Shown here: positions 1 to 35,129 of the stretch, piece after piece
How the letters are laid out: the number at the start of each line of letters is the position of its first letter
Position numbering within the stretch: position 1 is the stretch's first letter
IMG/VR virus record: IMGVR_UViG_2563366956_000015
Span: 1-35,129 of that record
Reading direction: 5' to 3' (one strand)
Length of the DNA stretch: 35,129 nucleotides
Origin: a virus
Taxonomy: Duplodnaviria; Heunggongvirae; Uroviricota; Caudoviricetes
Position numbers and translations under genes: made by a program
The notes under the pieces: generated by a model
Told to the model about the DNA's origin: nothing
The model's database searches: none
What the model saw: the letters and a program-made list of their open reading frames with translations, nothing else

Positions 1-59
1 GGTATCCGTTCTGCTGAAGTGTCATGGCGTTGATTTTACGGTGACTCTTCGACAGTGAA

Positions 60-85
60 AAGAAAAAAGGCCGCAGAGCGGCCAT
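60..85 (-). terminator. Rho-independent terminator (GC hairpin GGCCGC/GCGGCC followed by a U-run on the minus strand), downstream of the int operon
   Basis: Plus strand shows an A-run then GGCCGC-aga-GCGGCC; on the minus strand this reads as a hairpin followed by a T-run. Confidence 0.5.
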
Positions 86-189
86 AAACACAAACAAAAA
101 TCAATAAGTTAGATAATTATCAAAGACTTACAGACACACAAAAACACAGCCAACCACAACAAATAACAGGGATGTGGTCACTTTGTGGA

Positions 190-585
190 TCATTCGCTCC
201 CCTCTTTTTCCTTATTTCGTTGAACGCCAATTGCGACACACGTACTAAGCAAATCTTTACATTTCTCTACGTCTTCAGACTTACGCAATTTGATGCTTTT
301 TACAGACTGCGGGCTACTGTCCGTAGCACGATACATCGTTATTTCAATATCATTTCGGTCTAAGAGTCCCATAATGGCTTTTGCAACCTCCACACCCTTC
401 TTCGCGAAATCAAAGAACAGAGCAAGTTTATATGGATTTTCGACGGAAAAAACTTCAATTTTGCTAAAACCAACATCGTGTCGAGAAAAATATTGCTCAA
501 CCTCATCTCGAAGTTCTGGATCGCAGACAATGTCTATTCTCCAGTACTGACCTAAATGCAAATCGCTATTAACTGTTTTTTCCAC
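190..585 (-). CDS. hypothetical protein, integrase-adjacent AT-rich cargo gene (about 131 aa from a GTG start)
   Basis: ORF 190..606; the first codon at 606 is TTG, but an in-frame GTG at 583-585 sits 5 nt after an AAGGAGG RBS that overlaps the int stop. Markedly AT-rich relative to the surrounding phage genes. No family recognised. Confidence 0.5.
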   Translation of the reverse strand: MEKTVNSDLHLGQYWRIDIVCDPELRDEVEQYFSRHDVGFSKIEVFSVENPYKLALFFDFAKKGVEVAKAIMGLLDRNDIEITMYRATDSSPQSVKSIKLRKSEDVEKCKDLLSTCVAIGVQRNKEKEGSE

Positions 586-595
586 AACATCCTCC

Positions 596-1570
596 TTACC
601 CAGCAATAGGATTAAATCTCACCGCATCCTGCAAGTAATCCGGCGCAAGATGGGCATAAATCATCGTTGTCTGAATCTTTGCGTGCCCCAGAATTTTCTG
701 GAGCGTCAGAATATTGCCGCCGTTCATCATGAAATGACTGGCGAAGGTGTGGCGCAGCGCATGAACAGCCTGGCCGTCAGGAACATCAGGTGCGACCGTT
801 TTGATGACATCGCGAACCAATGGATAATCCAGCGTCGGAAACACCAGTTTCCCGCCCCGTTTTTTGATCTTTTCAAACAGGCTTTCAGAAATAGGAACGG
901 TACGGTTTTTGCTGTTCTTCGTTTTTGAAAAAGTGATTCGACAATGAAGAACACGGCGCTGCTCCAGTGCCGCTACCTCGCCCCATCGCGCCCCGGTCGA
1001 CAGAAGGATTTCGACAGCCAGCCGTTCATCGGGATTTTCAGCCAGTGCATCCAGCAACTGAACACATTCAGACTTACTCAGATATCCCATTTCGCGCTCG
1101 TTAACCTTCATTCCTTTAAGGCCTTGAACGGGGTTATCGTTAAGAAAATGGCCGGATGAGATGAGTGCGGTAAACATCGCGCTTAACGCCCCAATCTCTC
1201 GATTTATGGTGCTGGGCTGTATCCCCTGCTCTATCCTGGACACACGTAGCTCGGTGAGCATCGTTGTATTAAGTTTATGCACGCACGGGTCATCCATTGC
1301 CTCACTCAAGCGCAGCAATTTAAGGCGCGTGTTATGCCCTGACTTCATTAGCTGACCGTGGTATTTCCACCACAAGTCAATAAGCACTGACAGCGGACGG
1401 CGATCAATGGAGTTTCCTTTCCACTCATTGTTATGCTGTTGCGCCAGCACCCACCGCTCATATAAAACTGCATCCGATTTCGTTTTAAATTTTTTACGAA
1501 TGCGTTTGCCTTTACGCCCCTCCGGGCGCATGTCAAGAAGATATCCTCCCGGAATTGATTTTATGCTCAT
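596..1570 (-). CDS. int: tyrosine site-specific integrase (P2 Int-like)
   Basis: C-terminal HALRHTFASHF...LGHAKIQTTMIYAHL catalytic region typical of tyrosine recombinases. Start trimmed to the internal ATG (MSIKSIPGGYLLDMRPEGRKGKRIRKKF), which resembles the P2 Int N-terminus as I recall it. Confidence 0.9.
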   Translation of the reverse strand: MSIKSIPGGYLLDMRPEGRKGKRIRKKFKTKSDAVLYERWVLAQQHNNEWKGNSIDRRPLSVLIDLWWKYHGQLMKSGHNTRLKLLRLSEAMDDPCVHKLNTTMLTELRVSRIEQGIQPSTINREIGALSAMFTALISSGHFLNDNPVQGLKGMKVNEREMGYLSKSECVQLLDALAENPDERLAVEILLSTGARWGEVAALEQRRVLHCRITFSKTKNSKNRTVPISESLFEKIKKRGGKLVFPTLDYPLVRDVIKTVAPDVPDGQAVHALRHTFASHFMMNGGNILTLQKILGHAKIQTTMIYAHLAPDYLQDAVRFNPIAG

Positions 1571-1619
1571 TCGTGAAACCCCAGCGTTACAAGACCACCA
1601 TGCCCCCAGCGCTCCATGA

Positions 1620-1928
1620 TTAGCCGGGCTGTGTGCCAGTCTTGCGGGGTTTTTGAGAAGGCGATGTGCTTTTTGGCCCATCAGGGGAGAGAGACGGACT
1701 GATCTGCCCAGCAGCCTCATTTGTTTTTCCCGTCATAAGCCAATTCATGTACTTAAAAAAGCGAGGGTGATTAACAATCTTGATAAGCACTTCGCCCCCT
1801 ATGTTTTCAATCCGCCCCGTTTCATAACGACGCAAAGTGCCGATAGGCACATCAATCAGGCCGCAAAATTCTTCGCGCGTTAAATCCTCTGATTCACGAA
1901 TCACTCTAATTTTTTCACCGATAAGCAT
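1620..1928 (-). CDS. C: immunity repressor C (P2 C-like HTH repressor)
   Basis: Translation from the internal Met (MLIGEKIRVIRESEDLTREEF...GTLRRYETGR...FFKYMNWLMT) aligns well with the P2 C repressor as I recall it. Sits between int and the divergent early operon. Confidence 0.8.
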   Translation of the reverse strand: MLIGEKIRVIRESEDLTREEFCGLIDVPIGTLRRYETGRIENIGGEVLIKIVNHPRFFKYMNWLMTGKTNEAAGQISPSLSPDGPKSTSPSQKPRKTGTQPG

Positions 1929-2024
1929 TGACAGTGTTCCTATAAGTACACTAAGCTTGCGCACAAGGTGTACTTATAAGTACACCAGGCCACAAACAAC
2001 CACAGATAGCGCAGGTTATCACAC
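1928..2024. promoter_or_regulatory. immunity operator and divergent early promoter region with a perfect 18-bp palindrome and an upstream half-site
   Basis: GTGTACTTATAAGTACAC at 1968-1985 is a perfect palindrome; TATAAGTACAC recurs at 1941-1951. Lies between the divergent C and cox genes. Confidence 0.6.
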
Positions 2025-2303
2025 ATGGCAAAAGTCCTGAACACACACGAACAGGCAGACTTTGAGCGTTTAGCAGCGTTCTATCCCTACCGCGATGAGC
2101 ATGGGTTACCAGTACTTGAAGAAAGCCTGAAAGATTACGCAAAGCGTACCAACCAAGCTGTTAACACAGTGAAAAGACAGGCTGACAGAGGTTCAATTCC
2201 CATCAACCAGGATGAAAAGAACTCAAGACGCACAGTAAATCTCTTCGCTCTTTTCCTGAAAACAATCAGGAGCGCAGAAAAATACGTGCAGATGACAAAA
2301 TAA
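2025..2303 (+). CDS. cox: Cox-like excision/regulatory protein
   Basis: First gene of the rightward early operon opposite C; 92 aa; AVNTVKRQADRGSIPI resembles the Cox HTH region. Confidence 0.65.
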   Translation: MAKVLNTHEQADFERLAAFYPYRDEHGLPVLEESLKDYAKRTNQAVNTVKRQADRGSIPINQDEKNSRRTVNLFALFLKTIRSAEKYVQMTK

Positions 2304-2317
2304 CGAGGTGTCATTTT

Positions 2318-2656
2318 ATGCTGAAGCAACGCCGTAATTTTCGTACCGGAACAGAACGCCACGCTAACCGTTTCACTACCAGTGCATCACGCAGCAACAT
2401 CCGCTACAGCCTGAGTGATACACACGCAACGCCGGATGGCTACCCAGTAAAACAAATCGGCGAGCACGCCTGGCTGATTGAGAAAGCTGGAATCGTGATC
2501 CACAAATGCCCACGCAATCCGTTTACCGGAAACCGCATTTTTGCATTGAGCTGTGGCGACAATCAGTTCGGGCAGGATTTCACATTATACGAAGCACTTC
2601 GCACGGTTGATCGTCTGCTTCGCGGGCAGAGTTTTATTAAACAGGCTGATTTATAA
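2318..2656 (+). CDS. hypothetical early protein
   Basis: ORF with GAGGTG RBS upstream of the ATG; early operon context. Confidence 0.55.
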   Translation: MLKQRRNFRTGTERHANRFTTSASRSNIRYSLSDTHATPDGYPVKQIGEHAWLIEKAGIVIHKCPRNPFTGNRIFALSCGDNQFGQDFTLYEALRTVDRLLRGQSFIKQADL

Positions 2657-2666
2657 CGGGTGCTTT

Positions 2667-2954
2667 ATGACCAAAGACCATGCACAAGGTGTATTTATCC
2701 GTTTTATTGATTTTCGCGGTGAACTGTTATTACGTGCATCCGCTATTGACGGAGTGACTCCGGCGGGTAAAAACGGAGCCGACGAAGCCACTTACGTTTA
2801 TCTGAACGGCACGCGACTGCTTGTGGAACTTCCGTACCAGACCGTACGAGAAATCATTAGCGAAGCTGAAAAGGCACGCCAAGTTAATGGCGATGAACCC
2901 TATATCGAAATTATTTGTATGGATTCAGAAGCTGAAATACAGAAAGCAGATTAA
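2667..2954 (+). CDS. hypothetical early protein
   Basis: ORF 2553..2954 trimmed to the ATG at 2667 just after the stop of the preceding gene. Confidence 0.45.
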   Translation: MTKDHAQGVFIRFIDFRGELLLRASAIDGVTPAGKNGADEATYVYLNGTRLLVELPYQTVREIISEAEKARQVNGDEPYIEIICMDSEAEIQKAD

Positions 2955-2965
2955 AGGGTGTTGCA

Positions 2966-3208
2966 ATGGACAAAGAATATAAAACACTCATCAACAAAGC
3001 ACTTGAGCGTTTCTATTTTCGCTTAAGTGCATCAGGCGTTCATGCTGAACGTGCAGCCCGTGACTCATTGACCAGGGCAATCCGGAGTCTGTATGACGTG
3101 GCTTTTTACGCTGATGATCTGGATGCACTTAACGAACTTTCCGAGCTGATCTGTGCCGCAGAATGCGGAGAACATATTGAACCGTATAAGCTGGGGAATA
3201 TCGCATGA
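2966..3208 (+). CDS. hypothetical early protein
   Basis: ORF with upstream purine-rich RBS; 80 aa. Confidence 0.5.
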   Translation: MDKEYKTLINKALERFYFRLSASGVHAERAARDSLTRAIRSLYDVAFYADDLDALNELSELICAAECGEHIEPYKLGNIA

Positions 3209-3318
3209 GTATATTTATCTCATGGCTTGTTCTGATTATTTCGGTGGCCTGCGCCATTGGGATTATGCGAATTATTAATTCAGTGAAAAAGATCGAGCGT
3301 TTTTTCTCTGATGAATAA
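3205..3318 (+). CDS. small hydrophobic peptide (37 aa, single predicted TM helix)
   Basis: ATGA start/stop overlap with the upstream gene; translation MSIFISWLVLIISVACAIGIMRIINSVKKIERFFSDE. Too short for the ORF track. Confidence 0.35.
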   Translation: MSIFISWLVLIISVACAIGIMRIINSVKKIERFFSDE

Positions 3319-3411
3319 CGATACAAATAAAACATCAAATTAAATAAGAAAACGTGAAAACCATCCGTATTAACGGAGGTATTCGCACACGCAAATAACG
3401 GAGATACAAAA

Positions 3412-3822
3412 ATGCACGCAAAAGAAGAAGGTATCATCAGAGCACTGAAAGAAATTTCAAAGATGGAAAGCGAAGTAGCGAAAAAAGCCGTGGCCAATGC
3501 TCACATGGACGTCGCAACCCACACAATGATAGTCGCAAAAGTCACGGCAGAAGCTGCCAAAATCATCGAAGAACAGGGTGTGGAACTTGCGCTTCTCAAA
3601 ACTAAACCAGTCACCGGACTGGATTTATCTGACACCGGACGCCTTATTTACACTATTGGCTCGGAGCCACAGCGATACACCATTATCGCCGGATTACAGA
3701 ACAAATACCTGATCACTCCTCACCCCATAAGGGAATCAGCGCTTCTGACAAATCTCCGCCTGATAGAGCGCTCTCAAGTTGCATTCATTGATGACGCCCG
3801 ACACACCGTATTTAACGCATAG
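3412..3822 (+). CDS. hypothetical early protein
   Basis: ORF with GGAG RBS upstream; 136 aa. Confidence 0.55.
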   Translation: MHAKEEGIIRALKEISKMESEVAKKAVANAHMDVATHTMIVAKVTAEAAKIIEEQGVELALLKTKPVTGLDLSDTGRLIYTIGSEPQRYTIIAGLQNKYLITPHPIRESALLTNLRLIERSQVAFIDDARHTVFNA

Positions 3823-3845
3823 GGTTACTGGACAAAGGGGGTGCA

Positions 3846-4049
3846 ATGGCAATTAAGCATTTTCCCGTCGTTCGCTTTACCTCCAGAGGGCGCGAATACG
3901 AGGTCGACGAACGCCTGATTACCACTATCGACAAACATCGTTCGGAAAAGGATGCACACCACATCTACCTCACTGACGGCACTTACTTCTGCGCCACCAA
4001 CGTGGCGCGGGTGAATCTTATCCGACAGGTACAGGAGCCACGCAGATGA
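3846..4049 (+). CDS. hypothetical early protein
   Basis: ORF with GGGGG RBS; 67 aa. Confidence 0.5.
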   Translation: MAIKHFPVVRFTSRGREYEVDERLITTIDKHRSEKDAHHIYLTDGTYFCATNVARVNLIRQVQEPRR

Positions 4050-4312
4050 CCATTCTGGACTACATCGCTACTCATCCGGGTTGTAGCGGCGGAGAGATCG
4101 CCGCAGCACTGAATACTCCAACCACAGCCATTAATGCTGAGTTACGCCAACTTTGGCGCGGCGGCTTAGTCATCAGAACAAACCGCAGCACAGGTGGTCG
4201 CGCTCGCAAAACTGGAGGCCAGGCTTCTTACCACGTAAACCCGATGCCGTTCGGGTGTAGCAATCCACTTACTCACATGTTTAACCAGCTACTGAAGGAA
4301 GCCAGAACATGA
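4046..4312 (+). CDS. putative winged-helix DNA-binding protein
   Basis: ATGA overlap with the upstream gene; N-terminal MTILDYIATHPGCSGGEIAAALNTPTTAINAELRQLWRGGLV resembles a wHTH fold. Confidence 0.5.
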   Translation: MTILDYIATHPGCSGGEIAAALNTPTTAINAELRQLWRGGLVIRTNRSTGGRARKTGGQASYHVNPMPFGCSNPLTHMFNQLLKEART

Positions 4313-4608
4313 GCACCATCAACCACCAGAAGCTACGCGAACTGGCATTTGCCCTGCAACGAATGGCAACGCCTCAAAAATTACTGGCGTTTCGCGCAAT
4401 GCTCTCGCCGTCTGCTGTGCTGGCACTGCTGGATGAGCTGGAGCACGCCAGAACCACGGCTCCTGCCATTCGCCTGACACTCCATCATGAAATCGCTGAT
4501 TTCTGCGCGACGTTGGAGGCACCAGGCGAACCGGAAACGCCGGAAGCAATACAGCAAGAGCTGCTGCAACGCATTGACAAGGTTTTTGATTTTTTTCTGA
4601 ACCAGTAA
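4309..4608 (+). CDS. Ea22-like protein (short paralog)
   Basis: Shares the SPSAVLALLDELE motif with the larger Ea22-like ORF at 11003..11542. Confidence 0.5.
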   Translation: MSTINHQKLRELAFALQRMATPQKLLAFRAMLSPSAVLALLDELEHARTTAPAIRLTLHHEIADFCATLEAPGEPETPEAIQQELLQRIDKVFDFFLNQ

Positions 4609-4730
4609 GAAACCAGAACATGCACACACAAAAAAACCGCTTGCCATGCCGCAATCAGTCAGGTTACATTTCCGCTGCACCTCACAAAACGGGTGCCGGG
4701 TTTCGCAGCCTGCTGACTACACAAGCGCAC

Positions 4731-4752
4731 AACCGCGCCAGCGGTTTTTTTG
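4731..4752 (+). terminator. putative Rho-independent terminator (short GC stem plus T-run)
   Basis: AACCGC-gcca-GCGGTT followed by seven or more T, downstream of the 4309..4608 gene. Confidence 0.4.
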
Positions 4753-4930
4753 TGCGTACTGTATTGCCACGTTTTTTTCGCGTCAGAATTATGGCGGGGC
4801 GTACGGGGCCGACTTCGGTCGGGCCGGGTTCTTGTGTAGCCGGTACTGCGAACCTCGTACGTCTCGCCACCCACAGTTTCGCAGCTCTGGATGGTGAGTT
4901 TTCACAACTTACTACACAAGGAGCCACACC

Positions 4931-5161
4931 ATGGCAAACCGCAAACCACACCGCGCTATCGCGGAGTGTCGTCACATCCAGACTGAAATCAACCGCAGAC
5001 TTTCCCGCGCATCACGCGTCGCGCAAATCATGCACATCAATATGCTGCATGAGCGCAGCCACGCACTATCAAACATTTATTCCGCCTCTGTTTTCAGCTA
5101 TCTGGCGGATGATCTGCGCGAGCTGCAACAACTCTTCCAGCAGCAAAACAAACTCCATTAA
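4931..5161 (+). CDS. hypothetical early protein
   Basis: AGGAG RBS 8 nt upstream of the ATG; 76 aa. Confidence 0.55.
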   Translation: MANRKPHRAIAECRHIQTEINRRLSRASRVAQIMHINMLHERSHALSNIYSASVFSYLADDLRELQQLFQQQNKLH

Positions 5162-5233
5162 TTCCTGTTCCGGGCCTTTCCTGCACCTTGCGGCGGGAGG
5201 CCTTCGCACATCTGTAGTAAAGAGAATTGCAGC

Positions 5234-5623
5234 ATGATTGACGCTCATGACTTCACAAGATGGGTGCGCACACAGGACACCCGTCTGGCTCCCGTTCTTC
5301 AGGGATTATTTGATCTCTACATCCGTGGTCGTGACAACAGAGCACGCACCACAAAACCGGAGAATGCAGACACCCTTTATTTCACAGTAGACGACTGCTA
5401 CCGCGTGGACTTCACACCACACGGGCTGGCGTTGCACTGCCTGACACCACACGGAGAATCACTGCTGGCGTATTACGACTCCCCGGCCTCCGTATTTGCG
5501 GCAATGCTGGCGCATCGCACTGCTGGCGGGTGTGCCTCGCTGAGTGAATACACCGCTGAATTTAACCGCCTTTCTGCCCTCTTCTCGCAGGAGTGGCAGC
5601 GCGTGACGGGATACCAGCCATGA
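5234..5623 (+). CDS. hypothetical early protein immediately upstream of A
   Basis: 129 aa ORF; its stop overlaps the A start (ATGA). Confidence 0.55.
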   Translation: MIDAHDFTRWVRTQDTRLAPVLQGLFDLYIRGRDNRARTTKPENADTLYFTVDDCYRVDFTPHGLALHCLTPHGESLLAYYDSPASVFAAMLAHRTAGGCASLSEYTAEFNRLSALFSQEWQRVTGYQP

Positions 5624-8460
5624 GTGAGTTTGCATGGAGCTGGAATGAACCACGGCCAGCCATTGATCCGGCCAGATTTACGGAGCACAGGCAGGAAACT
5701 GAAACCGACCTGCAACGCGCCATCCGTTACTACCTTGAGGCGGACAAAAGGGCACAGAAAGAACAGGAAGCGAAGGAAGAAGCCTTTTTCGCACAATCCG
5801 CCATGGGTAAAAAACTCATGGCATCCCTTGAGGAAGCCGGACAGCGTGAAAAGCTGGCACAGAGCATCATCAGTAAGCGCCGGGCAACAGAACAAGACCC
5901 GGTAGCCCGTGCCTTTGCCACACTGAAGGCGCTTCCCGTTTATCTGCGAGAACCTCTGAGCCGCCACCTCTCTTTCCTGCGCAAGAAGCAGGAAGCCGAT
6001 CGTCAGAAAGGCAAAAAGAGCTGGCAGGCGGAACGCTATGCACGCGGAACCCTGCGCAAAATATTCGAACGTCTGGACCGTACCGACAGCCGCTGGCTGA
6101 CACCGGGTTATCGCTCCCTTGCCGGACGCGAACGCCTGGACGATTTGCTTTACCTGCCGCAGCTCAACAAACACCAGATACAGACGCTGGCCACCATGAC
6201 GGCGGCGATGTTCAGCAGCACCTTCGAAAAACTCTGCGATGGCTTTGGCGCGACTGATGGTGAACTGACCATGGATGTAACGCTGAAGGCGTATCAGATG
6301 CTGGCCCGCATGGCGTTACACCTGCACGCCATGCCTCCACATTATGACGCACTGACAACAGACAAAGACCGGAGGAACGAACCGGACACGGAGCTGCTGC
6401 CGGGCGCAATCCTTCGCCTGACCTGTGCGGAATGGTGGAAACGCAAACTGTGGCTGTTACGTTGCGAGTGGAGAGAAGAACAACTCCGCGCCGCCTGTCT
6501 GGTTTCCAGAAAAACATCACCCTATCTGAGCCAGGACGCGTTAAGCGAGTTTCGCGCACAGCGCGAGAAAACACGCGATTTCCTGAAAAGTTTCATGCTG
6601 GAAAATGAAGACGGGTTCACGATTGATCTCGAGACGGCGTATTACGCGGGAGTAAGTAACCCGGTTCACCGTAAGGCAGAAATGATGGCCACCATGAAGG
6701 GACTGGAACTTCTGGCCGAAGCCCGTGGCGACAGAGCGGTGTTTCTGACTGTCACCTGCCCGTCAAAATACCACGCAACAACGGAGAACGGTCATCCGAA
6801 CCCCAAATGGAACGGGGCCACCATGCGCGACTCCAGCGATTACCTGGTTAACACGTTTTTTGCGGCGGTCCGCAAAAAACTGAACCGCGACGGTCTGCGC
6901 TGGTATGGCATCCGCACGGTGGAGCCTCACCATGACGGCACCGTGCACTGGCATATGATGGTCTTTGCACATCCGGACGAGATTGAAACCATCGTGTCCC
7001 ACGTCTGCGATATTGCCATTCAGGAAGACCGCCACGAGCTGGGCGATGACATAACTCCGCGTTTTAAGGCGGAGTACGTAGACGGCTCAAAAGGCACACC
7101 AACCAGCTACATCGCCACCTACATCGGAAAGAACCTGGACAGCCGCGCCGTGGATGGCATCGACCCGAAAACGGGCAAGCCACGCGTTGACCACGAAACC
7201 GGAAAATCAATGGCCGAGAGCGTGGAACGCGCCATCGGCTGGGCGCGCCTTCACCGGGTCCGCCAGTTCCAGTTCTTTGGTATCCCCTCCCGTCAGGTGT
7301 GGCGTGAACTGCGCCGCCTTGCCAGCCAGATGGCACGCAACCCGGAAGGCCCGCAACGGCTGAAGGATGACGCAATGGACGCGGTTCTCGCTGCCGCTGA
7401 TGCCGGATGTTTTGCCACCTACATTGAGAAACAGGGTGGCGTACTTGTTCCACGCAAAGACTACCTGATTCGCACCGCCTACGACCTCGCAGATGAGCTG
7501 AACGATTACGGTGAACAGAGCGTACAGATTTACGGGATCTGGTCGCCGCTCATTGGGGAGTCTTCCCGCGTATGCACGCATCCGGATAACTGGAAGCTGG
7601 TAAGACGCAAACCGGAAGCGGAAGACAGCGCCCGCGAAAATGGTTTTGACCTTCAGGGCGGCCCTGCCGCCCCTTGGACTCGTGGCAATAACTGTCCCCG
7701 TGTACAAGAAACGGACAACAACGGGACAGAACAGCCGGAAGAACGGTCAGCACCGTGGCCGCAGCTCCCTGACGGCGTTGAAGTGAACGAATGGATGCGC
7801 TCACTGAAACGGCACGAACGCCGGGCGCTGATGCGTTCGCTTCGTGACAAACAGGCAAAAAACAGCAGTGATGAAATGCAGAGCTGGACACAGAGCCGCA
7901 AACAGCCGCGGCCTTTGCCTGATAACCACGAATTACTCGCTAAAGAATGGCGGGAGTCTGCTGAATCTCTCGGCCTGCATATCGGTGAACAACAGATGCA
8001 GCACCTGTTACGGGGCGGCAGTCTGTACGTTGACGGCAGCATCATTGCACCGCAGGGATTTGAAATTGTACGCAAACCGGATACCCGCCCGGACAGCCGG
8101 ATCACGCAGCTCTGGCAACGCCTGAGCCGTAATCACGGCGTAAGCAGCACGGAGATCCGCCATAACCCGGTCGCCAGCTATCTGGAACAGCTGGGGGCAT
8201 CAGACCCTGAAGCCGCCGCACGCCTGGCATCCACACTTCAGCAGGACCAGAACACCATGAAAACACCCGTTACCGTGCTTTCTGACATGCTGCGCGCCAT
8301 CCGTGACGCAGAGCACGCACAGAGAATCAGTGAAACCACTGAACGCGCCCGCCGCAAAGCAGACCTGCTGCAGGGTGGCCTGACCAGTGGAAACAAAAAA
8401 CAGACAGAAACGGGATTCACAAATCCCGTAAATGAGCAAAAAACGCGCCGCGATATATGA
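5620..8460 (+). CDS. A: rolling-circle replication initiation protein (P2 gpA-like) with a long C-terminal extension
   Basis: VEPHHDGTVHWHMMVF matches the conserved gpA motif as I recall it; start set at the ATG at 5620; position after the early genes. Confidence 0.9.
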   Translation: MSEFAWSWNEPRPAIDPARFTEHRQETETDLQRAIRYYLEADKRAQKEQEAKEEAFFAQSAMGKKLMASLEEAGQREKLAQSIISKRRATEQDPVARAFATLKALPVYLREPLSRHLSFLRKKQEADRQKGKKSWQAERYARGTLRKIFERLDRTDSRWLTPGYRSLAGRERLDDLLYLPQLNKHQIQTLATMTAAMFSSTFEKLCDGFGATDGELTMDVTLKAYQMLARMALHLHAMPPHYDALTTDKDRRNEPDTELLPGAILRLTCAEWWKRKLWLLRCEWREEQLRAACLVSRKTSPYLSQDALSEFRAQREKTRDFLKSFMLENEDGFTIDLETAYYAGVSNPVHRKAEMMATMKGLELLAEARGDRAVFLTVTCPSKYHATTENGHPNPKWNGATMRDSSDYLVNTFFAAVRKKLNRDGLRWYGIRTVEPHHDGTVHWHMMVFAHPDEIETIVSHVCDIAIQEDRHELGDDITPRFKAEYVDGSKGTPTSYIATYIGKNLDSRAVDGIDPKTGKPRVDHETGKSMAESVERAIGWARLHRVRQFQFFGIPSRQVWRELRRLASQMARNPEGPQRLKDDAMDAVLAAADAGCFATYIEKQGGVLVPRKDYLIRTAYDLADELNDYGEQSVQIYGIWSPLIGESSRVCTHPDNWKLVRRKPEAEDSARENGFDLQGGPAAPWTRGNNCPRVQETDNNGTEQPEERSAPWPQLPDGVEVNEWMRSLKRHERRALMRSLRDKQAKNSSDEMQSWTQSRKQPRPLPDNHELLAKEWRESAESLGLHIGEQQMQHLLRGGSLYVDGSIIAPQGFEIVRKPDTRPDSRITQLWQRLSRNHGVSSTEIRHNPVASYLEQLGASDPEAAARLASTLQQDQNTMKTPVTVLSDMLRAIRDAEHAQRISETTERARRKADLLQGGLTSGNKKQTETGFTNPVNEQKTRRDI

Positions 8461-8504
8461 AGCGCGCATAAAACAGGCAAAAACGGGATTTCAGAATCCC
8501 GTAA
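8408..8504. promoter_or_regulatory. two copies of an 8-bp-arm palindrome (ACGGGATT-N4-AATCCCGT), candidate centromere/operator upstream of the parM-like gene
   Basis: Copies at 8410-8429 and 8483-8502, 73 bp apart; the first lies in the last codons of A, the second about 35 bp before the parM-like start. Confidence 0.5.
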
Positions 8505-8536
8505 ACGATTAATTAATCAACATAAGGAAAAGCGAC

Positions 8537-9496
8537 ATGAAAATTTGTATCGACGACGGCTCCACCAACATCAAGCTGGCATGGACTGAGAACGGCGAAC
8601 GCCGCAACGCCATCAGCCCGAACAGCTTCAAGTCGGAATGGTCTGCGCCGTTCGGTGGCACGCAGCCCGCGAATTACATGCTTGATGGCGTGCGCTATGG
8701 TTTTGATCCGGTCAGCGATCGCTTTGTCCAGACGACCGACACGCAATACCAGTACAGCGATGTGAATGTCATTGCCATTCATCACGCGCTGGTCAAATCA
8801 GGCATCACGCCACAGGAGGTGGATGTGGTTGTCACCCTGCCACTGAGCGAGTATTTCGACACAAACGCCCAGCCGGATATGACCAACATCAACCGCAAAA
8901 AAGCGAACGTTATGCGCCCGGTGGAGTACCAGAACGGCGAAGCATTCACTATCCGTAACGTGCGGGTTATGCCTGAATCCATTCCGGCTGGCTTTAAGGC
9001 GCTGGCTGACATGAGTCCGTTTGAATCCCTGCTGATTGTGGATTTAGGCGGAACCACGCTGGATGTGGCAAAGGTTCAGGGACAACTGGCAGGTATCAGC
9101 CAGGTGTTTTGCGATCCACACGTAGGCGTTTCTCTGATGGCCGATGCCGTGCTGTCGGTGATGGCCACTAACGGTATGCGCACCAGTCACCACATCGCCA
9201 ATACCATTATCGAACATCGCCATGATGAAGCCTGGCTGCGCCAGCACATCCACAATGACGCACATTACAACAGCCTGATGGCGGTTATTCGTGAAAAGGA
9301 AGAAACACTGAAACAACGTGTACTCCGCGCGCTGGCGAGCTTTTCGGGTTACGGGCGGGTGATGGTTGTCGGTGGAGGGGCGGAGATTGTGGCACCCGCT
9401 GTCCGCGAAGCCTGCGGAGTTAATGCGACTTTTATCGCGGACGGGGTGCCACAGTTTGCTCTGGTTAATGGTCTCCACGCCATGAACAGGGAATAG
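8537..9496 (+). CDS. parM: actin-like segregation ATPase, ParM/StbA family
   Basis: N-terminal MKICIDDGSTNIKLAW, plus ISPNSFK, YSDVNV..HHAL, VMPESIPAG, DLGGTTLDV and VGGGAE blocks, all match plasmid R1 ParM as I recall it. Confidence 0.85.
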   Translation: MKICIDDGSTNIKLAWTENGERRNAISPNSFKSEWSAPFGGTQPANYMLDGVRYGFDPVSDRFVQTTDTQYQYSDVNVIAIHHALVKSGITPQEVDVVVTLPLSEYFDTNAQPDMTNINRKKANVMRPVEYQNGEAFTIRNVRVMPESIPAGFKALADMSPFESLLIVDLGGTTLDVAKVQGQLAGISQVFCDPHVGVSLMADAVLSVMATNGMRTSHHIANTIIEHRHDEAWLRQHIHNDAHYNSLMAVIREKEETLKQRVLRALASFSGYGRVMVVGGGAEIVAPAVREACGVNATFIADGVPQFALVNGLHAMNRE

Positions 9497-9499
9497 ATC

Positions 9500-9811
9500 A
9501 TGACGACATCAACCAGACGGATAAGTTTCTATCTGAAGCCAGCCGCAGTCAAGAACGAAAGCGAAGCGTGTGCCTGGCTGGACAGTCTTACACCAGAAGC
9601 CCGCAAAAGCGGCCAGCGTGTGGCTTTTCTGGCCGGACTGGCGCTTCTGAAGAAGAATCCGGCAGAGGCTTACCGGCTGGCTGCATGGGCTGACGATGAG
9701 CCGTTACCCGTGACACAGGTCTGTGCGGAAAAAACCAAAACACAGGCTGCGCCAGAGGCTCAGACAACCAGCCAGATGGCCGCAAACATCAGGGCGTTAT
9801 TCCCCGAATAA
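9500..9811 (+). CDS. parR: ParR-like partition adaptor/repressor (putative)
   Basis: Directly downstream of the parM-like gene; about 100 aa; RISFYLKP, LAGLALL and C-terminal RALFPE resemble R1 ParR features from memory. Confidence 0.55.
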   Translation: MTTSTRRISFYLKPAAVKNESEACAWLDSLTPEARKSGQRVAFLAGLALLKKNPAEAYRLAAWADDEPLPVTQVCAEKTKTQAAPEAQTTSQMAANIRALFPE

Positions 9812-9886
9812 GGCGACGTGATAAGGCATGGCGGACAGTTTTTATTTAGTGCGTCATGCCTTCAGGACAGCAAGCATGAGGCATCC

Positions 9887-10087
9887 ATGACGAAAAGACT
9901 GACATTACTTTTTTCGCTGGTTTTCGTTCCGTTGGCGCACTCAGGCACACCGAACTGCACAACGGAAAAGAGCAACACAGTCATCGTTGTCCAGTGCGAT
10001 GACGGCACGGTGACAATCACCGACTCAAGCAAGGGGAGCGTACTGGTCTGTCGCAAAGGGCAGCTCTGTCAACACACTGAACTTTGA
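9887..10087 (+). CDS. small secreted Cys-rich protein (signal peptide, about 66 aa precursor)
   Basis: ORF 9818..10087 trimmed to the ATG at 9887 after a GAGG RBS; MTKRLTLLFSLVFVPLAHS looks like a signal peptide; four Cys in the mature part. Confidence 0.5.
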   Translation: MTKRLTLLFSLVFVPLAHSGTPNCTTEKSNTVIVVQCDDGTVTITDSSKGSVLVCRKGQLCQHTEL

Positions 10088-10099
10088 AGGAGAAAGAAG

Positions 10100-10432
10100 A
10101 TGACCACAGCATACTCTGCAATGACCCCGGAAAAAGCACTCCATCTGATAGAACGACTGGAGGCGCTCGCCACAGAGGAAGAAATCTCCCCGGAGAAACT
10201 GGTTGAGTGCTGCCGTGTGATGTTGCGTCGCAAGGACGACATTGCGCGGCTGACATCCTACACATCATCCGTATCTGTCAGGCGAACGATTTATTGCAGC
10301 TTCTGCAAGAAACCACAGCACGCCGTCAAAAAGCTAATTGCCGGGGACGACGTTTTCATCTGCGACGAGTGTGTGGAAGCGTGCAACAGAGCTATCCGGG
10401 AAGAGCAAGAAAAGCGGGGAGTAAGAGGATGA
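10100..10432 (+). CDS. protein with a C-terminal ClpX-type C4 zinc-finger domain
   Basis: [35 protein letters not shown] matches the ClpX N-terminal zinc-binding motif (CSFCGK...LIAG...ICDECV). Confidence 0.6.
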
Positions 10433-10496
10433 ATGACGAATTTGACGGCTTTTAATTTTATCGGGGCGCACTGTCGCCCCGCACGAGGAAAACACG

Positions 10497-11006
10497 ATGA
10501 CAAAAGATGAATATCTGTTCATGACGAACGCGTTGCGGGTTGGTCTGGCCCCCTGCCCTGTCTCCGTGGAGTCTGTTGTCGGGAACACGATTTTTCGAAC
10601 ACTGCGCGATCGTGTCTCCGTGAAAATGATTCATCCGCTACCCAAAACCGCCAGCATGATCTATCTGCCGTTGCCCGACGCGATCCGGCTCATGCGTTCG
10701 CTGAAATTTGCGATTTGGATGCAGACACAACTCAACAAAGCAGTACAAAACACCTTCGTTAAGAGATTGATGCCAGAGCTTGCCGCCAGATGCGCAAAAT
10801 GCACCAGACCAGCACTTCACTTTGATCTGTCGTTGATTCAACGCGCTGCCGAATCCGAGTTCTACCGACTTGCCTTTCTCCGTCATGCGCGACATGAGGA
10901 CAAAGAGATACGCCGCCTTTTGAATCTGTTTGTTTTTTCCGTTCGACGCACACGCGTTCAGGTCAATCGCATGATGCAGGCGCAGGACAAAGGAGGCAAT
11001 CAGTGA
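10497..11006 (+). CDS. hypothetical protein (169 aa)
   Basis: ORF in the accessory island; no family recognised. Confidence 0.5.
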   Translation: MTKDEYLFMTNALRVGLAPCPVSVESVVGNTIFRTLRDRVSVKMIHPLPKTASMIYLPLPDAIRLMRSLKFAIWMQTQLNKAVQNTFVKRLMPELAARCAKCTRPALHFDLSLIQRAAESEFYRLAFLRHARHEDKEIRRLLNLFVFSVRRTRVQVNRMMQAQDKGGNQ

Positions 11007-11542
11007 GCGGGATTGACTATCAGGCACTGCGTGAAGCGGCAGAGCAGGCAATACATGATGACTGGGGATATGATGCGGATATTTTCCATGAACAGGTGAC
11101 ACCATCGGTTGTGCTGGCGTTGCTGGATGAGAATGAAAGAATGTGCCGCAACCTCATCGCCCGCAATGGTGAGATTGAAGGGCTTCGAAGGCGGGCTGCT
11201 GAACTGGAAAAAATCGCCACTGACTATGCACTGAAATTCCAGAAAGCACAGGATGCACTAAAGTACGCCGTGTTAATGCGTAACAAAGCGCTTTCTTTTG
11301 AAGAGGCGATGCAATGTACAAAAGAAAAATACGAGGGAGTCATAAAAAAACTTGCCAAAAACGAGCATCCAGTCTCACCAATACCAAAACCAGAGAATGA
11401 CAAATTTACTGTATCGATCCCGGACCCAAAGGAGTATTTCATTAACGGCGTATTCCAGCCTTTGCGGTACGAAAGAGATGTTGAACGAGCCATCATAAAG
11501 GCTGGCGGAAAAGTCTCGTGGCAGGAGGCGGAAGATAATTAG
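11003..11542 (+). CDS. Ea22-like protein
   Basis: TPSVVLALLDENE motif and coiled-coil-like middle region; ATGA-type overlap with the upstream gene. Confidence 0.55.
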   Translation: MSGIDYQALREAAEQAIHDDWGYDADIFHEQVTPSVVLALLDENERMCRNLIARNGEIEGLRRRAAELEKIATDYALKFQKAQDALKYAVLMRNKALSFEEAMQCTKEKYEGVIKKLAKNEHPVSPIPKPENDKFTVSIPDPKEYFINGVFQPLRYERDVERAIIKAGGKVSWQEAEDN

Positions 11543-11559
11543 ATCCACGACAAACCAGG

Positions 11560-11982
11560 GCGATAATCACACATCGCCCTGCTGCACAATAGTGCACAAA
11601 TTTGCACAATTTTTTTGAACGACTTTTTGCCCTTCCGGCCCACGTGGCGGCTGGATCCGTTAAGGATCCGTGCGTGCACAAAAAAACGCGTTTTTGTTGC
11701 GCGCAGGTGCCGGGGAACAGCCCGCAATTTGGGGTCTGAAAGCACCCTCAGAAATCGCCAGAAATGCGGCTGATTGCGCCCCCTGACGCGATGTTTTATT
11801 GGTTGTGTGTGAAGTATGGGCTGATGCATCACACGCCCTGTGATGCGCTTTGGTGCGGCGTGTGCTGACAGGTTATTCAACCTGGTAGATCCCTGAGATG
11901 CCTGGTGCGTGACACACCGGAGCTGGTGAGTCGGGGCATAAATTTTTTATGCCCCGGCGAAGCAGCAGACAAGCGGAGCGCG
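11560..11982. other. putative cos/packaging region between the accessory island and portal gene Q
   Basis: Non-coding, as in P2 between old and Q; GGTGCCGGGGAACAGCC and GGGGTCTGAAAGCACC loosely resemble the P2/186 cos sequence; three TGCACAA repeats at 10-bp spacing (11583-11609); 11-bp-arm palindrome at about 11932-11958. Confidence 0.4.
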
Positions 11983-13032
11983 TCAGGATGTGGGCGGGGT
12001 ATCCAGCAGTGCGTAAGGGTTAAAGCGGATCACCTCCTCGCCCAGCCAGTCATTAACGTGCTTCATCGCCTCCATCACCGGCATCAGTTCGTTGATCGCA
12101 AACACTCTTGCCGCCTTCTCCACATCACCAAATGACCCCTGTCCGCTGGGCATTGCGCCCATCAGTTGTGGTGGTACGCGGTGAGCAGCCAGCACATCAT
12201 CGCGGGAGGCCGCCTTGACGTTCATAAACTCATCCCGGGCGGTGATCTGCTGGAACGGCAGGATTTGCACACCGTCCTTCCCGCCGTTCGGTGCCTGGAG
12301 CAGCAGGTTTTTGAATGCCCCACCGCCTCTTGCGCCCTGCAACGCTCTTTCGAGCGCCTGCATACTTTCGCGGTCAACCTGTGCTGCTCCCACGTAAATA
12401 ATGCAGCCTGCGTGTGAACCGTTGTCATAGTAGAGTTTGCGAAAACGATCTGCCGAGTGCGACAGACTGGCAGACAACAGGCCGCCGAGATATTCCGGCA
12501 TTCCGTACATCTCCTGGTTGATGTCAGGGTTCAGCACATGACAGACGCGCCCCTGACGGAACTCGTGATCCTGCTCGCCCGTCTGCACAAACCAGTACAC
12601 ATCCGGCTCCACACCACGGCGGGTGTACTTCGCCAGTGCGTGCCGCAGTTCCAGTTTTCCGCCCAGCCTGTTGGTACGCAGTTCAAGAAACGCATTCCCG
12701 AAGACAAACCAGTCCAGCGCAAAGGCGGAGAACGCCTGCCGGGACAACAGCCGGTGCGGAATGAAGCAGCCCAGAATGGCATTTCGTTTGAAGTACAGCG
12801 CCGACTGATGCCACGAGGTCTGCCGGGATGCCCGCGCCAGCCCGTACCAGTCAACGGGCGTTTCATAGTATCTGCCGTTACTCAGGCAGTATGCGTTATC
12901 CAGCAGGTCGAGCGCGTGCGCATCGTAAGGGCCATCGAACGAGAAGGCGCTTAACGACGGCTGGCGGCGCAGTGCCTCTGCCAGCTCCACGCCGTCATCG
13001 CGGCGGGTATATTTTCGTTTTTGTTTTTTCAT
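11983..13032 (-). CDS. Q: capsid portal protein (P2 gpQ-like)
   Basis: 349 aa; position and orientation (divergent from O..N) match P2 Q. Confidence 0.85.
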   Translation of the reverse strand: MKKQKRKYTRRDDGVELAEALRRQPSLSAFSFDGPYDAHALDLLDNAYCLSNGRYYETPVDWYGLARASRQTSWHQSALYFKRNAILGCFIPHRLLSRQAFSAFALDWFVFGNAFLELRTNRLGGKLELRHALAKYTRRGVEPDVYWFVQTGEQDHEFRQGRVCHVLNPDINQEMYGMPEYLGGLLSASLSHSADRFRKLYYDNGSHAGCIIYVGAAQVDRESMQALERALQGARGGGAFKNLLLQAPNGGKDGVQILPFQQITARDEFMNVKAASRDDVLAAHRVPPQLMGAMPSGQGSFGDVEKAARVFAINELMPVMEAMKHVNDWLGEEVIRFNPYALLDTPPTS

Positions 13033-14786
13033 CAGAACTCAATCACCCGCATTCCTGTTGCACCGTCCTCATCGCCCAGCGGCTCGTTAATGACGGCAAG
13101 CATGGTTGCCCACGCGAGGTCGCCGTGGTTTACGCCGCGCGTGCGGTCTGTTTCATACGTTATTGCGCCGCCCGCCGTTTTTGCCTTGCGCACGGCGTTG
13201 AATGCCCTGACCAGCTCACGTTCGCCCCGGTCATACTCCCAGCGCCCCGCACGAATAATCTGCAACATCTTCAGCACAAGCGCGCGTTTGGATGCCAGCG
13301 TGAACGTGTACGGTACGGCGGCAGGCCAGAACCGCCGCACTATCTGGTACACTGCCTCACCGTTACCGCCGGTCACGTCGATGCCAATGTGCTGGACGTT
13401 GTATTTGTGCGTGAACTGCTCAATCACACGGGCCTGCTCTTCAAATTCCAGCCCCTGCACCTGCAACGTCTCCACCGTGCGGAATTTGCCGCCCCTGACA
13501 GCAGGCGGAACAACAACAGACAGCGCCCCGCTGTCGCCGTTACCGCTGCTGCCGTTAGCGTCGTAGCCAATCCACACCGGACGATTACCCACCGGACGTG
13601 CTGCGAACGGTTTCCAGTCATTCCACTCGTCATAGCCATCCACGCCACAGCCCAGCAGGGCATTAAGGTCGAAAGCGGATTCGCCGTCGCTGACAAACTC
13701 GCACATGTAGAGATTGCGGAACTCATCCGGCGAGTTCATGTTGCGGATTTTGTCGATACTGGTGAGCGTCCAGCCCAGGTCAACCGCATCCTGAATCGTC
13801 ACGATTTGCCGCCACGCACTGTCGGGGCACAGCACGCCACTCTTCAGGGCGTGGTGGGACACATCAATCTCCCGGCGCTCACTGCGTGGTCGCCCTGCAT
13901 TCCACCGCGCCCCGTTCCAGAACTGAAACGCCTCGTGCATCTCCGACGACGGCGTGGAGAAGTAGGTCTGCGTCAGGCCGTTAAGCGTGGCCATCGCGCC
14001 TGCGACCTTGCGCAGCGTGATGAAGTTCGACACCCAGAAAAATTCATCAAAATACAGATTACCCGTATATGACTGTGCAGTCGCGGCGGATGTCCCCAGA
14101 AAATGCAGTTCCGCGCCGTTGGAAAGCACAATTTTGTCACCGCCTTTCAGCTCAACATCCACAGCCTGTGCCGCCTTCTGAATCACGCCTTTAAACTGAA
14201 AAGCCTGACGGCGCGAGGCTGACAAAAAAATCTGGTTTCGCTGGTACGGATATTTCACGCTCTCATCCAGCGCACGCAGCAGTGCCTCCTGCGCAAAATA
14301 CCAGGTCGCGCCTATCTGTCGGGATTTCACAATGATGCGAATATCAACACCGGCACGACGGCAGACTTCCAGCGCCTCATACCAGCGTCGCTGATGCTCT
14401 GCCAGTTGACCGGTGATGTGTTCGCGCAGTGCGGCAACCTGCGATTCGGAAAAATGGTTTTTCAGCTTTCGTTTTCGCGGGCTTTTTTCCGCTCCACCCC
14501 TGTTGTCATTCAGTTTTGCGAGCTGGCGTGTCAGCAGGTCGATTTCCTTAAAATCACCGCCGCTCTTTTCAGCTTTTGAGGTCAGCTGAACCAGTCGCGC
14601 ATCAATCGACTGCGTGACCCGCTCCACGGGCGGCGTTTCATCCCATCCGTCGCGCTTTTTCCACGAATAAATCGTGTTCTGACTGATACCCATCAGCCGC
14701 GATATTTCAGCGGGCGGGTAACCCTGCCAGTAAAGCTGTTTTGCCCGCAGCCTGATGAATGCGTCCTGAATCATGCCGTCTGTCAC
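13032..14786 (-). CDS. P: terminase large (ATPase) subunit (P2 gpP-like)
   Basis: 584 aa; precedes Q on the same strand with overlapping stop/start; typical terminase size. Confidence 0.85.
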   Translation of the reverse strand: MTDGMIQDAFIRLRAKQLYWQGYPPAEISRLMGISQNTIYSWKKRDGWDETPPVERVTQSIDARLVQLTSKAEKSGGDFKEIDLLTRQLAKLNDNRGGAEKSPRKRKLKNHFSESQVAALREHITGQLAEHQRRWYEALEVCRRAGVDIRIIVKSRQIGATWYFAQEALLRALDESVKYPYQRNQIFLSASRRQAFQFKGVIQKAAQAVDVELKGGDKIVLSNGAELHFLGTSAATAQSYTGNLYFDEFFWVSNFITLRKVAGAMATLNGLTQTYFSTPSSEMHEAFQFWNGARWNAGRPRSERREIDVSHHALKSGVLCPDSAWRQIVTIQDAVDLGWTLTSIDKIRNMNSPDEFRNLYMCEFVSDGESAFDLNALLGCGVDGYDEWNDWKPFAARPVGNRPVWIGYDANGSSGNGDSGALSVVVPPAVRGGKFRTVETLQVQGLEFEEQARVIEQFTHKYNVQHIGIDVTGGNGEAVYQIVRRFWPAAVPYTFTLASKRALVLKMLQIIRAGRWEYDRGERELVRAFNAVRKAKTAGGAITYETDRTRGVNHGDLAWATMLAVINEPLGDEDGATGMRVIEF

Positions 14787-14836
14787 CTCCTGTCATACAG
14801 GCTACCCGCGCGCGTCCCGTCTGCGCTTCCTGTTCC

Positions 14837-14860
14837 TGTTCTGGCGGTTCTCCGACAACA
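14837..14860 (+). promoter_or_regulatory. late-promoter activator-site-like dyad (TGTTCT-N-CCGACAACA) in the P/O divergent region
   Basis: TGTTCTGGCGGTTCTCCGACAACA; a near-identical motif recurs at 33251-33274; resembles the Ogr-dependent TGT...ACA late promoter element. Confidence 0.5.
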
Positions 14861-14925
14861 ACGCCGCGTTGAGCGCGGGCCGCAGGGCGCGTCATCATGA
14901 GCACAACGATATTCGAGGAGGCCGT

Positions 14926-15795
14926 ATGGCAGACAAGAAACCTGAACGAAAAAAATTCCGCGTGGCCGTTTCCGGTACGACCTCAGACGGGCGCGAAATC
15001 TGTGGCGACATGCTGAAAGCTGCCGCCGCCAGTTATGACCCGTCCGTCTACGGCGCACGTGTGAACGTTGAGCACATCCTTTCACCGCACCCGGACAGCG
15101 CCTTCGCGGCGATGGGGGATGTGGTGGCACTGAGCGCAGAGGACATCACTGACGGGCCGCTGGCGGGGCGCACGGCGCTGTATGCCGAAATTGAACCCAC
15201 CGGACGCATGAAGAAACTGCTGGATGACGGCAAAAAGATTTATGCCAGCATCGAGCTTTACCCGCAGTCATTCATCACGGGCGGTCCGTATGTTCAGGGA
15301 CTGGCGATGACCGACAGCCCGGCAAGTCTTGGCACTGAGCGTCTGCAATTTGCCGCACAGCAGCGCGCGCAGGCGATGGCGTTTAACAATCAGCAGTGTG
15401 AGCCGCCGTTTTTCACCGATGCCATTGAGGCCGGCGTCATTGCCCTGAACCAGCGCCAGAACGACGAAGGCGTTCAGTGGTTCGCGCGTGTCATGAACCT
15501 CATCAGCGGCAGCCGTAAAACGGACAGCGAACAGTTTGCGCAGATGCGTGACGTTGTGGAGCGCGTGGCCTCTGCGCACGCTGACCTGCTTGACCGTTTC
15601 AACGCACAGGAACGCCAGCGCGACGAAGACCGCGCACAAATCACCCGTCTGACCCGCGAACTGACCACGCTACGTACGCAGCTACAGGCACAGGACAGCG
15701 ACACGCATCAGCGCTTCTCCGCAACGGGCGCTGACGCACCTGCTCACACTGGCGTAACCGGCGGCGGCATTGCTTACACCGCCTGTGATTTCTGA
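14926..15795 (+). CDS. O: capsid scaffolding protein (P2 gpO-like)
   Basis: ORF trimmed to the ATG at 14926 after a GAGGAGG RBS; 289 aa; position before the major capsid gene. Confidence 0.85.
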   Translation: MADKKPERKKFRVAVSGTTSDGREICGDMLKAAAASYDPSVYGARVNVEHILSPHPDSAFAAMGDVVALSAEDITDGPLAGRTALYAEIEPTGRMKKLLDDGKKIYASIELYPQSFITGGPYVQGLAMTDSPASLGTERLQFAAQQRAQAMAFNNQQCEPPFFTDAIEAGVIALNQRQNDEGVQWFARVMNLISGSRKTDSEQFAQMRDVVERVASAHADLLDRFNAQERQRDEDRAQITRLTRELTTLRTQLQAQDSDTHQRFSATGADAPAHTGVTGGGIAYTACDF

Positions 15796-15804
15796 GGATT
15801 AACC

Positions 15805-16866
15805 ATGAACCTGACTCTTTCATCCACCACCCGTGGCGCTCTGGCGATGTATATGCAGCAGCAGGCGGGCATGAACAATGTTTCTCCCGCTGCGCTTGCT
15901 CAGCGTTTCAACGTTCAGCCCGCCGTGCAGCAGCGCATGGAAAATGCCATTCAGCAGAGCGACGAGCTGCTGCAAAGAATCAACGTCATCGGTGTGACCG
16001 ACCAGAAAGGCGAAAAAGTCCTGATCGGCATCAACGGTCCGTCCGCCAGTGTGAACACCAGTACAAGTGAGCGCCGCGAACCGGCATCACTCCACGAGCT
16101 GGCGGCACGCCAGTACGCCTGCGAGCAGGTCAACTACGACACATTTATCAGCTACGCACAACTGGACGCGTGGTCCGCACACCCGGATTTTCAGGCTCGG
16201 GTCAGCGCGCAGATTGCCCGCCGTATCGCCCTTGATCGCATCATGATTGGTTTCAACGGCACGTCCCGCGCCGTGAAGTCCGACCGCAGCAGTAACCCGC
16301 TGTTGCAGGACTGTGGCGTGGGCTGGCTGGAAAGCATCCGCCAGAATGCAGCCCAGCGCGTGATGTCTGATGTCACCATTACGGCACGCGATATGGACAA
16401 CGCCGTCACCTACAAAGGCAAGTACAACAACCCGGACGCGCTGGTACAGGATGCGCGCTCATCACTGCTGGATGAGTGGTACAAGGATTCATCCGACCTT
16501 GTGGTGATGATGGGACGCGACCTGTTCAACACGCTGCGCCTGCCACTCATTAACGCCATGAGTGCCGCCGCGCCGAACACGGAACTGATGGCCGGTCAGT
16601 TGATTACCTCCTCACGCCTGATTGGTGGTCTGCCGGTATATCTCGCACCGTTCTTCCCGAAAGACGCGCTGCTCATCACCTCGTTCGACAACCTGTCCAT
16701 CTACTACCAGGTGGGGGCATTACGTCGTCTGATGCGTGAAGAGCCGGACTACAACCGCATCGCAACCTATCAGTCCTCCAACGATGCGTGGGTGGTGGAA
16801 GACTTCGGCAAGTGCGCCCTTATCACGGGGCTGAAACTGGCTGATGAAAGCCATCACGAAGACTGA
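15805..16866 (+). CDS. N: major capsid protein (P2 gpN-like)
   Basis: RSSNPLLQDCGVGWLESIRQNAAQRVMS matches conserved P2 N sequence as recalled; 353 aa. Confidence 0.9.
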   Translation: MNLTLSSTTRGALAMYMQQQAGMNNVSPAALAQRFNVQPAVQQRMENAIQQSDELLQRINVIGVTDQKGEKVLIGINGPSASVNTSTSERREPASLHELAARQYACEQVNYDTFISYAQLDAWSAHPDFQARVSAQIARRIALDRIMIGFNGTSRAVKSDRSSNPLLQDCGVGWLESIRQNAAQRVMSDVTITARDMDNAVTYKGKYNNPDALVQDARSSLLDEWYKDSSDLVVMMGRDLFNTLRLPLINAMSAAAPNTELMAGQLITSSRLIGGLPVYLAPFFPKDALLITSFDNLSIYYQVGALRRLMREEPDYNRIATYQSSNDAWVVEDFGKCALITGLKLADESHHED

Positions 16867-16915
16867 TTTACCTGAACCACGGGCGGGCGCTGACCGCCCG
16901 TAAGAGGAGAGAACA

Positions 16916-17713
16916 ATGCTGACACCGGCACAGGCGCATTTTCAGCGCACGATGGCACAACGCGCCGGACTGACCGATGACAGTCAGTCACAGACGGTGC
17001 GCACGGCTCACGAACAAATCCTGCATCGCCTGCGACTGGCACAGGCACGACTGAAAGGCATTCAGTCAAAGGCAGCGAAAGCGGAACTGAAAAAGACGCT
17101 GCTGCCGGATTTTTCCGGCTGGATTGACGGCACGCTCGAGAGCGACAGCGGACGCCAGGATGAGGTGATAGTCACCCTCATGGTCTGGGCCGTTGACTGC
17201 GGTGATTTGCCGCTGGCGCTGCGCATCGGTGAGTACGTGGTACGCCATAACCTCAGCACACCGGACAGCTTCGGGCGCGATGCCGCCACGCTGCTGACAG
17301 AGGAAATCTGTAACCCGGTGCTGACGCTGGCAGGCACTGACCAGGACGCGGATTTGTCCGGATACATCGCCCCGCTGGACACGCTACAGGAAATTATCGC
17401 CGGTCGGGACATGCCGGACGAGGTCCGCGCCAAACTCTGCAAGGCGCGCGCGTTTTCCCGTCGTGCTCTGACAGATGCAGACAGTATGGCCCTGTCGCTG
17501 AAACTGCTGCGCGAAGCGATGCACCTGAACCCGAACGCGGGCGTGAAGCGCGAGATTGCCACGCTGTCCCGTGCGGTGAAAAAGCTGACCAGTACCGACG
17601 GTGCGGAGAACAACGCGGAAGGCAAAAGTACCGCGAAAACCGTGACGAAAAAGGCAGGCAAAAAGAGCGCCACAAAAGCCACTGCCACACGGAAAAGCAA
17701 AAAATCCGCGTGA
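16916..17713 (+). CDS. M: terminase small/endonuclease subunit (P2 gpM-like)
   Basis: Position after N; 265 aa with a basic Lys-rich C-terminal tail. Confidence 0.8.
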   Translation: MLTPAQAHFQRTMAQRAGLTDDSQSQTVRTAHEQILHRLRLAQARLKGIQSKAAKAELKKTLLPDFSGWIDGTLESDSGRQDEVIVTLMVWAVDCGDLPLALRIGEYVVRHNLSTPDSFGRDAATLLTEEICNPVLTLAGTDQDADLSGYIAPLDTLQEIIAGRDMPDEVRAKLCKARAFSRRALTDADSMALSLKLLREAMHLNPNAGVKREIATLSRAVKKLTSTDGAENNAEGKSTAKTVTKKAGKKSATKATATRKSKKSA

Positions 17714-17832
17714 GACTCTCACGCATACCGACTTCGCCCCGGCGACAGGCGGCGCGAACGGTCACCTGGTTTTTTAACTCCGCGACCTTCTGACCGTTCG
17801 CCCACCGCCTGACTTTTTAACGGAGGCTCGTC

Positions 17833-18327
17833 ATGAGCATGATTGCAAAACCCGGTATCACTGCCGCGACGGAGGATGTCGCGGACACGGACGACGGTGA
17901 TGCACGCATCACCACGGACGACTTCTGGCCGGAGACAGAACTGCGCGCGCTGCGTCTTGCCGTGCGCCTGCCCGGTCGCACCACCACGTCGCGCCTGATG
18001 CACGCGGCAACCGAAGCCGTGGCACACGTCACCGGTGAGCTGCGCAACTGGCAGACGCAGCAGATGAATGACGGATACCGCACGCTGGCGGACGTTCCGG
18101 CTTCCCGCGTGAACGGCGAAAGCGTCAACGTGCACCGCTTCCGTCTTGCGGTGTATGCCGCCACCCGCGCCCTGATACTGGAGCGCGTGCGCGATGTGGA
18201 CACCACCGAACAGGGCGACCGGAAAGCGGACGCACTGGAAGCCCAGACCGGTGACCTCTGGCGCGACGTGCGCTGGGCCATTGCCGATATTCAGGGCGCA
18301 CCGCGCATCTTTGCGAGGCTGTGCTGA
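17833..18327 (+). CDS. L: head completion/stabilisation protein (P2 gpL-like)
   Basis: 164 aa; synteny. Confidence 0.8.
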   Translation: MSMIAKPGITAATEDVADTDDGDARITTDDFWPETELRALRLAVRLPGRTTTSRLMHAATEAVAHVTGELRNWQTQQMNDGYRTLADVPASRVNGESVNVHRFRLAVYAATRALILERVRDVDTTEQGDRKADALEAQTGDLWRDVRWAIADIQGAPRIFARLC

Positions 18328-18527
18328 TGAAGGTGAAGGCATTACAGGACGACACCGTTGACCTGCTGTGCTTCCGGCACTACGGCACAACGCAGGGCGT
18401 GACCGAAAAGGTGCTGGCCGCCAATCCGGGGCTGTGCGGACAGATTTTTCTGGAGGCCGGACAGGAAGTGGAATTACCGGAGCAGGAAGAGAAAAAAACA
18501 CGGGAGACGGTGCAGTTATGGGATTAG
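18321..18527 (+). CDS. X: tail protein X (P2 gpX-like)
   Basis: 68 aa; synteny between L and the lysis genes. Confidence 0.7.
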   Translation: MLMKVKALQDDTVDLLCFRHYGTTQGVTEKVLAANPGLCGQIFLEAGQEVELPEQEEKKTRETVQLWD

Positions 18528-18811
18528 GTTTTTTTCGCAGTATTTACGACCACATCGCCTTCGCCGCCTCCGTCTCTGTGGTCACGATTGGCGCGATGAC
18601 CATCAGCGAAAAAATCGCGCTGGCCGGGCTGCTGCTGGGTGCGCTTTCACTCTTTCAGGGCTGGCTTCACCGTCGCCGCATGGAGCGTGCGCAGGTCCGC
18701 CGCAATGCGCTGATTGCACAGATTCTGGCACAGGCCGGAACGCGCGGGCTTCATGAAAGTGAACAACGGGCGCTTGCCGCACTGCAACGGGATAACGATG
18801 AAAAACATTAA
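18518..18811 (+). CDS. Y: holin (possible pinholin)
   Basis: ORF trimmed to the ATG at 18518; two hydrophobic segments; immediately upstream of the endolysin. Confidence 0.6.
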   Translation: MGLGFFRSIYDHIAFAASVSVVTIGAMTISEKIALAGLLLGALSLFQGWLHRRRMERAQVRRNALIAQILAQAGTRGLHESEQRALAALQRDNDEKH

Positions 18812-19340
18812 GCGATATGCCGCCGCCGTGATTGTGGCGCTGGGTGTCTCGCTGGCTCCTGAAGCACTGCGCACCTCACAGGAGGCACAGATAAAAATTG
18901 CCACGTGGGAAGACTGCCGCGCCACACCCTACACGGACATCGCGGGTGTTGCCACCGTGGGCTGCGGCTCCACGGGGAACGTACAGAAACACCTGTACAG
19001 CGAGCAGGAGGTGGCCCGTCGCTGGGTGAATGACATGCAGCGGGCGGAGAACTGTATTAACCAGAATTTTCAGGGGGCAGCCATGCCGCAGTCGGCCTTC
19101 GAGGCGATGACGGATGCAGCCTTCAATCTGGGGTGCTCCGGTCTGATGTGGTTCAGGGACCGCAACGGTAAGCGCCAGCGCACCACCATCTGGAAACAGG
19201 CACAGGCGCATAACTGGGCGCTGATGTGTGCCCGCCTCACTGATTTTGTGAATGCAGGCGGGAAGCGCAGTCAGGGACTGGTTAACCGCCGCAGCGATTT
19301 TCGCGCCTGGTGTCTGCGGGATGTGGAGAAACAGAAATGA
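18798..19340 (+). CDS. K: GH24 lysozyme-type endolysin with an N-terminal signal-anchor (SAR-like)
   Basis: ORF trimmed to the ATG at 18798; hydrophobic N-terminus YAAAVIVALGVSLA; E-x8-D-x5-T catalytic spacing in WEDCRATPYTDIAGVAT. Confidence 0.8.
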   Translation: MKNIKRYAAAVIVALGVSLAPEALRTSQEAQIKIATWEDCRATPYTDIAGVATVGCGSTGNVQKHLYSEQEVARRWVNDMQRAENCINQNFQGAAMPQSAFEAMTDAAFNLGCSGLMWFRDRNGKRQRTTIWKQAQAHNWALMCARLTDFVNAGGKRSQGLVNRRSDFRAWCLRDVEKQK

Positions 19341-19783
19341 GGCTGACCACCGCCGCCGTCGTCGCCCTGTTTTCGGGGGCGCTGTATCTGGTGTCACTGC
19401 GTCTGGCCTGGCAGGCAGGGCATGAACGGGCGCGCCGGGAATATCACGAACAGGCGCTGGAGGGAACAAATGCCGCCGTGGATGCACTTCATGCGGAACT
19501 CCGGGGCATCAGCGACCTGCTGGCGCAGGTCCGCGCCGCAGAGCAGCACCGGAATCAGGAGGGAGAAAAACGCCGTGAAGAGATACGCAACACACTCCGG
19601 GAAAATCCGTGCGCGGCTGCTGCTGTGCCTGCCGCTGTTGCTGACCGCCTGCAACAGCGCGCCGCGCCCCGTCGTGGTCACTCAGACGCAGCACGCACCG
19701 CTGCCGGAAAGTCTGACACAGCCAACGCCGGTGCCGTCCCTGCCCCGTCCGCTGACGTGGGGCGGACTGGCCGTCTGGAGTGA
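19337..19783 (+). CDS. lysB: i-spanin (Rz/LysB-like)
   Basis: ATGA overlap with the endolysin; N-terminal TM segment then a charged helical region. Confidence 0.65.
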   Translation: MRLTTAAVVALFSGALYLVSLRLAWQAGHERARREYHEQALEGTNAAVDALHAELRGISDLLAQVRAAEQHRNQEGEKRREEIRNTLRENPCAAAAVPAAVADRLQQRAAPRRGHSDAARTAAGKSDTANAGAVPAPSADVGRTGRLE

Positions 19784-19868
19784 CCGGCTGCTGGACGCAC
19801 TGGAGAGCTGCAACGCTGACAAGGCAGCCATTAAAGCAACCGAACAACAACGCCGGATGCGACCGTAA
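19575..19868 (+). CDS. lysC: o-spanin lipoprotein (Rz1/LysC-like), overlapping lysB in the +1 frame
   Basis: Putative GTG start after a GGAGGGAG RBS; lipobox-like LLTAC followed by a Pro-rich region; extends past the lysB stop. Confidence 0.55.
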   Translation: MKRYATHSGKIRARLLLCLPLLLTACNSAPRPVVVTQTQHAPLPESLTQPTPVPSLPRPLTWGGLAVWSDRLLDALESCNADKAAIKATEQQRRMRP

Positions 19869-19877
19869 GGAGAAGTC

Positions 19878-20360
19878 ATGCTGAAAATGAACCGTCTGCG
19901 CGAAGCCCTCACCGCCTCATCCCGGTGGTGTCGCGCGAATCCGGAAAAACTCACCGTGTTTGCAGAAAGCGGAAGTATTGAGACCACGGGTGAAACCCCG
20001 ACGTTTGTCTACCGTTACACGCTCGTGGCCTTCGTCATGGATTTTCCGGGACACATCGACGAGCTGATGCTGCCGCTGATTGTCTGGCTCATGCACAACC
20101 AGCCGGATTTGCTGCTCAACCCGGAGAAAAACAAGGACGTTAAGTTTTCCGTTGCCGTCAATGACGACGACAGCACCGACCTGTTACTGGAAATTCCCGT
20201 GCGCGAGCGCGTGAAAGTCTGCCGCAATGAACAGGGTGAACTGTATCCGGTGCACCTGCCGGAACCCCGCCCGCCTGCCGCACTGACAGGAGCCTGGGGA
20301 GAGCTGATTGTTGAGGATGTGACCTTTAAGGATTTGACGGATGAACACGACGACGCATGA
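19878..20360 (+). CDS. R: tail completion protein R
   Basis: 160 aa; synteny. Confidence 0.75.
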   Translation: MLKMNRLREALTASSRWCRANPEKLTVFAESGSIETTGETPTFVYRYTLVAFVMDFPGHIDELMLPLIVWLMHNQPDLLLNPEKNKDVKFSVAVNDDDSTDLLLEIPVRERVKVCRNEQGELYPVHLPEPRPPAALTGAWGELIVEDVTFKDLTDEHDDA

Positions 20361-20979
20361 CCCGGACGCGGTTTTCCGCGACATCCTGAACGGACTTTCC
20401 ACCGCCGGACGTGCACGCACGGCGAGGGCTGTCGGGCAGGCGCTGCGCCAGAGCCAGCAGGCGCGTATCCGTGCGCAGAAGAACGCAGACGGTTCGCCGT
20501 ATCCGGCACGAAAACAGCAGGTGATGCACACCCGCCGTGAAGTGAAGTTTGTCTGGAACGGCGAGGTCCGCACGCTGCGCCAGTGGGGGCACAAGCGTTA
20601 CCGGAAAGGCCGCGCCATTATCGGGCGCGACCCTGACCGTGGCGGCGCGCTGAGGACGTTTTACCGCGATGATATTGAGCGATACATCGCTGTATCGTCC
20701 ATGTCTGCCCGCCAGACCAGCAAAAAAAGCACGCCGATGTTCGCGCGTCTTCGCACATACCGCTGGTTAAAAATGCGCTCAGATGCGGAAGGCGCTGTTG
20801 TGGGCTTCGATGGCCTGGCGGCACGGATTGCCCGCGTGCATCAGGCAGGGTTACGCGACGAGGTGGCTCCGGGCGTGATGACCACCTACCCGGTGCGTGA
20901 ACTGCTGGGTATAACCGCAGCCGACGAACGCCTGGTATATGACACGATTATCCGCTCCCTGAGGAGTGCGGCACGATGA
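20341..20979 (+). CDS. S: tail completion/virion morphogenesis protein S
   Basis: Synteny; 212 aa, longer than P2 S. Confidence 0.7.
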   Translation: MNTTTHDPDAVFRDILNGLSTAGRARTARAVGQALRQSQQARIRAQKNADGSPYPARKQQVMHTRREVKFVWNGEVRTLRQWGHKRYRKGRAIIGRDPDRGGALRTFYRDDIERYIAVSSMSARQTSKKSTPMFARLRTYRWLKMRSDAEGAVVGFDGLAARIARVHQAGLRDEVAPGVMTTYPVRELLGITAADERLVYDTIIRSLRSAAR

Positions 20980-21557
20980 CAGCGGAAATCATGCGACTGC
21001 TTGCAAATATCATCCGCACGGGCGTGATTTTTGCCGTGGACGAAACAACGTGGCGCGTTCGCGTGCGCAGCGGAGAGCTGGAAACCGACTGGCTGCGCTG
21101 GAACACACCACGCGCGGGCGCGTTCAGCGTCTGGCTGCCGCCTGCCGTGGGCGAACAGGTCATGATTGCCTGCATCGGTGGCGACCCCGCGACCGCGTCC
21201 GTCATCGGCAGTCTCTGGAGCAGCGAACATCCGGCGCCCGGCAGCAGCCTGACGGAAATCGTGGTTACAGCGCCTGACGGCGCGGTGTTCCGCTACGATG
21301 CGGACGCTGGCGCACTGAGCGCCAGCGGAATCAAAACTGCCACCATTCAGGCCGGAACAGGCGTGACGCTGGATACCCCCACCGTCACCTGCACAAACCA
21401 TCTGAAGACGACAACGATTGAGGTGACAGAAGGCGGAACCATGAGTGGCAGTATCTCGCACAGCGGCGGTGATTTCACCTCAAACGGTGTGACGCTGCAC
21501 ACGCACAAACACAGTGGCGTGAAGAGCGGCGGTGACAGCACAGGAGGCCCGCAGTGA
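20976..21557 (+). CDS. V: baseplate assembly protein V (central spike)
   Basis: 193 aa; synteny; ATGA-type overlaps with flanking genes. Confidence 0.8.
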   Translation: MTAEIMRLLANIIRTGVIFAVDETTWRVRVRSGELETDWLRWNTPRAGAFSVWLPPAVGEQVMIACIGGDPATASVIGSLWSSEHPAPGSSLTEIVVTAPDGAVFRYDADAGALSASGIKTATIQAGTGVTLDTPTVTCTNHLKTTTIEVTEGGTMSGSISHSGGDFTSNGVTLHTHKHSGVKSGGDSTGGPQ

Positions 21558-21919
21558 GTGCCCGTTTTCTGGGGATGAACCCCGAGGCCACCGGCACGCT
21601 CAGCGACACGGACCATCTGTGGAACAGCGTGAGGGATATTCTGTTAACACCGCTCGCCAGCCGGGTGATGCGCCGGGAATACGGCAGCCTGCTGCCGGAT
21701 TTGCTGGATGCACCGATGAATGCCACCACGCGCCTTCAGTGCATGAGCGCCGTGGTGATTGCCCTGACACAGTGGGAGCCACGCATCGCCCTGAATGCCG
21801 TTGACATTCAGTGGGAGGCGGGCGGAAAAGCCGTTATCACCCTCACCGGCACACTGACAGAAAGCCTGGAAACCGTACAGAACACACTGACACTCAGGAG
21901 CGACAATGCCAGCCGTTGA
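21554..21919 (+). CDS. W: baseplate protein W
   Basis: 121 aa; synteny. Confidence 0.8.
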   Translation: MSARFLGMNPEATGTLSDTDHLWNSVRDILLTPLASRVMRREYGSLLPDLLDAPMNATTRLQCMSAVVIALTQWEPRIALNAVDIQWEAGGKAVITLTGTLTESLETVQNTLTLRSDNASR

Positions 21920-22802
21920 CCTGTCGGAACTGCCGACACCACAGATTATTGAAACGCCGGATTTTGAAGTCATCCTGGCGGAAGTGAAAGAAGACATCAT
22001 TACGTCATTTCCACAGACACAGCAGGCTGCCATCCGGTCAGCCATGGCGCTGGAGTCCGAACCGCTCACGGTCATTGCCCAGGCTTTCGCGCTGCGTGAA
22101 CTGCTGCTTCGCCAGCGCATTAATGAGGGCGCAGCGGCCTGTATGCTGAGCCATTCCACAGGTGATGACCTGGACAACCTCGCTGCCAACATGAACACCG
22201 CGCGGCTGGTCATCACACCGGCCACGGACACCACGGAGGCCGTCATGGAAAGCGACTCCGCCCTGCGGCTGCGTGCGCAGTCTGCATTTGATGGCCTCAG
22301 CGTGGCCGGTCCCACCGGGGCGTATGAATATTTTGCCCGCAGTGCCAGCGGTCAGGTGGCGGACGCGCGCGCAACCAGCCCCGCACCGGCGGAAGTGGTG
22401 GTGGCAGTGTTGTCCACAGAAGGCGACGGCACGGCGACCGAAGAACTCCTGACAACGGTCAGAAATGCGCTGAATGCCGAAGACGTTCGCCCGGTCGGTG
22501 ACCGTCTGACGGTGCAGAGCGCAGAAATCATCCGGTATCAGATTGATGCCCGGCTTTACTTTTATCCGGGGCCGGAGTCGGAACCCATCCTGAATGCCGC
22601 CAGAAACAATCTGGAAACCTGGCTTGCCGAACAGGGCAAAATCGGTCGCGATGTCGCGCTCTCCGCCATCATGGCCGCACTGCATGTTCAGGGCGTTCAG
22701 CGCGTGGAACTGACCAGCCCCGCACAGAATATTGTTATCAGTGATGTGCAGTCAGCGTACTGCACATCGTTCACGGTCAGCACAGGGGGAACCAATGAGT
22801 GA
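21906..22802 (+). CDS. J: baseplate protein J
   Basis: 298 aa; synteny. Confidence 0.85.
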   Translation: MPAVDLSELPTPQIIETPDFEVILAEVKEDIITSFPQTQQAAIRSAMALESEPLTVIAQAFALRELLLRQRINEGAAACMLSHSTGDDLDNLAANMNTARLVITPATDTTEAVMESDSALRLRAQSAFDGLSVAGPTGAYEYFARSASGQVADARATSPAPAEVVVAVLSTEGDGTATEELLTTVRNALNAEDVRPVGDRLTVQSAEIIRYQIDARLYFYPGPESEPILNAARNNLETWLAEQGKIGRDVALSAIMAALHVQGVQRVELTSPAQNIVISDVQSAYCTSFTVSTGGTNE

Positions 22803-23571
22803 ACCGTCACTTCTCCCCCCTTCAGCCAGCGATTTCATGCGCTGCGTGGAGCGGGGAACCGCCCGGTTGTCAGCATTACCTGTCAGCCTTAACCAGCTCT
22901 GGGATCCTGACACCTGCCCGGCAGCCCTGCTGCCTTATCTGGCGTGGGCGCTGTCCGTGGACAGGTGGGATCGTGACTGGACGGAAGAAACAAAGCGCCA
23001 GGTGATCCGTGATGCCTGGGCAATCCACCGCCATAAGGGAACCATCAGCGCCATCAGGCGTGTGGTTGAACCCTTTGGCTATGTCATTAACGTGACGGAG
23101 TGGTGGCAGAACGGCGACCCGCGCGGCACGTTCCGCATTGATATTGGCGTGCAGGACGCGGGTATCACAGAGGAAACGTACTCCGAGCTGACACGACTGA
23201 TCGACGATGCCCGTCCGGTCAGCCGCCACCTTGCCTCGCTGAACATTATGCTGGATACGCAGGGAGTCGCACGTGTGTTTTCCGGCATGCACGACGGCAG
23301 TGAAACAACAATCTGGCCAGCCGCTTCTGCCGGTGTTGAGACTGTTTCGGTGTTCCGGGCATCTCCGGCTTTCTTTGACGGCGACATGCTCACCATTTAC
23401 CCGCCGACACCGTCGGTATCTGTCGATGCGGGGATTGTCATGGGATTACAGGTTACGGGCGATGATGCGGTGACCGTGGAGCCACAGGCGGTGATGCAAC
23501 TGACCGCCACAACCGGAACCCTGACAGCATCAGTGGTATTTCTGGAGGATTCTTTGAGGATTTTTTCATGA
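22795..23571 (+). CDS. I: baseplate/tail formation protein I
   Basis: ORF trimmed to the ATG at 22795, overlapping the J stop; synteny. Confidence 0.75.
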   Translation: MSEPSLLPPSASDFMRCVERGTARLSALPVSLNQLWDPDTCPAALLPYLAWALSVDRWDRDWTEETKRQVIRDAWAIHRHKGTISAIRRVVEPFGYVINVTEWWQNGDPRGTFRIDIGVQDAGITEETYSELTRLIDDARPVSRHLASLNIMLDTQGVARVFSGMHDGSETTIWPAASAGVETVSVFRASPAFFDGDMLTIYPPTPSVSVDAGIVMGLQVTGDDAVTVEPQAVMQLTATTGTLTASVVFLEDSLRIFS

Positions 23572-25349
23572 CTGTAAAATATTTTTCTGTTCTGACTGAC
23601 AAGGGTGCCGCCCGTCTGGCAAAGGCGGTGGCCAGCGGCTCGAAAATATCCATCACCACCATGAAACTGGGGGATGGCGGCGGCAGCCTGCCGGAACCGG
23701 AGGCGTCCATGGAAAATCTGGTGAACACGGTATACAGCGCCCCATTGAATCAACTGAGCATCAGCGCGTCTGATGCCAGCCAGCTTATCGCCGAGATGAT
23801 TATCCCGGAAGATAAAGGGGGGTTCTGGATCCGCGAGATTGGGCTTTTTGACAGCGACGGCGTGATGATTGCCGTGGCGAACTGCCCCGAAACCTACAAG
23901 CCTGTACTCACCGAGGGAAGCGGGCGCACGCAGACGATTCGCATGATTGTTGTGGTTTCCAGTGCTTCGTCTGTCGAACTGAAAGTTGATCCCTCTGTCG
24001 TGCTCGCCACCCGCGCCTATGTTGAAGAATATGTTGCGCAGGAAAAGGAGTCTGTACCGCCGCTGCCTGATGTGTGGATACCGTTTAACGATTCACTGGA
24101 TATGCTTACGGGGTTCGCACCGGGCTATAAAAAAATCACCATTGGTGACGATGTGGTTCAGGTTGCCAGTGATAAACAGGTTAGTTTCAGTCGCGCATCA
24201 ACGGCAACCTATATCAATAAATCCGGTGAACTGAAAATAGCTGAAATTAATGAGCCGCGATTTGAACGCGATGGACTGCTTATTGAAGGGCAAAGAACAA
24301 ACTACATGCTCAATTCGGAAACCCCGGTCAACTGGGGCAAGTCGGTAAATATGGATGTTCACGAAACCGGGACGGACAGTTCTGGTTTTACCTATGGAAA
24401 GTTCGTCTGTAACGATTCTCTGATTGGGCAGTCCCTGCCTGTTAACATGGCATCAGTTGCAGTAACCGGAGCCGTCGATGTTTCAGGCGATAATAAGTGC
24501 GTGACGACATCGTGCAGATTTAAAACTGATCTGGAACTCATGTTAAGGATCAGGTTTGAATCTTACGATGGCAACACATCATCTAACCTTGGATATGCCA
24601 TTGTTAATACGCGATCTTTATCAGTTAAAATCACAGGAGGAGCTGCCGACAGGATCACTGCCCGAGTTAACAAAGATGAGGTTACCGGCTGGATTTTTGC
24701 AGAGGCAACGATTCAGGCAATTGATGAGTCCTACATAACATCGGCAATACAATACACTCCGAAAGAAGGTGGTGTCGTTGAATCAGGAGATTATGTTTTC
24801 CTGTCCACCCCTCAGGTTGAAAATGGCCCCTGCGCATCATCATTTATTATATCGGGTGCAACACCAGCAACACGTGCAAGTGATATTGTGACAGTTCCGG
24901 TTAAGAATAATCTTTATAATCCTCCTTTTACTGTTCTTTGTGAGGTACATAAGAACTGGTATAAAACGCCAAATGCAGCACCGCGTGTTCTTAATACCAG
25001 TGGTCATCAAACTGGAGAGGAAATTATTCTTGGACTCGGTCGTTCGACGGATTACGACGGATTTCCTTATTGCGATATAGGCGGGGCTAACATGCGGGTA
25101 AACGAAAACGCATCACTTGAAAAAATGGTTATAGGGATGCGAGTAAAGTCAGATCAGTCTACATGCTCAGTCAGTAACGGACGGTTATCCGGCGAAACAA
25201 AAACCACATGGTCATATATTCAGAACTCCGCAATTATCCGTATTGGAGGGCGAACGAGTACTGGAGAACGACATCTGTTTGGTCACATTCGTAATTTCCG
25301 CATATGGCATAAAGAATTAAATGACAGGCAATTAAGAGAGGCAATATGA
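23568..25349 (+). CDS. H: tail fibre protein H with a divergent AT-rich C-terminal domain
   Basis: N-terminal ITTMKLGDGGGSLPEPEA...GGFWIREIGLFDSDGVMIAVANCPETYKP matches the conserved P2 H N-terminus as recalled; composition becomes AT-rich from about 24100. Confidence 0.85.
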   Translation: MTVKYFSVLTDKGAARLAKAVASGSKISITTMKLGDGGGSLPEPEASMENLVNTVYSAPLNQLSISASDASQLIAEMIIPEDKGGFWIREIGLFDSDGVMIAVANCPETYKPVLTEGSGRTQTIRMIVVVSSASSVELKVDPSVVLATRAYVEEYVAQEKESVPPLPDVWIPFNDSLDMLTGFAPGYKKITIGDDVVQVASDKQVSFSRASTATYINKSGELKIAEINEPRFERDGLLIEGQRTNYMLNSETPVNWGKSVNMDVHETGTDSSGFTYGKFVCNDSLIGQSLPVNMASVAVTGAVDVSGDNKCVTTSCRFKTDLELMLRIRFESYDGNTSSNLGYAIVNTRSLSVKITGGAADRITARVNKDEVTGWIFAEATIQAIDESYITSAIQYTPKEGGVVESGDYVFLSTPQVENGPCASSFIISGATPATRASDIVTVPVKNNLYNPPFTVLCEVHKNWYKTPNAAPRVLNTSGHQTGEEIILGLGRSTDYDGFPYCDIGGANMRVNENASLEKMVIGMRVKSDQSTCSVSNGRLSGETKTTWSYIQNSAIIRIGGRTSTGERHLFGHIRNFRIWHKELNDRQLREAI

Positions 25350-25624
25350 AAGATTTGACTTTGAAGTTTCATGACAAACAGCAGTTTAAAGCCCTCCTGT
25401 CATCTCTTGGCTGGGAGGAAAATGAAGACCTCCAGAACAAACTGTTAGTCGATGAAATTGGTTTCACCTATACAGAAACAGGGGAAAATGAAGAGGGAGA
25501 ACCTGTCTGTATCCGGAATGACGGTTATTTTGTCAACATTCGTATTCTTGATGATACGTTTGATGTTTCTGTGTTCTCTGATTATGTGGTGGAGCTGGAA
25601 GCACCGCTTCGGGAATGGAGCTGA
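25346..25624 (+). CDS. small acidic protein downstream of the tail fibre (possible chaperone, not canonical Tfa)
   Basis: ATGA overlap with the H stop; GAGAGG RBS; 92 aa. Confidence 0.5.
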   Translation: MKDLTLKFHDKQQFKALLSSLGWEENEDLQNKLLVDEIGFTYTETGENEEGEPVCIRNDGYFVNIRILDDTFDVSVFSDYVVELEAPLREWS

Positions 25625-25633
25625 AGGGAGGGA

Positions 25634-25930
25634 GTGATGGATATAACGCCTGTCCTTCATGCACTTTGTGCCGTGGCTGCGCAGGTACTGGCTGGCATTC
25701 TTACGGGAAACTGGGTTTACGGAGCGATAGCCGGTTGCTCGTTCTTCATTGCGCGTGAACACACCCAGGCAGAATATCGCTGGATTGAAAAATTCGGGAA
25801 AGGGAAACGAATTAACATGCCCTGGTGGGGTGGTTTTGATCCGCGCGTGTGGGATGCCGGAAGCCTGATGGATTTTGCTGCACCAGTGGCAATATGCCTG
25901 TTGTTCTGGCTGCTGGTTAGTTACTGGTGA
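25634..25930 (+). CDS. small integral membrane protein (98 aa)
   Basis: Strong AGGGAGGGAG RBS; hydrophobic segments at both ends. Confidence 0.5.
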   Translation: MMDITPVLHALCAVAAQVLAGILTGNWVYGAIAGCSFFIAREHTQAEYRWIEKFGKGKRINMPWWGGFDPRVWDAGSLMDFAAPVAICLLFWLLVSYW

Positions 25931-26020
25931 AATCACGCCACCCCCCCCCGTCATCTGTGTGGGGTGGTGGCGTCAGGTTAAGGGAATGCGATCAACGACG
26001 AAGATTTGTCTTTGATAGTG

Positions 26021-26125
26021 TTCAGTAAGCCCCCCCTGCAGGAGCAGACTGGAGTTTCTCCCACATATCCTCATCACACCATTGAAAGCCTGCAGGAAAC
26101 TCAATTCTTTCAGGCAGCTTCAGAA
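26021..26125 (-). pseudogene. remnant of a tail protein U-like 3' end (direct repeat of the 3' end of the intact U gene)
   Basis: About 100 nt closely matching 27146-27250 in the same orientation; encodes a ...QxCDEDMxExLQSAxAG... fragment on the minus strand. Confidence 0.4.
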
Positions 26126-26289
26126 AATTATAAATTTCACCAGATACAATATGTAAGAGATTAATATGATGCACTCAAGAACATAAAACAGGCAATATTA
26201 ACTCCGGGACTGTATGTGTTAGAAAAAGAAGCACAAAGTAATCTGGTTTCCTCTGAAGGCGATAAAACTGACATAACGAAGCAGGGACC

Positions 26290-26735
26290 TTTCGACCAGA
26301 TAAAATCAAAATGATTTACAACGAAATAATATTATTGTCACCATTACCAGAGAGGCATCAACACTTAATCATGTCGGTTTTAGTGTTGTTAATACTTCTG
26401 ATATTAACGCTAACCAACGTGCTGATGACTCAGGTAACTGGATATTTGATGATGAAAATATTGTTCGTCATGTGCTGCCACCTGAAAAGTGGCAGGCTAA
26501 AGCAGAATGACAACGAAATCCCCTGCTGCCGGAGGCAAAAGAGAGGATCAGAATCTGGCAATCTGAGTTATTGCCCGGCACCATCAGCAATGCAGACAAG
26601 GGAAGGTTGGCTACGTGGATTGAATATATTAGGGAACTTCAGCAGTTGACGTTCACTTCCGTGATGAATAAAGATTGTTATAATGCGCTGGTATGGCCTG
26701 AATCTCCATCAAAGGGGACTTTTCAGAACGCATAA
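26290..26735 (+). pseudogene. degenerate, frameshifted tail fibre assembly (tfa-like) gene remnant
   Basis: Three frames each carry protein-like segments; the C-terminal piece ...ATWIEYIRELQQLTFTSVMNKDCYNALVWPESPS resembles the Tfa C-terminal W..Y...L....WP..P pattern. Confidence 0.4.
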
Positions 26736-26779
26736 TATATTTATAATCCCGCACTGTTCTACACATGCAAACATTCTTT

Positions 26780-26804
26780 GCCCGCCCCGTGCGGGCTTTT
26801 TTTT
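26780..26804 (+). terminator. Rho-independent terminator (GCCCGC-cccgt-GCGGGC plus T8)
   Basis: Perfect 6-bp GC stem followed by eight T; just downstream of the tfa-like remnant. Confidence 0.65.
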
Positions 26805-26967
26805 GCCGCAAAGACACAGTAATAAACGGGATTGTAATCAGAGCAACAAAAACACAAGAAACATTTTCATTAATGATAATGACAATTAAAAATATTGCAT
26901 TGAATGAATACCGTTCAATATAATCCCCCTGCAAGCAGAAAAATTAAATCTTCACACAATGCATGCC

Positions 26968-26990
26968 GCCCTCTTTGTGAGGGCTTTTTT
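26968..26990 (+). terminator. Rho-independent terminator (GCCCTC-tttgt-GAGGGC plus T-run)
   Basis: Perfect 6-bp stem followed by TTTTTT. Confidence 0.6.
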
Positions 26991-27083
26991 ATTTCCCGAA
27001 TATCACCATTGCCTTCATCGGGCGATTTATATATAGTCAGAATGTATTGACAACATTTGCTTCTTTTCCATGAAGGCAATAAG

Positions 27084-27112
27084 GGAGTGCTTTTTACACT
27101 CCCTCTTTTTTT
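27084..27112 (+). terminator. Rho-independent terminator (GGGAGTG hairpin plus T-run), possibly bidirectional at the 3' end of U
   Basis: GGGAGTG-cttttta-CACTCCC followed by TCTTTTTTT; the stop codon of minus-strand U is adjacent. Confidence 0.55.
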
Positions 27113-27114
27113 AT

Positions 27115-27573
27115 TCAGAATGCCGCTATCGCCATTTTGTCTTTAAGCGTGTTCAGTAAATCACCTGCAGAAGCAGACTGAAGCCTCTCCCGCATATCCT
27201 CATCACACCGCTGAAAGCTGATGGAGAACTCAATCTTTTTTGCCTTCCCGTAGCGATCCAGTTCGGAGCGGGTGGTCTGTAATCCCGTAATCACGTACAT
27301 TCCGTAAATCTGCCCCGTACCATCAATCAGCGGCCAGGGACATCCGGTGTAGGCCTGGGTGTTCAGCAGTGTCAGCGACACCTCACCGCCGGTAATTTCC
27401 GGGTACAGCAGACCGGACAGCGTGATCTGGTCGTCACCTGCGCCAATATACTGCCAGGCCGCAGAACGGTTGATTCGCTCATTTTTCACATGCCGCCACG
27501 TTTTGTTTTGTTGAATCTGTTGATGCGGCAGCGTTTTCAGTTCAAACACAAACATGCCAAAAATCATCATCAT
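27115..27573 (-). CDS. U: tail protein U (P2 gpU-like)
   Basis: MMMIFGMFVFELKTLPHQQIQQNKTWRHV resembles the P2 U N-terminus as recalled; follows T on the same strand. Confidence 0.8.
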   Translation of the reverse strand: MMMIFGMFVFELKTLPHQQIQQNKTWRHVKNERINRSAAWQYIGAGDDQITLSGLLYPEITGGEVSLTLLNTQAYTGCPWPLIDGTGQIYGMYVITGLQTTRSELDRYGKAKKIEFSISFQRCDEDMRERLQSASAGDLLNTLKDKMAIAAF

Positions 27574-27586
27574 AATTGCGTCTCCT

Positions 27587-30500
27587 TTAGTCCCTGTCAC
27601 GGAAGCTGTTCATGCCTGTACGCACCTGTCTGCGCATCTCTTCGCGGACAGCCTCGCCAACCAGTTTTGCCAGTTCACGCGGATTCTGCGTGTTGACGTT
27701 GTGCAGATGCACGTGTATCTCACCGGAAAATACCGCAGCCTGCGTTTGTGGCGCGGTTTCTTTTTTGACGGACTCCGGTCGCAGCGGTGGACGGATAACC
27801 TCCGCAACAGGAACAGATAAAGCCACATCTCCACCCGGACTGTTCACAGCCTCACGCACACGCTGAATACCGGCAACCAGCTCTGTATTTGCCTCGTTGT
27901 GCTGCGGCAGCGTGGACACCTGACGGGCCACGCTCACCACTGGCGCAGGAACATTCACTGCTGGCATCAGAACGTTCACCACAGGTGGAGGCGATACCGT
28001 CTCTCCACCCGGACTGTTCACCGCCTCATGCACACGCTGAATACCGGCAACCAGTTCTGTATTTGCCTCGTTGTGCTGCGGCAGCGTGGATACCTGACGC
28101 GCCACACTCACCACTGGCGCAGGAATATTCACGACCGGAACGGGTGAAGCAGTCTGTCTTCCGGTGAGTTTCTGCCAGAGCGTTGTCAGCGCATCCGCCA
28201 GTCCTCCGCCCGCCGATACCGCCTGCACTGTCCGGATAACCTGCGGTGCTTTCCACTCGCCGTGAATGATTTCGGGTCCGGGCAGGTTTTTGAAAACAAT
28301 ATCGCCGGGACCAGTACGTTTTTTGGTTTCCTCAAGCAGCCCGCCGGTGTTGCTGGCGGTTTTCTGTATCCCCTGCCGGAACCATGCCTCATCCAGCGGG
28401 GATTTACTACCGGGTTTGCCGACCGGATTGTCTGACGTTCCCTTCACCTCTCCGGGAACCGCAGGGGCAGGTATTGCGGGTTTATTGTCACCGTTGTTTT
28501 CCGCTGCATCTGATGACCACGACCATGTTTTCTGCACCATTTTTTTCTGTGCAGGATCCCACTCCCACGCAACCGGCGCTTTTTGTGTGGCCTGTTTTGC
28601 GGCGCTCTCCTGGAGTTTTTGCGTCTCCTTCTGCGCTTCCCTGATGCCATCCGGGATAACACCCAGCCACTTCAGCACTGTGCCGAGGCCATCAAGAAGC
28701 AGTGTCAGCGGCCCCAGCACAATGTTCTGAATGACCCACCCCAGCGTTTTCCCGAACGACTCCCCGGCGCTGGTGCATTTGTCGAGTGTCTCTTTTGAGG
28801 CGTTTGCAGGTTCAAGCAGGCGGGTGAACCATTCCCACACGGCTTTGATGCCATCGCCAATCAGCCCGAACACCGGAGCCAGCGACGCAAAGGCTTCCCG
28901 CAGCGGTTGCAGCGCCTCCCACACTCCGGCAAAAAAGCCGGAAAAAAACGCACTGATCTGATCCCAGTATTTCCACACCAGAACCGCGCCGCCCACCAGG
29001 GCGGCAACAATCAGCCCGACCGGGCTGAACAGCGCCCCCAGTGCACCACCCAGTACCGACACCGCCCCCGTGACCAGCCCCCACAGCGCAGGCAGCCCCG
29101 TCAGGCGCAGTGCCATCGCAGACACAAGCCGGACAGCACCACCAATGCCGCCGCCCCCCGTCAGCAGCCCCAGCCCCAGTTGCAGTTTTGCCAGCGGCCC
29201 CGCAATCAGCCCGAGCGTCAGTGACAGCGCACCGAACGTGGAAGACAGCGCCAGAACACTCCCGCCCGCCAGTACCAGCACCCTGACCAGCGCCTGATGC
29301 TCTCCGACCCATTCGCGCATCCGGGTCACCCACGCGCTCACCGTCTGAACCAGCCCGCGCAAATCCTCGGTCACAGTACCGAAGATGTCCGTGCGTAGCC
29401 CTGAGAACGCACCACTCAGCGCCTGAATATCGCCGGAGAGATTACCGCGCAGCGTCTGCCCCATGCGGTCTGCCACGCCGGTGACATCGCCCAGATTGTC
29501 ACGAACATCAGCCAGCGCCCTCAGGAACTGCGGGATCTGGTCAACGGAAAGGTCTTCAACGGGGGTGCCGAATAACGCAATGGCCGTGTTCGCCCGCTCT
29601 GCCGGGTCACGGATGGCCAGCAGTGCACGGGCGGTCACCTGCATCGCCTGGCGTGCGGTACTGCCCCCCTGAGCAATGGCAGCAGACACCCGTTCGGCAT
29701 TCAGGCCGAGTGTCTCATACGCTGAAACACTGGATTTCGACATATCCGAACCACGGATACTGAACTCCTTCACGGCATCGCCGGTTTTGTCCAGCGCAAA
29801 CTTGCCCTGCTTTGCCATCTCAACCAGCAGACTCATTGTCTCGCTGCCGGTGAAGCCCATGTTGCGGAAGTGGGTGGAATACTCATGCAGAATTTCCGGC
29901 AGTTCATCGCGCATTTCAGCGGACATGCGCTGCATCCCTGCCGTCATCAGGTTAGTAGCCTCGTCACTGCTGGCGGCCAGCCCGTTCTTCATCATGATGG
30001 CAGCGGCCTGAATGCTCTGCGGCACATCAACACCAAAGACGGTCCGCATATCCAGCGCACGACGGCTGATGCGCTCCAGTTCCCGGTCGCCGGTGTCGCC
30101 CAGCGCGCCGAGCGTACTGCGTACCGCACTCACAGCCTCCGCAGCACCGGCAAAATCAGCGAGACCGTCAGCCTGTATGTTACGGATGATGTGGGTGTAA
30201 CGTGCGCCATCCTGTGGGGCTTCCCCTGAACCGGCAGCAATGACCGCGCCGTGCTGTTCGGACTCCATCGCCGGAACCATCATGCGCTGCGCCGCATACA
30301 GGCCGCCTGTACCCGCCGCCATCGCCACAGCCCCTGTGTTGCGCAGTTTTTCCGCCTGTGCCTTCGCGGCCTCATAGCGGCTCTGTGCCTGCGTCACGCG
30401 AGCCAGTGCCTGCCGTTCGCGCTCGAGCTGCTCGTTGTACTGCTGTGTACGGCGAACGGCACTTTCGATGGTGCGGCTGCTGCCGGAAAGCAGAATGCCG

Positions 30501-30907
30501 TGTTTGCGCATTTCGCCTGCCGCCGCCTGGAGTTTTTCGCGCTCGCGCGTGCGCAGCTCGTTCAGGCGCTCAAGACGTGCAGACAGCGCCGTCATCATCT
30601 CCCGCTGCTTTTTGGAGAGAGTGTTACCGTCCTGCTCTGCCTTTCGCAGCCCGGCGAGCCTCTGCTCCGCGCGGGCAATCTGTTCGCGGTATTTACTGAG
30701 ATTTCCGGCGGCACGATCGAACACCTTCGACTGTCTGTCGAGCGCCTGTATGTTGTTCTGCGTCTTCTGAAGGGATTCAGTGAGAGCGCCCACCTGACGG
30801 CGGGCGTTTTCGGTCGGGCGTGTCAGCCGGTCAATTGCGCCAAAGCTGACACGAATATCAAGGGATTTCACTGTTGCGGACTCCGCTACGTTGCGCCGCC
30901 CGCTCAC
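27587..30907 (-). CDS. T: tail tape measure protein (P2 gpT-like), 1106 aa with an internal tandem repeat
   Basis: Long coiled-coil-rich N-terminal region, Gly/Ala-rich TM-like central region; position between E and U. Confidence 0.9.
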   Translation of the reverse strand: MSGRRNVAESATVKSLDIRVSFGAIDRLTRPTENARRQVGALTESLQKTQNNIQALDRQSKVFDRAAGNLSKYREQIARAEQRLAGLRKAEQDGNTLSKKQREMMTALSARLERLNELRTREREKLQAAAGEMRKHGILLSGSSRTIESAVRRTQQYNEQLERERQALARVTQAQSRYEAAKAQAEKLRNTGAVAMAAGTGGLYAAQRMMVPAMESEQHGAVIAAGSGEAPQDGARYTHIIRNIQADGLADFAGAAEAVSAVRSTLGALGDTGDRELERISRRALDMRTVFGVDVPQSIQAAAIMMKNGLAASSDEATNLMTAGMQRMSAEMRDELPEILHEYSTHFRNMGFTGSETMSLLVEMAKQGKFALDKTGDAVKEFSIRGSDMSKSSVSAYETLGLNAERVSAAIAQGGSTARQAMQVTARALLAIRDPAERANTAIALFGTPVEDLSVDQIPQFLRALADVRDNLGDVTGVADRMGQTLRGNLSGDIQALSGAFSGLRTDIFGTVTEDLRGLVQTVSAWVTRMREWVGEHQALVRVLVLAGGSVLALSSTFGALSLTLGLIAGPLAKLQLGLGLLTGGGGIGGAVRLVSAMALRLTGLPALWGLVTGAVSVLGGALGALFSPVGLIVAALVGGAVLVWKYWDQISAFFSGFFAGVWEALQPLREAFASLAPVFGLIGDGIKAVWEWFTRLLEPANASKETLDKCTSAGESFGKTLGWVIQNIVLGPLTLLLDGLGTVLKWLGVIPDGIREAQKETQKLQESAAKQATQKAPVAWEWDPAQKKMVQKTWSWSSDAAENNGDNKPAIPAPAVPGEVKGTSDNPVGKPGSKSPLDEAWFRQGIQKTASNTGGLLEETKKRTGPGDIVFKNLPGPEIIHGEWKAPQVIRTVQAVSAGGGLADALTTLWQKLTGRQTASPVPVVNIPAPVVSVARQVSTLPQHNEANTELVAGIQRVHEAVNSPGGETVSPPPVVNVLMPAVNVPAPVVSVARQVSTLPQHNEANTELVAGIQRVREAVNSPGGDVALSVPVAEVIRPPLRPESVKKETAPQTQAAVFSGEIHVHLHNVNTQNPRELAKLVGEAVREEMRRQVRTGMNSFRDRD
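27845..28190. repeat. two tandem copies of a repeat of about 174 bp inside the tape measure gene
   Basis: Near-identical DNA blocks encode the repeated peptide ...APVVSVARQVSTLPQHNEANTELVAGIQRV(H/R)EAVNSPGG...; also visible as repeated peptides in the plus-strand shadow ORF 27889..28167. Confidence 0.7.
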
Positions 30908-31438
30908 GCCAGCTCATCACCTCGACGAGAGGCATTGAGAATATCTCGCCGGGCGACCAGTTAAACACGACTGCTATATCAGCGACCAGTTCTTCAACGT
31001 TGTCGAACTTCGCCAGCGTGATTACGCTTCCATCACCGCCACGGACGGTTTCGCAGACTCCGTGGGAGCAAAAAAATTCGCAGCCATAGTCGCCAGCGCC
31101 ACGAAATCACCGGTGGACAGTGACTGAATTTCTGCCAGTTTCAGGCGTGGTGCGGTCACGCGCGAAAGCAGCGTCATCATCGGGTCCGTTTTGAGGTTCA
31201 GCACCTCAATCAGAGACAGCCCGCGCAGTGAACCTGCCTGACGGATTTCCTCGCCAATCTCCACGTAGTCAATAACGCGTTCGCCACGCACCACCGGGCA
31301 GGATAACTTCACCCCCGTTTTTTCCTCTGCGGCTTCTGCGTTATCTACGGTGTTTTCCTCTGCCACATCGATGTTTTCAGTGGTGGTGTCACCTGCGACG
31401 ATTTCGCTGTTCATGATGTCATCTTTCTTTGCTGCCAT
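30858..31438 (-). CDS. predicted E+E' product from a programmed -1 frameshift at a T7G slippery run
   Basis: Minus-strand GAATTTTTTTGC near 31068-31079; the -1 frame continues as ...DGSVITLAKFDNVEELVADIAVVFNWSPGEIFSMPLVEVMSWRERAA... to a stop at 30858-30860, overlapping the T start. Confidence 0.5.
31022..31438 (-). CDS. E: tail assembly chaperone E (P2 gpE-like)
   Basis: GGAG RBS; acidic N-terminus; sits between FII and T. Confidence 0.75.
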   Translation of the reverse strand: MAAKKDDIMNSEIVAGDTTTENIDVAEENTVDNAEAAEEKTGVKLSCPVVRGERVIDYVEIGEEIRQAGSLRGLSLIEVLNLKTDPMMTLLSRVTAPRLKLAEIQSLSTGDFVALATMAANFFAPTESAKPSVAVMEA

Positions 31439-31483
31439 TTTCTTTCTCCTGTGGCGGCACGGCGTGCCGCCCTGTTAATACTG

Positions 31484-31999
31484 TCAGTTCAGGCCAAGTG
31501 CCGAACTCACGCGGTCGCCAAAGACGTTCTGGCCGTCTTTTTTGTAGATGAAGTTCAGCAGGTCGATTTCTGTCACATCGCTGTCATCCACCGACTCCTT
31601 GTAGTAGGTGTTTTTGACGGCGAAGGTGTACTGCGTGGTGTCGCCCTGTTTGGTTTCGCCACGGTCGATTTCCGTGATGCGTCCGCGCATTTCCACCTCA
31701 AGGATCTGACTTTCCTCACCATCGGTGAACAGCTCACCCACAAAGCGCAGCGCCACTTCGTTAATGTCAGTGGCGTATTCCTGGAGCAGCTCTTTTTCAA
31801 CCCCACCGGTGGTGAACGAGGCATCCAGTGCGCCGTCATCCAGTCCGAGGTCAATATGCACCGCACCCAGCATCCCGCCGCCGCGATAGGCTTCGGTTTT
31901 TCGGGTCAGTTTGGGCAGACTGACGCCTGTCACTGTGCCGATTTTGTTTTTGCCGTTCACAAACAGCGTGAACTGGCGAACGTAACGTGGTACAGCCAT
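31484..31999 (-). CDS. FII: tail tube protein (P2 gpFII-like)
   Basis: 171 aa; follows the sheath gene. Confidence 0.85.
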   Translation of the reverse strand: MAVPRYVRQFTLFVNGKNKIGTVTGVSLPKLTRKTEAYRGGGMLGAVHIDLGLDDGALDASFTTGGVEKELLQEYATDINEVALRFVGELFTDGEESQILEVEMRGRITEIDRGETKQGDTTQYTFAVKNTYYKESVDDSDVTEIDLLNFIYKKDGQNVFGDRVSSALGLN

Positions 32000-33184
32000 T
32001 TACGCACCTCCCAGCGTTGCAAAAGCGGAGTCGAAATACTCATCCGTGAACGTCTGGTACAGCGTCAGGTCTTCCATCGGCGGCACTGGCGTGTACTTAT
32101 AACGGATGCGCACGCGCCCCTGACGTAAATCCGTCGTGCCGTTGTCCAGCACGTCATACCAGCACTCCGCACCGATGAGTTTTCCGGCGGTGACCAGGGC
32201 ATTGAGTTTTGCGCGGATGGCGCTAATCACGTCCTTCACGTTCGCCGGGGTCAGCGGTTCGTCAATGGTTTCGAACTGCGCTTCGGCGATGGTATCTGCC
32301 AGAATCTGCGCTGTGCGCGTGTACACCTCAAAGATGTAGTCGCTGGTTTCGGCAGTACGGTTCCCCCAGAAGCGGAAGCCGTTACGGCGAATAATCGTGG
32401 TGATTTCCTTGTTGTTCAGGTTATTCGCATCACTGTCTTCGGCCTGCAACGACCAGAACACCTGCTGCGACATACCGAGCACATTTTTCAGCGCCACGTT
32501 GGACAGTGACTTGTGCCAGCCCTGTTCACTGTCAATCCGCGCACGCAGCCCGCACGCATACGCTGCCGCCGGGAATACCTCATTCTCACCGCTCACGGGG
32601 TTGTAAGCGATGAAGTCGGGCCACAGCAGCATCAGCTCACGCGCGGAGAACTTCGCGCGGTAAGTGATTGCCTTCGCCATCGTGTCGCATCCGTTACATC
32701 CGGCATACACAAAGGCGCGGAGCTTGTCCGCAATGACGCACAGGGCGGATGTGACTGCTTCGGTATCAAGGCCGGGAGCCGCCAGAATACGCGGGCGGTA
32801 ACCAATGCTCTCGTCCTGTTCGGCAACCAGCAGGGCATACATGCCCGTATAGCTGCCGTCATCCTGTGAGCCACCGATGACAAGCTGGTCCTGTGTTTTT
32901 TCGCCCTCTTCTTCGGCTTCTGCCACACGCACCACGATGACCTTCGGGCTGGTCTGGTCGGAAATCGCCTTGAGCGTTTTGTACAGCGTGCCTGTTGTGC
33001 CTGCCTTACCCAGCACATTCGCCACGCGGGTGATCAATACGGGCTTGTTTAACGGGAACGCGTCGCTGTCTGCATCGTCCGCCGTGGCCACGATACCGAT
33101 GACACTGGAATCAATGTCATTAATCGCGGTCACGAGGTCGGTGTTTTCTTTGACGCGTGCACCGTGAAAGCGTGTTTCACTCAT
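32000..33184 (-). CDS. FI: contractile tail sheath protein (P2 gpFI-like)
   Basis: ORF trimmed to the internal ATG (MSETRFHGARVKEN...); about 394 aa. Confidence 0.85.
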   Translation of the reverse strand: MSETRFHGARVKENTDLVTAINDIDSSVIGIVATADDADSDAFPLNKPVLITRVANVLGKAGTTGTLYKTLKAISDQTSPKVIVVRVAEAEEEGEKTQDQLVIGGSQDDGSYTGMYALLVAEQDESIGYRPRILAAPGLDTEAVTSALCVIADKLRAFVYAGCNGCDTMAKAITYRAKFSARELMLLWPDFIAYNPVSGENEVFPAAAYACGLRARIDSEQGWHKSLSNVALKNVLGMSQQVFWSLQAEDSDANNLNNKEITTIIRRNGFRFWGNRTAETSDYIFEVYTRTAQILADTIAEAQFETIDEPLTPANVKDVISAIRAKLNALVTAGKLIGAECWYDVLDNGTTDLRQGRVRIRYKYTPVPPMEDLTLYQTFTDEYFDSAFATLGGA

Positions 33185-33250
33185 GAGCACCTCCTGGTGT
33201 TTTGTGTGGCGACATCCTCCCGAAAAACAGCCCCGCATTCACGCGCTGCC

Positions 33251-33274
33251 TGTTCTCGCCGCTCTCCGACAACA
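33251..33274 (+). promoter_or_regulatory. late-promoter activator-site-like dyad in the FI/D divergent region
   Basis: TGTTCTCGCCGCTCTCCGACAACA, nearly identical to the motif at 14837-14860. Confidence 0.45.
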
Positions 33275-33346
33275 TACGCAGGATTACAGCGTCTCCGTGC
33301 GCGTGGGAGTATTTCGCCGTACGAAGACACAGACGGAGAAATTGCG

Positions 33347-34462
33347 ATGAACCCTGCGGACGTAAGCGGATACCTGAACGGTCTGTCAGAGTGCGTGAAG
33401 ATCCCTGATTTTTCCATCACGGTTAAGGGCACGGAAAACGCGGCGCTGACCCGACGGGTCATCTCGCTGGCGATGACCGACAACCGGGGATTTGAGGCGG
33501 ACCAGTTAACCCTCACGATTGACGACTGCGACGGCGGTGTGCAACTCCCGAAGCGCGGACAGACGCTGGGTCTGGCGCTGGGCTGGAAAGGTGAGGCGCT
33601 GACAGACAAGGGAACCTTCATCGTTGACGAGGTGACACATGAGGGACCACCGGACAGGCTCACCATCACGGCCAGCAGCGCAGACTTCCGGCAGGAGTTC
33701 AACGTGAAGCGTGAAGTGTCCTGGCATGACGTGACGGTGGGACAGGTTGTTTCTGCCATCGCGTACCGCTACGGACTGAAGGCACAAATCAGCGCCTCGC
33801 TGGCAGAGGTGGAAATCGACCACGCCGACCAGACGGAGGAAAGTGACATCTCGTTTCTCACGCGCATGGCGGACATGCTGGGAGCCATCGCCACCGTCAA
33901 AAACGGCGCCCTGCTTTTCATCGTGCCCGGACAGGGGGTGAGCGCCAGCGGAAAGCCGCTGCCCTCATTCGCCATCACCCGCAGCAGCGGCGACAGCCAT
34001 CACTTCCGCATTGCAGACCGGCAGGCGTACACGGGGGTACGCGCTTACTGGCTGGACCTGGACTATGGCAAAAAGAAAAAAGTCAGCGTGACAAAACGTG
34101 GTTCTGCCCAAAAAACAAAAAAGGAGAAAAGCAGCAGCCGCGAGGGGGATTACATGGAGGGCGCAGACGGCAATGTGTACGTCATGCGTAAAACCTTCAA
34201 AAACGAGGAGGCCGCACGCCGTGCAGCGGCGGCAAAATGGCAGCAGCTACAGCGCGGCGCGGCTGAGTTCTCCATCACGCTGGCACGCGGTCGCCCCGAC
34301 CTGTACCCCGAAATGCGCGGCACGGTATCCGGTTTCAAGAGTGACATCGACGCGGAGGACTGGGTACTGGCGAAGGTGGAGCACAACATCGACGACAGCG
34401 GCTTCACCACGCGGCTTGAGCTGGAATTAAAAATTCCTGAATGGATAGCGAAACAGGAATAA
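33347..34462 (+). CDS. D: tail protein D (P2 gpD-like, late control/tail gene)
   Basis: ORF trimmed to the ATG at 33347 (MNPADVSGYLNG...); 371 aa; precedes ogr. Confidence 0.85.
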   Translation: MNPADVSGYLNGLSECVKIPDFSITVKGTENAALTRRVISLAMTDNRGFEADQLTLTIDDCDGGVQLPKRGQTLGLALGWKGEALTDKGTFIVDEVTHEGPPDRLTITASSADFRQEFNVKREVSWHDVTVGQVVSAIAYRYGLKAQISASLAEVEIDHADQTEESDISFLTRMADMLGAIATVKNGALLFIVPGQGVSASGKPLPSFAITRSSGDSHHFRIADRQAYTGVRAYWLDLDYGKKKKVSVTKRGSAQKTKKEKSSSREGDYMEGADGNVYVMRKTFKNEEAARRAAAAKWQQLQRGAAEFSITLARGRPDLYPEMRGTVSGFKSDIDAEDWVLAKVEHNIDDSGFTTRLELELKIPEWIAKQE

Positions 34463-34513
34463 CAGGAATAAAATCACGGCGATTCACCTTCATGAAAAAA
34501 GGAGGTCTCCGTC

Positions 34514-34771
34514 ATGTCTTTTCCGTGTCCTTTTTGTGGTGCTAGCACGCGCACCCGCACAAGCCGCGCCGCGAATGATTCGCGAACTGTCCGGCAGAAA
34601 CTCTACCAGTGCAACAACCCCGAATGCAGTCTCTCCTTCTCGACGCTGGAGAGCTTCGAAAAACTCACCGTAAAGCGCAGCGGTGGTACTTCACCGGATA
34701 TTCCGTGGCAGAGCCTGCCAGCGTCACACCGTGGTGATGCGCAGATGTCGCTGCCACTTCCGGCAATGTGA
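34514..34771 (+). CDS. ogr: Ogr/Delta-family zinc-finger late gene activator
   Basis: CPFCGASTRTRTSR...YQCNNPECSLSF Cys4 pattern typical of Ogr; GGAGG RBS; terminal position as in P2. Confidence 0.85.
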   Translation: MSFPCPFCGASTRTRTSRAANDSRTVRQKLYQCNNPECSLSFSTLESFEKLTVKRSGGTSPDIPWQSLPASHRGDAQMSLPLPAM

Positions 34772-34888
34772 TCGCCTGTATCTGTTTTTTGACTCTGGAA
34801 TTTTATTTGGAGAATTTACTCAGGAAACGGTAAATTACGCGCGGGTGCCTTTCGGCTGATGGTCGGAGGGAAAACCTGAAGGCCGGAT

Positions 34889-35122
34889 GTGGAAAGGCCC
34901 CGGAAAACATTTCTGTTTAACCGAGGCCCTGACCATCTAACCTTAGCAAGTGATAGGTTAGCGCCTCCCCGAAAAAGGAGCAAGCGCTATGTCGCAAAAA
35001 TCGCTTACGGCCATCACGTTCTGCGTGACGGCAATCCTCATCATCTGGATGCTGCACGGTTCGCTGTGCGAAATACGGATGAGCTTCTGGGGAGCGGAGT
35101 TTGCGGCGTTCTTACAGTGTAA
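34889..35122 (+). CDS. mok-like overlapping reading frame of the hok locus (putative)
   Basis: 77-aa ORF overlapping the hok-like gene in a different frame, as in hok/mok/sok loci; likely GTG start. Confidence 0.3.
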   Translation: MERPRKTFLFNRGPDHLTLASDRLAPPRKRSKRYVAKIAYGHHVLRDGNPHHLDAARFAVRNTDELLGSGVCGVLTV

Positions 35123-35129
35123 GCAGTAA
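34989..35129 (+). CDS. hok: Hok/Gef-family type I toxin (46 aa)
   Basis: AAGGAG RBS 9 nt upstream of the ATG; MSQKSLTAITFCVTAILIIWMLHGSLCEIR...EFAAF has the hydrophobic TM segment and SLCEIR motif of Hok/Gef peptides. Too short for the ORF track. Confidence 0.7.
   Translation: MSQKSLTAITFCVTAILIIWMLHGSLCEIRMSFWGAEFAAFLQCKQ

Follow-up and report, generated by a model that had tools for sequence, protein, structure and literature searches.

Why does a phage that encodes its own integrase carry what looks like a plasmid-type partition system, and on which DNA molecule would such a system act? The question is raised by a 35,129-nt stretch of viral DNA (the window; positions 1 to 35,129 of IMG/VR record IMGVR_UViG_2563366956_000015), which is a P88-like prophage of the P2 family; the P88-like phages are classified as Xuanwuvirus. 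The integrase gene (596-1720, minus strand) is present, and the prophage encodes both an intact integrase and a C repressor. The initial annotation had described an integrase-encoding P2-like prophage in which the first gene after gpA resembles parM, a ParR-sized gene follows and two palindromes lie just upstream, at a position where P2 carries tin and old. All of this was borne out, the last point by Rousset et al. (2022), who place old and tin of canonical P2 at this position. Taken as a whole that interpretation is partly supported: its identification of the locus was correct, and its framing was too strong.

The arrangement of the region is given in the table below. The last ~20 codons of gpA overlap the left edge of the par cassette, and parM is the first gene 3' of gpA, across an intergenic gap of 76 bp; a terminator scan found no plus-strand terminator-like site between the two genes. 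The cassette thereby stands at the end of the early replication operon. parR lies directly downstream of parM after a gap of 3 nt, and nucleotide similarity to the P88-like phages ends exactly at its stop codon. To the right lie a small secreted ORF, a ClpX zinc-finger ORF, orf169 and an Ead/Ea22-like ORF. This cargo is highly variable (24 sequence types downstream of parR among 80 loci compared), and the set found in the window is common to none of the 80.

Features of the par region in the window
Feature	Position	Strand	Basis
Replication initiator gpA (start codon taken from the mechanical ORF list; real start possibly slightly downstream)	5593..8460	+	Pfam Phage_GPA 4e-129
Repeat unit 1: A-rich tract and IR1 ACGGGATT-CACA-AATCCCGT (8410-8429), candidate ParR site 1	8394..8435	.	
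Repeat unit 2: A-rich tract and IR2 ACGGGATT-TCAG-AATCCCGT (8483-8502), candidate ParR site 2 and operator	8467..8508	.	
ATTAATCAA, possible -10 element of the parM promoter	8512..8520	+	Conservation (function putative)
parM, actin-fold cytomotive ATPase, 319 aa	8537..9496	+	Pfam, PDB match, motif alignment
parR, ribbon-helix-helix-family adaptor, 103 aa	9500..9811	+	Pfam PF10784, family profile
Variable gpA-gpQ hotspot cargo, outside the cassette	9812..11982	+	Pfam, PADLOC, PHROG

Searches against the ParM/StbA and ParR families gave significant matches for both proteins, and the nucleotide-binding residues of the former are retained. ParM matches Pfam StbA_N (2.8e-82) and the ParM C-terminal domain (4.4e-68) over its full length, and a phmmer search of the PDB aligned residues 2-316 with the structure of R1 ParM (1mwk) at E=7.9e-93. 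It is 97.5% identical to the ParM of phage P88 and, aligned over the full length, 47% identical to that of R100. The phosphate 1 motif (D6 D7 G8 S9 T10 N11 K13), the catalytic Glu (E147), the phosphate 2 motif DxGGTT (D169 G171 G172 T173 T174) and the adenosine motif GGGA (G279-A282) are intact, and every one of these residues is invariant in an alignment with the R100, D6 and IncL/M proteins. On the basis of this alignment and prior knowledge we take E147 and D169 to be the counterparts of E148 and D170 in R1 ParM. No disrupted copy of the ORF occurs among the 88 loci examined, and its dN/dS ratio is 0.04-0.14, with values of 0.04-0.30 for the N-terminal domain of ParR; the cassette is under purifying selection.

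The smaller ORF matches Pfam PF10784 (Plasmid_stab_B) at 4.9e-23, and a profile of its family finds ParR/StbB of pB171 (2jd3) at E=1.2e-11. In this protein a conserved N-terminal domain (residues 1-65) is joined by a hypervariable linker to a conserved NIRALFPE motif at the C-terminus, which is likely to be the ParM-binding helix. The motif N96-I-R-A-L-F-P (N-x-x-x-L-F-P) aligns with the C-termini of the R1, IncL/M and more distant phage ParR proteins, whereas pairwise BLASTP placed it on R1 residues 75-82. A structure model predicts a helix at residues 87-100, with low confidence (pLDDT 50), and at this value the monomer model is uninformative. The linker occurs as two allelic types with 51-58% identity, and the ParR allele of the window is 82% identical to that of P88.

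Upstream of parM are two exact ACGGGATT-N4-AATCCCGT repeats, ACGGGATTCACAAATCCCGT and ACGGGATTTCAGAATCCCGT, for which there is no third match in the window even when 3 mismatches are allowed (shuffle mean 0.12). Each is embedded in a 42-nt direct repeat, the two copies being 81% identical and 73 bp apart. Although IR1 falls within the last 17 codons of gpA, repeat unit 1 accompanies the par cassette and not gpA: where a phage has another allele of the gpA C-terminus, its similarity to the window begins at about 8396, and the unit is missing from a parMR-less phage whose gpA stops earlier. The 52 unique upstream sequences retain the core CGGGA.T/AATCC, and so does a Hafnia relative with a dS of 0.67. 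In lineages with 62-63% ParM identity only the GGG/CCC cores survive, with stems interrupted (3-4 bp), and the two-repeat architecture keeps its position and its 72-73 bp spacing; the equivalent of site 1 lies at -132/-129 from the parM ATG and that of site 2, in L100 and L101, at -60/-56. Sites of this kind scoring at least 11/14 arose in 17 of 5000 shuffles. Lineages in which the ParR beta-strand reads NRKISFYL, not TRRISFYL, carry another inverted pair, of 19-20 nt, at the corresponding position. The conserved position and spacing, and the switch together with the DNA-reading strand of ParR, support a parC/operator of a non-iteron kind, and on this comparative evidence the two palindromes are credible ParR-binding sites. 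The R1-type array of about ten 11-bp direct iterons is absent, its place being taken by two 8-N4-8 inverted repeats, and the candidate centromere gave no significant nucleotide alignment to R100 parC.

Having two sites only, against the ten iterons of R1, the junction between gpA and parM could also be read as a pair of hairpins, acting as minus-strand terminators or as mRNA-processing or stability elements, in which case ParR would bind elsewhere or there would be no functional parC. On the minus strand both palindromes do score as intrinsic-terminator-like hairpins (an 8-bp stem, then a T-rich tail), and the repeated unit takes in the A/T-rich tail. No minus-strand gene terminates at them, however, and the 52 unique sequences contain no compensatory double changes, while the wobble pairs that result from single changes lie on opposite strands in the two palindromes. 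The interrupted stems of the 62-63% lineages would be poor for a terminator and acceptable for a protein site, and the repeats switch with the type of ParR. We therefore regard hairpins as an improbable explanation and treat the palindromes as candidate ParR sites.

The putative -10 element ATTAATCAA is conserved in the window, in both Hafnia lineages and in Plesiomonas, and a Shine-Dalgarno sequence (TAAGGA, 8523-8528) lies 3' of it. The top match in a relaxed search was TTCAGA-16-ATTAAT (8/12), whose weak -35-like TTCAGA (8490-8495) sits centrally in repeat unit 2; a scan with a stricter consensus found no promoter. Conservation of the -10-like element suggests a dedicated promoter, which could also be active in lysogens.

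The ParMRC cassette of P2-like phages is a real feature that has already been annotated and published. Phage P88 is 94% identical to the window over 8300-9811 at the nucleotide level, and both genes carry RefSeq/PGAP annotations in it, as they do in 1304 of 5426 complete E. coli genomes (24%); the module is neither unusual nor new. The prevalence agrees with the figure of Rousset et al. (2022), who noted, for P2-like phages of E. coli, a "putative plasmid partitioning system" present in "around a fourth of P2-like phages". ParM and partition-protein annotations are also found in phage phiSM. No experimental evidence on the cassette in the P88-like phage family was found in the literature searched. 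The present analysis adds its linkage to gpA beside a variable cargo, the purifying selection, its position across genera and the conserved two-repeat architecture.

parM is adjacent in 1287 of the 1372 genomes that have this 3' end of gpA. Because about 94% of the loci of this gpA lineage have the cassette while the cargo on its right varies, parM-parR is a near-core gene pair and not swappable hotspot cargo. A natural variant without parMR exists, and persistence as a prophage therefore does not require the cassette. The association with P2-like phages appears to be old: a parM-parR pair between gpA and the portal gene is also present in P2-like prophages of Plesiomonas, Hafnia, Serratia and Enterobacter, with ParM identities (63-54%) above the value for R100.

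We think it on balance probable that this is a complete, functional type II (ParMRC-type) segregation cassette, near-core in P88-like phages, which acts on circular phage DNA. ParR dimers would bind the two GGGATT-N4-AATCCC inverted repeats just 5' of parM, of which the downstream one overlaps the weak promoter and probably doubles as an operator. The conserved C-terminal helix of ParR would then capture the ends of ATP-bound ParM filaments, and the growing filaments would push parC-bearing DNA molecules apart. As the prophage is nearly always found in an integrated state, the cassette most likely acts on the circular phage genome while it is extrachromosomal: in the interval between infection and integration, and again once excision has occurred, when P2-type replication would generate monomeric circles. 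It may thus distribute or position phage circles, in the way that srpMRC serves SXT/R391 ICEs once excised and AlpAC serves CGP3 upon induction, and would not maintain a plasmid prophage. A role on transient circular phage DNA is our best inference.

Long persistence as a low-copy circular plasmid prophage, as an alternative to integration, was put forward as the role of the cassette by Rousset et al. (2022), and episomal maintenance was also suggested in the initial annotation. Plasmid prophage D6 carries a homologous StbA/StbB pair (48% ParM identity), and a complete P88-like genome of 34,461 bp has been deposited in PLSDB as a circular plasmid (NZ_CP148288.1). A phage that is 99.9% identical to the latter over a 3.5-kb segment, from the portal gene to the gpA 3' end, is nevertheless chromosomal in another strain, so that excision or replication may be all that the circular record reflects, and most other PLSDB matches are prophages within large replicons. 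In complete E. coli genomes the copies occupy 1442 chromosomal places against 2 on plasmids, which makes stable maintenance as a plasmid prophage unlikely. The integrase and C repressor are intact, moreover, and the annotated genes include no plasmid-type replicon, the sole initiator being the rolling-circle gpA of the lytic operon. A phage-plasmid way of life is accordingly improbable, and an episomal state is without direct support.

A function in exclusion, incompatibility or defence, likewise raised at the outset, would have ParR and ParM of the prophage act in trans to mis-segregate or silence incoming DNA of related phages or plasmids with the same or similar sites, or would make the filament part of an anti-phage system encoded in the gpA-gpQ hotspot. 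The cassette does lie at the edge of this known P2 defence hotspot, the -10-like element together with a repeat over the -35 position would permit autoregulated expression in lysogens, and ParR has its hypervariable linker, which exists in two allelic types. None of the six island proteins (ParM, ParR and four downstream ORFs) matched a PADLOC model, however, and near-core behaviour, constant beside a cargo that turns over, is unlike that of defence genes. Within the P88-like group the repeats and the N-terminus with which ParR reads DNA do not vary in concert, so nothing points to an arms race over specificity. Such a function has no direct support, and we consider it quite improbable. A narrower form, in which a cassette expressed in lysogens from its own ParR-controlled promoter acts in trans on incoming P88-like genomes or plasmids with matching sites, capturing them and mis-segregating or silencing them as a partition-based means of incompatibility or exclusion, is a long shot, although if true a quarter of E. 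coli strains would use an actin-like machine as a superinfection or plasmid barrier and not for inheritance.

Among known systems, the cassette of P88, phiSM and Rousset et al. (2022) is the same one, with no material difference beyond the ParR allele and the right-hand cargo. The only other ParM homologue of a cultured phage in the phage collection is StbA of D6, which likewise has a ParR-like gene behind it; D6, however, is a phage-plasmid that stays extrachromosomal, and the region upstream of the pair has TCTCA iterons in place of GGGATT/AATCCC inverted repeats. With ParMRC (StbA/StbB/parC) of R1 and R100 the window shares the gene order (parC-like repeats, parM, parR), a similar ribosome-binding context (CATAAGGA) and a ParR of the same Pfam family with a related N-terminal strand and a C-terminal N-x-x-x-L motif. 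It differs in that those replicons are low-copy plasmids and this is an integrating P2-like phage, in the length of ParR (103 vs 116 aa, only 29% identical), and in that R100 parC comprises 5+5 direct 11-bp A-rich ACCC iterons flanking the promoter, while the phage has two widely spaced 20-bp inverted repeats.

The initial annotation had regarded type II systems as a property of plasmids and phage-plasmids, a view refuted by two integrative elements. The SXT/R391 ICEs carry a functional type II locus, srpMRC, whose expression goes along with that of the functions for excision and replication; it stabilises the element while this is transiently circular, and SrpR binds repeats upstream of srpM (Carraro et al. 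2015, PMC4489591). Like the phage cassette it is a type II partition locus on a normally integrated element, but the carrier is an ICE, and its SrpM and SrpR are described there as no more than distant relatives of R1 ParM and ParR, to which the phage proteins are closely related. The integrated prophage CGP3 of Corynebacterium glutamicum encodes AlpAC/alpS; AlpAC is induced early and is needed for efficient replication of the excised CGP3 DNA (Donovan et al. 2015, PMC4446434). Here too an integrated prophage has an actin-like ATPase and a co-transcribed adaptor, which in CGP3 binds the upstream region of the operon; by its description the system is set apart by a Gram-positive host, another actin-like family and another gene order. 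What the window shares with both srpMRC and AlpAC is the combination of an integrative element with an actin-type ATPase, an adaptor and upstream repeats.

The window comprises a whole P2-family prophage, the features of which are collected in the following table. Between 8300 and 9811 it shares 93–96% nucleotide identity with Escherichia phage P88, phiSM (Citrobacter rodentium) and other Xuanwuvirus members (Peduoviridae). In the early region, the isrK and C4 RNAs lie just upstream of the site at which relatives carry an annotated "derepression protein", and this stretch looks like a P1/P7-type C4-controlled antirepressor module within a P2-like phage.

Features of the prophage and of its parMR region (positions in the window)
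Feature	Position	Strand	Remarks
Integrase	596-1720	minus	HTH repressor adjoining
isrK Hfq-binding sRNA	4677-4751	plus	Rfam, 64 bits
C4 antisense RNA	4787-4874	plus	Rfam, 83 bits
Replication gene A	5593-8460	plus	Pfam Phage_GPA, 4e-129
Direct repeat, unit 1	8394-8435		42 nt
First palindrome	8410-8429		core of repeat unit 1
GC-rich inverted repeat	8444-8466		CGCGC...GCGCG, over gene A stop codon
Direct repeat, unit 2	8467-8508		42 nt
Second palindrome	8483-8502		core of repeat unit 2
parM	8537-9496	plus	319 aa; first ORF after gene A
parR	9500-9811	plus	103 aa; next ORF after parM; Pfam PF10784 Plasmid_stab_B, 4.9e-23
Hotspot cargo	9812-11982		right of parR
Small ORF	9818-10087	plus	probable start 9887
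Zinc-finger ORF	10100-10432	plus	110 aa; Pfam zf-C4_ClpX, 8.2e-17
Portal and terminase genes	from 11983	minus	

The initial annotation read the first gene after gene A as encoding a ParM-like protein, and database searches bear this out. Pfam recovers StbA_N (2.8e-82) and the ParM C-terminal domain (4.4e-68) in the product, and the sequence of the R1 ParM crystal structure (1mwk) aligns with it from end to end (E=7.9e-93). A multiple alignment puts its identity to R100 ParM at 47% and shows all its nucleotide-binding motifs (DDGSTNIK, the catalytic glutamate E147, DLGGTT and GGGA) to be invariant. The parM ORF is intact in 88 of the 88 loci examined, with pairwise dN/dS values of 0.04–0.14, and PHROGs classes both ParM and ParR as partition proteins.

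The small gene that follows was likewise correctly taken for parR. A PDB sequence search with this protein alone gave no match, the family profile being needed to reach the solved ParR/StbB of pB171 (2jd3; E=1.2e-11); its identity to R100 StbB/ParR is 29%. ParR occurs in at least two alleles (82% and 51–58% identity to the window); the N-terminus (TRRISFYLKP...) and the C-terminal NI(R/Q)xLFPE are invariant between them and the linker differs. Pairwise dN/dS is 0.04–0.30 for residues 1–65 and 0.27–0.63 for the remainder. By pairwise BLASTP the C-terminus pairs with an internal segment of the R1 protein, which would imply that the C-terminal ParM-binding tail of R1 has been lost. With more sequences the C-termini coalign (phage AANIRALFPE, R1 KKNAMKLIN, IncL/M RKNVQHLFPDDD and deeper phage RKNAASLFPR) and one Asn is invariant across them. 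Since a low-confidence structure model (pLDDT 50) also places a helix at residues 87–100, the contact of the ParR C-terminus with ParM has probably been retained. The cassette very likely specifies a functional partition-type machine.

Of 5426 complete E. coli genomes, 1304 (~24%) carry the cassette at ≥90% nucleotide identity, O157:H7, ST131, UTI89, E2348/69 and O104:H4 strains among them. A query joining the 3' end of gene A to the start of parM matched 1372 genomes, 1287 of them over both parts, parM being adjacent in ~94% of the genomes with the gene A lineage of the window. Nucleotide similarity to other P88-like phages ends exactly at the parR stop codon, and the next 400 nt fall into 24 unrelated types in 80 comparable related loci, the type of the window being unique among them and its cargo common to none. 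Because the downstream types vary while the cassette holds steady, the latter is the constant left border of the gpA-gpQ hotspot, near-core rather than exchangeable cargo. Natural variants lacking parMR are rare. In one such locus, L005 (5001-5110), a frameshifted Ead/Ea22 gene comes straight after the stop codon of gene A, and the first palindrome is kept; in another, L019 (4380-4660), a shorter gene A is followed by minus-strand cargo.

The nearest non-identical ParMs (63–54% identity) come from P2-like prophages of Plesiomonas, Hafnia, Serratia and Enterobacter, where their genes too lie between gpA and the portal gene, and all are nearer to the window ParM than is that of R100. These deeper relatives were found by protein search and inspection of their contigs, the scan of genome contigs having given three near-identical loci only. 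This ParM lineage has thus long been associated with integrating P2-like phages and is not a recent plasmid capture. Strong purifying selection maintains the cassette in the P2-like prophages of several genera of Enterobacterales. The plasmid prophage D6 encodes the one other clear ParM homolog among cultured phages (48%); an Acinetobacter phage gave a borderline match (21%, E=7e-4). A 226-kb contig labelled as a Firmicute ('Vagococcus sp. WN89Y', NZ_JBQPOM010000071.1; locus L016) carries, behind the same upstream repeats, a parM gene whose product shares 97% identity with the ParM of the E. coli phage; its label likely reflects contamination or mislabelling.

Several ORFs of the island were also inspected; PADLOC gave no match for any island protein, the four cargo ORFs included. 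The zinc-finger ORF amounts essentially to a C4 zinc finger of the ClpX type that lacks the AAA+ body; it is assigned to PHROG 6797 (function unknown), is also carried by P88, and could disturb the recognition of substrates or adaptors by ClpX. At its N-terminus the small ORF that precedes it resembles a signal peptide (MTKRLTLLFSLVFVPLAHSG); it contains several cysteines, and gave no Pfam match and only PHROGs of unknown function.

Two palindromes had been reported just upstream of parM, and both are present as exact copies of ACGGGATT-N4-AATCCCGT, the only matches in the window even at three mismatches (shuffle mean 0.12). The direct repeats of which they form the cores are 73 bp apart, and the final 17 codons of gene A contain the first palindrome. 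One phage has another C-terminal allele of gene A, and its similarity to the window sets in at ~8396, where repeat unit 1 starts; L019, with its earlier gene A end, has no such palindrome. The palindromes travel with the cassette rather than with gene A. In a 94% Hafnia relative (ParM dS 0.67) both sites keep the cores CGGGATT and AATCCC while the DNA between them has diverged, and in the lineages with 62–63% ParM identity the upstream DNA is unalignable apart from two sites at matching distances from the ATG. The best site-model matches lie at -126/-53 from the parM ATG in the window, -132/-60 in Plesiomonas and -129/-56 in Hafnia, a spacing of 72–73 bp, with site 1 always within the 3' end of the upstream ORF, whatever that ORF may be. 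Of 5000 shuffles, 17 reached a site-model score of ≥11/14. All that is left of the palindromes in the deep lineages is the GGG/CCC cores and the spacing, the stems being interrupted. Where the ParR beta-strand reads NRKISFYL and not TRRISFYL, as in the Serratia and Enterobacter lineages, a different pair of 19–20-nt inverted elements occupies the same place, informative covariation of ParR with the repeats being confined to deeper lineages. Covariation of the palindromes with ParR alleles A and B within the P88-like phages was rejected, every variant occurring with both alleles, as is expected where the N-terminal strand of ParR is invariant.

Both palindromes also score as terminator-like hairpins of the minus strand, and might accordingly be read as RNA structures. 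Pair counts over 52 unique upstream sequences revealed no compensatory double change, and the wobble pairs left by single transitions fall on opposite strands, minus for the first palindrome and plus for the second; the RNA-hairpin reading was rejected on these grounds, there being no positive evidence for such structure, and the minus-strand terminator score stands only as a rival. Comparative evidence lends moderate support to protein-binding sites, and it is fairly likely that the palindromes are the sites bound by ParR. In u35, a divergent variant from IMG/VR, the facing half-sites both become GGGGTT (AACCCC in the first palindrome's right arm, GGGGTT in the left arm of the second) and the outer half-sites stay GGGATT. 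The GC-rich inverted repeat between the palindromes is the most variable stretch of the parM upstream region among relatives.

A strict sigma-70 scan of 8200-10200 gave no promoter, and no plus-strand terminator was found between gene A and parM; for these reasons parMR is likely to be transcribed by read-through from the early operon. A weak parM promoter overlapping the second palindrome is possible, in which TTCAGA at the centre of the palindrome is followed, after a 16-nt spacer, by ATTAAT (8 of 12 positions match). Conservation of the sequence ATTAATCAA (8512-8520) extends to Plesiomonas and to the distant Hafnia lineage. Should this promoter operate, ParR on the second palindrome would autoregulate parM, as in R1.

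In complete E. coli genomes the cassette occupies 1442 chromosomal places and 2 plasmid ones. Seven PLSDB records carry it. In five the replicon measures 228 kb to 1.4 Mb, a sixth is partial (linear, 26.8 kb), and the seventh is an entire circular P88-like genome of 34,461 bp with integrase. This last record (NZ_CP148288.1; locus L002) was deposited as an E. coli plasmid; a hok/gef toxin gene, a Com regulator and a DNA methyltransferase lie between its int and ogr. Strain Z1323HEC0067, of the same study series, has a chromosomal phage 99.9% identical to L002 over 3.5 kb (portal to gpA 3' end), and the L002 circle may therefore be excised or replicating DNA. A stable plasmid prophage (phage-plasmid) is not supported by these findings.

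The genes themselves are not new. RefSeq lists a "plasmid segregation protein ParM" and a "partition protein" on phage P88, the same annotation appears in the 1304 E. coli genomes, Rousset et al. (2022) have analysed the gpA-gpQ hotspot of P2-like phages, and the phiSM paper lists the gene only as a "fitness" factor. The earlier view that the cassette is unusual for P2-like phages is not supported. For experimental work on ParM of P88-like phages, the literature searched gave annotation-level mentions only. The observation is real and the identification correct, yet already annotated and published; with its prevalence and the plasmid-maintenance idea in print, little is added as a claim of discovery. 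What goes beyond the published record is the near-core status, the deep association with P2-like phages and the conserved two-site, non-iteron upstream architecture.

P2 replication proceeds from a nick made by gpA to monomeric double-stranded circles. In the present phage, an integrating one that replicates by rolling circle, a working ParMRC machine would separate or position circular phage genomes after infection or excision, and we lean slightly towards this reading as a whole; a role on the transient episome specifically is put forward tentatively.

Some observations speak against the palindromes as the centromere or are neutral, the minus-strand hairpin scores and the pair counts among them. 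R100 parC consists of 5+5 direct 11-bp iterons, whereas the window has two sites only, and the upstream region of D6 carries TCTCA iterons in place of the palindromes. Homology of the upstream region with R1/R100 parC was considered and rejected, local alignments scoring no better than shuffles; a tblastn search of ParR against plasmids returned prophage-bearing records only, with no close-ParR plasmid for centromere comparison. A demonstration that the cassette partitions or positions transient phage circles would give a close relative of R1 ParM a minimal centromere of two sites and no iterons. Characterised precedents exist for type II-like systems that serve integrative elements while these are transiently circular: srpMRC of the SXT/R391 ICEs is co-expressed with excision functions and lowers ICE loss (PMC4489591), and AlpAC of prophage CGP3 is induced early and required for efficient replication of the excised phage (PMC4446434). 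The phage cassette likewise resides on an integrating element, and the same demonstration would extend these precedents to a very common family of Gram-negative phages.

Follow-up and report, generated by a model that had tools for sequence, protein, structure and literature searches.

A phage 21-type tail-fibre module with a lectin-like tip, a probable fibre partner gene and a moron-like membrane gene in a P2-like Escherichia coli prophage

In the P2 H–G and lambda Stf–Tfa systems, a conserved N-terminal attachment region of the tail fibre carries an exchangeable distal part, and behind the fibre gene a small gene occupies the chaperone position. Horizontal exchange of such P2/lambda-type fibre–chaperone pairs was reportedly described by Haggard-Ljungquist et al. 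in 1992. The head spike fibre Rcc01080 of the gene transfer agent RcGTA is reported to bind capsule polysaccharide. Close counterparts of the locus analysed here are the phage 21 locus (CPT_21_22, 23 and 24), mEp460, ev017, ev207 and the PhiR phages, which have the same three genes in the same order and with the same spacing. In the T5-like phage IrisVonRoten (BASEL), the 'proximal' lateral tail fibre Gp22 contains a homologous module (58% identity in the middle part and 71% in the tip) followed by a homologue of our 92-aa protein (50%), and module homologues are likewise present in fibres of Drexlerviridae, Queuovirinae, Dhillonvirus and Vequintavirinae. These phages are virulent, lack the membrane gene described below and often have a second distal fibre, whereas in our locus the fibre ends in the lectin domain. 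Another group for comparison consists of small phage genes that lie beside receptor-binding genes and protect the lysogen or change its envelope, including cor (phi80, N15, T1), llp (T5), Z/fun of P2, gtrABC of P22, iap of D3 and Gnarl (PMC12373910).

The DNA analysed (hereafter named the window) is a stretch of 35,129 nucleotides from a P2-like E. coli prophage (IMG/VR record IMGVR_UViG_2563366956_000015). The features of the fibre region are as follows.

23568-25349, plus strand: fibre gene H (593 aa)
23568..24053, plus strand: N-terminal baseplate-attachment domain of H, aa 1-162 (Pfam PF12571), with a backbone-like GC content of 0.55
24054..24884, plus strand: middle part of the acquired distal module of H, aa 163-439, containing a domain like the GTA head spike fibre (PHROG 1419)
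24885..25349, plus strand: C-terminal LamG/galectin-like domain of H, aa 440-593, which varies most and is the likely receptor-binding tip
25346-25624, plus strand: 92-aa acidic cytoplasmic protein (PHROG 1361), a probable fibre-dedicated assembly or accessory factor
25637-25930, plus strand: 97-aa three-helix inner-membrane protein (PHROG 1443), with an ORF also readable from GTG 25634
25931..25979, no strand assigned: GC-rich hairpin without a T-run, directly after the membrane gene (RNAfold -27.1 kcal/mol)
26005..26110, minus strand: second, partial copy of tail gene U (its 3' end), left as a scar of the context from which the cassette came
26167-26735, plus strand: decayed assembly gene of the tfa/P2 G type, from start codon to stop, with a frameshift and an in-frame stop
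26736..27114, no strand assigned: AT-rich spacer (GC 0.37) separating the fibre module from the convergent U and containing three terminator-like hairpins
27115..27600, minus strand: intact tail gene U (Pfam Phage_P2_GpU, 9.1e-40), the right-hand backbone boundary

H belongs to a late cluster of P2 type, in which V, W and the baseplate genes J and I precede it and I matches Tail_P2_I (1.3e-52). A Pfam search assigned residues 1-149 of H to PF12571 (Phage_tail_fib; E 1.1e-56, 191 bits versus a cutoff of 23). H is thus like P2 gpH in having this N-terminal domain above the Pfam gathering score and in its place after J/I; a functional Tfa/gpG gene, however, does not follow it, and the sole Caudo_TAP sequence in the prophage is broken. 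The P2-type N-terminus is joined to an AT-rich distal domain, as the first-pass annotation had proposed. GC content steps from 0.55 in the backbone and H N-terminus to 0.46 (24054-24884) and then 0.42 (24885-25349 plus the 92-aa gene), and megablast matches to lambdoid phages span the window from 24050-24055 to about 25919. From ~24054, H has 76–85% DNA identity to the cassette that encodes the side tail fibre in phage 21, mEp460 and their lambdoid relatives. The start of the matches at 24050-24055 therefore marks a real recombination boundary at H residue ~162 and not compositional drift. The AT-rich character extends over the distal part of H and the 92-aa gene, but not over the membrane gene, whose GC content is 0.52 versus 0.42 for its neighbours.

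In the phage 21-type loci the module is carried on a lambdoid Stf N-terminus (PF08400-type) in a siphovirus, whereas here it is carried on a P2-type H N-terminus in a contractile-tail prophage. A count of matches anywhere in the cassette region, and not of the membrane gene alone, gave 1822 of 5426 complete E. coli genomes (about a third), but the cassette was present on this P2-like backbone in only four of the 5426. Sibling prophages (about 60–70 genomes, ST131 included) have a different fibre at the same place. In one of them, EC08, backbone homology ends at 23235 and restarts at 26608, and the H N-terminus is only 48% identical to ours. Thus the earlier suggestion of a horizontally acquired receptor-binding cassette was strongly supported by the phage 21-type block, its rarity on this backbone and the siblings with another fibre; the same block of fibre tip, 92-aa and 97-aa genes is present in phage 21, mEp460 and the ev and PhiR lambdoid phages. 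Judged from these comparisons, the outer fibre of this P2-like E. coli prophage is one replaced by a tip module common to lambda-, T1-, T5- and P1-like phages. Against three relatives, dN/dS was 0.17–0.34 for every part of the cassette, indicating purifying selection. Such mosaicism is in itself ordinary, textbook material, and it is the 92-aa and membrane families (PHROG 1361 and 1443) that are uncharacterised. Positions 24054-25930 are thus a three-gene block recombined onto the conserved N-terminal attachment domain of a P2-type H, and we consider it fairly probable that this block is a host-recognition cassette consisting of a lectin-tipped fibre, a 92-aa fibre helper and a host-derived membrane moron.

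The distal part of the fibre would run from a short shaft through a β domain like that of the GTA head spike fibre to a C-terminal LamG/galectin-like lectin domain. H matches PHROG 1419 (1.9e-213), and NCBIfam NF048003 (GTA_spike_fiber) covers residues 238-437 above its curated cutoff (47 bits versus 36, E 4e-12). The alignment of H to the solved RcGTA chain (PDB 6tb9) in a phmmer search was weak, and the RcGTA spike, which decorates the head of a gene transfer agent and is no tail fibre, has just one domain in common with H, at low identity. For the tip, the Pfam model Laminin_G_3 (PF13385) matched only residues 537-588 and below threshold (E 0.0015, 19.2 bits versus a cutoff of 27.6), while P1-like homologues have confident precomputed LamG_3 matches. 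The C-terminal domain of IrisVonRoten Gp22, the homologue of the tip mentioned above, has been described as galectin-like (PMC11990801). A profile built from the lectin-domain alignment found no solved structure among PDB sequences, the sole match being a spurious one to a T-cell receptor. The last strand of the domain (RHLFGHIRNFRIWHK in H) keeps the motif GH(I/L/V)RN(F/I/L)R(I/V)W in all nine aligned sequences. The assignment of the tip as lectin-like is based on the sub-threshold Pfam match and the homologues. The tip is the likely receptor-binding part of H and the putative specificity determinant, with a surface glycan as the most likely ligand.

The tip also appears to be exchanged as a unit, even between sibling prophages. 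Compared with the sibling prophage SWHEFF_58, dN is 0.59 in the tip versus 0.02–0.14 in its flanks (0.02 in both the H N-terminus and the 92-aa gene). For the middle part (275 aa), the C-terminal part (154 aa) and the 92-aa protein, in this order, identities are 75, 47 and 90% against phage 21, 76, 78 and 53% against VogelGryff, and 72, 82 and 52% against HannyBb. The lectin domain of phage 21 is thus a different allele from that of the window.

The start codon of the 92-aa ORF overlaps the stop codon of H (ATGA), and the ORF encodes an acidic protein (pI 4.16; 21 D+E versus 8 K+R), which matches the PHROG 1361 profile over positions 1-91 of 92 (3.6e-42). Both it and the membrane ORF were noted at the outset to have strong ribosome-binding sites, and the calculated Shine–Dalgarno duplexes (-7.5 and -11.8 kcal/mol respectively) bear this out. 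The description of the two genes as non-canonical needs qualification: the 92-aa protein is not a P2-type Tfa, but the genes are unusual only relative to P2, belonging as they do to the established PHROG 1361 and 1443. Neither small protein had a match in Pfam, NCBIfam, PADLOC or PDB sequences. In particular, the 92-aa protein did not match PF02413 (Caudo_TAP; lambda Tfa, P2 G, Mu U), had no Tfa-like predicted fold, and showed no likeness to gp38, gp57A or solved chaperones by sequence or fold. It is in this respect, and in the reduction of the real tfa to a pseudogene, that the locus differs from P2 H–G and lambda Stf–Tfa.

Homologues of the 92-aa gene were found in 163 phage records. In all 14 phages compared by coordinates, which include virulent Drexlerviridae, Demerecviridae, Queuovirinae and Dhillonvirus, the homologue lies within 21 nt of the end of the fibre gene or lectin domain; whether a phage is virulent or temperate, the gene accompanies the lectin-tipped fibre. 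Of two lectin-tipped fibres on a P1-like plasmid, each has a separate 92-aa copy behind it, and in phage 21 no tfa gene follows stf. This linkage makes a dedicated fibre assembly or accessory factor the most likely role of the 92-aa protein, most likely a cytoplasmic folding or assembly factor and possibly a transient cap, which would do the job of Tfa (gpG) in canonical P2/lambda fibres. However, the 90% identity of the 92-aa copy to that of phage 21, compared with 47% for the tip, argues against an allele-specific fit between chaperone and client.

That loose co-variation with the tip allele would also fit a generic connector, and we weighed whether the 92-aa protein is built into the virion as a structural component, namely a tip adaptor or cap, a dock for a second fibre (branched or T-shaped), or a mask of the lectin site that is removed at release. 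In several phages a second fibre-like gene comes right after the 92-aa gene (574 aa in IrisVonRoten, 343 aa in HannyBb, 388 aa in VogelGryff and 224 aa in tonn), so that an adaptor or structural role may be considered. The IrisVonRoten homologue of distal H has been modelled as a proximal fibre bearing the T-shaped Gp24 (PMC11990801), in the accessible text of which a role for the small protein is not described, and transient chaperone caps are documented in Alteromonas phages (PMC10579305). On the other hand, no second fibre gene follows in this prophage or in phage 21, and the last fibre of the P1-like plasmid has its own 92-aa copy with nothing to attach. We regard a structural role as unlikely and continue to prefer an assembly factor.

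The region downstream of the cassette bears on this preference. The hairpin at 25931..25979 is a possible end of the transcription unit, as far as the folding prediction goes. The U fragment at 26005..26110 is 80% identical to the U 3' end of EC08 and 87% identical to the window's own U over 55 nt; its translation reads IEFPAGFQWCDEDMWEKLQSAPAGG versus IEFSISFQRCDEDMRERLQSASAGD in intact U. The tfa-like gene had been described as decayed, and this proved correct, since 26167-26735 contains both a frameshift and an in-frame stop and its conceptual translation across them still matches Pfam Caudo_TAP (3.9e-12). EC08 retains only the last ~130 nt of tfa (homology from 26608), and TUM9803 a 70-aa annotated tfa fragment. 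The spacer that follows, with terminator-like sites at 26780-26796, 26968-26984 and 27082-27104, is common to the sibling prophages (87% identity to EC08). The decay of tfa beside the new module is a natural experiment, suggesting that the new fibre works without the classical chaperone; we propose that the resident tfa was left to decay because the 92-aa protein would do its job. As a separate observation on the tail genes, a repeat search found a repeat in the tape-measure gene, where Tandem Repeats Finder was negative.

The membrane ORF announced by the first-pass annotation as 98 aa is present, but its length is most likely 97 aa, with the start at ATG 25637, as in homologues and the RefSeq annotation, and not at GTG 25634. 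The protein matches the PHROG 1443 profile over positions 1-95 of 97 (1.5e-52) and is 79% identical to its phage 21 counterpart. AlphaFold2 predicted three helices (5-24, 27-54 and 75-97; pLDDT 95.8). Across Proteobacteria 23 positions are invariant (motif AREHTQAEYRW...R..MPWWGGFD..W..S..D..P), nearly all of which are polar or aromatic residues placed to one side in the predicted three-helix topology, with all invariant polar residues on one membrane face. By the positive-inside rule, this face is probably cytoplasmic, and the loop 41-74 is predicted to lie in the cytoplasm. The family comprises 463 clusters at 50% identity, and among the 150 listed all members have 66–146 aa. No family with an assigned function was matched in Pfam, NCBIfam, PADLOC or PHROG (GtrA-type models included). 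A literature search on the accessory genes of phage 21 stf, the diagnostic peptide and the name 'Ybl63' returned nothing relevant.

The two small genes had been taken as one accessory pair, and this did not hold. The 92-aa gene follows the lectin-tipped fibre, whereas the membrane gene is tied to the place behind the receptor-binding gene, of whatever type that gene may be. In P22-, lambda-, P1- and P2-like prophages the latter stands behind unrelated receptor-binding genes, its direct upstream neighbour being a P22-type tailspike, a pectate-lyase spike, a GDSL-esterase spike, P1-type fibres, an Aeromonas P2/HP1-type fibre or, in EC08, an unrelated 948-aa tail-collar fibre. The protein is nevertheless 75–83% identical across lambdoid and P22-like phages, and 55–83% identical when phages with unrelated receptor-binding proteins and different hosts are compared. 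Among E. coli phage records with taxonomy checked, intact copies belong to lambdoid, P22-like or phage-plasmid genomes. Virulent phages with the fibre and the 92-aa gene lack the membrane gene in every locus inspected (VogelGryff, IrisVonRoten, tonn and CarlMeissner), and it is a decayed remnant in phage 6947, the sole E. coli siphophage found carrying such a gene, with no integrase in the stretch of that phage examined; this decay suggests that the benefit of the gene is context-dependent. In the P22-like phage Gally the gene follows the tailspike terminator, has an AT-rich leader and forms an independent unit. On this distribution, the membrane gene is best read as a moron-like unit separate from the fibre and 92-aa pair.

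Outside phages, chromosomal copies occur in Aeromonas, where the loci share a neighbourhood, and in sphingomonads. The alphaproteobacterial copies have no conserved neighbours, the apparent clusters being antisense shadow ORFs. Sphingomonads are not known to make classical LPS. Intact copies also occur in Aeromonas jumbo phages, there in head or replication gene contexts.

In our proposal the membrane gene is an independent moron of host origin, which temperate phages carry at the 3' end of receptor-binding cassettes, and its product has a single conserved polar site at one, probably cytoplasmic, membrane interface. Rather than being part of the fibre, this product would act on a conserved component of the envelope or of entry and benefit the lysogen or the infected cell, either by superinfection exclusion at the inner membrane or by remodelling of glycan synthesis. 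The receptor-modifying or exclusion role suggested earlier would fit the moron-like placement and the decay in phage 6947, and a part in exclusion or envelope remodelling is plausible. The gene resembles cor, llp and gtrABC-type genes in its place at the end of a tail or receptor-binding cluster, its small size, its membrane location and its moron-like mobility, but differs from the cor/llp/Gnarl set in having no sequence likeness to it, in not encoding a lipoprotein, in the predicted cytoplasmic site and in following no single type of receptor-binding protein. A surface receptor blocker of the Cor/Llp type is unlikely given the conservation across fibres and hosts, the polar site on the predicted cytoplasmic face and the chromosomal copies; with no lipoprotein signal and a predicted inner-membrane location, this candidate was rejected. 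Relatives among the O-antigen-modifying Gnarl proteins were likewise discarded, as the diagnostic peptides of our protein are absent from the Gnarl supplementary data and from the literature searched. We counted the Aeromonas jumbo-phage copies, the apparent late co-transcription and the sphingomonad chromosomal copies against our explanation of the membrane protein.

A different reading takes the membrane protein as a late lytic-cycle inner-membrane protein, which would tune lysis or egress, or block superinfection or re-adsorption in late infection only. In most contexts the gene is 3–113 nt from an upstream late gene, and in this window no promoter is visible upstream of it and it appears to be co-transcribed with the late genes. 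In one E. coli prophage holin genes come directly after it, in the P1-like plasmid it precedes a 104-aa gene and then LydB, and the jumbo-phage copies are intact. Against this stand the independent unit in Gally, the decayed fragment in phage 6947 and the non-phage chromosomal copies. The protein has no match to a Pfam or PHROG holin family, and the lysis genes are elsewhere in lambda-, P22- and P2-like phages (~8 kb upstream in this prophage); a holin or antiholin as the main reading, resting on the two loci before lydB and before holin genes, was rejected since most contexts are far from lysis genes. We judge a purely lytic role to be decidedly improbable. That the membrane gene is a captured bacterial housekeeping-type gene with no phage-directed function, hitch-hiking as a linker that serves as the right-hand homology arm for module exchange, is most doubtful of all: its DNA is ~80% identical across cassettes with unrelated fibres (window versus EC08), its protein is 75–83% identical in lambdoid and P22-like phages, it is always at the 3' edge of the exchanged block and its Aeromonas chromosomal homologues have a conserved neighbourhood, but a dN/dS of 0.17–0.25 and the 23 invariant residues show selection on the protein and not on the DNA only, and the decay in phage 6947 suggests a context-dependent benefit.

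Returning to the moron, a more far-reaching claim can be put forward only tentatively, and we hold it to be somewhat unlikely in its joint form. The 97-aa family would be a large, unrecognised family of host-derived inner-membrane effectors, with the signature H9, R41-E42-H43, D69 and D80 at one membrane face, placed behind any receptor-binding gene by at least four temperate architectures (lambda-, P22-, P2- and P1-like), and remodelling envelope-glycan synthesis or blocking genome entry of superinfecting phages; the 92-aa protein would represent a new family of chaperones or caps, not related to Tfa, on which lectin-tipped fibres depend. About a third of complete E. coli genomes probably contain a member of the membrane family, a figure that counts matches anywhere in the cassette region.

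Phages, and delivery particles derived from them, are re-targeted mainly through the tips of their tail fibres. The lectin-tipped module is usable on siphovirus, T5-like, P1-like and P2-like chassis, and in engineering the 92-aa partner, present in all of the compared phages, would probably have to be moved along with it. The membrane gene is among the commoner uncharacterised prophage genes of E. coli, and the conservation of its signature is high enough to hint at an enzyme or a specific binding site. Should its product alter the envelope or exclude phages, it would have a bearing on host range in phage therapy and on serotype-related phenotypes.

The window was 99.8% identical to a P2-like prophage in the chromosome of E. 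coli SCU-172, whose insertion site adjoins ihfA and pheT. The late genes V-W-J-I-H lie on the plus strand in that order, and the sheath, tube, tape-measure and U block lies on the minus strand, convergent with H, so that the cassette at 24054-25930 closes the baseplate and fibre operon. The features considered are as follows.

23568-25349, plus strand: fibre gene H, 593 aa
24054-24884: H middle region (residues 163-439)
24885-25349: H tip, the C-terminal domain (residues 440-593)
25346-25624: gene for the 92-aa protein
25637-25930: membrane-protein gene
26005-26110, minus strand: duplicate of the U 3' end, 106 nt
26167-26735: decayed tail-fibre assembly gene (tfa)
26736-27114: spacer, AT-rich (GC 0.37), bearing three hairpins that resemble terminators

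Two further observations concern the prophage at large. At its right end are genes for ParM/ParR-like partition proteins and for a Hok/Gef toxin (L001, the SCU-172 prophage, 5612-6887 and 31646-31786), plasmid-type maintenance functions within an integrated prophage. The minus-strand tape-measure gene contains a 162-nt direct repeat, 86% identical (27797-27958 and 27971-28132), encoding a duplicated segment of ~50 aa (…PAPVVSVARQVSTLPQHNEANTELVAGIQRV.EAVNSPGG…) close to the protein C-terminus.

The first-pass annotation had described a conserved P2-type H N-terminus giving way to an AT-rich distal domain, and this description held. Residues 1-149 matched Pfam Phage_tail_fib (1.1e-56), and the GC content, 0.557 for the backbone and 0.551 for the H N-terminus, fell to 0.458 in the middle region, 0.419 in the tip and 0.423 in the 92-aa gene, with a higher value of 0.524 in the membrane gene. 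Megablast against phage genomes returned 65 records whose matches start at 24050-24055 and stop near 25919, so the composition step is a genuine junction of recombination, placed at H residue ~162. Upstream, baseplate gene I (22795-23571, plus strand) encodes 258 aa compared with 179 aa in the ST131-type sibling prophage, with an unrelated C-terminal extension of ~100 aa beyond 23235 that reaches the H start; PGAP marks it in SCU-172, TUM9803 and SWHEFF_58 as a pseudogene (incomplete), although the frame is open. The H N-terminus is only 48% identical to that of the ST131-type sibling, and the extension and the H N-terminus may have been swapped together.

Residues 238-437 of H matched NCBIfam GTA_spike_fiber (47 bits against a curated cutoff of 36) and aligned weakly with the solved RcGTA head spike fibre. 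The last ~150 residues gave a sub-threshold Laminin_G_3 match, and a C-terminal motif, GH(I/L/V)RN(F/I/L)R(I/V)W, was kept in all nine aligned homologues; P1-like fibres related to H had confident LamG_3 matches. The C-terminus of IrisVonRoten Gp22 has been described as a protruding galectin-like domain that may be an extra receptor-binding domain (BASEL-2 paper, PMC11990801), and this domain is 71% identical to the H tip. Because the match of H itself was sub-threshold and a profile of the domain found no solved relative, a lectin fold of the tip, and hence a glycan receptor, is what we infer by reasoning.

Sequence comparison showed that the cassette is a widely shared three-gene unit. In phage 21 the fibre is stf (gene 22), the 92-aa protein is encoded by gene 23, and the 97-aa protein, annotated 'putative membrane protein', by gene 24; overlaps and spacing are as in the window. 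The cassette was also found in mEp460, ev017, ev207, lambda-ev hybrids and PhiR phages. Of 5426 complete E. coli genomes, 1822 gave a match; the usual annotation is a 'prophage tail fiber N-terminal domain-containing protein' together with two hypothetical proteins, and only four of these genomes had the cassette on the present P2-like backbone. Thus the proposal of a horizontally acquired receptor-binding cassette is well supported. The products belong to PHROG families 1419 (fibre; tail protein), 1361 (92-aa) and 1443 (membrane), the latter two of unknown function.

Identity to the window for three segments: middle (275 aa), tip (C-terminal 154 aa) and 92-aa protein
Phage 21: middle 75%, tip 47%, 92-aa protein 90%
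VogelGryff: middle 76%, tip 78%, 92-aa protein 53%
HannyBb: middle 72%, tip 82%, 92-aa protein 52%
IrisVonRoten: middle 58%, tip 71%, 92-aa protein 50%

Compared with the sibling P2-like prophage SWHEFF_58, dN was 0.018 for the H N-terminus, 0.138 for the middle region, 0.589 for the tip and 0.019 for the 92-aa gene. The cassette is thus itself mosaic: the tip is exchanged as one piece while the flanks on either side are conserved, the pattern expected for the specificity determinant. The dN/dS values of 0.17-0.34 across the cassette indicated purifying selection on all of its parts.

The start codon of the 92-aa ORF and the H stop overlap (ATGA), and the product (pI 4.16) is indeed acidic and preceded by a strong ribosome-binding site (Shine-Dalgarno duplex -7.5 kcal/mol), as first annotated. 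Homologues were detected by tblastn in 163 phage records, and the lectin domain in 205. In all 14 phages comparable between both searches (ev207, VogelGryff, IrisVonRoten, HMD-P4, EC100, AKFV33, tonn, JenP1, KarlJaspers, rolling, C11, HannyBb, 2G7b and PhiR41_1) the small gene starts 0-21 nt past the fibre gene end. Carriers include virulent Drexlerviridae, Demerecviridae and Queuovirinae, along with Dhillonvirus and, more distantly, Vequintavirinae, so the gene serves virion production or infection and not lysogeny. Coliphage-like fibre and 92-aa sequences also occur in records labelled as Campylobacter phages (C11, C13, C14, A116) and Listeria phages (LM 4-11-1, LM 4-14-1), which are probably contaminant or mislabelled assemblies.

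A Leclercia P1-like plasmid (L006, 1892-6288) provides a clear natural case in which every lectin-tipped fibre has a small gene of its own: two LamG-tipped fibres of 700 and 437 aa are each followed by their own 94- or 95-aa homologue, and then by the membrane gene, a 104-aa gene, LydB and DarA-domain genes. In phage 21, no tfa follows stf. The AlphaFold2 model of the 92-aa protein (pLDDT 88.6) has a beta-alpha-alpha-beta-beta fold, for which no match among known folds was found. Taken together, these points mark the 92-aa protein as a dedicated accessory of lectin-tipped fibres, and most probably an assembly factor. An adaptor or cap is a possible alternative, given the loose co-variation of the 92-aa sequence with the tip allele and the second fibre gene often found downstream in other phages.

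The membrane gene followed another rule. In enterobacterial prophages it lies directly 3' of the receptor-binding gene, whatever the type of the latter: P22-type tailspikes (in Gally, and in 611R6 with an O-acetylase and a short tail-fibre fragment between), a pectate-lyase spike (Citrobacter), a GDSL-esterase spike (E. coli) and P1-type fibres; it also stands behind a P2/HP1-type fibre (Aeromonas) and a J-like protein (Comamonas). The decisive case is the ST131-type sibling, where it follows an unrelated 948-aa fibre without the 92-aa gene, and it is absent from the virulent phages with the fibre and 92-aa pair whose loci were compared (VogelGryff, IrisVonRoten, tonn and CarlMeissner). Siphophage 6947 (L091, 2965-3170) retains only an unannotated, frameshifted remnant (…ANIPWWGGFDWRAWDLPSLLD), immediately 3' of the gene for an 859-aa structural protein; by eye, the C-terminus of that protein resembles an S74-type intramolecular chaperone, which makes a tailspike probable. 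In the P22-like phage Gally (L011, 4792-5004) the gene lies past the tailspike's rho-independent terminator, behind an AT-rich leader of ~190 nt with a weak promoter-like site, which suggests an independent transcription unit there. Non-phage chromosomal copies also exist, with conserved neighbours in several Aeromonas species and adjoining ligA, DAHP synthase and similar genes in sphingomonads, and Aeromonas phages carry the gene in other contexts. These varied receptor-binding neighbours, the absence from virulent carriers of the pair and the chromosomal copies mark it as an independent, host-derived moron that travels along the 3' border of cassettes for receptor binding.

The annotated membrane ORF and its strong ribosome-binding site stood, with AAGGGAGGG upstream of the start (duplex -11.8 kcal/mol), although 97 aa from ATG 25637 is likelier than the 98 aa given; a GC-rich hairpin (-27 kcal/mol) lies 3' of the gene. 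AlphaFold2 predicted three helices (5-24, 27-54 and 75-97; pLDDT 95.8). An exhaustive profile search gave 463 clusters at 50% identity, all of 66-146 aa among the 150 matches listed. Alignment of 41 diverse members revealed 23 invariant positions, including D3, H9, Q17, R41-E42, Q45, E47-Y48-R49-W50, R59, W65-G-G-F-D69, W73, S77, D80 and P84. If helices 1 and 2 form a hairpin, almost all of these share the face of the N-terminus, the exceptions being mid- and far-end helix positions such as Q17 and G30. As this face bears seven Lys/Arg residues, the positive-inside rule would place it in the cytoplasm, a topology that differs from the SignalP/TMHMM note in the phage 21 record. Exclusion at the inner membrane, Imm/SieA-like, or interference with envelope-glycan synthesis may be its role; small Gnarl proteins are a precedent for the latter (PMC12373910), and the present protein is not one of them. 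A Cor/Llp-type receptor plug is unlikely given the predicted cytoplasm-facing conserved site.

The report of a decayed tfa-like gene further downstream was confirmed: the gene starts with ATGATGCAC, as many tfa genes do, and a frameshift and an interruption follow; conceptually translated, it matched Caudo_TAP (3.9e-12). Homology to ST131-type siblings breaks off at 23235, within gene I, and returns at 26608, within this remnant. The U duplicate, immediately 3' of the cassette and ~1 kb from intact U, is a recombination scar pointing to another P2-like genome as donor, in which U directly followed the membrane gene. The complete but broken tfa and the spacer are the recipient's. The spacer, 87% conserved in sibling prophages and with no convincing ORF, sits where P2 has its Z/fun hotspot for morons and defence genes, and may harbour a small RNA or what is left of a moron. 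The lectin-tipped module and its two riders would have taken the place of the distal part in an ancestral Tfa-dependent fibre, after which tfa, left without a client, would have decayed.

Mosaic fibres are a classical phenomenon, and the cassette is not new, being already present, unstudied, in phage 21. The interest that remains lies in the two small-protein families, both conserved and uncharacterised, whose linkage rules are clear and contrasting.

Follow-up and report, generated by a model that had tools for sequence, protein, structure and literature searches.

Gene order and features of the locus

Between positions 25931 and 27114 of the window (the whole 35,129-nucleotide stretch of DNA that was analysed), the last open reading frame of a tail-fibre cassette is followed by a hairpin, by remnants of tail genes and by a spacer that reaches the tail gene U (Table 1). 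As originally predicted, the interval is rich in AT, with a GC content of 0.35–0.46 over 26000–27100 compared to 0.55–0.70 in the phage backbone. On the right it borders on the stop codon of U, and FI is located 5 kb away on the minus strand.

Table 1. Features in and around the interval, with their positions in the window.
Feature	Position	Strand	Remarks
Swapped tail-fibre cassette: distal H (to 25349), orf92 (25346–25624), orf98 (25634–25930)	24054–25930	+	context
GC-rich hairpin without T-run, between the stop codons of orf98 and of the U fragment	25931–25979		folding
U' pseudogene fragment (3' end of tail gene U, residues ~112–152)	25978–26110	-	one frameshift, C7 run at 26030–26036
Last codons and stop of the former resident H	26129–26164	+	frame-0 translation ends with TAA at 26162–26164
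Pseudogene of tfa / P2 G (tail-fibre assembly)	26166–26735	+	Tfa homology, disrupted frame
Lineage-specific convergent intergenic spacer, 379 bp	26736–27114	+	full-length in E. coli relatives only
T1 unit including the invariant TATAAT at 26742–26747	26736–26804	+	pi 0.059 vs 0.121 at U third positions
Terminator T1	26780–26804	+	stem 26780–26796, 6 bp (6 GC), T8
Fast-evolving spacer, except an invariant 12-nt island around TATAAT at 26919–26924	26805–26942		pi 0.149
Conserved non-coding block: 25 invariant nt, T2, 91-nt spacer, T3	26943–27114	+	low variability
Terminator T2	26968–26990	+	stem 26968–26984, 6 bp (5 GC), T6
Terminator T3	27082–27112	+	stem 27082–27104, 8 bp (5 GC), T7; abuts the U stop codon
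Tail gene U, intact, last of the inverted FI-FII-E-T-U operon	27115–27573	-	context

The genes FI-FII-E-T-U are inverted in the RefSeq annotation of the SCU-172 prophage, which is 99.8% identical. H/tfa was likewise convergent with T-U in 31 loci from Serratia, Salmonella, Enterobacter, Pantoea, Erwinia, Citrobacter and other genera. Phage P2 (NC_001895) has the order G, fun(Z), FI...U, D. Due to the inversion, the interval can be regarded as the meeting point of the tail-fibre and the tail operons, of which the first would be V-W-J-I-H on the plus strand and the second the inverted FI-FII-E-T-U on the minus strand.

The original prediction had assigned the interval to the Z/fun hotspot of P2. 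This applies to the left neighbour, which is a tail-fibre cassette as in P2, but not to the right neighbour, which is the U 3' end and not the FI promoter. As the FI-U block is inverted in the prophage lineage, the label is inaccurate. The identity with Z/fun was also contradicted by the lack of Fun(Z), of which no homologue was detected in the whole window by tblastn (E ≤ 0.01). The comparison with P2 is thereby corrected: a widespread lineage within the Enterobacterales has the FI-U tail block in inverted orientation.

In other genera, the corresponding junction comprises 50–150 bp with a single hairpin, whose T-run is usually found on the strand of the fibre operon. In loci of Citrobacter and Kluyvera, the junction between U and the tail-fibre genes holds an invertase of the Hin/Gin type (resolvase family). 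In a Klebsiella locus, the same place is taken by a UvrD-like helicase that gave PADLOC helicase hits. The literature on P2/P4 defence hotspots that was examined mentions neither this junction nor the inversions or the terminators.

Debris of a tail-fibre cassette exchange

Homology to P2 H ends at 24053. From 24054 to approx. 25919, the DNA is 78–88% identical to a lambdoid side-tail-fibre gene and the two small ORFs that follow it, as in phage 21, and the GC content drops from ∼0.55 to ∼0.44 at 24054. Both orf92 and orf98 belong to PHROGs families of unknown function and gave no match in a Pfam search. For both strands, the hairpin behind orf98 has a folding energy of −24 kcal/mol (z −2.7 and −3.1). 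It is probably the convergent-junction hairpin of the donor phage; ST131-type relatives carry a canonical bidirectional terminator at the equivalent place.

U' and the 3' end of the intact U gene are direct repeats (26005–26110 versus 27136–27238) that share 81% identity (E 4e-22), which agrees with the U-like fragment and the direct repeats that had been proposed for this region. The segment 26129–26454 is ∼75% identical to the junction of the H 3' end and the G 5' end of P2 and other prophages. For the last 134 codons of the tfa remnant, tblastn yielded 63% identity to residues 54–187 of the intact Tfa of strain 135, and the remnant was 44% identical to P2 G. Its frame is broken by a TGA codon at 26508–26510 and shifts three times or more within the 5' third (26166–26325), so that the remnant had been correctly described as frameshifted. 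The earlier view that no intact gene is present also held: a 54-aa ORF annotated by RefSeq (26571–26735) is the tail of the tfa pseudogene 3' of the nonsense codon, and a 112-aa ORF (26311–26649) results from reading the tfa remnant out of frame.

Deletions in the tfa remnant differ between relatives; ∼360 bp are gone in TUM9803, and ST131-type prophages keep only the last 128 nt. The latter have the breakpoint between U' and the H tip in common with the prophage studied here and their flanks are homologous, with U' only ∼67% identical between the types. The diversity of the tfa remnant (pi 0.169) was no lower than that of third positions in U (0.121).

Homology together with the comparative pattern identifies 25931–26735 as non-functional debris of one old, partly illegitimate replacement of a tail-fibre cassette. 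The alignment to relatives that had been suggested for finding out what was replaced assigned the debris to the U 3' end of a donor and to the H tip and tfa of the resident. Thus, the proposed scar of a lost cargo cassette stands as a scar for this part of the interval, but the replaced item was a tail-fibre specificity cassette and not cargo or defence DNA. In an initial step, the distal H-orf92-orf98 cassette came from a different phage with matching gene order, with the left crossover in the conserved N-terminal domain of H at ∼24054. This incoming cassette, of a kind shared with lambdoid side-tail-fibre regions, also introduced ∼130 nt from the 3' end of the donor U and probably the donor's junction hairpin. 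The right end of the cassette was joined non-homologously (illegitimately) to the final codons of H in the resident phage, and the resident tfa, made redundant by the swap, has since decayed. The donor arrangement of orf98, hairpin and intact U was not found in the genomes searched. The junction of U' and the H tip serves as a datable marker for the exchange of host-range (tail-fibre) cassettes between P2-type and lambdoid phages, and it also illustrates how such fibre exchanges leave layers of debris.

The spacer and its terminators

The spacer was found at full length in 72 of 5426 E. coli genomes with 86–93% identity and is annotated in none of them. No common laboratory strain seems to be among the carriers. 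It is also present 3' of the intact tfa in strain 135. No deletion was observed within the 379 bp across the 72 genomes, while the neighbouring tfa remnant underwent at least two large independent deletions. The 31 loci with matching gene order from other genera lacked the spacer, and so did the isolated phage genomes and every other viral or metagenome contig that was searched. The searches comprised BLAST against 43 loci found by means of gpU (one genome per species) and against isolated phages as well as pattern scans of viral and metagenome sequences, and they returned only near-identical prophages of the E. coli type, which added no depth for covariation. The pattern of the T2 hairpin alone matched 95 unrelated contigs and is thus a generic terminator sequence. 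Judged by its sequence features, 26736–27114 is an intergenic spacer of the lineage's own with three co-oriented terminators.

Under strict criteria, three intrinsic terminators were detected on the plus strand and none on the minus strand, spanning 333 bp. The prediction of three terminators within ∼330 bp was therefore borne out, and their number is beyond the shuffle expectation: 500 dinucleotide shuffles of the interval contained 0.012 terminators on average and one at most, and none reached three. None of the three has a T-run on the minus strand. All of them were kept in 13 of 13 distinct variants, strain 135 included. Since the same spacer with all three terminators follows the intact tfa in this strain, they are not by-products of tfa decay. 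The T2 stem was invariant in all eight distinct rows counted, and the T1 stem was invariant except for its first pair in the clade L066 (G at 26780 to T). The T3 stem was 100% paired, with one compensatory double change from G-C to C-G in two sequences that represents a single event.

Their sequence features suggest that T1–T3 stop transcription of the fibre operon. In a second step of the proposed mechanism, plus-strand transcripts would be ended here before they run antisense into U and T. T3 probably doubles as the 3' hairpin of U mRNA. A single hairpin is enough in other genera, and the three terminators of the spacer exceed this number. Once the terminators were left out, local alignment of the T1 and T2 units as possible paralogues lacked significance (79 of 1000 shuffles scored equally high). 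A perfect inverted repeat of 11 bp (27008–27018 and 27070–27080, z −5 folds) was rejected as a conserved helix: it has uncompensated changes in most variants, and five of its eleven pairs depart, by unpaired cells only.

The T1 unit and 26943–27114 were ∼3–5 times less variable than U third positions. The variable columns of 26943–27114 numbered 23 out of 172, compared to 50 out of 152 third positions of U (Fisher p 3e-5) and to 55 out of 124 columns of the neutral spacer. After removal of stems and T-runs, the block still had only 16 variable columns out of 118 (p 3e-4). The 91-nt spacer between T2 and T3 contains an invariant core (27019–27062) including TATAGT at 27032–27037. Diversity peaked with a pi of 0.374 at 26928–26942, and by its variability 26805–26942 is considered to evolve neutrally. 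The third positions of the U 3' codons that adjoin the spacer had a pi of 0.116. Termination alone does not explain the conserved 25 nt before T2 and the 91 nt between T2 and T3.

We infer from these values that the T1 unit and 26943–27114 may be under purifying selection beyond the stems themselves, which would be the third step of the mechanism, with one to three short terminator-ended RNAs as the foremost candidate for its cause. The spacer variants fall into only ∼4 clades and therefore, the lowered diversity could partly reflect recombination history and not selection.

Interpretation and comparison with known systems

The interval is best read as the scar of a tail-fibre swap combined with a stack of terminators, and as largely ordinary. 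We consider it likely that it is a zone of an E. coli P2-family prophage in which two late operons converge; this estimate covers the whole explanation, that is the convergence zone, the tail-fibre scar, the lineage's own spacer with its terminators and the constrained parts. Ordinary phage mosaicism and terminators at operon ends account for what looked like an odd island, and the main value of this reading lies in annotation and interpretation.

Small RNAs from the interval, as raised by the original prediction, are possible. It is conceivable, though held tentatively, that the conserved parts of the spacer represent up to three trans-acting prophage sRNAs ending at T1, T2 and T3. They are predicted on the plus strand at ∼26754–26804 (∼50 nt), ∼26931–26990 (∼60 nt) and ∼27044–27112 (∼70 nt), with starts ∼7 nt after each -10-like hexamer, and would act like other prophage sRNAs of the Hfq type. 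This idea adds to the explanation by scar and terminators and does not replace it. T2 and T3 are orphan terminators, located 3' of the strong T1 without an ORF in between, and the three units always co-occur and are restricted to this prophage lineage. Conserved -10-like hexamers (TATAAT, TATAAT and TATAGT) precede each terminator stem by 33–50 nt; the first and the third are invariant, and the matching -35 is TTGCCA in most variants, although the -35 elements are weak, and the second forms a conserved island in otherwise neutral DNA. The invariant stretch 26943–26967, which directly precedes the T2 hairpin, is predicted to be single-stranded, a layout that matches a seed region, and the low variability of the block persists without stems and T-runs, both against U third positions and against the adjacent spacer. 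However, promoter-like sites were not enriched in a consensus scan (4 versus 4.3 in shuffles), and the 12-nt TATAAT island is not individually significant (∼0.25 in a rough estimate that allows for the number of windows). There was no covariation outside the terminator stems, and RNAalifold kept only the terminator stem of the putative T2 RNA, so that 5' pairing was dismissed. The proposed search with covariance models did not lend support either: the Rfam 15 scan of 25600–27400 gave at best 20 bits, mainly on a terminator hairpin, compared to a gathering score of 41 bits, so that no family reached even a weak score in the interval, and the scan of the whole window at gathering thresholds yielded nothing there. 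No complementary target of at least 13 nt was present within the 35-kb window, in which the longest complementary runs had 11–12 nt, the chance level. A TATAAT-like element had been noted ahead of the first terminator and does exist as TGTTATAAT at 26676–26684, ∼96–104 nt 5' of T1; it is located in the tfa codons C-Y-N, and relatives read TACAAT. In its more specific form, with 26736–26804 and 26943–27114 as a lineage-specific tandem array of two to three independently transcribed sRNAs of ∼50–70 nt, the proposal is doubtful. If true, such an array would occupy a moron position 3' of the fibre genes, be expressed in the lysogen and regulate genes of the host or of competing phages. If the conserved 172-nt block encoded sRNAs, it would be a prophage-borne regulator in a number of clinical E. 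coli, among them some of ST131.

Conversely, the whole interval including the spacer may be neutral junk composed of older scar layers, namely terminators borne by former cassettes and vestiges of U 3' ends, with a low diversity caused by recombination or hitch-hiking with the tail module. The process that makes such layers is documented next door by U' and its hairpin, the central part of the spacer evidently evolves neutrally, and in other genera the short junction with one hairpin is enough. In addition, 26912–26940 resembles the U 3' end 'GTTCAGTAAATCACCTGCAGAAGCAGA', and in a restricted comparison only 2–4 of 1000 shuffles scored as well. This resemblance is short and weak, and 81 of 1000 shuffles matched it when the whole spacer was tested; as a third vestige of a U 3' end, it is only weakly suggestive. 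The low diversity is limited to two blocks with more variable DNA on both sides, including the U 3' codons, and the spacer remained without deletions while the tfa remnant lost large pieces. We therefore regard neutral junk throughout as unlikely. That a cargo cassette was lost from a hotspot of the P2 type, as had been proposed initially, is highly improbable, be it a moron or a defence cassette: the junction is indeed variable in the wider lineage, with the invertase and the helicase described above, but all recognisable remnants come from tail genes (U, H or tfa), Fun(Z) is missing, the spacer lacks any remnant ORF under codon-like constraint and none of the 72 E. coli relatives carries a gene inside it. 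An unannotated gene for a small protein in the spacer is hardly credible. An open frame on the minus strand encodes a hydrophobic sequence (IFLIVIIINENVS..ALITI..TVSL) over ∼46 codons in several variants, and a 25-codon ORF on the plus strand (26959–27036) and a 9-codon ORF on the minus strand are also present. Nevertheless, the variable columns of the minus-strand frame are distributed evenly over the codon positions (17, 16 and 19 of 43 each), which indicates that it is non-coding, and its start codon is not conserved. The 25-codon ORF contains T2 and is frameshifted in one clade by a change in the T-run length, and the ATG at 27070 is missing in another clade.

The reading as scar and terminator stack can be compared with several known systems. 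The Z/fun region of P2 is a variable locus. Like the interval, the G-fun(Z)-pF region of P2 directly follows the tail-fibre and assembly genes, includes several hundred non-coding bases that end in a Rho-independent terminator (of the V operon in P2) and is a non-essential, variable position. P2 has one annotated terminator there, whereas the prophage has three. No DNA similarity was detected between the interval and the P2 G-fun spacer, in which a simple scan gave no terminator match.

According to Haggard-Ljungquist et al. (1992) and later work, tail-fibre modules of the H/tfa type were reportedly exchanged among P2, Mu, P1 and lambdoid phages by horizontal transfer. As in such mosaic fibre cassettes, the conserved N-terminal domain of H was kept and the distal H and accessory ORFs were replaced, with a drop in GC content at the joint. 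Unlike after a clean mosaic swap, the prophage still has the duplicated U 3' end and a whole decaying tfa, a remnant that also occurs in ST131-type prophages.

The G/Gin system of Mu and the C/Cin system of P1 are invertible tail-fibre segments; an invertase is found at the same U/tail-fibre junction in the relatives from Citrobacter and Kluyvera. As with invertible fibre segments, a second copy of the H tip and tfa lies 3' of the active fibre genes. In contrast to Mu and P1, the interval has no invertase gene, with no resolvase ORF in or beside it, and the remnant is direct and not inverted. A crossover site similar to gix or hix was not present in the interval; the best match of the window (17/26) is located elsewhere.

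Prophage-encoded sRNAs of the Hfq type with their own promoter and intrinsic terminator include IsrK and DicF, and IsrK is located at 4677–4751 of the window. The putative sRNA units of the spacer share the layout of these sRNAs, that is a short intergenic unit in prophage accessory DNA with a GC-rich hairpin, a U-run and a conserved unstructured 5' part. They differ from IsrK and DicF in that they have no Rfam match and that their promoters are only consensus-like.

Gene order around the interval

The prophage of E. coli SCU-172, which adjoins ihfA/pheT, is 99.8% identical to the window over the 2.4 kb tested, and the gene order was taken from the RefSeq annotation of this copy and an ORF listing. 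On the plus strand, P2-family head and lysis genes are followed by V, W, J, I and H, the small ORFs orf92 and orf98 and then the interval in question (25931–27114). U, T, E, FII and FI come next on the minus strand, before D and ogr return to the plus strand. Phage P2 has H and G, then a terminator, fun(Z) in opposite orientation, pF, FI, FII, E, T, U, D and ogr; thus, the FI-U block is inverted in the window. Among 43 loci recovered with gpU, one genome per species, the tail-fibre genes were convergent with T-U in 31 (Serratia, Salmonella, Enterobacter, Kosakonia, Pantoea, Erwinia, Citrobacter, Edwardsiella, Symbiopectobacterium and others), while U-D collinearity was kept only in distant relatives. 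The inversion is thus a trait of the lineage and no accident. The interval is the place where two convergent late operons meet and not P2's G-FI gap, so that the P2 Z/fun position given in the original prediction could not be upheld; a homologue of P2 Fun(Z) was absent across the whole window.

Features of the window and of related loci (π from 13 distinct variants in approx. four clades; positions without locus name refer to the window)
Feature	Position	Strand	π	Basis or remark
isrK match	4677–4751	+		Rfam gathering level, 64 bits
C4 antisense RNA match	4787–4874	+		Rfam gathering level, 83 bits
I ORF	22732–23571	+		baseplate gene
H	23568–25349	+		RefSeq of SCU-172 copy, ORF listing
orf92	25346–25624	+		as H
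orf98	25634–25930	+		as H
GC-rich hairpin	25931–25979			folding; directly 3' of orf98
U' fragment	~26110 to stop at 25978–25980	−		U residues ~112–152
Resident H tip	26129–26164			last few codons of tail-fibre gene; sequence homology
tfa (P2 G) pseudogene	26166–26735		0.169	dead
T1 unit	26736–26804		0.059
T1	26780–26804	+		canonical terminator
Fast spacer, part	26805–26913		0.149
Fast spacer, part	26928–26942		0.374
Constrained block, part	26943–26990		0.027
T2	26968–26990	+		canonical terminator
Constrained block, part	26991–27081		0.050
T3	27082–27112	+		canonical terminator; π of 27082–27114, 0.060
U	27115–27573	−	0.027 (first positions), 0.121 (third positions)	as H
T (tape measure)	27587–30907	−		as H
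Direct repeat in T	27797–27958 / 27971–28132	−		162 nt, 86% identity, spacing 174
DNA invertase	L036 4531–5088			Citrobacter youngae; resolvase family (Hin/Gin-type)
DNA invertase	L024 4724–5095			Kluyvera; resolvase family (Hin/Gin-type)
UvrD-like helicase, 661 aa	L026 4818–6803			Klebsiella spallanzanii; PADLOC helicase/GajB-like hits

Elsewhere in the window, the isrK and C4 matches sit side by side and are a P1/P7-type c4-like antisense immunity RNA module in a P2-family prophage. The direct repeat in T doubles a block of ~55 aa of the tape-measure protein, close to its C-terminus. This protein has 1154 aa in the SCU-172 copy and 1106 aa in the window; its length therefore varies between near-identical prophages.

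The tail-fibre cassette and its scar

P2 homology of H ends at 24053. The sequence that begins at 24054 is, up to the orf98 end, 78–88% identical to the distal side-tail-fibre gene and its two following small ORFs in phage 21 and many lambdoid phages, and GC falls at the same point. The fibre tip and accessory ORFs are therefore a horizontally exchanged cassette. As in many lambdoid phages, orf92 and orf98 stand in place of tfa 3' of the fibre gene. They belong to PHROG families phrog_1361 and phrog_1443, where no function is assigned, neither contains a Pfam domain, and the phage 21 orf98 is named putative membrane protein. The two might form a fibre-accessory pair not yet characterised. The I ORF exceeds the 179-aa I of relatives by ~100 codons. 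In both SCU-172 and TUM9803, I carries a RefSeq flag as partial ('missing C-terminus'), so that the I/H junction also looks rearranged.

U' has one frameshift in a C7 run, and 106 nt of it (26005–26110) share 81% identity with the 3' end of the real U (27136–27238). The orf98 stop, the hairpin and the U' stop form the compact junction of gene stop, hairpin and U stop that is typical of the lineage in other genera, and the cassette must hence have come by way of a further phage with this gene order, carrying part of that phage's U. At its right end the cassette runs into the resident H tip, so that the resident tfa is left isolated 3' of it. The last 134 codons of this pseudogene share 63% identity with intact Tfa from strain 135 but contain a TGA (26508–26510), and its first third has at least three frame changes.

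ST131-type prophages (L004 and relatives) share this architecture. Their orf98 homologue precedes a bidirectional terminator and a piece of the U 3' end; next comes H-tip/tfa-5' sequence, which a large deletion separates from the final 128 nt of tfa. In the multiple alignment, the U breakpoint is identical in both types and the non-U sequence beyond it is homologous; the U'/H-tip junction therefore has a single origin. Identity of U' between the types is ~67%, compared to 92–95% for functional U of the same prophages. The tfa remnant was eroded differently in each line, by frameshifts and a nonsense codon in the window, a deletion of ~360 bp in TUM9803 and a larger one in the ST131 type, and its diversity at least equals that of U third positions. 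This is the pattern expected of neutral decay, and the left two thirds of the interval are best read as a recombination scar decaying neutrally since. The original prediction was borne out in its description of an AT-rich interval (GC down to 0.35–0.46) with a U-like 3' fragment, a frameshifted tfa-like remnant, three intrinsic terminators and no intact gene, as the 54-aa 'hypothetical protein' of RefSeq is the end of the tfa pseudogene. Its scar of a lost cargo cassette stood as a scar, though of a tail-fibre swap, since nothing cargo-like was found in this part of the interval.

Terminators and apparent constraint in the spacer

The 379-bp spacer (26736–27114) between the tfa and U stops was found in full length in 72 out of 5426 complete E. 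coli genomes (86–93% identity), always at the same locus and never annotated. As it also follows the intact tfa of strain 135, T1–T3 belong to the working phage design and are not decay products. Other genera lack the spacer; their junction has 50–150 bp and a single hairpin, whose T-run is usually on the strand of the fibre operon. The spacer is likewise missing from isolated phage genomes and from every other viral or metagenome contig searched. A heavily deleted prophage of E. coli E100341 (L050 1–3400), in which spacer and U-T genes now abut a truncated terminase/portal remnant beside an IS421 element, yet keeps all 379 bp.

Strict criteria gave three terminators on the plus strand of the interval and none on the minus strand; 500 dinucleotide shuffles yielded 0.012 on average and never three. 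All stems are kept in 13 of 13 distinct variants: T2 is invariant, T1 lacks its first pair in one clade only and T3 shows one compensatory change from G-C to C-G. The simplest predicted function is that T1–T3 would keep plus-strand read-through of the fibre operon, which is strongly expressed, from reaching U and T as antisense transcription. T3 adjoins the U stop codon, and the U transcript probably also has it as its 3' hairpin. A minus-strand U-run is lacking in all three hairpins, which do not explain termination of the U operon.

Between clades, the fast spacer (26805–26942) differs by 21–28% and U third positions by 11–20%, but the 172-nt block 26943–27114 by only 0.6–9%, also with stems and T-runs removed (Fisher tests on variable columns, which share a phylogeny, p 3e-4 to 1e-7). 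Unlike the adjacent tfa remnant, the spacer had no deletion in any of the 72 genomes. Given the low divergence outside the stems and the lack of deletions, something beyond the hairpins seems constrained, and the 172-nt block is the sole element that could raise the interest of the interval. Alignment with related prophages agreed with neutral decay for the tfa remnant; the terminators and the low-diversity blocks of the spacer are conserved.

Protein coding is an unlikely cause. In a long minus-strand frame that is open and encodes a hydrophobic stretch, the variable sites are evenly distributed among codon positions (17/16/19) and the start is not conserved; a 25-codon plus-strand ORF includes T2 and has a frameshift in one clade, and the ATG at 27070 is missing from another. 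A further conserved RNA helix found no support either: a striking 11-bp inverted repeat of the window is broken without compensation in most variants, and RNAalifold retained no helix other than the terminator stem. Small-RNA genes are a possible but rather doubtful reading. The layout of the units is typical of such genes, with an invariant -10-like hexamer 33–50 nt 5' of each terminator (TATAAT 26742, TATAAT 26919, TATAGT 27032), of which the one at 26919 is a conserved island amid otherwise neutral DNA, and no variation occurs in the 25 nt 5' of the T2 hairpin, which are predicted to stay unpaired. However, the Rfam search for structured RNAs matched no known family in the interval, promoter-like sites are not in excess, no complementary target was found within the window and the carriers include no evident well-studied strain. 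Somewhat less probable still is a spacer of pure layered junk together with hitch-hiking; a short resemblance of 26912–26940 to the U 3' end lends it weak support.

The junction in the wider lineage

The U/tail-fibre junction is variable across relatives. The invertase in Citrobacter and Kluyvera probably marks an invertible fibre segment, and with the Klebsiella helicase gives some substance to the junction as a hotspot in the wider lineage. In the E. coli lineage neither cargo nor a cargo remnant was seen there, and the interval of the window has no invertase or gix-like site. In phage P2 (L155 3276–3667), 365 non-coding bases from the G stop to the annotated V-operon terminator hold four promoter-like sites vs 1.5 expected; we know of no function assigned to this lengthy untranslated region 3' of the fibre genes.

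The original interpretation is partly supported: there is a scar, though of a tail-fibre swap and not of cargo, and short RNAs are a possibility. The interval adds a new example, so far unannotated, to known kinds, namely, mosaic-junction pseudogenes and intrinsic terminators at a convergent operon end.

Follow-up and report, generated by a model that had tools for sequence, protein, structure and literature searches.

In phage P2, the tail genes FI to U form one co-directional unit with D and ogr, in which D is transcribed from the promoter PF and overlaps U. P2 late promoters carry a TGT-N12-ACA-like dyad centred near -55, and the PP/PO pair is bidirectional, with one site shared by both promoters. 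The tail block of Salmonella phage Fels-2 (Felsduovirus) is co-linear as well, with a DNA invertase followed by FI ... U, D and ogr; as in P88, the tail block of this phage is adjoined by H, tfa, an invertible tfa'/H' segment and the invertase. In P88 and its relatives (Xuanwuvirus, Peduoviridae; including Citrobacter phage PhiSM), in contrast, J-I-H are encoded on the plus strand, U-T-E'-E-FII-FI on the minus strand and D-ogr again on the plus strand; in P88, the invertible H'/tfa' segment and DNA invertase lie between tfa and U. These phages look like a Fels-2-type layout with the FI-U block flipped. P88 forms plaques, with a burst size of ∼65 and 137-nm contractile tails (PMC5285337), and PhiSM is plaque-forming and lysogenises K-12 (PMC6456863).

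The window analyzed here, i.e. the whole stretch of 35,129 nucleotides, has a gene order identical to that of P88 in this region. The minus-strand block U, T, E/E', FII, FI spans positions 27115-33184 and is flanked on the plus strand by H (23568-25349) and D-ogr (33347-34771), strand assignments made in the original prediction and confirmed by Pfam and PHROG identities. The internal order FI-FII-E-T-U, which is also that of P2, is preserved on the minus strand, with Pfam/PHROG matches for every gene. The canonical P2 arrangement, in which FI..U is co-directional with H and D-ogr and D is co-transcribed with U, was not found; instead, FI and D point away from each other, and D-ogr forms a unit of its own. 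The original prediction was right that P2 is itself co-linear for FI..U-D-ogr, and, in evolutionary terms, its reading as a block inverted relative to P2 describes the layout fairly; it erred in counting Z/fun among the co-directional genes, since P2 fun(Z) lies on the opposite strand.

The first gene of the inverted block encodes the tail sheath protein gpFI (32000-33184, minus strand; listed ORF 32000-33238; Pfam PF04984, PF22671 and PF17482), which shares 85% amino acid identity with P88 FI and whose refined ATG start at 33184 is preceded by AGGAGG. It is followed by the tail tube gene FII (31484-31999, minus strand; PF04985, E=2e-45) and by gene E (31022-31438, minus strand; phrog_103, tail protein). 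A predicted -1 frameshift would extend gpE into a 193-aa E+E' product (30858-31438, minus strand; PF06528 Phage_P2_GpE, E=7e-14): a slippery T7G is present at 31076-31070, from which the -1 frame is open down to 30858, and P2, which shares the E/E' frameshift on a T-run, has GGTTTTTTG at the equivalent place. The tape measure protein gpT (27587-30907, minus strand; PF10145) is 1106 aa long from the listed GTG (PGAP places the start slightly upstream), compared with 935 aa in P88. A repeat search revealed an internal two-copy duplication of 162 nt in its gene (27797-27958 and 27971-28132), although Tandem Repeats Finder reported no repeat in T. The last gene of the block, U (27115-27573, minus strand; listed ORF 27115-27600; PF06995 GpU, E=9e-40), was assigned its start according to the PGAP call in the SCU-172 prophage, and its product is 80% identical in amino acid sequence to P88 gpU. 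On the plus strand, the baseplate hub/late control gene D (33347-34462; listed ORF 33164-34462; PF05954 GPD) starts with the ATG at 33347, and its SCU-172 counterpart is a 1116-bp CDS in PGAP. It is followed by an ogr-like gene (34514-34771, plus strand; PF04606 Ogr_Delta, E=2e-13), so that the cognate zinc-finger late activator (Ogr/Delta type, as in P2) is encoded by the phage itself. Full-length reading frames were found for U, T, E, FII, FI, D and ogr as well as for the E+E' fusion.

Overall, P2 shares this gene set, with nucleotide similarity to P2 over only ∼4% of the window length. In the early region (2339-9811), identity to P88_4B11 is 92-95%, whereas the late genes of the window and of P88-like phages share only ∼69-75% nucleotide identity, and gpD ∼73% identity. 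Against P88_4B11, 43% of the window aligns and the identity over the window length is 35%, both lower bounds, because 30.6 kb of the 37.1-kb record was compared, with the head-gene end left out. By ICTV convention, genus-level nucleotide similarity is ∼70% over the whole genome. In place of the P88 H'/tfa'-invertase region, the window carries a fibre tip of lambdoid type with two small ORFs, followed by a fragment of U and a tfa that has decayed. Enterobacter phage phiT5282H, which belongs to another ICTV genus (Novemvirus) and infects another host genus, also has U-T-E-FII-FI on the minus strand and D on the plus strand (gpD 71% and FI 79% identical to the window); it differs in having an intact tfa directly upstream of U, no invertase and no U fragment.

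The synteny comparison suggested in the original prediction revealed the same inverted layout in P88-like phages and their relatives. H (plus), U, T, E, FII and FI (all minus), then D and ogr (both plus) is the arrangement of P88, P88_4B11 and 520873 (Xuanwuvirus) and of phiT5282H, and it extends to a second ICTV genus. It was present in all 80 IMG/VR viral loci kept as gpD relatives (71-93% identity), and the opposite orientation was found in none of the more than 80 relatives of the clade. FI and D are also adjacent and on opposite strands in Klebsiella phage Kp4880-3. Independent complete genomes with the inverted order include SCU-172 (99.8% identity), TUM9803, KFu014 and strain 135; in SCU-172, both block junctions are contiguous, with 98.9-99.8% identity. 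Among the 5426 complete E. coli genomes searched, 1358 carry a contiguous P88-type FI/D junction and 1571 a P2-type U-D junction. The co-linear order was observed in P2, Fels-2 and every sampled phage with ≤53% gpD identity in which the two genes could both be placed (Cartapus, HQ103, pro483, GCS667, VB-YPM-18, vB_EcoM-12474II, ECO1230-10, a Wolbachia WO record and clone 2F_1). Fels-2 had been expected to carry the inversion, an expectation abandoned on finding its block co-linear.

We are confident that the window represents a P2-family (Peduoviridae) E. coli prophage of the P88-like clade, with an old, fixed FI-U inversion, a functional layout, a promoter deduced between FI and D, and a later exchange of the tail fibre region. 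The inversion is regarded as old, fixed and clade-marking because P2 and Fels-2 keep the co-linear order. The FI-FII-E/E'-T-U operon would have been inverted once, long ago, relative to the order of P2, 186 and Fels-2, and then fixed. Parsimony suggests that this happened in the P88-like clade and not in an ancestor shared by all other phages compared; more speculatively, a neighbouring DNA invertase may have produced the inversion by acting on a quasi-site. The inverted layout is the standard, working arrangement of a group of P2-related phages that is very common in E. coli, and not all Peduoviridae follow the P2 gene order. The observation serves mostly as a calibration point: as roughly one in four complete E. 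coli genomes has the P88-type junction, an inverted tail block in a P2-like prophage is no reason to flag an artefact or a defect.

The region to the left of the block has a separate history. The tail fibre protein gpH (23568-25349, plus strand) is a chimera, in which a P2-type collar domain (residues 1-164; tail-collar Pfam match PF12571, aa 1-149) is joined to a lambdoid side-tail-fibre tip (residues 148-593; phrog_1419). Positions 24054-25919 share ∼80% nucleotide identity with lambdoid phages, and the fibre cassette with its lambdoid-type tip (∼23250-26114) has a lower GC content. The two small ORFs downstream (92 and 98 aa; 25346-25930, plus strand; phrog_1361 and phrog_1443, both of unknown function) are likewise found downstream of the side tail fibre gene of the matching lambdoid phages, where no tfa occurs among the features listed under the matches. 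Next comes U', the 3' end of a second gpU allele (∼25979-26114, minus strand), detected as direct repeats of 27136-27239 with 79-88% identity. By tblastn and translation, it extends from U residue ∼111 to the stop codon at ∼80% nucleotide identity, with one frameshift and one stop. This scar is shared with SCU-172, TUM9803 and two other genomes. A donor with an intact U was sought in 88 loci and in E. coli genomes and, same-scar genomes aside, no copy closer than ∼80-81% was found. In KFu014 the second small ORF lies near U and the U' fragment is absent. The last bases of the old H gene (∼26115-26166) are followed by a full-length but decayed tfa (gpG-like) pseudogene (∼26167-26735, plus strand) with in-frame stops and frameshifts, which is 43% identical to P2 gpG and P88 Tfa over residues 36-156 and has an intact counterpart in E. 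coli strain 135. Positions 26105-26300 match the H/tfa boundaries of other E. coli prophages. An Rfam search of the AT-rich segment 26740-27110 gave nothing credible.

The duplicated U 3' end and the decayed tfa noted in the original prediction are thus real, but their attribution to the inversion is wrong; relatives with the inversion and an intact tfa carry no such scars (locus L088). Instead, we infer that they record a later swap of the fibre cassette, unrelated to the inversion. The end of gpI, H and the two small ORFs would have come from another phage of the same layout, whose DNA ran into its own U gene and was fused by an illegitimate join close to the 3' end of the resident H; the resident tfa would thereby have become redundant. 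The U' fragment would then indicate that fibre cassettes are exchanged between same-layout phages by one homologous and one illegitimate join.

Three other explanations of the tail block were considered, two of which, an assembly error and a tail-defective prophage, had been offered in the original prediction next to a real lineage-specific rearrangement, the option that stood; the clade-wide order and the intact genes speak against the other two. A recent, private rearrangement that left a tail-defective, cryptic prophage is unlikely. The tfa pseudogene and the nearby U fragment would suit such a prophage, as would the PGAP annotation, which marks gpI as partial in the SCU-172 prophage, nearly identical to this one, and both H and gpI as partial in TUM9803. 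However, the inversion is clade-wide rather than private, the block genes, D and ogr are complete, and phages of the same order form plaques and have contractile tails, as described above for P88 and PhiSM (PMC5285337; PMC6456863). Loss of tfa is to be expected, as the lambdoid fibre tip occurs with the same two small ORFs and no listed tfa, and gpI of the window has an uninterrupted ORF that contains the entire Tail_P2_I Pfam domain. The viability of this particular prophage is left unproven because PGAP flags the SCU-172 gpI as partial.

It is very improbable that the whole tail operon is a programmed invertible segment of the Gin/Cin/Hin type. P88-like relatives do encode a DNA invertase immediately beside the U end of the block, and the Fels-2 invertase adjoins FI in the co-linear order, but in relatives the enzyme acts on the small H'/tfa' segment. 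No invertase homologue was found in the window (the best tblastn matches of the P88 invertase, E=0.012, lie outside the region), nor were inverted repeats at the block ends, the best pair being 26 nt long, 73% identical and misplaced, and the clade showed a single orientation throughout its more than 80 loci. A mis-orientation of the FI-U block in this assembly, in favour of which nothing speaks but what the P2 order would lead one to expect beforehand, can practically be dismissed, given the identical layout in independent complete chromosomes, phage isolates and 80/80 viral contigs, the contiguous passage of SCU-172 across both junctions and the lack of long inverted repeats flanking the block that could mislead an assembler.

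The refined starts of FI and D leave a divergent spacer of 162 bp between them (33185-33346). From a dyad and -10-like hexamers, this spacer is predicted to be a bidirectional, Ogr-dependent late promoter. It contains a single copy of an Ogr-type dyad, TCT-N12-ACA (33254-33271), and -10-like elements on both sides, GAGGAT on the minus strand (33220-33215) and TGnGAGTAT on the plus strand (33304-33312). The divergent FI/D spacer of P88-like phages (∼154-163 bp) has the same dyad. The longer, 22-nt pattern GTTCT-N12-ACAAC occurs exactly twice in the 35-kb window, once in each of its two divergent late spacers, FI-D and P-O (14838-14859), and had zero matches in shuffled sequences. In the left half-site, TCT takes the place of TGT, both here and in P88-type spacers, i.e. 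one mismatch to TGT-N12-ACA; the TCT-type sites were found by comparing the P-O with the FI-D spacer. Exact TGT-N12-ACA had five matches in the window, fewer than expected by chance and none in the late spacers.

The dyad was present in all 52 distinct FI-D spacers. In 42 of these spacers, representing four sequence types, the dyad is flanked on either side by a GAnnAT hexamer that starts 43-44 nt from its centre; the other ten do not have an exact GAnnAT on one or both sides, and some of these have AATGAT at that position. The dyad and flanking GAnnAT were kept where the remaining spacer sequence had diverged, although shared ancestry may account for part of the conservation among these related sequences. 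Applied to P2, the same regular expression picks out the annotated activator sites, whose dyad centres and mapped starts are 55.5-57 nt apart, and the hexamer-dyad geometry of the FI-D spacer matches that of the annotated PP/PO and PF sites of P2. From the -10-like hexamers, transcription is predicted to start ∼55 nt from the dyad in both directions, at ∼33208 on the minus strand (FI-U) and ∼33319 on the plus strand (D-ogr); these starts and the dependence on Ogr are deduced from sequence.

Through the inversion, the FI promoter would have come to lie next to D in divergent orientation, and the spacer may now act as a compact bidirectional late promoter, with one Ogr-type dyad serving both directions. 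On balance, we lean towards the view that the inversion which defines the clade gave rise to a second bidirectional late promoter, in which one symmetric Ogr-type site drives the FI-U operon and a new D-ogr unit. Neither the inversion nor an FI-D promoter was found described for P88-like phages in the open literature. A symmetric activator site makes inversion of an operon cheap, because one site can serve both directions, and this may be the reason that the rearrangement could be tolerated and reach fixation. If the prediction is true, the late activator gene would be under its own positive control from the FI-D site, unlike in P2, where ogr has its own promoter.

The window corresponds, in essence, to a single complete P2-family prophage from Escherichia coli. 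The SCU-172 chromosome is 99.8% identical to the window over 25300-27700, and its prophage ends adjoining ihfA/pheT. Genes were called from six-frame ORFs and Pfam matches, and starts were refined by direct reading of the sequence. The tail-collar fibre gene H (23568-25349), gpD (ORF 33164-34462) and an Ogr/Delta zinc finger (34514-34771) are encoded on the plus strand, and gpU (27115-27600), the tape measure T (27587-30907), the tube FII (31484-31999) and the sheath FI (ORF 32000-33238) on the minus strand. E (31022-31438, minus strand) had no match in the Pfam search and was recognised by its match to phrog_103. The refined FI start is the ATG at 33184, preceded by AGGAGG, and that of D is the ATG at 33347. 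The block of tail genes from FI to U therefore has the strands and coordinates given in the original prediction. In the annotated P2 record FI, FII, E/E', T, U, D and ogr are co-directional, as the original prediction stated, whereas fun(Z), placed in the same series, is not. The element is a member of the P2-type contractile-tail module and works like one, without the canonical P2 arrangement.

All genes of the block are intact. The terminal part of E reads ...AAT TTT TTT GCT..., and a predicted -1 slip on its T7G run (31076-31070) would enter a frame that is open as far as 30858; the predicted E+E' frameshift product is 193 aa long and carries PF06528. The E/E' frameshift site of P2, GGTTTTTTG, occupies the equivalent relative position. 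The length of the tape measure ranges from 935 aa in P88 through 1106 aa in the window to 1154 aa in the SCU-172 prophage (99.8% identical), which suggests variable tail length. Near its C-terminal end T contains a 162-nt internal duplication (27797-27958 and 27971-28132, copies 86% identical).

The same gene order was found throughout the P88-like relatives. Megablast of 23500-35129 against phage records gave matches continuous across the FI|D junction in four phages, namely Escherichia phages P88, P88_4B11 and PhiR44_2 and Citrobacter phage PhiSM. In the annotations of P88 and P88_4B11, H and tfa lie on one strand, U, T, E', E, FII and FI on the opposite one, and D and an ogr-like regulator on the first strand again; phage 520873 (Xuanwuvirus) and Enterobacter phage phiT5282H (Novemvirus) are annotated with the same order and strands. 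We also fetched 80 IMG/VR contigs encoding close gpD relatives (71-93% identity to the gpD of the window) and used tblastn to place J, I, H, U, T, E, FII, FI, D and ogr on every contig. In all 80, U, T, E, FII and FI were on the minus strand and D and ogr on the plus strand, while P2 and Fels-2, run as controls with the same script, were co-linear, in agreement with the Fels-2 annotation. gpD and FI were also used as tblastn queries on 50,697 phage records, and the strands of both genes were obtained for a sample of these. FI and D were adjacent and divergent in phiT5282H and Klebsiella phage Kp4880-3 (gpD 68-71% identical). At gpD identities of ≤53% they were co-directional and ∼5 kb apart in all sampled records (Cartapus, HQ103, pro483, GCS667, VB-YPM-18, vB_EcoM-12474II, ECO1230-10, a Wolbachia WO record and clone 2F_1). 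The window shares this arrangement with the P88-like clade (Xuanwuvirus and Novemvirus). A 901-bp probe for the P88 FI/D junction was contiguous in 1358 of 5426 complete E. coli genomes, and an equivalent probe for the P2 U-D junction was present in 1571; the "inverted" order is therefore about as frequent in E. coli as the textbook one. The layout is already known, since it is plainly visible in deposited, annotated genomes; our literature search found no paper commenting on the inversion or on an FI-D promoter of P88-like phages.

These results confirm the inversion and support its proposed interpretation in part: of the three explanations offered originally, a lineage-specific rearrangement is real. 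The inverted order recurs in many independent assemblies, which excludes an assembly error. A prophage with a tail defect due to the block is contradicted by phages of this layout that are viable. P88, induced from E. coli K88, forms clear plaques with a burst size of ∼65, and its virions have icosahedral heads and contractile tails of ∼137 nm (PMC5285337); PhiSM is also plaque-forming and can lysogenise K-12 strains (PMC6456863). The layout is therefore compatible with normal tail assembly, which, together with the intact genes of the window, removes the tail-defective reading as regards the block itself.

An invertible element was also considered. In P88-like phages a DNA invertase gene directly adjoins U, and it serves a small tfa'/H' segment. 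A search across the window revealed no invertase homologue, no inverted repeats were found at the block ends, and none of the clade relatives among the 80 IMG/VR contigs has the block in the opposite orientation. The block is therefore an ancient inversion that has become fixed, and not a switch. Fels-2 has the order H, tfa, tfa', H', invertase, FI...U, D, and P88 the order H, tfa, tfa', H', invertase, U...FI, D; by this comparison one breakpoint lies immediately upstream of the promoter of FI and the other where U meets D.

In the annotated P2 record the F operon ends with D, which overlaps U, and the inversion would have left D needing a promoter of its own. The 162-bp FI-D spacer (33185-33346) was compared with the other divergent late spacer of the window. 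Both contain CCTGTTCT-N6-TCTCCGACAACA, which lies at 14835-14860 in the P-O spacer and at 33249-33274 in the FI-D spacer; with up to three mismatches allowed, these were the only two matches in the window, and shuffled sequences gave none. The core GTT[GC]T-N12-ACAAC is likewise confined to these two spacers in the window. Its inner motif, TCT-N12-ACA, is one mismatch from TGT-N12-ACA, the dyad bound by the late activators of P2 and P4. As a control, this regular expression was run on P2, where it picked out the annotated activator sites of PP/PO (3063-3080, centre 3071.5, mapped starts 3016 and 3127) and PF (17561-17578, centre 17569.5, start 17626-17628). Alignment of the FI-D spacers from the window and 86 loci yielded 52 distinct sequences. 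The dyad was present in all 52 although the spacer is heavily diverged, with ACAA invariant and a perfect GTTGT-N12-ACAAC in several. GAnnAT hexamers lay on both sides, starting 43-44 nt from the dyad centre, in 42/52 spacers of four sequence types; those of the window are GAGGAT (33220-33215, minus strand) and TGnGAGTAT (33304-33312, plus strand), and P2 PF has GAAAAT at the equivalent place relative to its dyad. If transcription started ∼7 nt past each hexamer, the single dyad would sit ∼55 nt upstream of both starts, the geometry of P2 PP/PO, where one dyad serves both. From the shared dyad, its conservation and this P2-like geometry we propose, with confidence slightly better than even, a shared-site bidirectional late promoter placing D-ogr under Ogr control. 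Ogr-dependent late transcription would then run leftwards through FI-U and rightwards through D-ogr from one spacer. If true, this would be of modest interest.

Both scars reported at the left junction, between H and U, are real. The 3' end of U is duplicated in direct orientation (26005-26110 vs 27136-27239, 79-88% identity). By translation, the extra copy (∼25979-26114) starts near U residue 111, reaches its own stop codon and is damaged by a single frameshift, within a G-run, and by one stop. It lies just past a strong hairpin (-24.6 kcal/mol), itself 3' of the second of two small plus-strand ORFs of unknown function (25346-25930) that match phrog_1361 (92 aa) and phrog_1443 (98 aa, hydrophobic). 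Beyond it, ∼26130-26735 holds the final part of an old H gene and then a tfa that is full-length but disrupted by stops and frameshifts; three terminator-like hairpins and the intact U come next.

The scars do not stem from the inversion, with which they had been linked: in E. coli strain 135 the block is inverted, tfa is intact, the terminators and U are the same and there is no U fragment. They are the product of a separate fibre-cassette swap. Homology to the nearest unswapped relatives is lost at ∼23235-23265, within the 3' end of gpI, and restarts at 26433; the DNA between these points is lower in GC (41-49%) than its flanks (58-61%). The H encoded there is chimeric: residues 1-164 are a P2 collar and residues 148-593 a lambdoid side-tail-fibre tip (phrog_1419). 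The phrog_1361 and phrog_1443 ORFs, also encoded there, follow this type of tip in lambdoid phages; they accompany it in the window as they do in many lambdoid and Stx phages, and their products may replace Tfa as fibre accessory proteins. On the simplest reading, the cassette would have recombined in from another phage of the same inverted layout, whose DNA would have run as far as its own U gene, convergent with the small ORFs, and stopped there. The left join would have been homologous and the right one illegitimate, and the resident tfa, unneeded for the new fibre type, would then have decayed. The U-fragment scar recurs, with further tfa deletion, in TUM9803 and two other genomes; the donor was not found among the 88 loci and E. 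coli genomes searched.

The gpI gene (22795-23571, plus strand) encodes 258 aa, where the P88 and P2 proteins have 163-176 aa, and is labelled partial by PGAP in SCU-172. Its Tail_P2_I domain (aa 7-142) is complete and is followed by an extension of ∼85 aa that repeats the usual C-terminal '(Y/F)DG..(I/L)TIYP' motif; the locus may be the left end of the swapped cassette. The stretch from the tfa pseudogene to U (26740-27110) is AT-rich (∼40% GC) and conserved in TUM9803, KFu014 and strain 135. It carries terminator-like hairpins on the plus strand at 26780, 26968 and 27082 and two sigma-70-like promoter matches, and matched no Rfam family; it could give rise to small transcripts or simply insulate the convergent operons.

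In the phage 520873 record (11639-14783), the FI sheath gene is interrupted by an IS100 (IS21-family) insertion, and D and T are annotated in pieces; although listed as a phage species exemplar, it looks like a defective prophage. Compared with P88_4B11, the early/replication genes of the window (2339-9811) are 92-95% identical and the late/structural genes (18112-35129) just 69-75%, and overall similarity amounts to ∼35% of the window length, as measured against 30.6 kb of the 37.1-kb P88_4B11 record. The contrast in identity points to mosaicism and implies recombination between early and late halves of related phages. The early region also contains adjacent plus-strand matches, both at Rfam gathering level, to the isrK Hfq-binding RNA (4677-4751, 64 bits) and C4 antisense RNA (4787-4874, 83 bits), which suggest a P1/P7-style antisense immunity or anti-repressor control module.

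What the first reader, a model, noticed from the sequence alone, without database searches (positions are those of the whole stretch)
34772..35129. hok/mok-like type I toxin locus immediately beyond ogr
A 46-aa Hok/Gef-family toxin ORF with a good RBS ends exactly at the window edge, overlapped by a mok-like frame; the expected antisense Sok RNA would lie just upstream. It is either prophage cargo acting in post-segregational killing or defence, or the host flank marking the right boundary. Which one affects where attR lies.
Basis: partly seen in the sequence, partly recalled or inferred. Interest (0 to 1): 0.5.

Follow-up and report, generated by a model that had tools for sequence, protein, structure and literature searches.

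The report
Prophage-borne Hok toxin–antisense RNA module
The last 300 bases of the window hold an ordinary, already catalogued Hok-family membrane-toxin gene, probably paired with an antisense RNA antidote, and it is cargo of the P2-like prophage rather than a host gene.

Summary
A 46-aa ORF (34989-35129) with an AAGGAG ribosome-binding site ends at the window edge. It passes Pfam's Hok/Gef threshold. A 77-codon overlapping frame (34889-35122) is also present.

The cargo-or-host question is settled: it is cargo. Window 1-83 is identical to the K-12 btuC-ihfA spacer and carries the att core, which is the ihfA terminator. A public contig identical to the window's last 5.8 kb continues for 260 nt of phage DNA after hok. 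It then reaches the same core and ihfA. attR therefore starts 261 nt beyond the window. 5118 of 5426 complete E. coli genomes have this site empty, with no hok.

The module has sharp borders and recurs at 83-97% identity in unrelated phages, including P88-like and Stx phages. The full mRNA shows the family's 5'-3' closure, a hairpin masking the ribosome-binding site, and compensatory base changes. A Sok-like RNA of about 60 nt with a conserved promoter-like site is predicted on the minus strand; its expression is unproven.

The mok-like frame is not conserved: it is broken in 21 of 41 variants. The exact protein is already annotated in more than 1000 contigs. This is known and of low interest.

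The parts
60..83 (.). attL core (AAGAAAAAAGGCCGCAGAGCGGCC), which is the ihfA terminator. It marks the left prophage junction. Its partner at attR lies outside the window.
   Evidence: Window 1-83 is 100% identical to the K-12 btuC-ihfA spacer. The right-hand flank of relatives matches K-12 from the same 24-25 nt onward. The core occurs only once in the window.
34514..34771 (+). ogr, the last phage regulatory gene before the hok module.
   Evidence: Pfam Ogr_Delta, 50.4 bits, E 2.1e-13.
34807..34836 (+). Predicted hok promoter: TTGGAG at 34807-34812, an 18-nt spacer, then TAAATT at 34831-34836.
   Evidence: A -10-like hexamer (TAAATT, TAGATT or TAGAAT) sits 6-7 nt before GGGTGCC in every genomic context examined. 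It is inferred only; the strict consensus scan reported no promoter.
34843..34853 (+). Predicted 5' end of hok mRNA (GGGUGCCUUUC), the counterpart of the R1 'tac' element. It pairs with the 3' fold-back element that lies outside the window.
   Evidence: The Rfam RF01794 match starts here. Folds of the extended mRNA pair it with GGUCGAUAAGGCACUC, 50-65 nt after the stop. That helix is paired in 98.7% of alignment cells.
34889..35122 (+). mok-like overlapping frame: GTG start, 77 codons, in the same phase relative to hok as R1 mok.
   Evidence: Listed. No Pfam, NCBIfam or PHROG match. Intact with a start codon in only 20 of 41 distinct relatives.
34895..34927 (.). Conserved hairpin (GGCCCCGG...CCGAGGCC). 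It is the Sok-target stem in the mRNA and the terminator-like stem of the antisense RNA.
   Evidence: Fold of the minus strand gives -31.7 kcal/mol, z -3.96. The outer pair shows a compensatory GC to AU change in 4 sequences.
34889..34948 (-). Predicted Sok-like antisense RNA of about 60 nt. It has a 5' single-stranded tail, then the hairpin, then a UUUCC tail.
   Evidence: The position follows from the promoter-like site and the hairpin. Its 3' end matches by homology the annotated sokA remnant of K-12. Expression has not been shown.
34955..34983 (-). Predicted sok promoter: -35 TTGCTC (34983-34978), a 17-nt spacer, -10 TAACCT (34960-34955).
   Evidence: The same hexamers are present in all 41 distinct modules, with 17-nt spacing in 40. 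Variants are TATCCT, TTTACT and, in 933W, TTGACT with an 18-nt spacer. An R1-type plasmid has TTGCGC, 17 nt, TATCCT at the corresponding place. Each hexamer matches the consensus at only 3 of 6 positions, so the strict scan did not report it.
34959..34989 (+). Hairpin that pairs an anti-SD (UAGCGCCUCC) with the hok SD and the A of the start codon.
   Evidence: Consensus helices 7 and 8 are paired in 100% and 97.6% of cells. The hairpin is predicted to open when the 3' fold-back element is removed.
34975..34980 (+). hok Shine-Dalgarno sequence, AAGGAG.
   Evidence: Read. It lies 8 nt before the ATG.
34989..35129 (+). hok-family toxin gene, 46 aa. It encodes a hydrophobic N-terminal segment and the conserved GSLCEIR...AEFAAFLQCK tail.
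   Evidence: Pfam HOK_GEF is above threshold and PHROG 251 matches. The SLCEIR and AAF motifs are shared with R1 Hok, and MxQK...W-M...SLCE...AAFL-CK with K-12 HokA. The subfamily alignment has 14 invariant columns.

Best explanation
This is a complete hok/sok-type type I toxin-antitoxin module carried as accessory cargo (a 'moron') at the right end of an integrated P2-like (P88-related) prophage. It lies between ogr and attR. The window cuts off its 3' untranslated region.

Shown here:
- The peptide belongs to the Hok/Gef family.
- The module lies inside the prophage.
- It is a discrete cassette shared by unrelated phages.
- Its roughly 405-nt mRNA has a conserved fold. The 5' end pairs with a 3' fold-back element, and the hok ribosome-binding site is locked in a hairpin.

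Inferred by analogy with plasmid R1 hok/sok:
- The full-length mRNA is stable and translationally inert.
- Slow 3' trimming removes the fold-back element. The 5' end then re-pairs with GAAAGGCCCC, which opens the Sok-target hairpin and frees the ribosome-binding site.
- A short, unstable antisense RNA of about 60 nt (about 34948 to 34889, minus strand) binds the opened leader and blocks translation or triggers cleavage.
- When antisense supply stops, through loss of the element, transcription shut-off or prophage induction, Hok is made, inserts in the inner membrane and depolarises or kills the cell.

The long mok frame is probably not required in this subfamily. The physiological payoff is not resolved by sequence. 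It could be prophage addiction, help with lysis at induction as reported for hokW-sokW of Sp5, or exclusion of other phages.
For: Family membership: Pfam HOK_GEF scores 29.9 against 22. PHROG 251 gives 1.3e-22. Motifs are shared with R1 Hok and K-12 HokA.

Cargo status:
- Window 1-83 equals the K-12 btuC-ihfA spacer, and the att core occurs once in the window.
- Contig L109 is 100% identical to window 29347-35129. It continues 260 nt, reaches the core, and is then identical to K-12 across ihfA.
- 5118 of 5426 complete E. coli genomes have the uninterrupted site.
- The same slot after ogr holds the module in phages P88, P88_4B11 and phiSM. P88 and phiSM are active phages that produce particles.

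Cassette: homology with unrelated phages starts at 34825. It ends 68 nt after the stop (just past the fold-back element) or 130 nt after it (past the terminator).

RNA:
- The Rfam hok-leader model RF01794 matches 34843-35002 with E 7.8e-7.
- The full mRNA folds at -180.9 kcal/mol, z -7.5, with 5'-3' closure.
- In 41 distinct modules, 98.3% of cells are paired, against 34-48% in slid controls. 12 pairs show compensatory changes, against 1-5 in controls.
- The truncated mRNA is predicted to refold and release the SD.
- The helix UUUC/GAAA shows compensatory changes.

Antisense RNA: a promoter-like site sits at a fixed position in all 41 modules. The hairpin has z -3.96.
Against: There is no expression or toxicity data for this subfamily. 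The published hokW-sokW work concerns a different 51-aa Hok.

The sok promoter hexamers are weak, each matching 3 of 6 positions, and the strict scan found no promoter. The antisense hairpin is followed by only UUUCC, so the terminator scan did not report it.

The Rfam score of 37.6 is below the gathering score of 59.

The mok frame, central to the R1 mechanism, is not conserved. How the antisense RNA would block hok translation 40-100 nt downstream is therefore inferred, not shown.

The conservation of the promoter-like hexamers could equally reflect constraints on the mRNA fold on the other strand.

The switch helix between the 5' end and GGCCCC never varies, so it carries no covariation evidence.
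Confidence: 0.85

Rival explanations
1. The hok locus is a host chromosomal gene that marks the right flank, with attR lying between ogr and hok.
For: Chromosomal hok loci do exist in E. coli, for example hokA in K-12. The window ends at hok, so the window alone could not exclude this.
Against: The K-12 btuC-ihfA spacer has no hok, and no part of 34772-35129 matches that K-12 region. The att core is absent from 34772-35129 and is found 261 nt after hok in an identical contig. 5118 of 5426 genomes have the empty site. The module is present in the sequenced genomes of the active phages P88 and phiSM.
Confidence: 0.01
2. The locus is an inactive relic, like the IS-disrupted or mutated hok loci of K-12. 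It is carried passively and no longer makes toxin or antisense RNA.
For: Many chromosomal hok loci are decayed. hokA, mokA and sokA of K-12 are split by IS150. One Salmonella copy has an IS in its leader (L098). The mok frame is broken in half of the variants.
Against: The ORF, SD, leader fold, fold-back element and terminator are all intact in this element. The peptide is identical across at least 17 distinct coding sequences in different phage backgrounds. Those loci were chosen by protein identity, so this is only suggestive. RNA pairs are kept through compensatory changes.
Confidence: 0.07
3. The toxin gene is real, but there is no Sok-type antisense RNA. Expression is controlled only by the mRNA's own folding and 3' processing, or by a trans-acting factor.
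For: The consensus scans found no promoter or terminator on the minus strand. The conserved hexamers overlap mRNA helices that are themselves under constraint.
Against: The layout matches R1-type and K-12 loci, where the antisense gene is annotated or known at the same place. A stable hairpin lies at the expected distance from the promoter-like site. The -35 varies towards the consensus (TTGACT in 933W) without losing position.
Confidence: 0.07
4. Rival for the physiological role: the module mainly helps the phage at induction by speeding lysis and release of progeny, rather than stabilising the prophage or excluding other phages.
For: This role was reported for hokW-sokW of Stx prophage Sp5. 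There the antisense RNA disappears after mitomycin C, HokW appears in a RecA-dependent way, and phage release halves without the locus (PMC8621323).
Against: That locus encodes a different Hok (51 aa, beginning MKQQKAM and ending DYESEK, from the primers). Nothing in the sequence discriminates between the possible roles. The same P88-like phages also carry ParM/ParR plasmid-stability genes, which points towards maintenance.
Confidence: 0.3

Closest known systems
hok/sok (parB) of plasmid R1, the founding type I toxin-antitoxin system
   Same: Both have a small Hok-family membrane toxin with the SLCEIR...AAF motif. Both have a leader of about 150 nt beginning GG(G/C)(U/G)GC, a 5' end that pairs with a 3' fold-back element, and a promoter-like site on the opposite strand just upstream of the hok start. 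That site reads TTGCGC, 17 nt, TATCCT in an R1-type plasmid and TTGCTC, 17 nt, TAACCT here. A hairpin lies in the antisense-target region of both. The overlapping frame is in the same phase here as in R1.
   Different: Nucleotide identity is only about 39%. The peptide is 46 aa rather than 52 and carries a second Cys near the C-terminus. The mok frame is not conserved in this subfamily. The Rfam leader model scores below its gathering threshold. This subfamily is rare on plasmids, with 34 of 72,556 records, whereas R1-type Hok is found in at least 5000.
HokA of E. coli K-12 (hokA/mokA/sokA, NCBIfam NF007290)
   Same: It is the best NCBIfam match. Both share MxQK...W-M...SLCE...AAFL-CK, including the second Cys, and both have a GGGTGC 5' end with a matching GCACCC 3' element.
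   Different: The score of 34 bits is far below the equivalog cut-off of 89. The K-12 locus is chromosomal and split by IS150.
'MokW-like host killing' genes (PHROG 251) of phage P88, Xuanwuvirus P88_4B11, phiSM and Stx phages such as 933W
   Same: It is the same cassette, at 93-97% DNA identity in the P88-like phages (after ogr in P88, P88_4B11 and phiSM) and about 83% in the Stx phages (after lom in 933W). The peptide is identical or nearly so in the P88-like phages and about 72% identical in 933W.
   Different: The neighbouring ogr is only about 67% identical, so the cassette has been exchanged independently. These phages integrate elsewhere. P88 attP is reported as GCCACCCGAAGGTG.
hokW-sokW of Sakai prophage 5 (Takada et al. 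2021, PMC8621323)
   Same: [quoted passage not shown]
   Different: It is a different locus and peptide: 51 aa, beginning MKQQKAM and ending DYESEK, from the primers. The database label 'MokW-like' on the present gene should not be read as identity with it.

Membership tests
Hok/Gef toxin family (Pfam PF01848) | Whole-protein score at or above Pfam's gathering score. | tested here: met
   29.9 bits against 22. Residues 7-44 match profile positions 5-42 of 42.
Hok/Gef toxin family (Pfam PF01848) | A peptide of about 50 aa with a hydrophobic N-terminal segment and a conserved Cys-containing C-terminal motif. | tested here: met
   46 aa. The hydrophobic stretch is LTAITFCVTAILIIWML. GSLCEIR is identical to the KSLCEIR core of R1 Hok, whose sequence was confirmed at 100% in more than 2600 plasmids. 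There are 14 invariant columns across the subfamily.
Hok/Gef toxin family (Pfam PF01848) | Kills or arrests cells when expressed. | not testable with these tools
   Needs an induction experiment.
hok/sok-type type I toxin-antitoxin locus (R1 architecture) | Long-range pairing of the mRNA 5' end with a 3' fold-back element. | tested here: met
   Seen in folds of the extension that is identical to the window, and of a relative. That helix is paired in 98.7% of alignment cells, with only one-sided (G-U) changes. The element lies outside the window.
hok/sok-type type I toxin-antitoxin locus (R1 architecture) | A cis-encoded antisense RNA gene with its own promoter in the leader. | tested here: inconclusive
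   A promoter-like site is conserved in position in all 41 modules, and a stable hairpin follows it. The hexamers are weak, the strict scan was negative, and no transcript data exist.
hok/sok-type type I toxin-antitoxin locus (R1 architecture) | A conserved overlapping mok reading frame that couples translation to hok. | tested here: not met
   The frame is present in the window (34889-35122). It is interrupted or has no start codon in 21 of 41 distinct modules. It has no family match.
hok/sok-type type I toxin-antitoxin locus (R1 architecture) | 3' processing of the mRNA and RNase III cleavage of the duplex. | not testable with these tools
   Only a predicted refolding of the truncated mRNA is available.
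Rfam RF01794 ('sok') | Score at or above the family's gathering score. | tested here: not met
   37.6 bits against 59, E 7.8e-7, full-length match at 34843-35002 on the hok-sense strand.
NCBIfam NF007290 (HokA equivalog) | Score at or above the curated cut-off. | tested here: not met
   34 bits against 89.
Prophage accessory cargo (moron) | Lies between the att junctions, is absent from the unoccupied site, and is carried in phage genomes. | tested here: met
   attL core is at 60-83. The attR core starts 261 nt after hok in an identical contig. The site is empty in K-12 and in 5118 of 5426 genomes. The module is in the P88 and phiSM genomes.

The most novel reading that the evidence does not exclude
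This phage-borne, HokA-like 46-aa subfamily may work without mok. On this reading, 3' trimming alone re-pairs the 5' end with the Sok-target stem and frees the hok ribosome-binding site directly. The same P88-like prophages also carry a ParM/ParR partition system. The two R1-type stability modules together might therefore stabilise an extrachromosomal state of an otherwise integrating P2-like phage, either the excised circle or a plasmid-like carrier state.
Probability: 0.1. Interest if true: 0.45.

Novelty: already known. Interest (0 to 1): 0.12.

Why it matters
The main value is practical. The result fixes the right boundary of this prophage: attR is the ihfA terminator, 261-284 nt beyond the window. 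It also shows that boundary callers routinely clip the prophage at the hok stop codon, which removes the 3' regulatory part of the toxin mRNA.

Biologically it adds one more case of a Hok-type toxin cassette placed at a prophage end and exchanged between unrelated phages. Two modest open points remain. One is whether the subfamily needs mok at all. The other is why integrating P88-like phages carry both a partition system and a killer module.

Tried and rejected
- The strict sigma-70 and terminator scans of 34600-35129 found no promoter and only an irrelevant hairpin inside ogr. The promoter and terminator assignments therefore rest on comparison, not on the scan.
An alignment of 18 subfamily members was used instead.
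- PADLOC gave no hit for Hok or for the neighbouring cargo proteins.
- I first took the label 'MokW-like' to mean the published hokW-sokW system. The paper's primers show a different 51-aa peptide, so that equation was dropped.
- NCBIfam HokA and the Rfam sok model both fall below their curated thresholds.
- The short in-frame leader ORF (ATG at 34887, 17 codons) was considered as a mok substitute. It was rejected as a general feature because the Salmonella and Klebsiella copies lack the start codon.
- The all-synonymous variation among coding sequences for the identical protein is not used as evidence of selection. Those loci were picked by protein identity.
- The reported P88 attP motif was not found in the stretch fetched.
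- Literature searches found no paper on hok in P2-like phages.

Full report
**1. The observation**

The sequence is as described. ogr (Pfam Ogr_Delta, E 2.1e-13) ends at 34771. A 46-aa ORF occupies 34989-35129, and its TAA stop is the last three bases of the window. AAGGAG lies 8 nt before its ATG. A second frame is open from a GTG at 34889 to 35122.

The peptide scores 29.9 bits against Pfam HOK_GEF, whose gathering score is 22. It gives E 1.3e-22 against PHROG 251, labelled 'MokW-like host killing'. Its best NCBIfam match is HokA, at 34 bits against a cut-off of 89.

The exact 46-aa sequence is in the public protein collection on at least 1000 contigs (the count cap), under the name 'Hok/Gef family protein'. 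A search of 5.8 billion proteins found 67 clusters of relatives in E. coli, Shigella, Salmonella and Klebsiella, and all that are named carry that name. The 77-codon frame matches no family in Pfam, NCBIfam or PHROGs.

**2. Cargo or host flank, and the position of attR**

The window is a P2-like prophage. It has an integrase at 596-1720 (minus strand), the late gene D, and ogr. In P2-type prophages ogr lies next to one att junction; this is from my own knowledge of the P2 map.

Window 1-83 is 100% identical to the K-12 spacer between btuC and ihfA, starting at the first base after the btuC start codon. The Ogr protein of the window is encoded identically in many E. coli genomes. In the places shown the gene order is D, ogr, hok, about 300 nt, then ihfA, pheT and pheS on the opposite strand.

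The right flank of those relatives matches K-12 from the sequence AAGAAAAAAGGCCGCAGAGCGGCC onward. The same 24-25 nt sit at window 59/60-83. This duplicated core is the att site. It is the stem-loop and T-run of the ihfA terminator, which stays intact at attR. The core occurs only once in the window.

Looking up the window's own D protein retrieved contig L109. It is identical to window 29347-35129 at every base. A second contig, L108, differs at one base. After the hok stop both continue with 260 nt that are absent from K-12. They then reach the core at +261 to +284, and from the core onward L108 was checked and is identical to K-12 across ihfA.

attR therefore lies at what would be window coordinates 35390-35413, and hok is inside the prophage. 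Of 5426 complete E. coli genomes, 5118 have the 241-nt btuC-ihfA stretch uninterrupted and the rest have it split. The host-flank reading is refuted.

The window edge is an artefact of provirus trimming at gene ends. About 45 of the 80 related IMG/VR contigs end at the same stop codon.

**3. A discrete cassette shared among phages**

The module recurs in 198 phage records.
- Identity is 93-97% in the P88-like phages: P88, Xuanwuvirus P88_4B11, Citrobacter phage phiSM, Chuche, 500465-2 and 520873.
- In P88, P88_4B11 and phiSM the module sits in the same slot after ogr.
- Identity is about 83% in Stx phages. In 933W it lies after lom and is unannotated.
- It is present in 1699 of 5426 E. coli genomes but in only 34 of 72,556 plasmids. 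R1-type Hok, by contrast, is in at least 5000 plasmids.

The ogr gene next to it is only about 67% identical between the window and the P88-like phages, while the module is 94-97% identical. Homology with unrelated contexts begins at 34825, which is 18 nt before the predicted mRNA start. It ends either 68 nt after the stop or 130 nt after it. Those two end points fall just past the fold-back element and just past the terminator. The exchanged unit is therefore one whole transcription unit.

P88 and phiSM are active phages that produce particles, so relatives carry the module in functional phage genomes. A Salmonella P2-like prophage at ihfA has the same ogr-hok-att order with a Hok that is 61% identical.

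**4. The RNA anatomy**

*Leader model.* Rfam RF01794 ('sok') matches 34843-35002 over its full length, with E 7.8e-7 but 37.6 bits against a gathering score of 59. The model consensus runs from GGGUGCUUGAG to AUG and matched the hok-sense strand. In practice it describes the hok leader that contains the Sok-complementary region.

*Promoter and start.* A -10-like hexamer (TAAATT here, TAGATT or TAGAAT elsewhere) sits 6-7 nt before GGGTGCC in every context. This supports a start near 34843.

*Full-length fold.* The full transcript was taken from the identical contig (about 405 nt, ending at the terminator AAACCCGCAGCAUAAAAACUGCGGGUUUUCUUUUU). It folds at -180.9 kcal/mol with z -7.5. The 5' GGGUGCCUUUCGGCU pairs with GGUCGAUAAGGCACUC, 50-65 nt after the stop. 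A relative behaves the same way.

*Comparative support.* I aligned 41 distinct modules from E. coli phages, 933W, Salmonella and Klebsiella.
- In the consensus structure 98.3% of cells are paired, against 34-48% when partners are slid by 1-3 columns.
- 12 pairs have compensatory changes, against 1-5 in the slid controls.
- Conserved helices include the 5'-3' closure and the hairpin GGCCCCGG...CCGAGGCC (34895-34927), whose outer pair changes GC to AU in four sequences.
- A hairpin pairs UAGCGCCUCC with the hok SD and the A of the start codon (34959-34989).
- A long pairing joins the first codons to codons near the 3' end of hok.
- The 3' hairpin shows GC to CG and GC to AU changes.

*Predicted switch.* When the fold-back element is removed, the predicted fold changes. 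The 5' end pairs with GAAAGGCCCC (34892-34901). The target hairpin opens. Its 3' arm captures the anti-SD, and the SD is released. The UUUC/GAAA part of this switch helix has compensatory changes. The GGG-GCC/GGCCCC part never varies, so it is uninformative.

**5. The antisense RNA**

On the minus strand, TTGCTC (34983-34978), a 17-nt spacer and TAACCT (34960-34955) are present in all 41 modules, with 17-nt spacing in 40. Variants are TATCCT, TTTACT and, in 933W, TTGACT with an 18-nt spacer. An R1-type plasmid locus has TTGCGC, 17 nt, TATCCT at the corresponding place.

A transcript starting about 7 nt downstream would have three parts: a single-stranded tail of about 20 nt, the hairpin at 34927-34895, and a UUUCC tail. 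The fold gives -31.7 kcal/mol, z -3.96. The total length is about 60 nt. The sokA remnant annotated in K-12 ends at the homologous position.

This is a prediction. The hexamers are weak, the strict scan reported nothing, and the same bases are constrained by the mRNA fold.

**6. The mok-like frame**

The frame has the same phase relative to hok as R1 mok. An uninterrupted frame with a start codon at -100 or -103 is found in 20 of 41 distinct modules. In the other 21 a stop intervenes or no start exists. That group includes L011 (a close relative with an identical Ogr protein), P88, P88_4B11, 933W and every Salmonella and Klebsiella copy. The frame is therefore unlikely to be an essential part of this subfamily. 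The defining mok feature of the R1 architecture is not met.

**7. Mechanism and role**

The best-supported reading is a hok/sok-type type I toxin-antitoxin module (confidence about 0.85).
- Shown: family membership of the peptide, cargo status, the conserved mRNA fold, and the 5'-3' closure.
- Inferred from R1: mRNA stability, activation by 3' trimming, an unstable antisense RNA, and membrane killing.

The role cannot be read from sequence. The only prophage-borne hok/sok tested so far is hokW-sokW of Sp5. It speeds lysis and doubles phage release after induction (PMC8621323). It encodes a different 51-aa Hok. The R1 locus is reported there to reduce T4 plating. Addiction to the prophage follows directly from the mechanism.

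**8. Comparison and verdict**

This is a member of the Hok/Gef family. It belongs to a phage-borne subfamily most like HokA. It shows most but not all hallmarks of the R1 locus. The exact protein and the cassette are already in public records with the correct family name. Novelty: already known. Interest: low.

The useful outcomes are the placement of attR, the demonstration that the window truncates the module, and the correction regarding mok.

Noticed in passing
window 8394-9811: The prophage encodes a ParM/StbA actin-like segregation ATPase (8537-9496; PF06406 E 2.8e-82, PF21523 E 4.4e-68) and a ParR/StbB-like 'plasmid stability protein' (9500-9811; PF10784 E 4.9e-23). Two 42-nt direct repeats with internal palindromes (8394-8435 and 8467-8508) precede them and could be a parC-like centromere. 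ParM at 93-98% identity is found in 14 records of P88-like phages and at 48% in phage D6. An integrating P2-like phage thus carries both R1-type stability modules.
   Followed up: partly
L096-L098 (Salmonella contigs), about 3000-5600: Two to three hok-family modules of this subfamily lie in tandem, 360-700 nt apart, next to DUF4875/DUF1131 genes. In L098 an IS (rve transposase) sits between two copies and replaces the leader of the last one.
   Followed up: no
window 35129, and about 45 of the 80 loci L016-L095: Many IMG/VR viral contigs end exactly at the stop codon of this hok gene. Provirus trimming at gene ends systematically removes the fold-back element, the terminator and attR.
   Followed up: yes
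window 34843-35002: The Rfam family called 'sok' (RF01794) has a consensus that runs from the hok mRNA 5' end to an AUG. It matched the hok-sense strand. Its hits therefore mark the hok leader, not the strand of the antisense RNA.
   Followed up: partly
window 34400-35129 compared with L001-L003: There is a mosaic joint. The hok module is 94-97% identical to P88-like phages while the adjacent D-ogr stretch is about 67-68% identical. Several viral contigs share the hok-to-attR/ihfA right flank but differ upstream of 34825.
   Followed up: partly
window 190-606 (minus strand): A 138-aa ORF lies between attL and the integrase gene. It has no Pfam or PADLOC match and is a second possible cargo gene at the other prophage end.
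   Followed up: partly
window 160-200, and L108 about 5990-6020: Similar motifs lie on both sides of the att core: ATGTGGTCACTTTGTGGAT near attL and ATGTGGACACATCGTGGAA near attR. They may be integrase arm-type sites (read).
   Followed up: no
window 27797-28132 and 26035-27239: A 162-nt direct repeat (86% identical, 174 nt apart) lies inside the tape-measure gene. A 76-nt repeat pair (79% identical) is spaced 1129 nt apart at 26035 and 27164.
   Followed up: no
L100-L102 (Salmonella): A Salmonella P2-like prophage also sits next to ihfA with the order U, D, ogr, hok, ihfA. Its Hok is only 61% identical, so the ogr-hok-att arrangement at this site is kept across genera.
   Followed up: no
window 10100-11542: Further accessory-looking genes lie in the early region: a protein with a ClpX-type C4 zinc finger (10100-10432) and an Ead/Ea22-like protein (11003-11542).
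   Followed up: no
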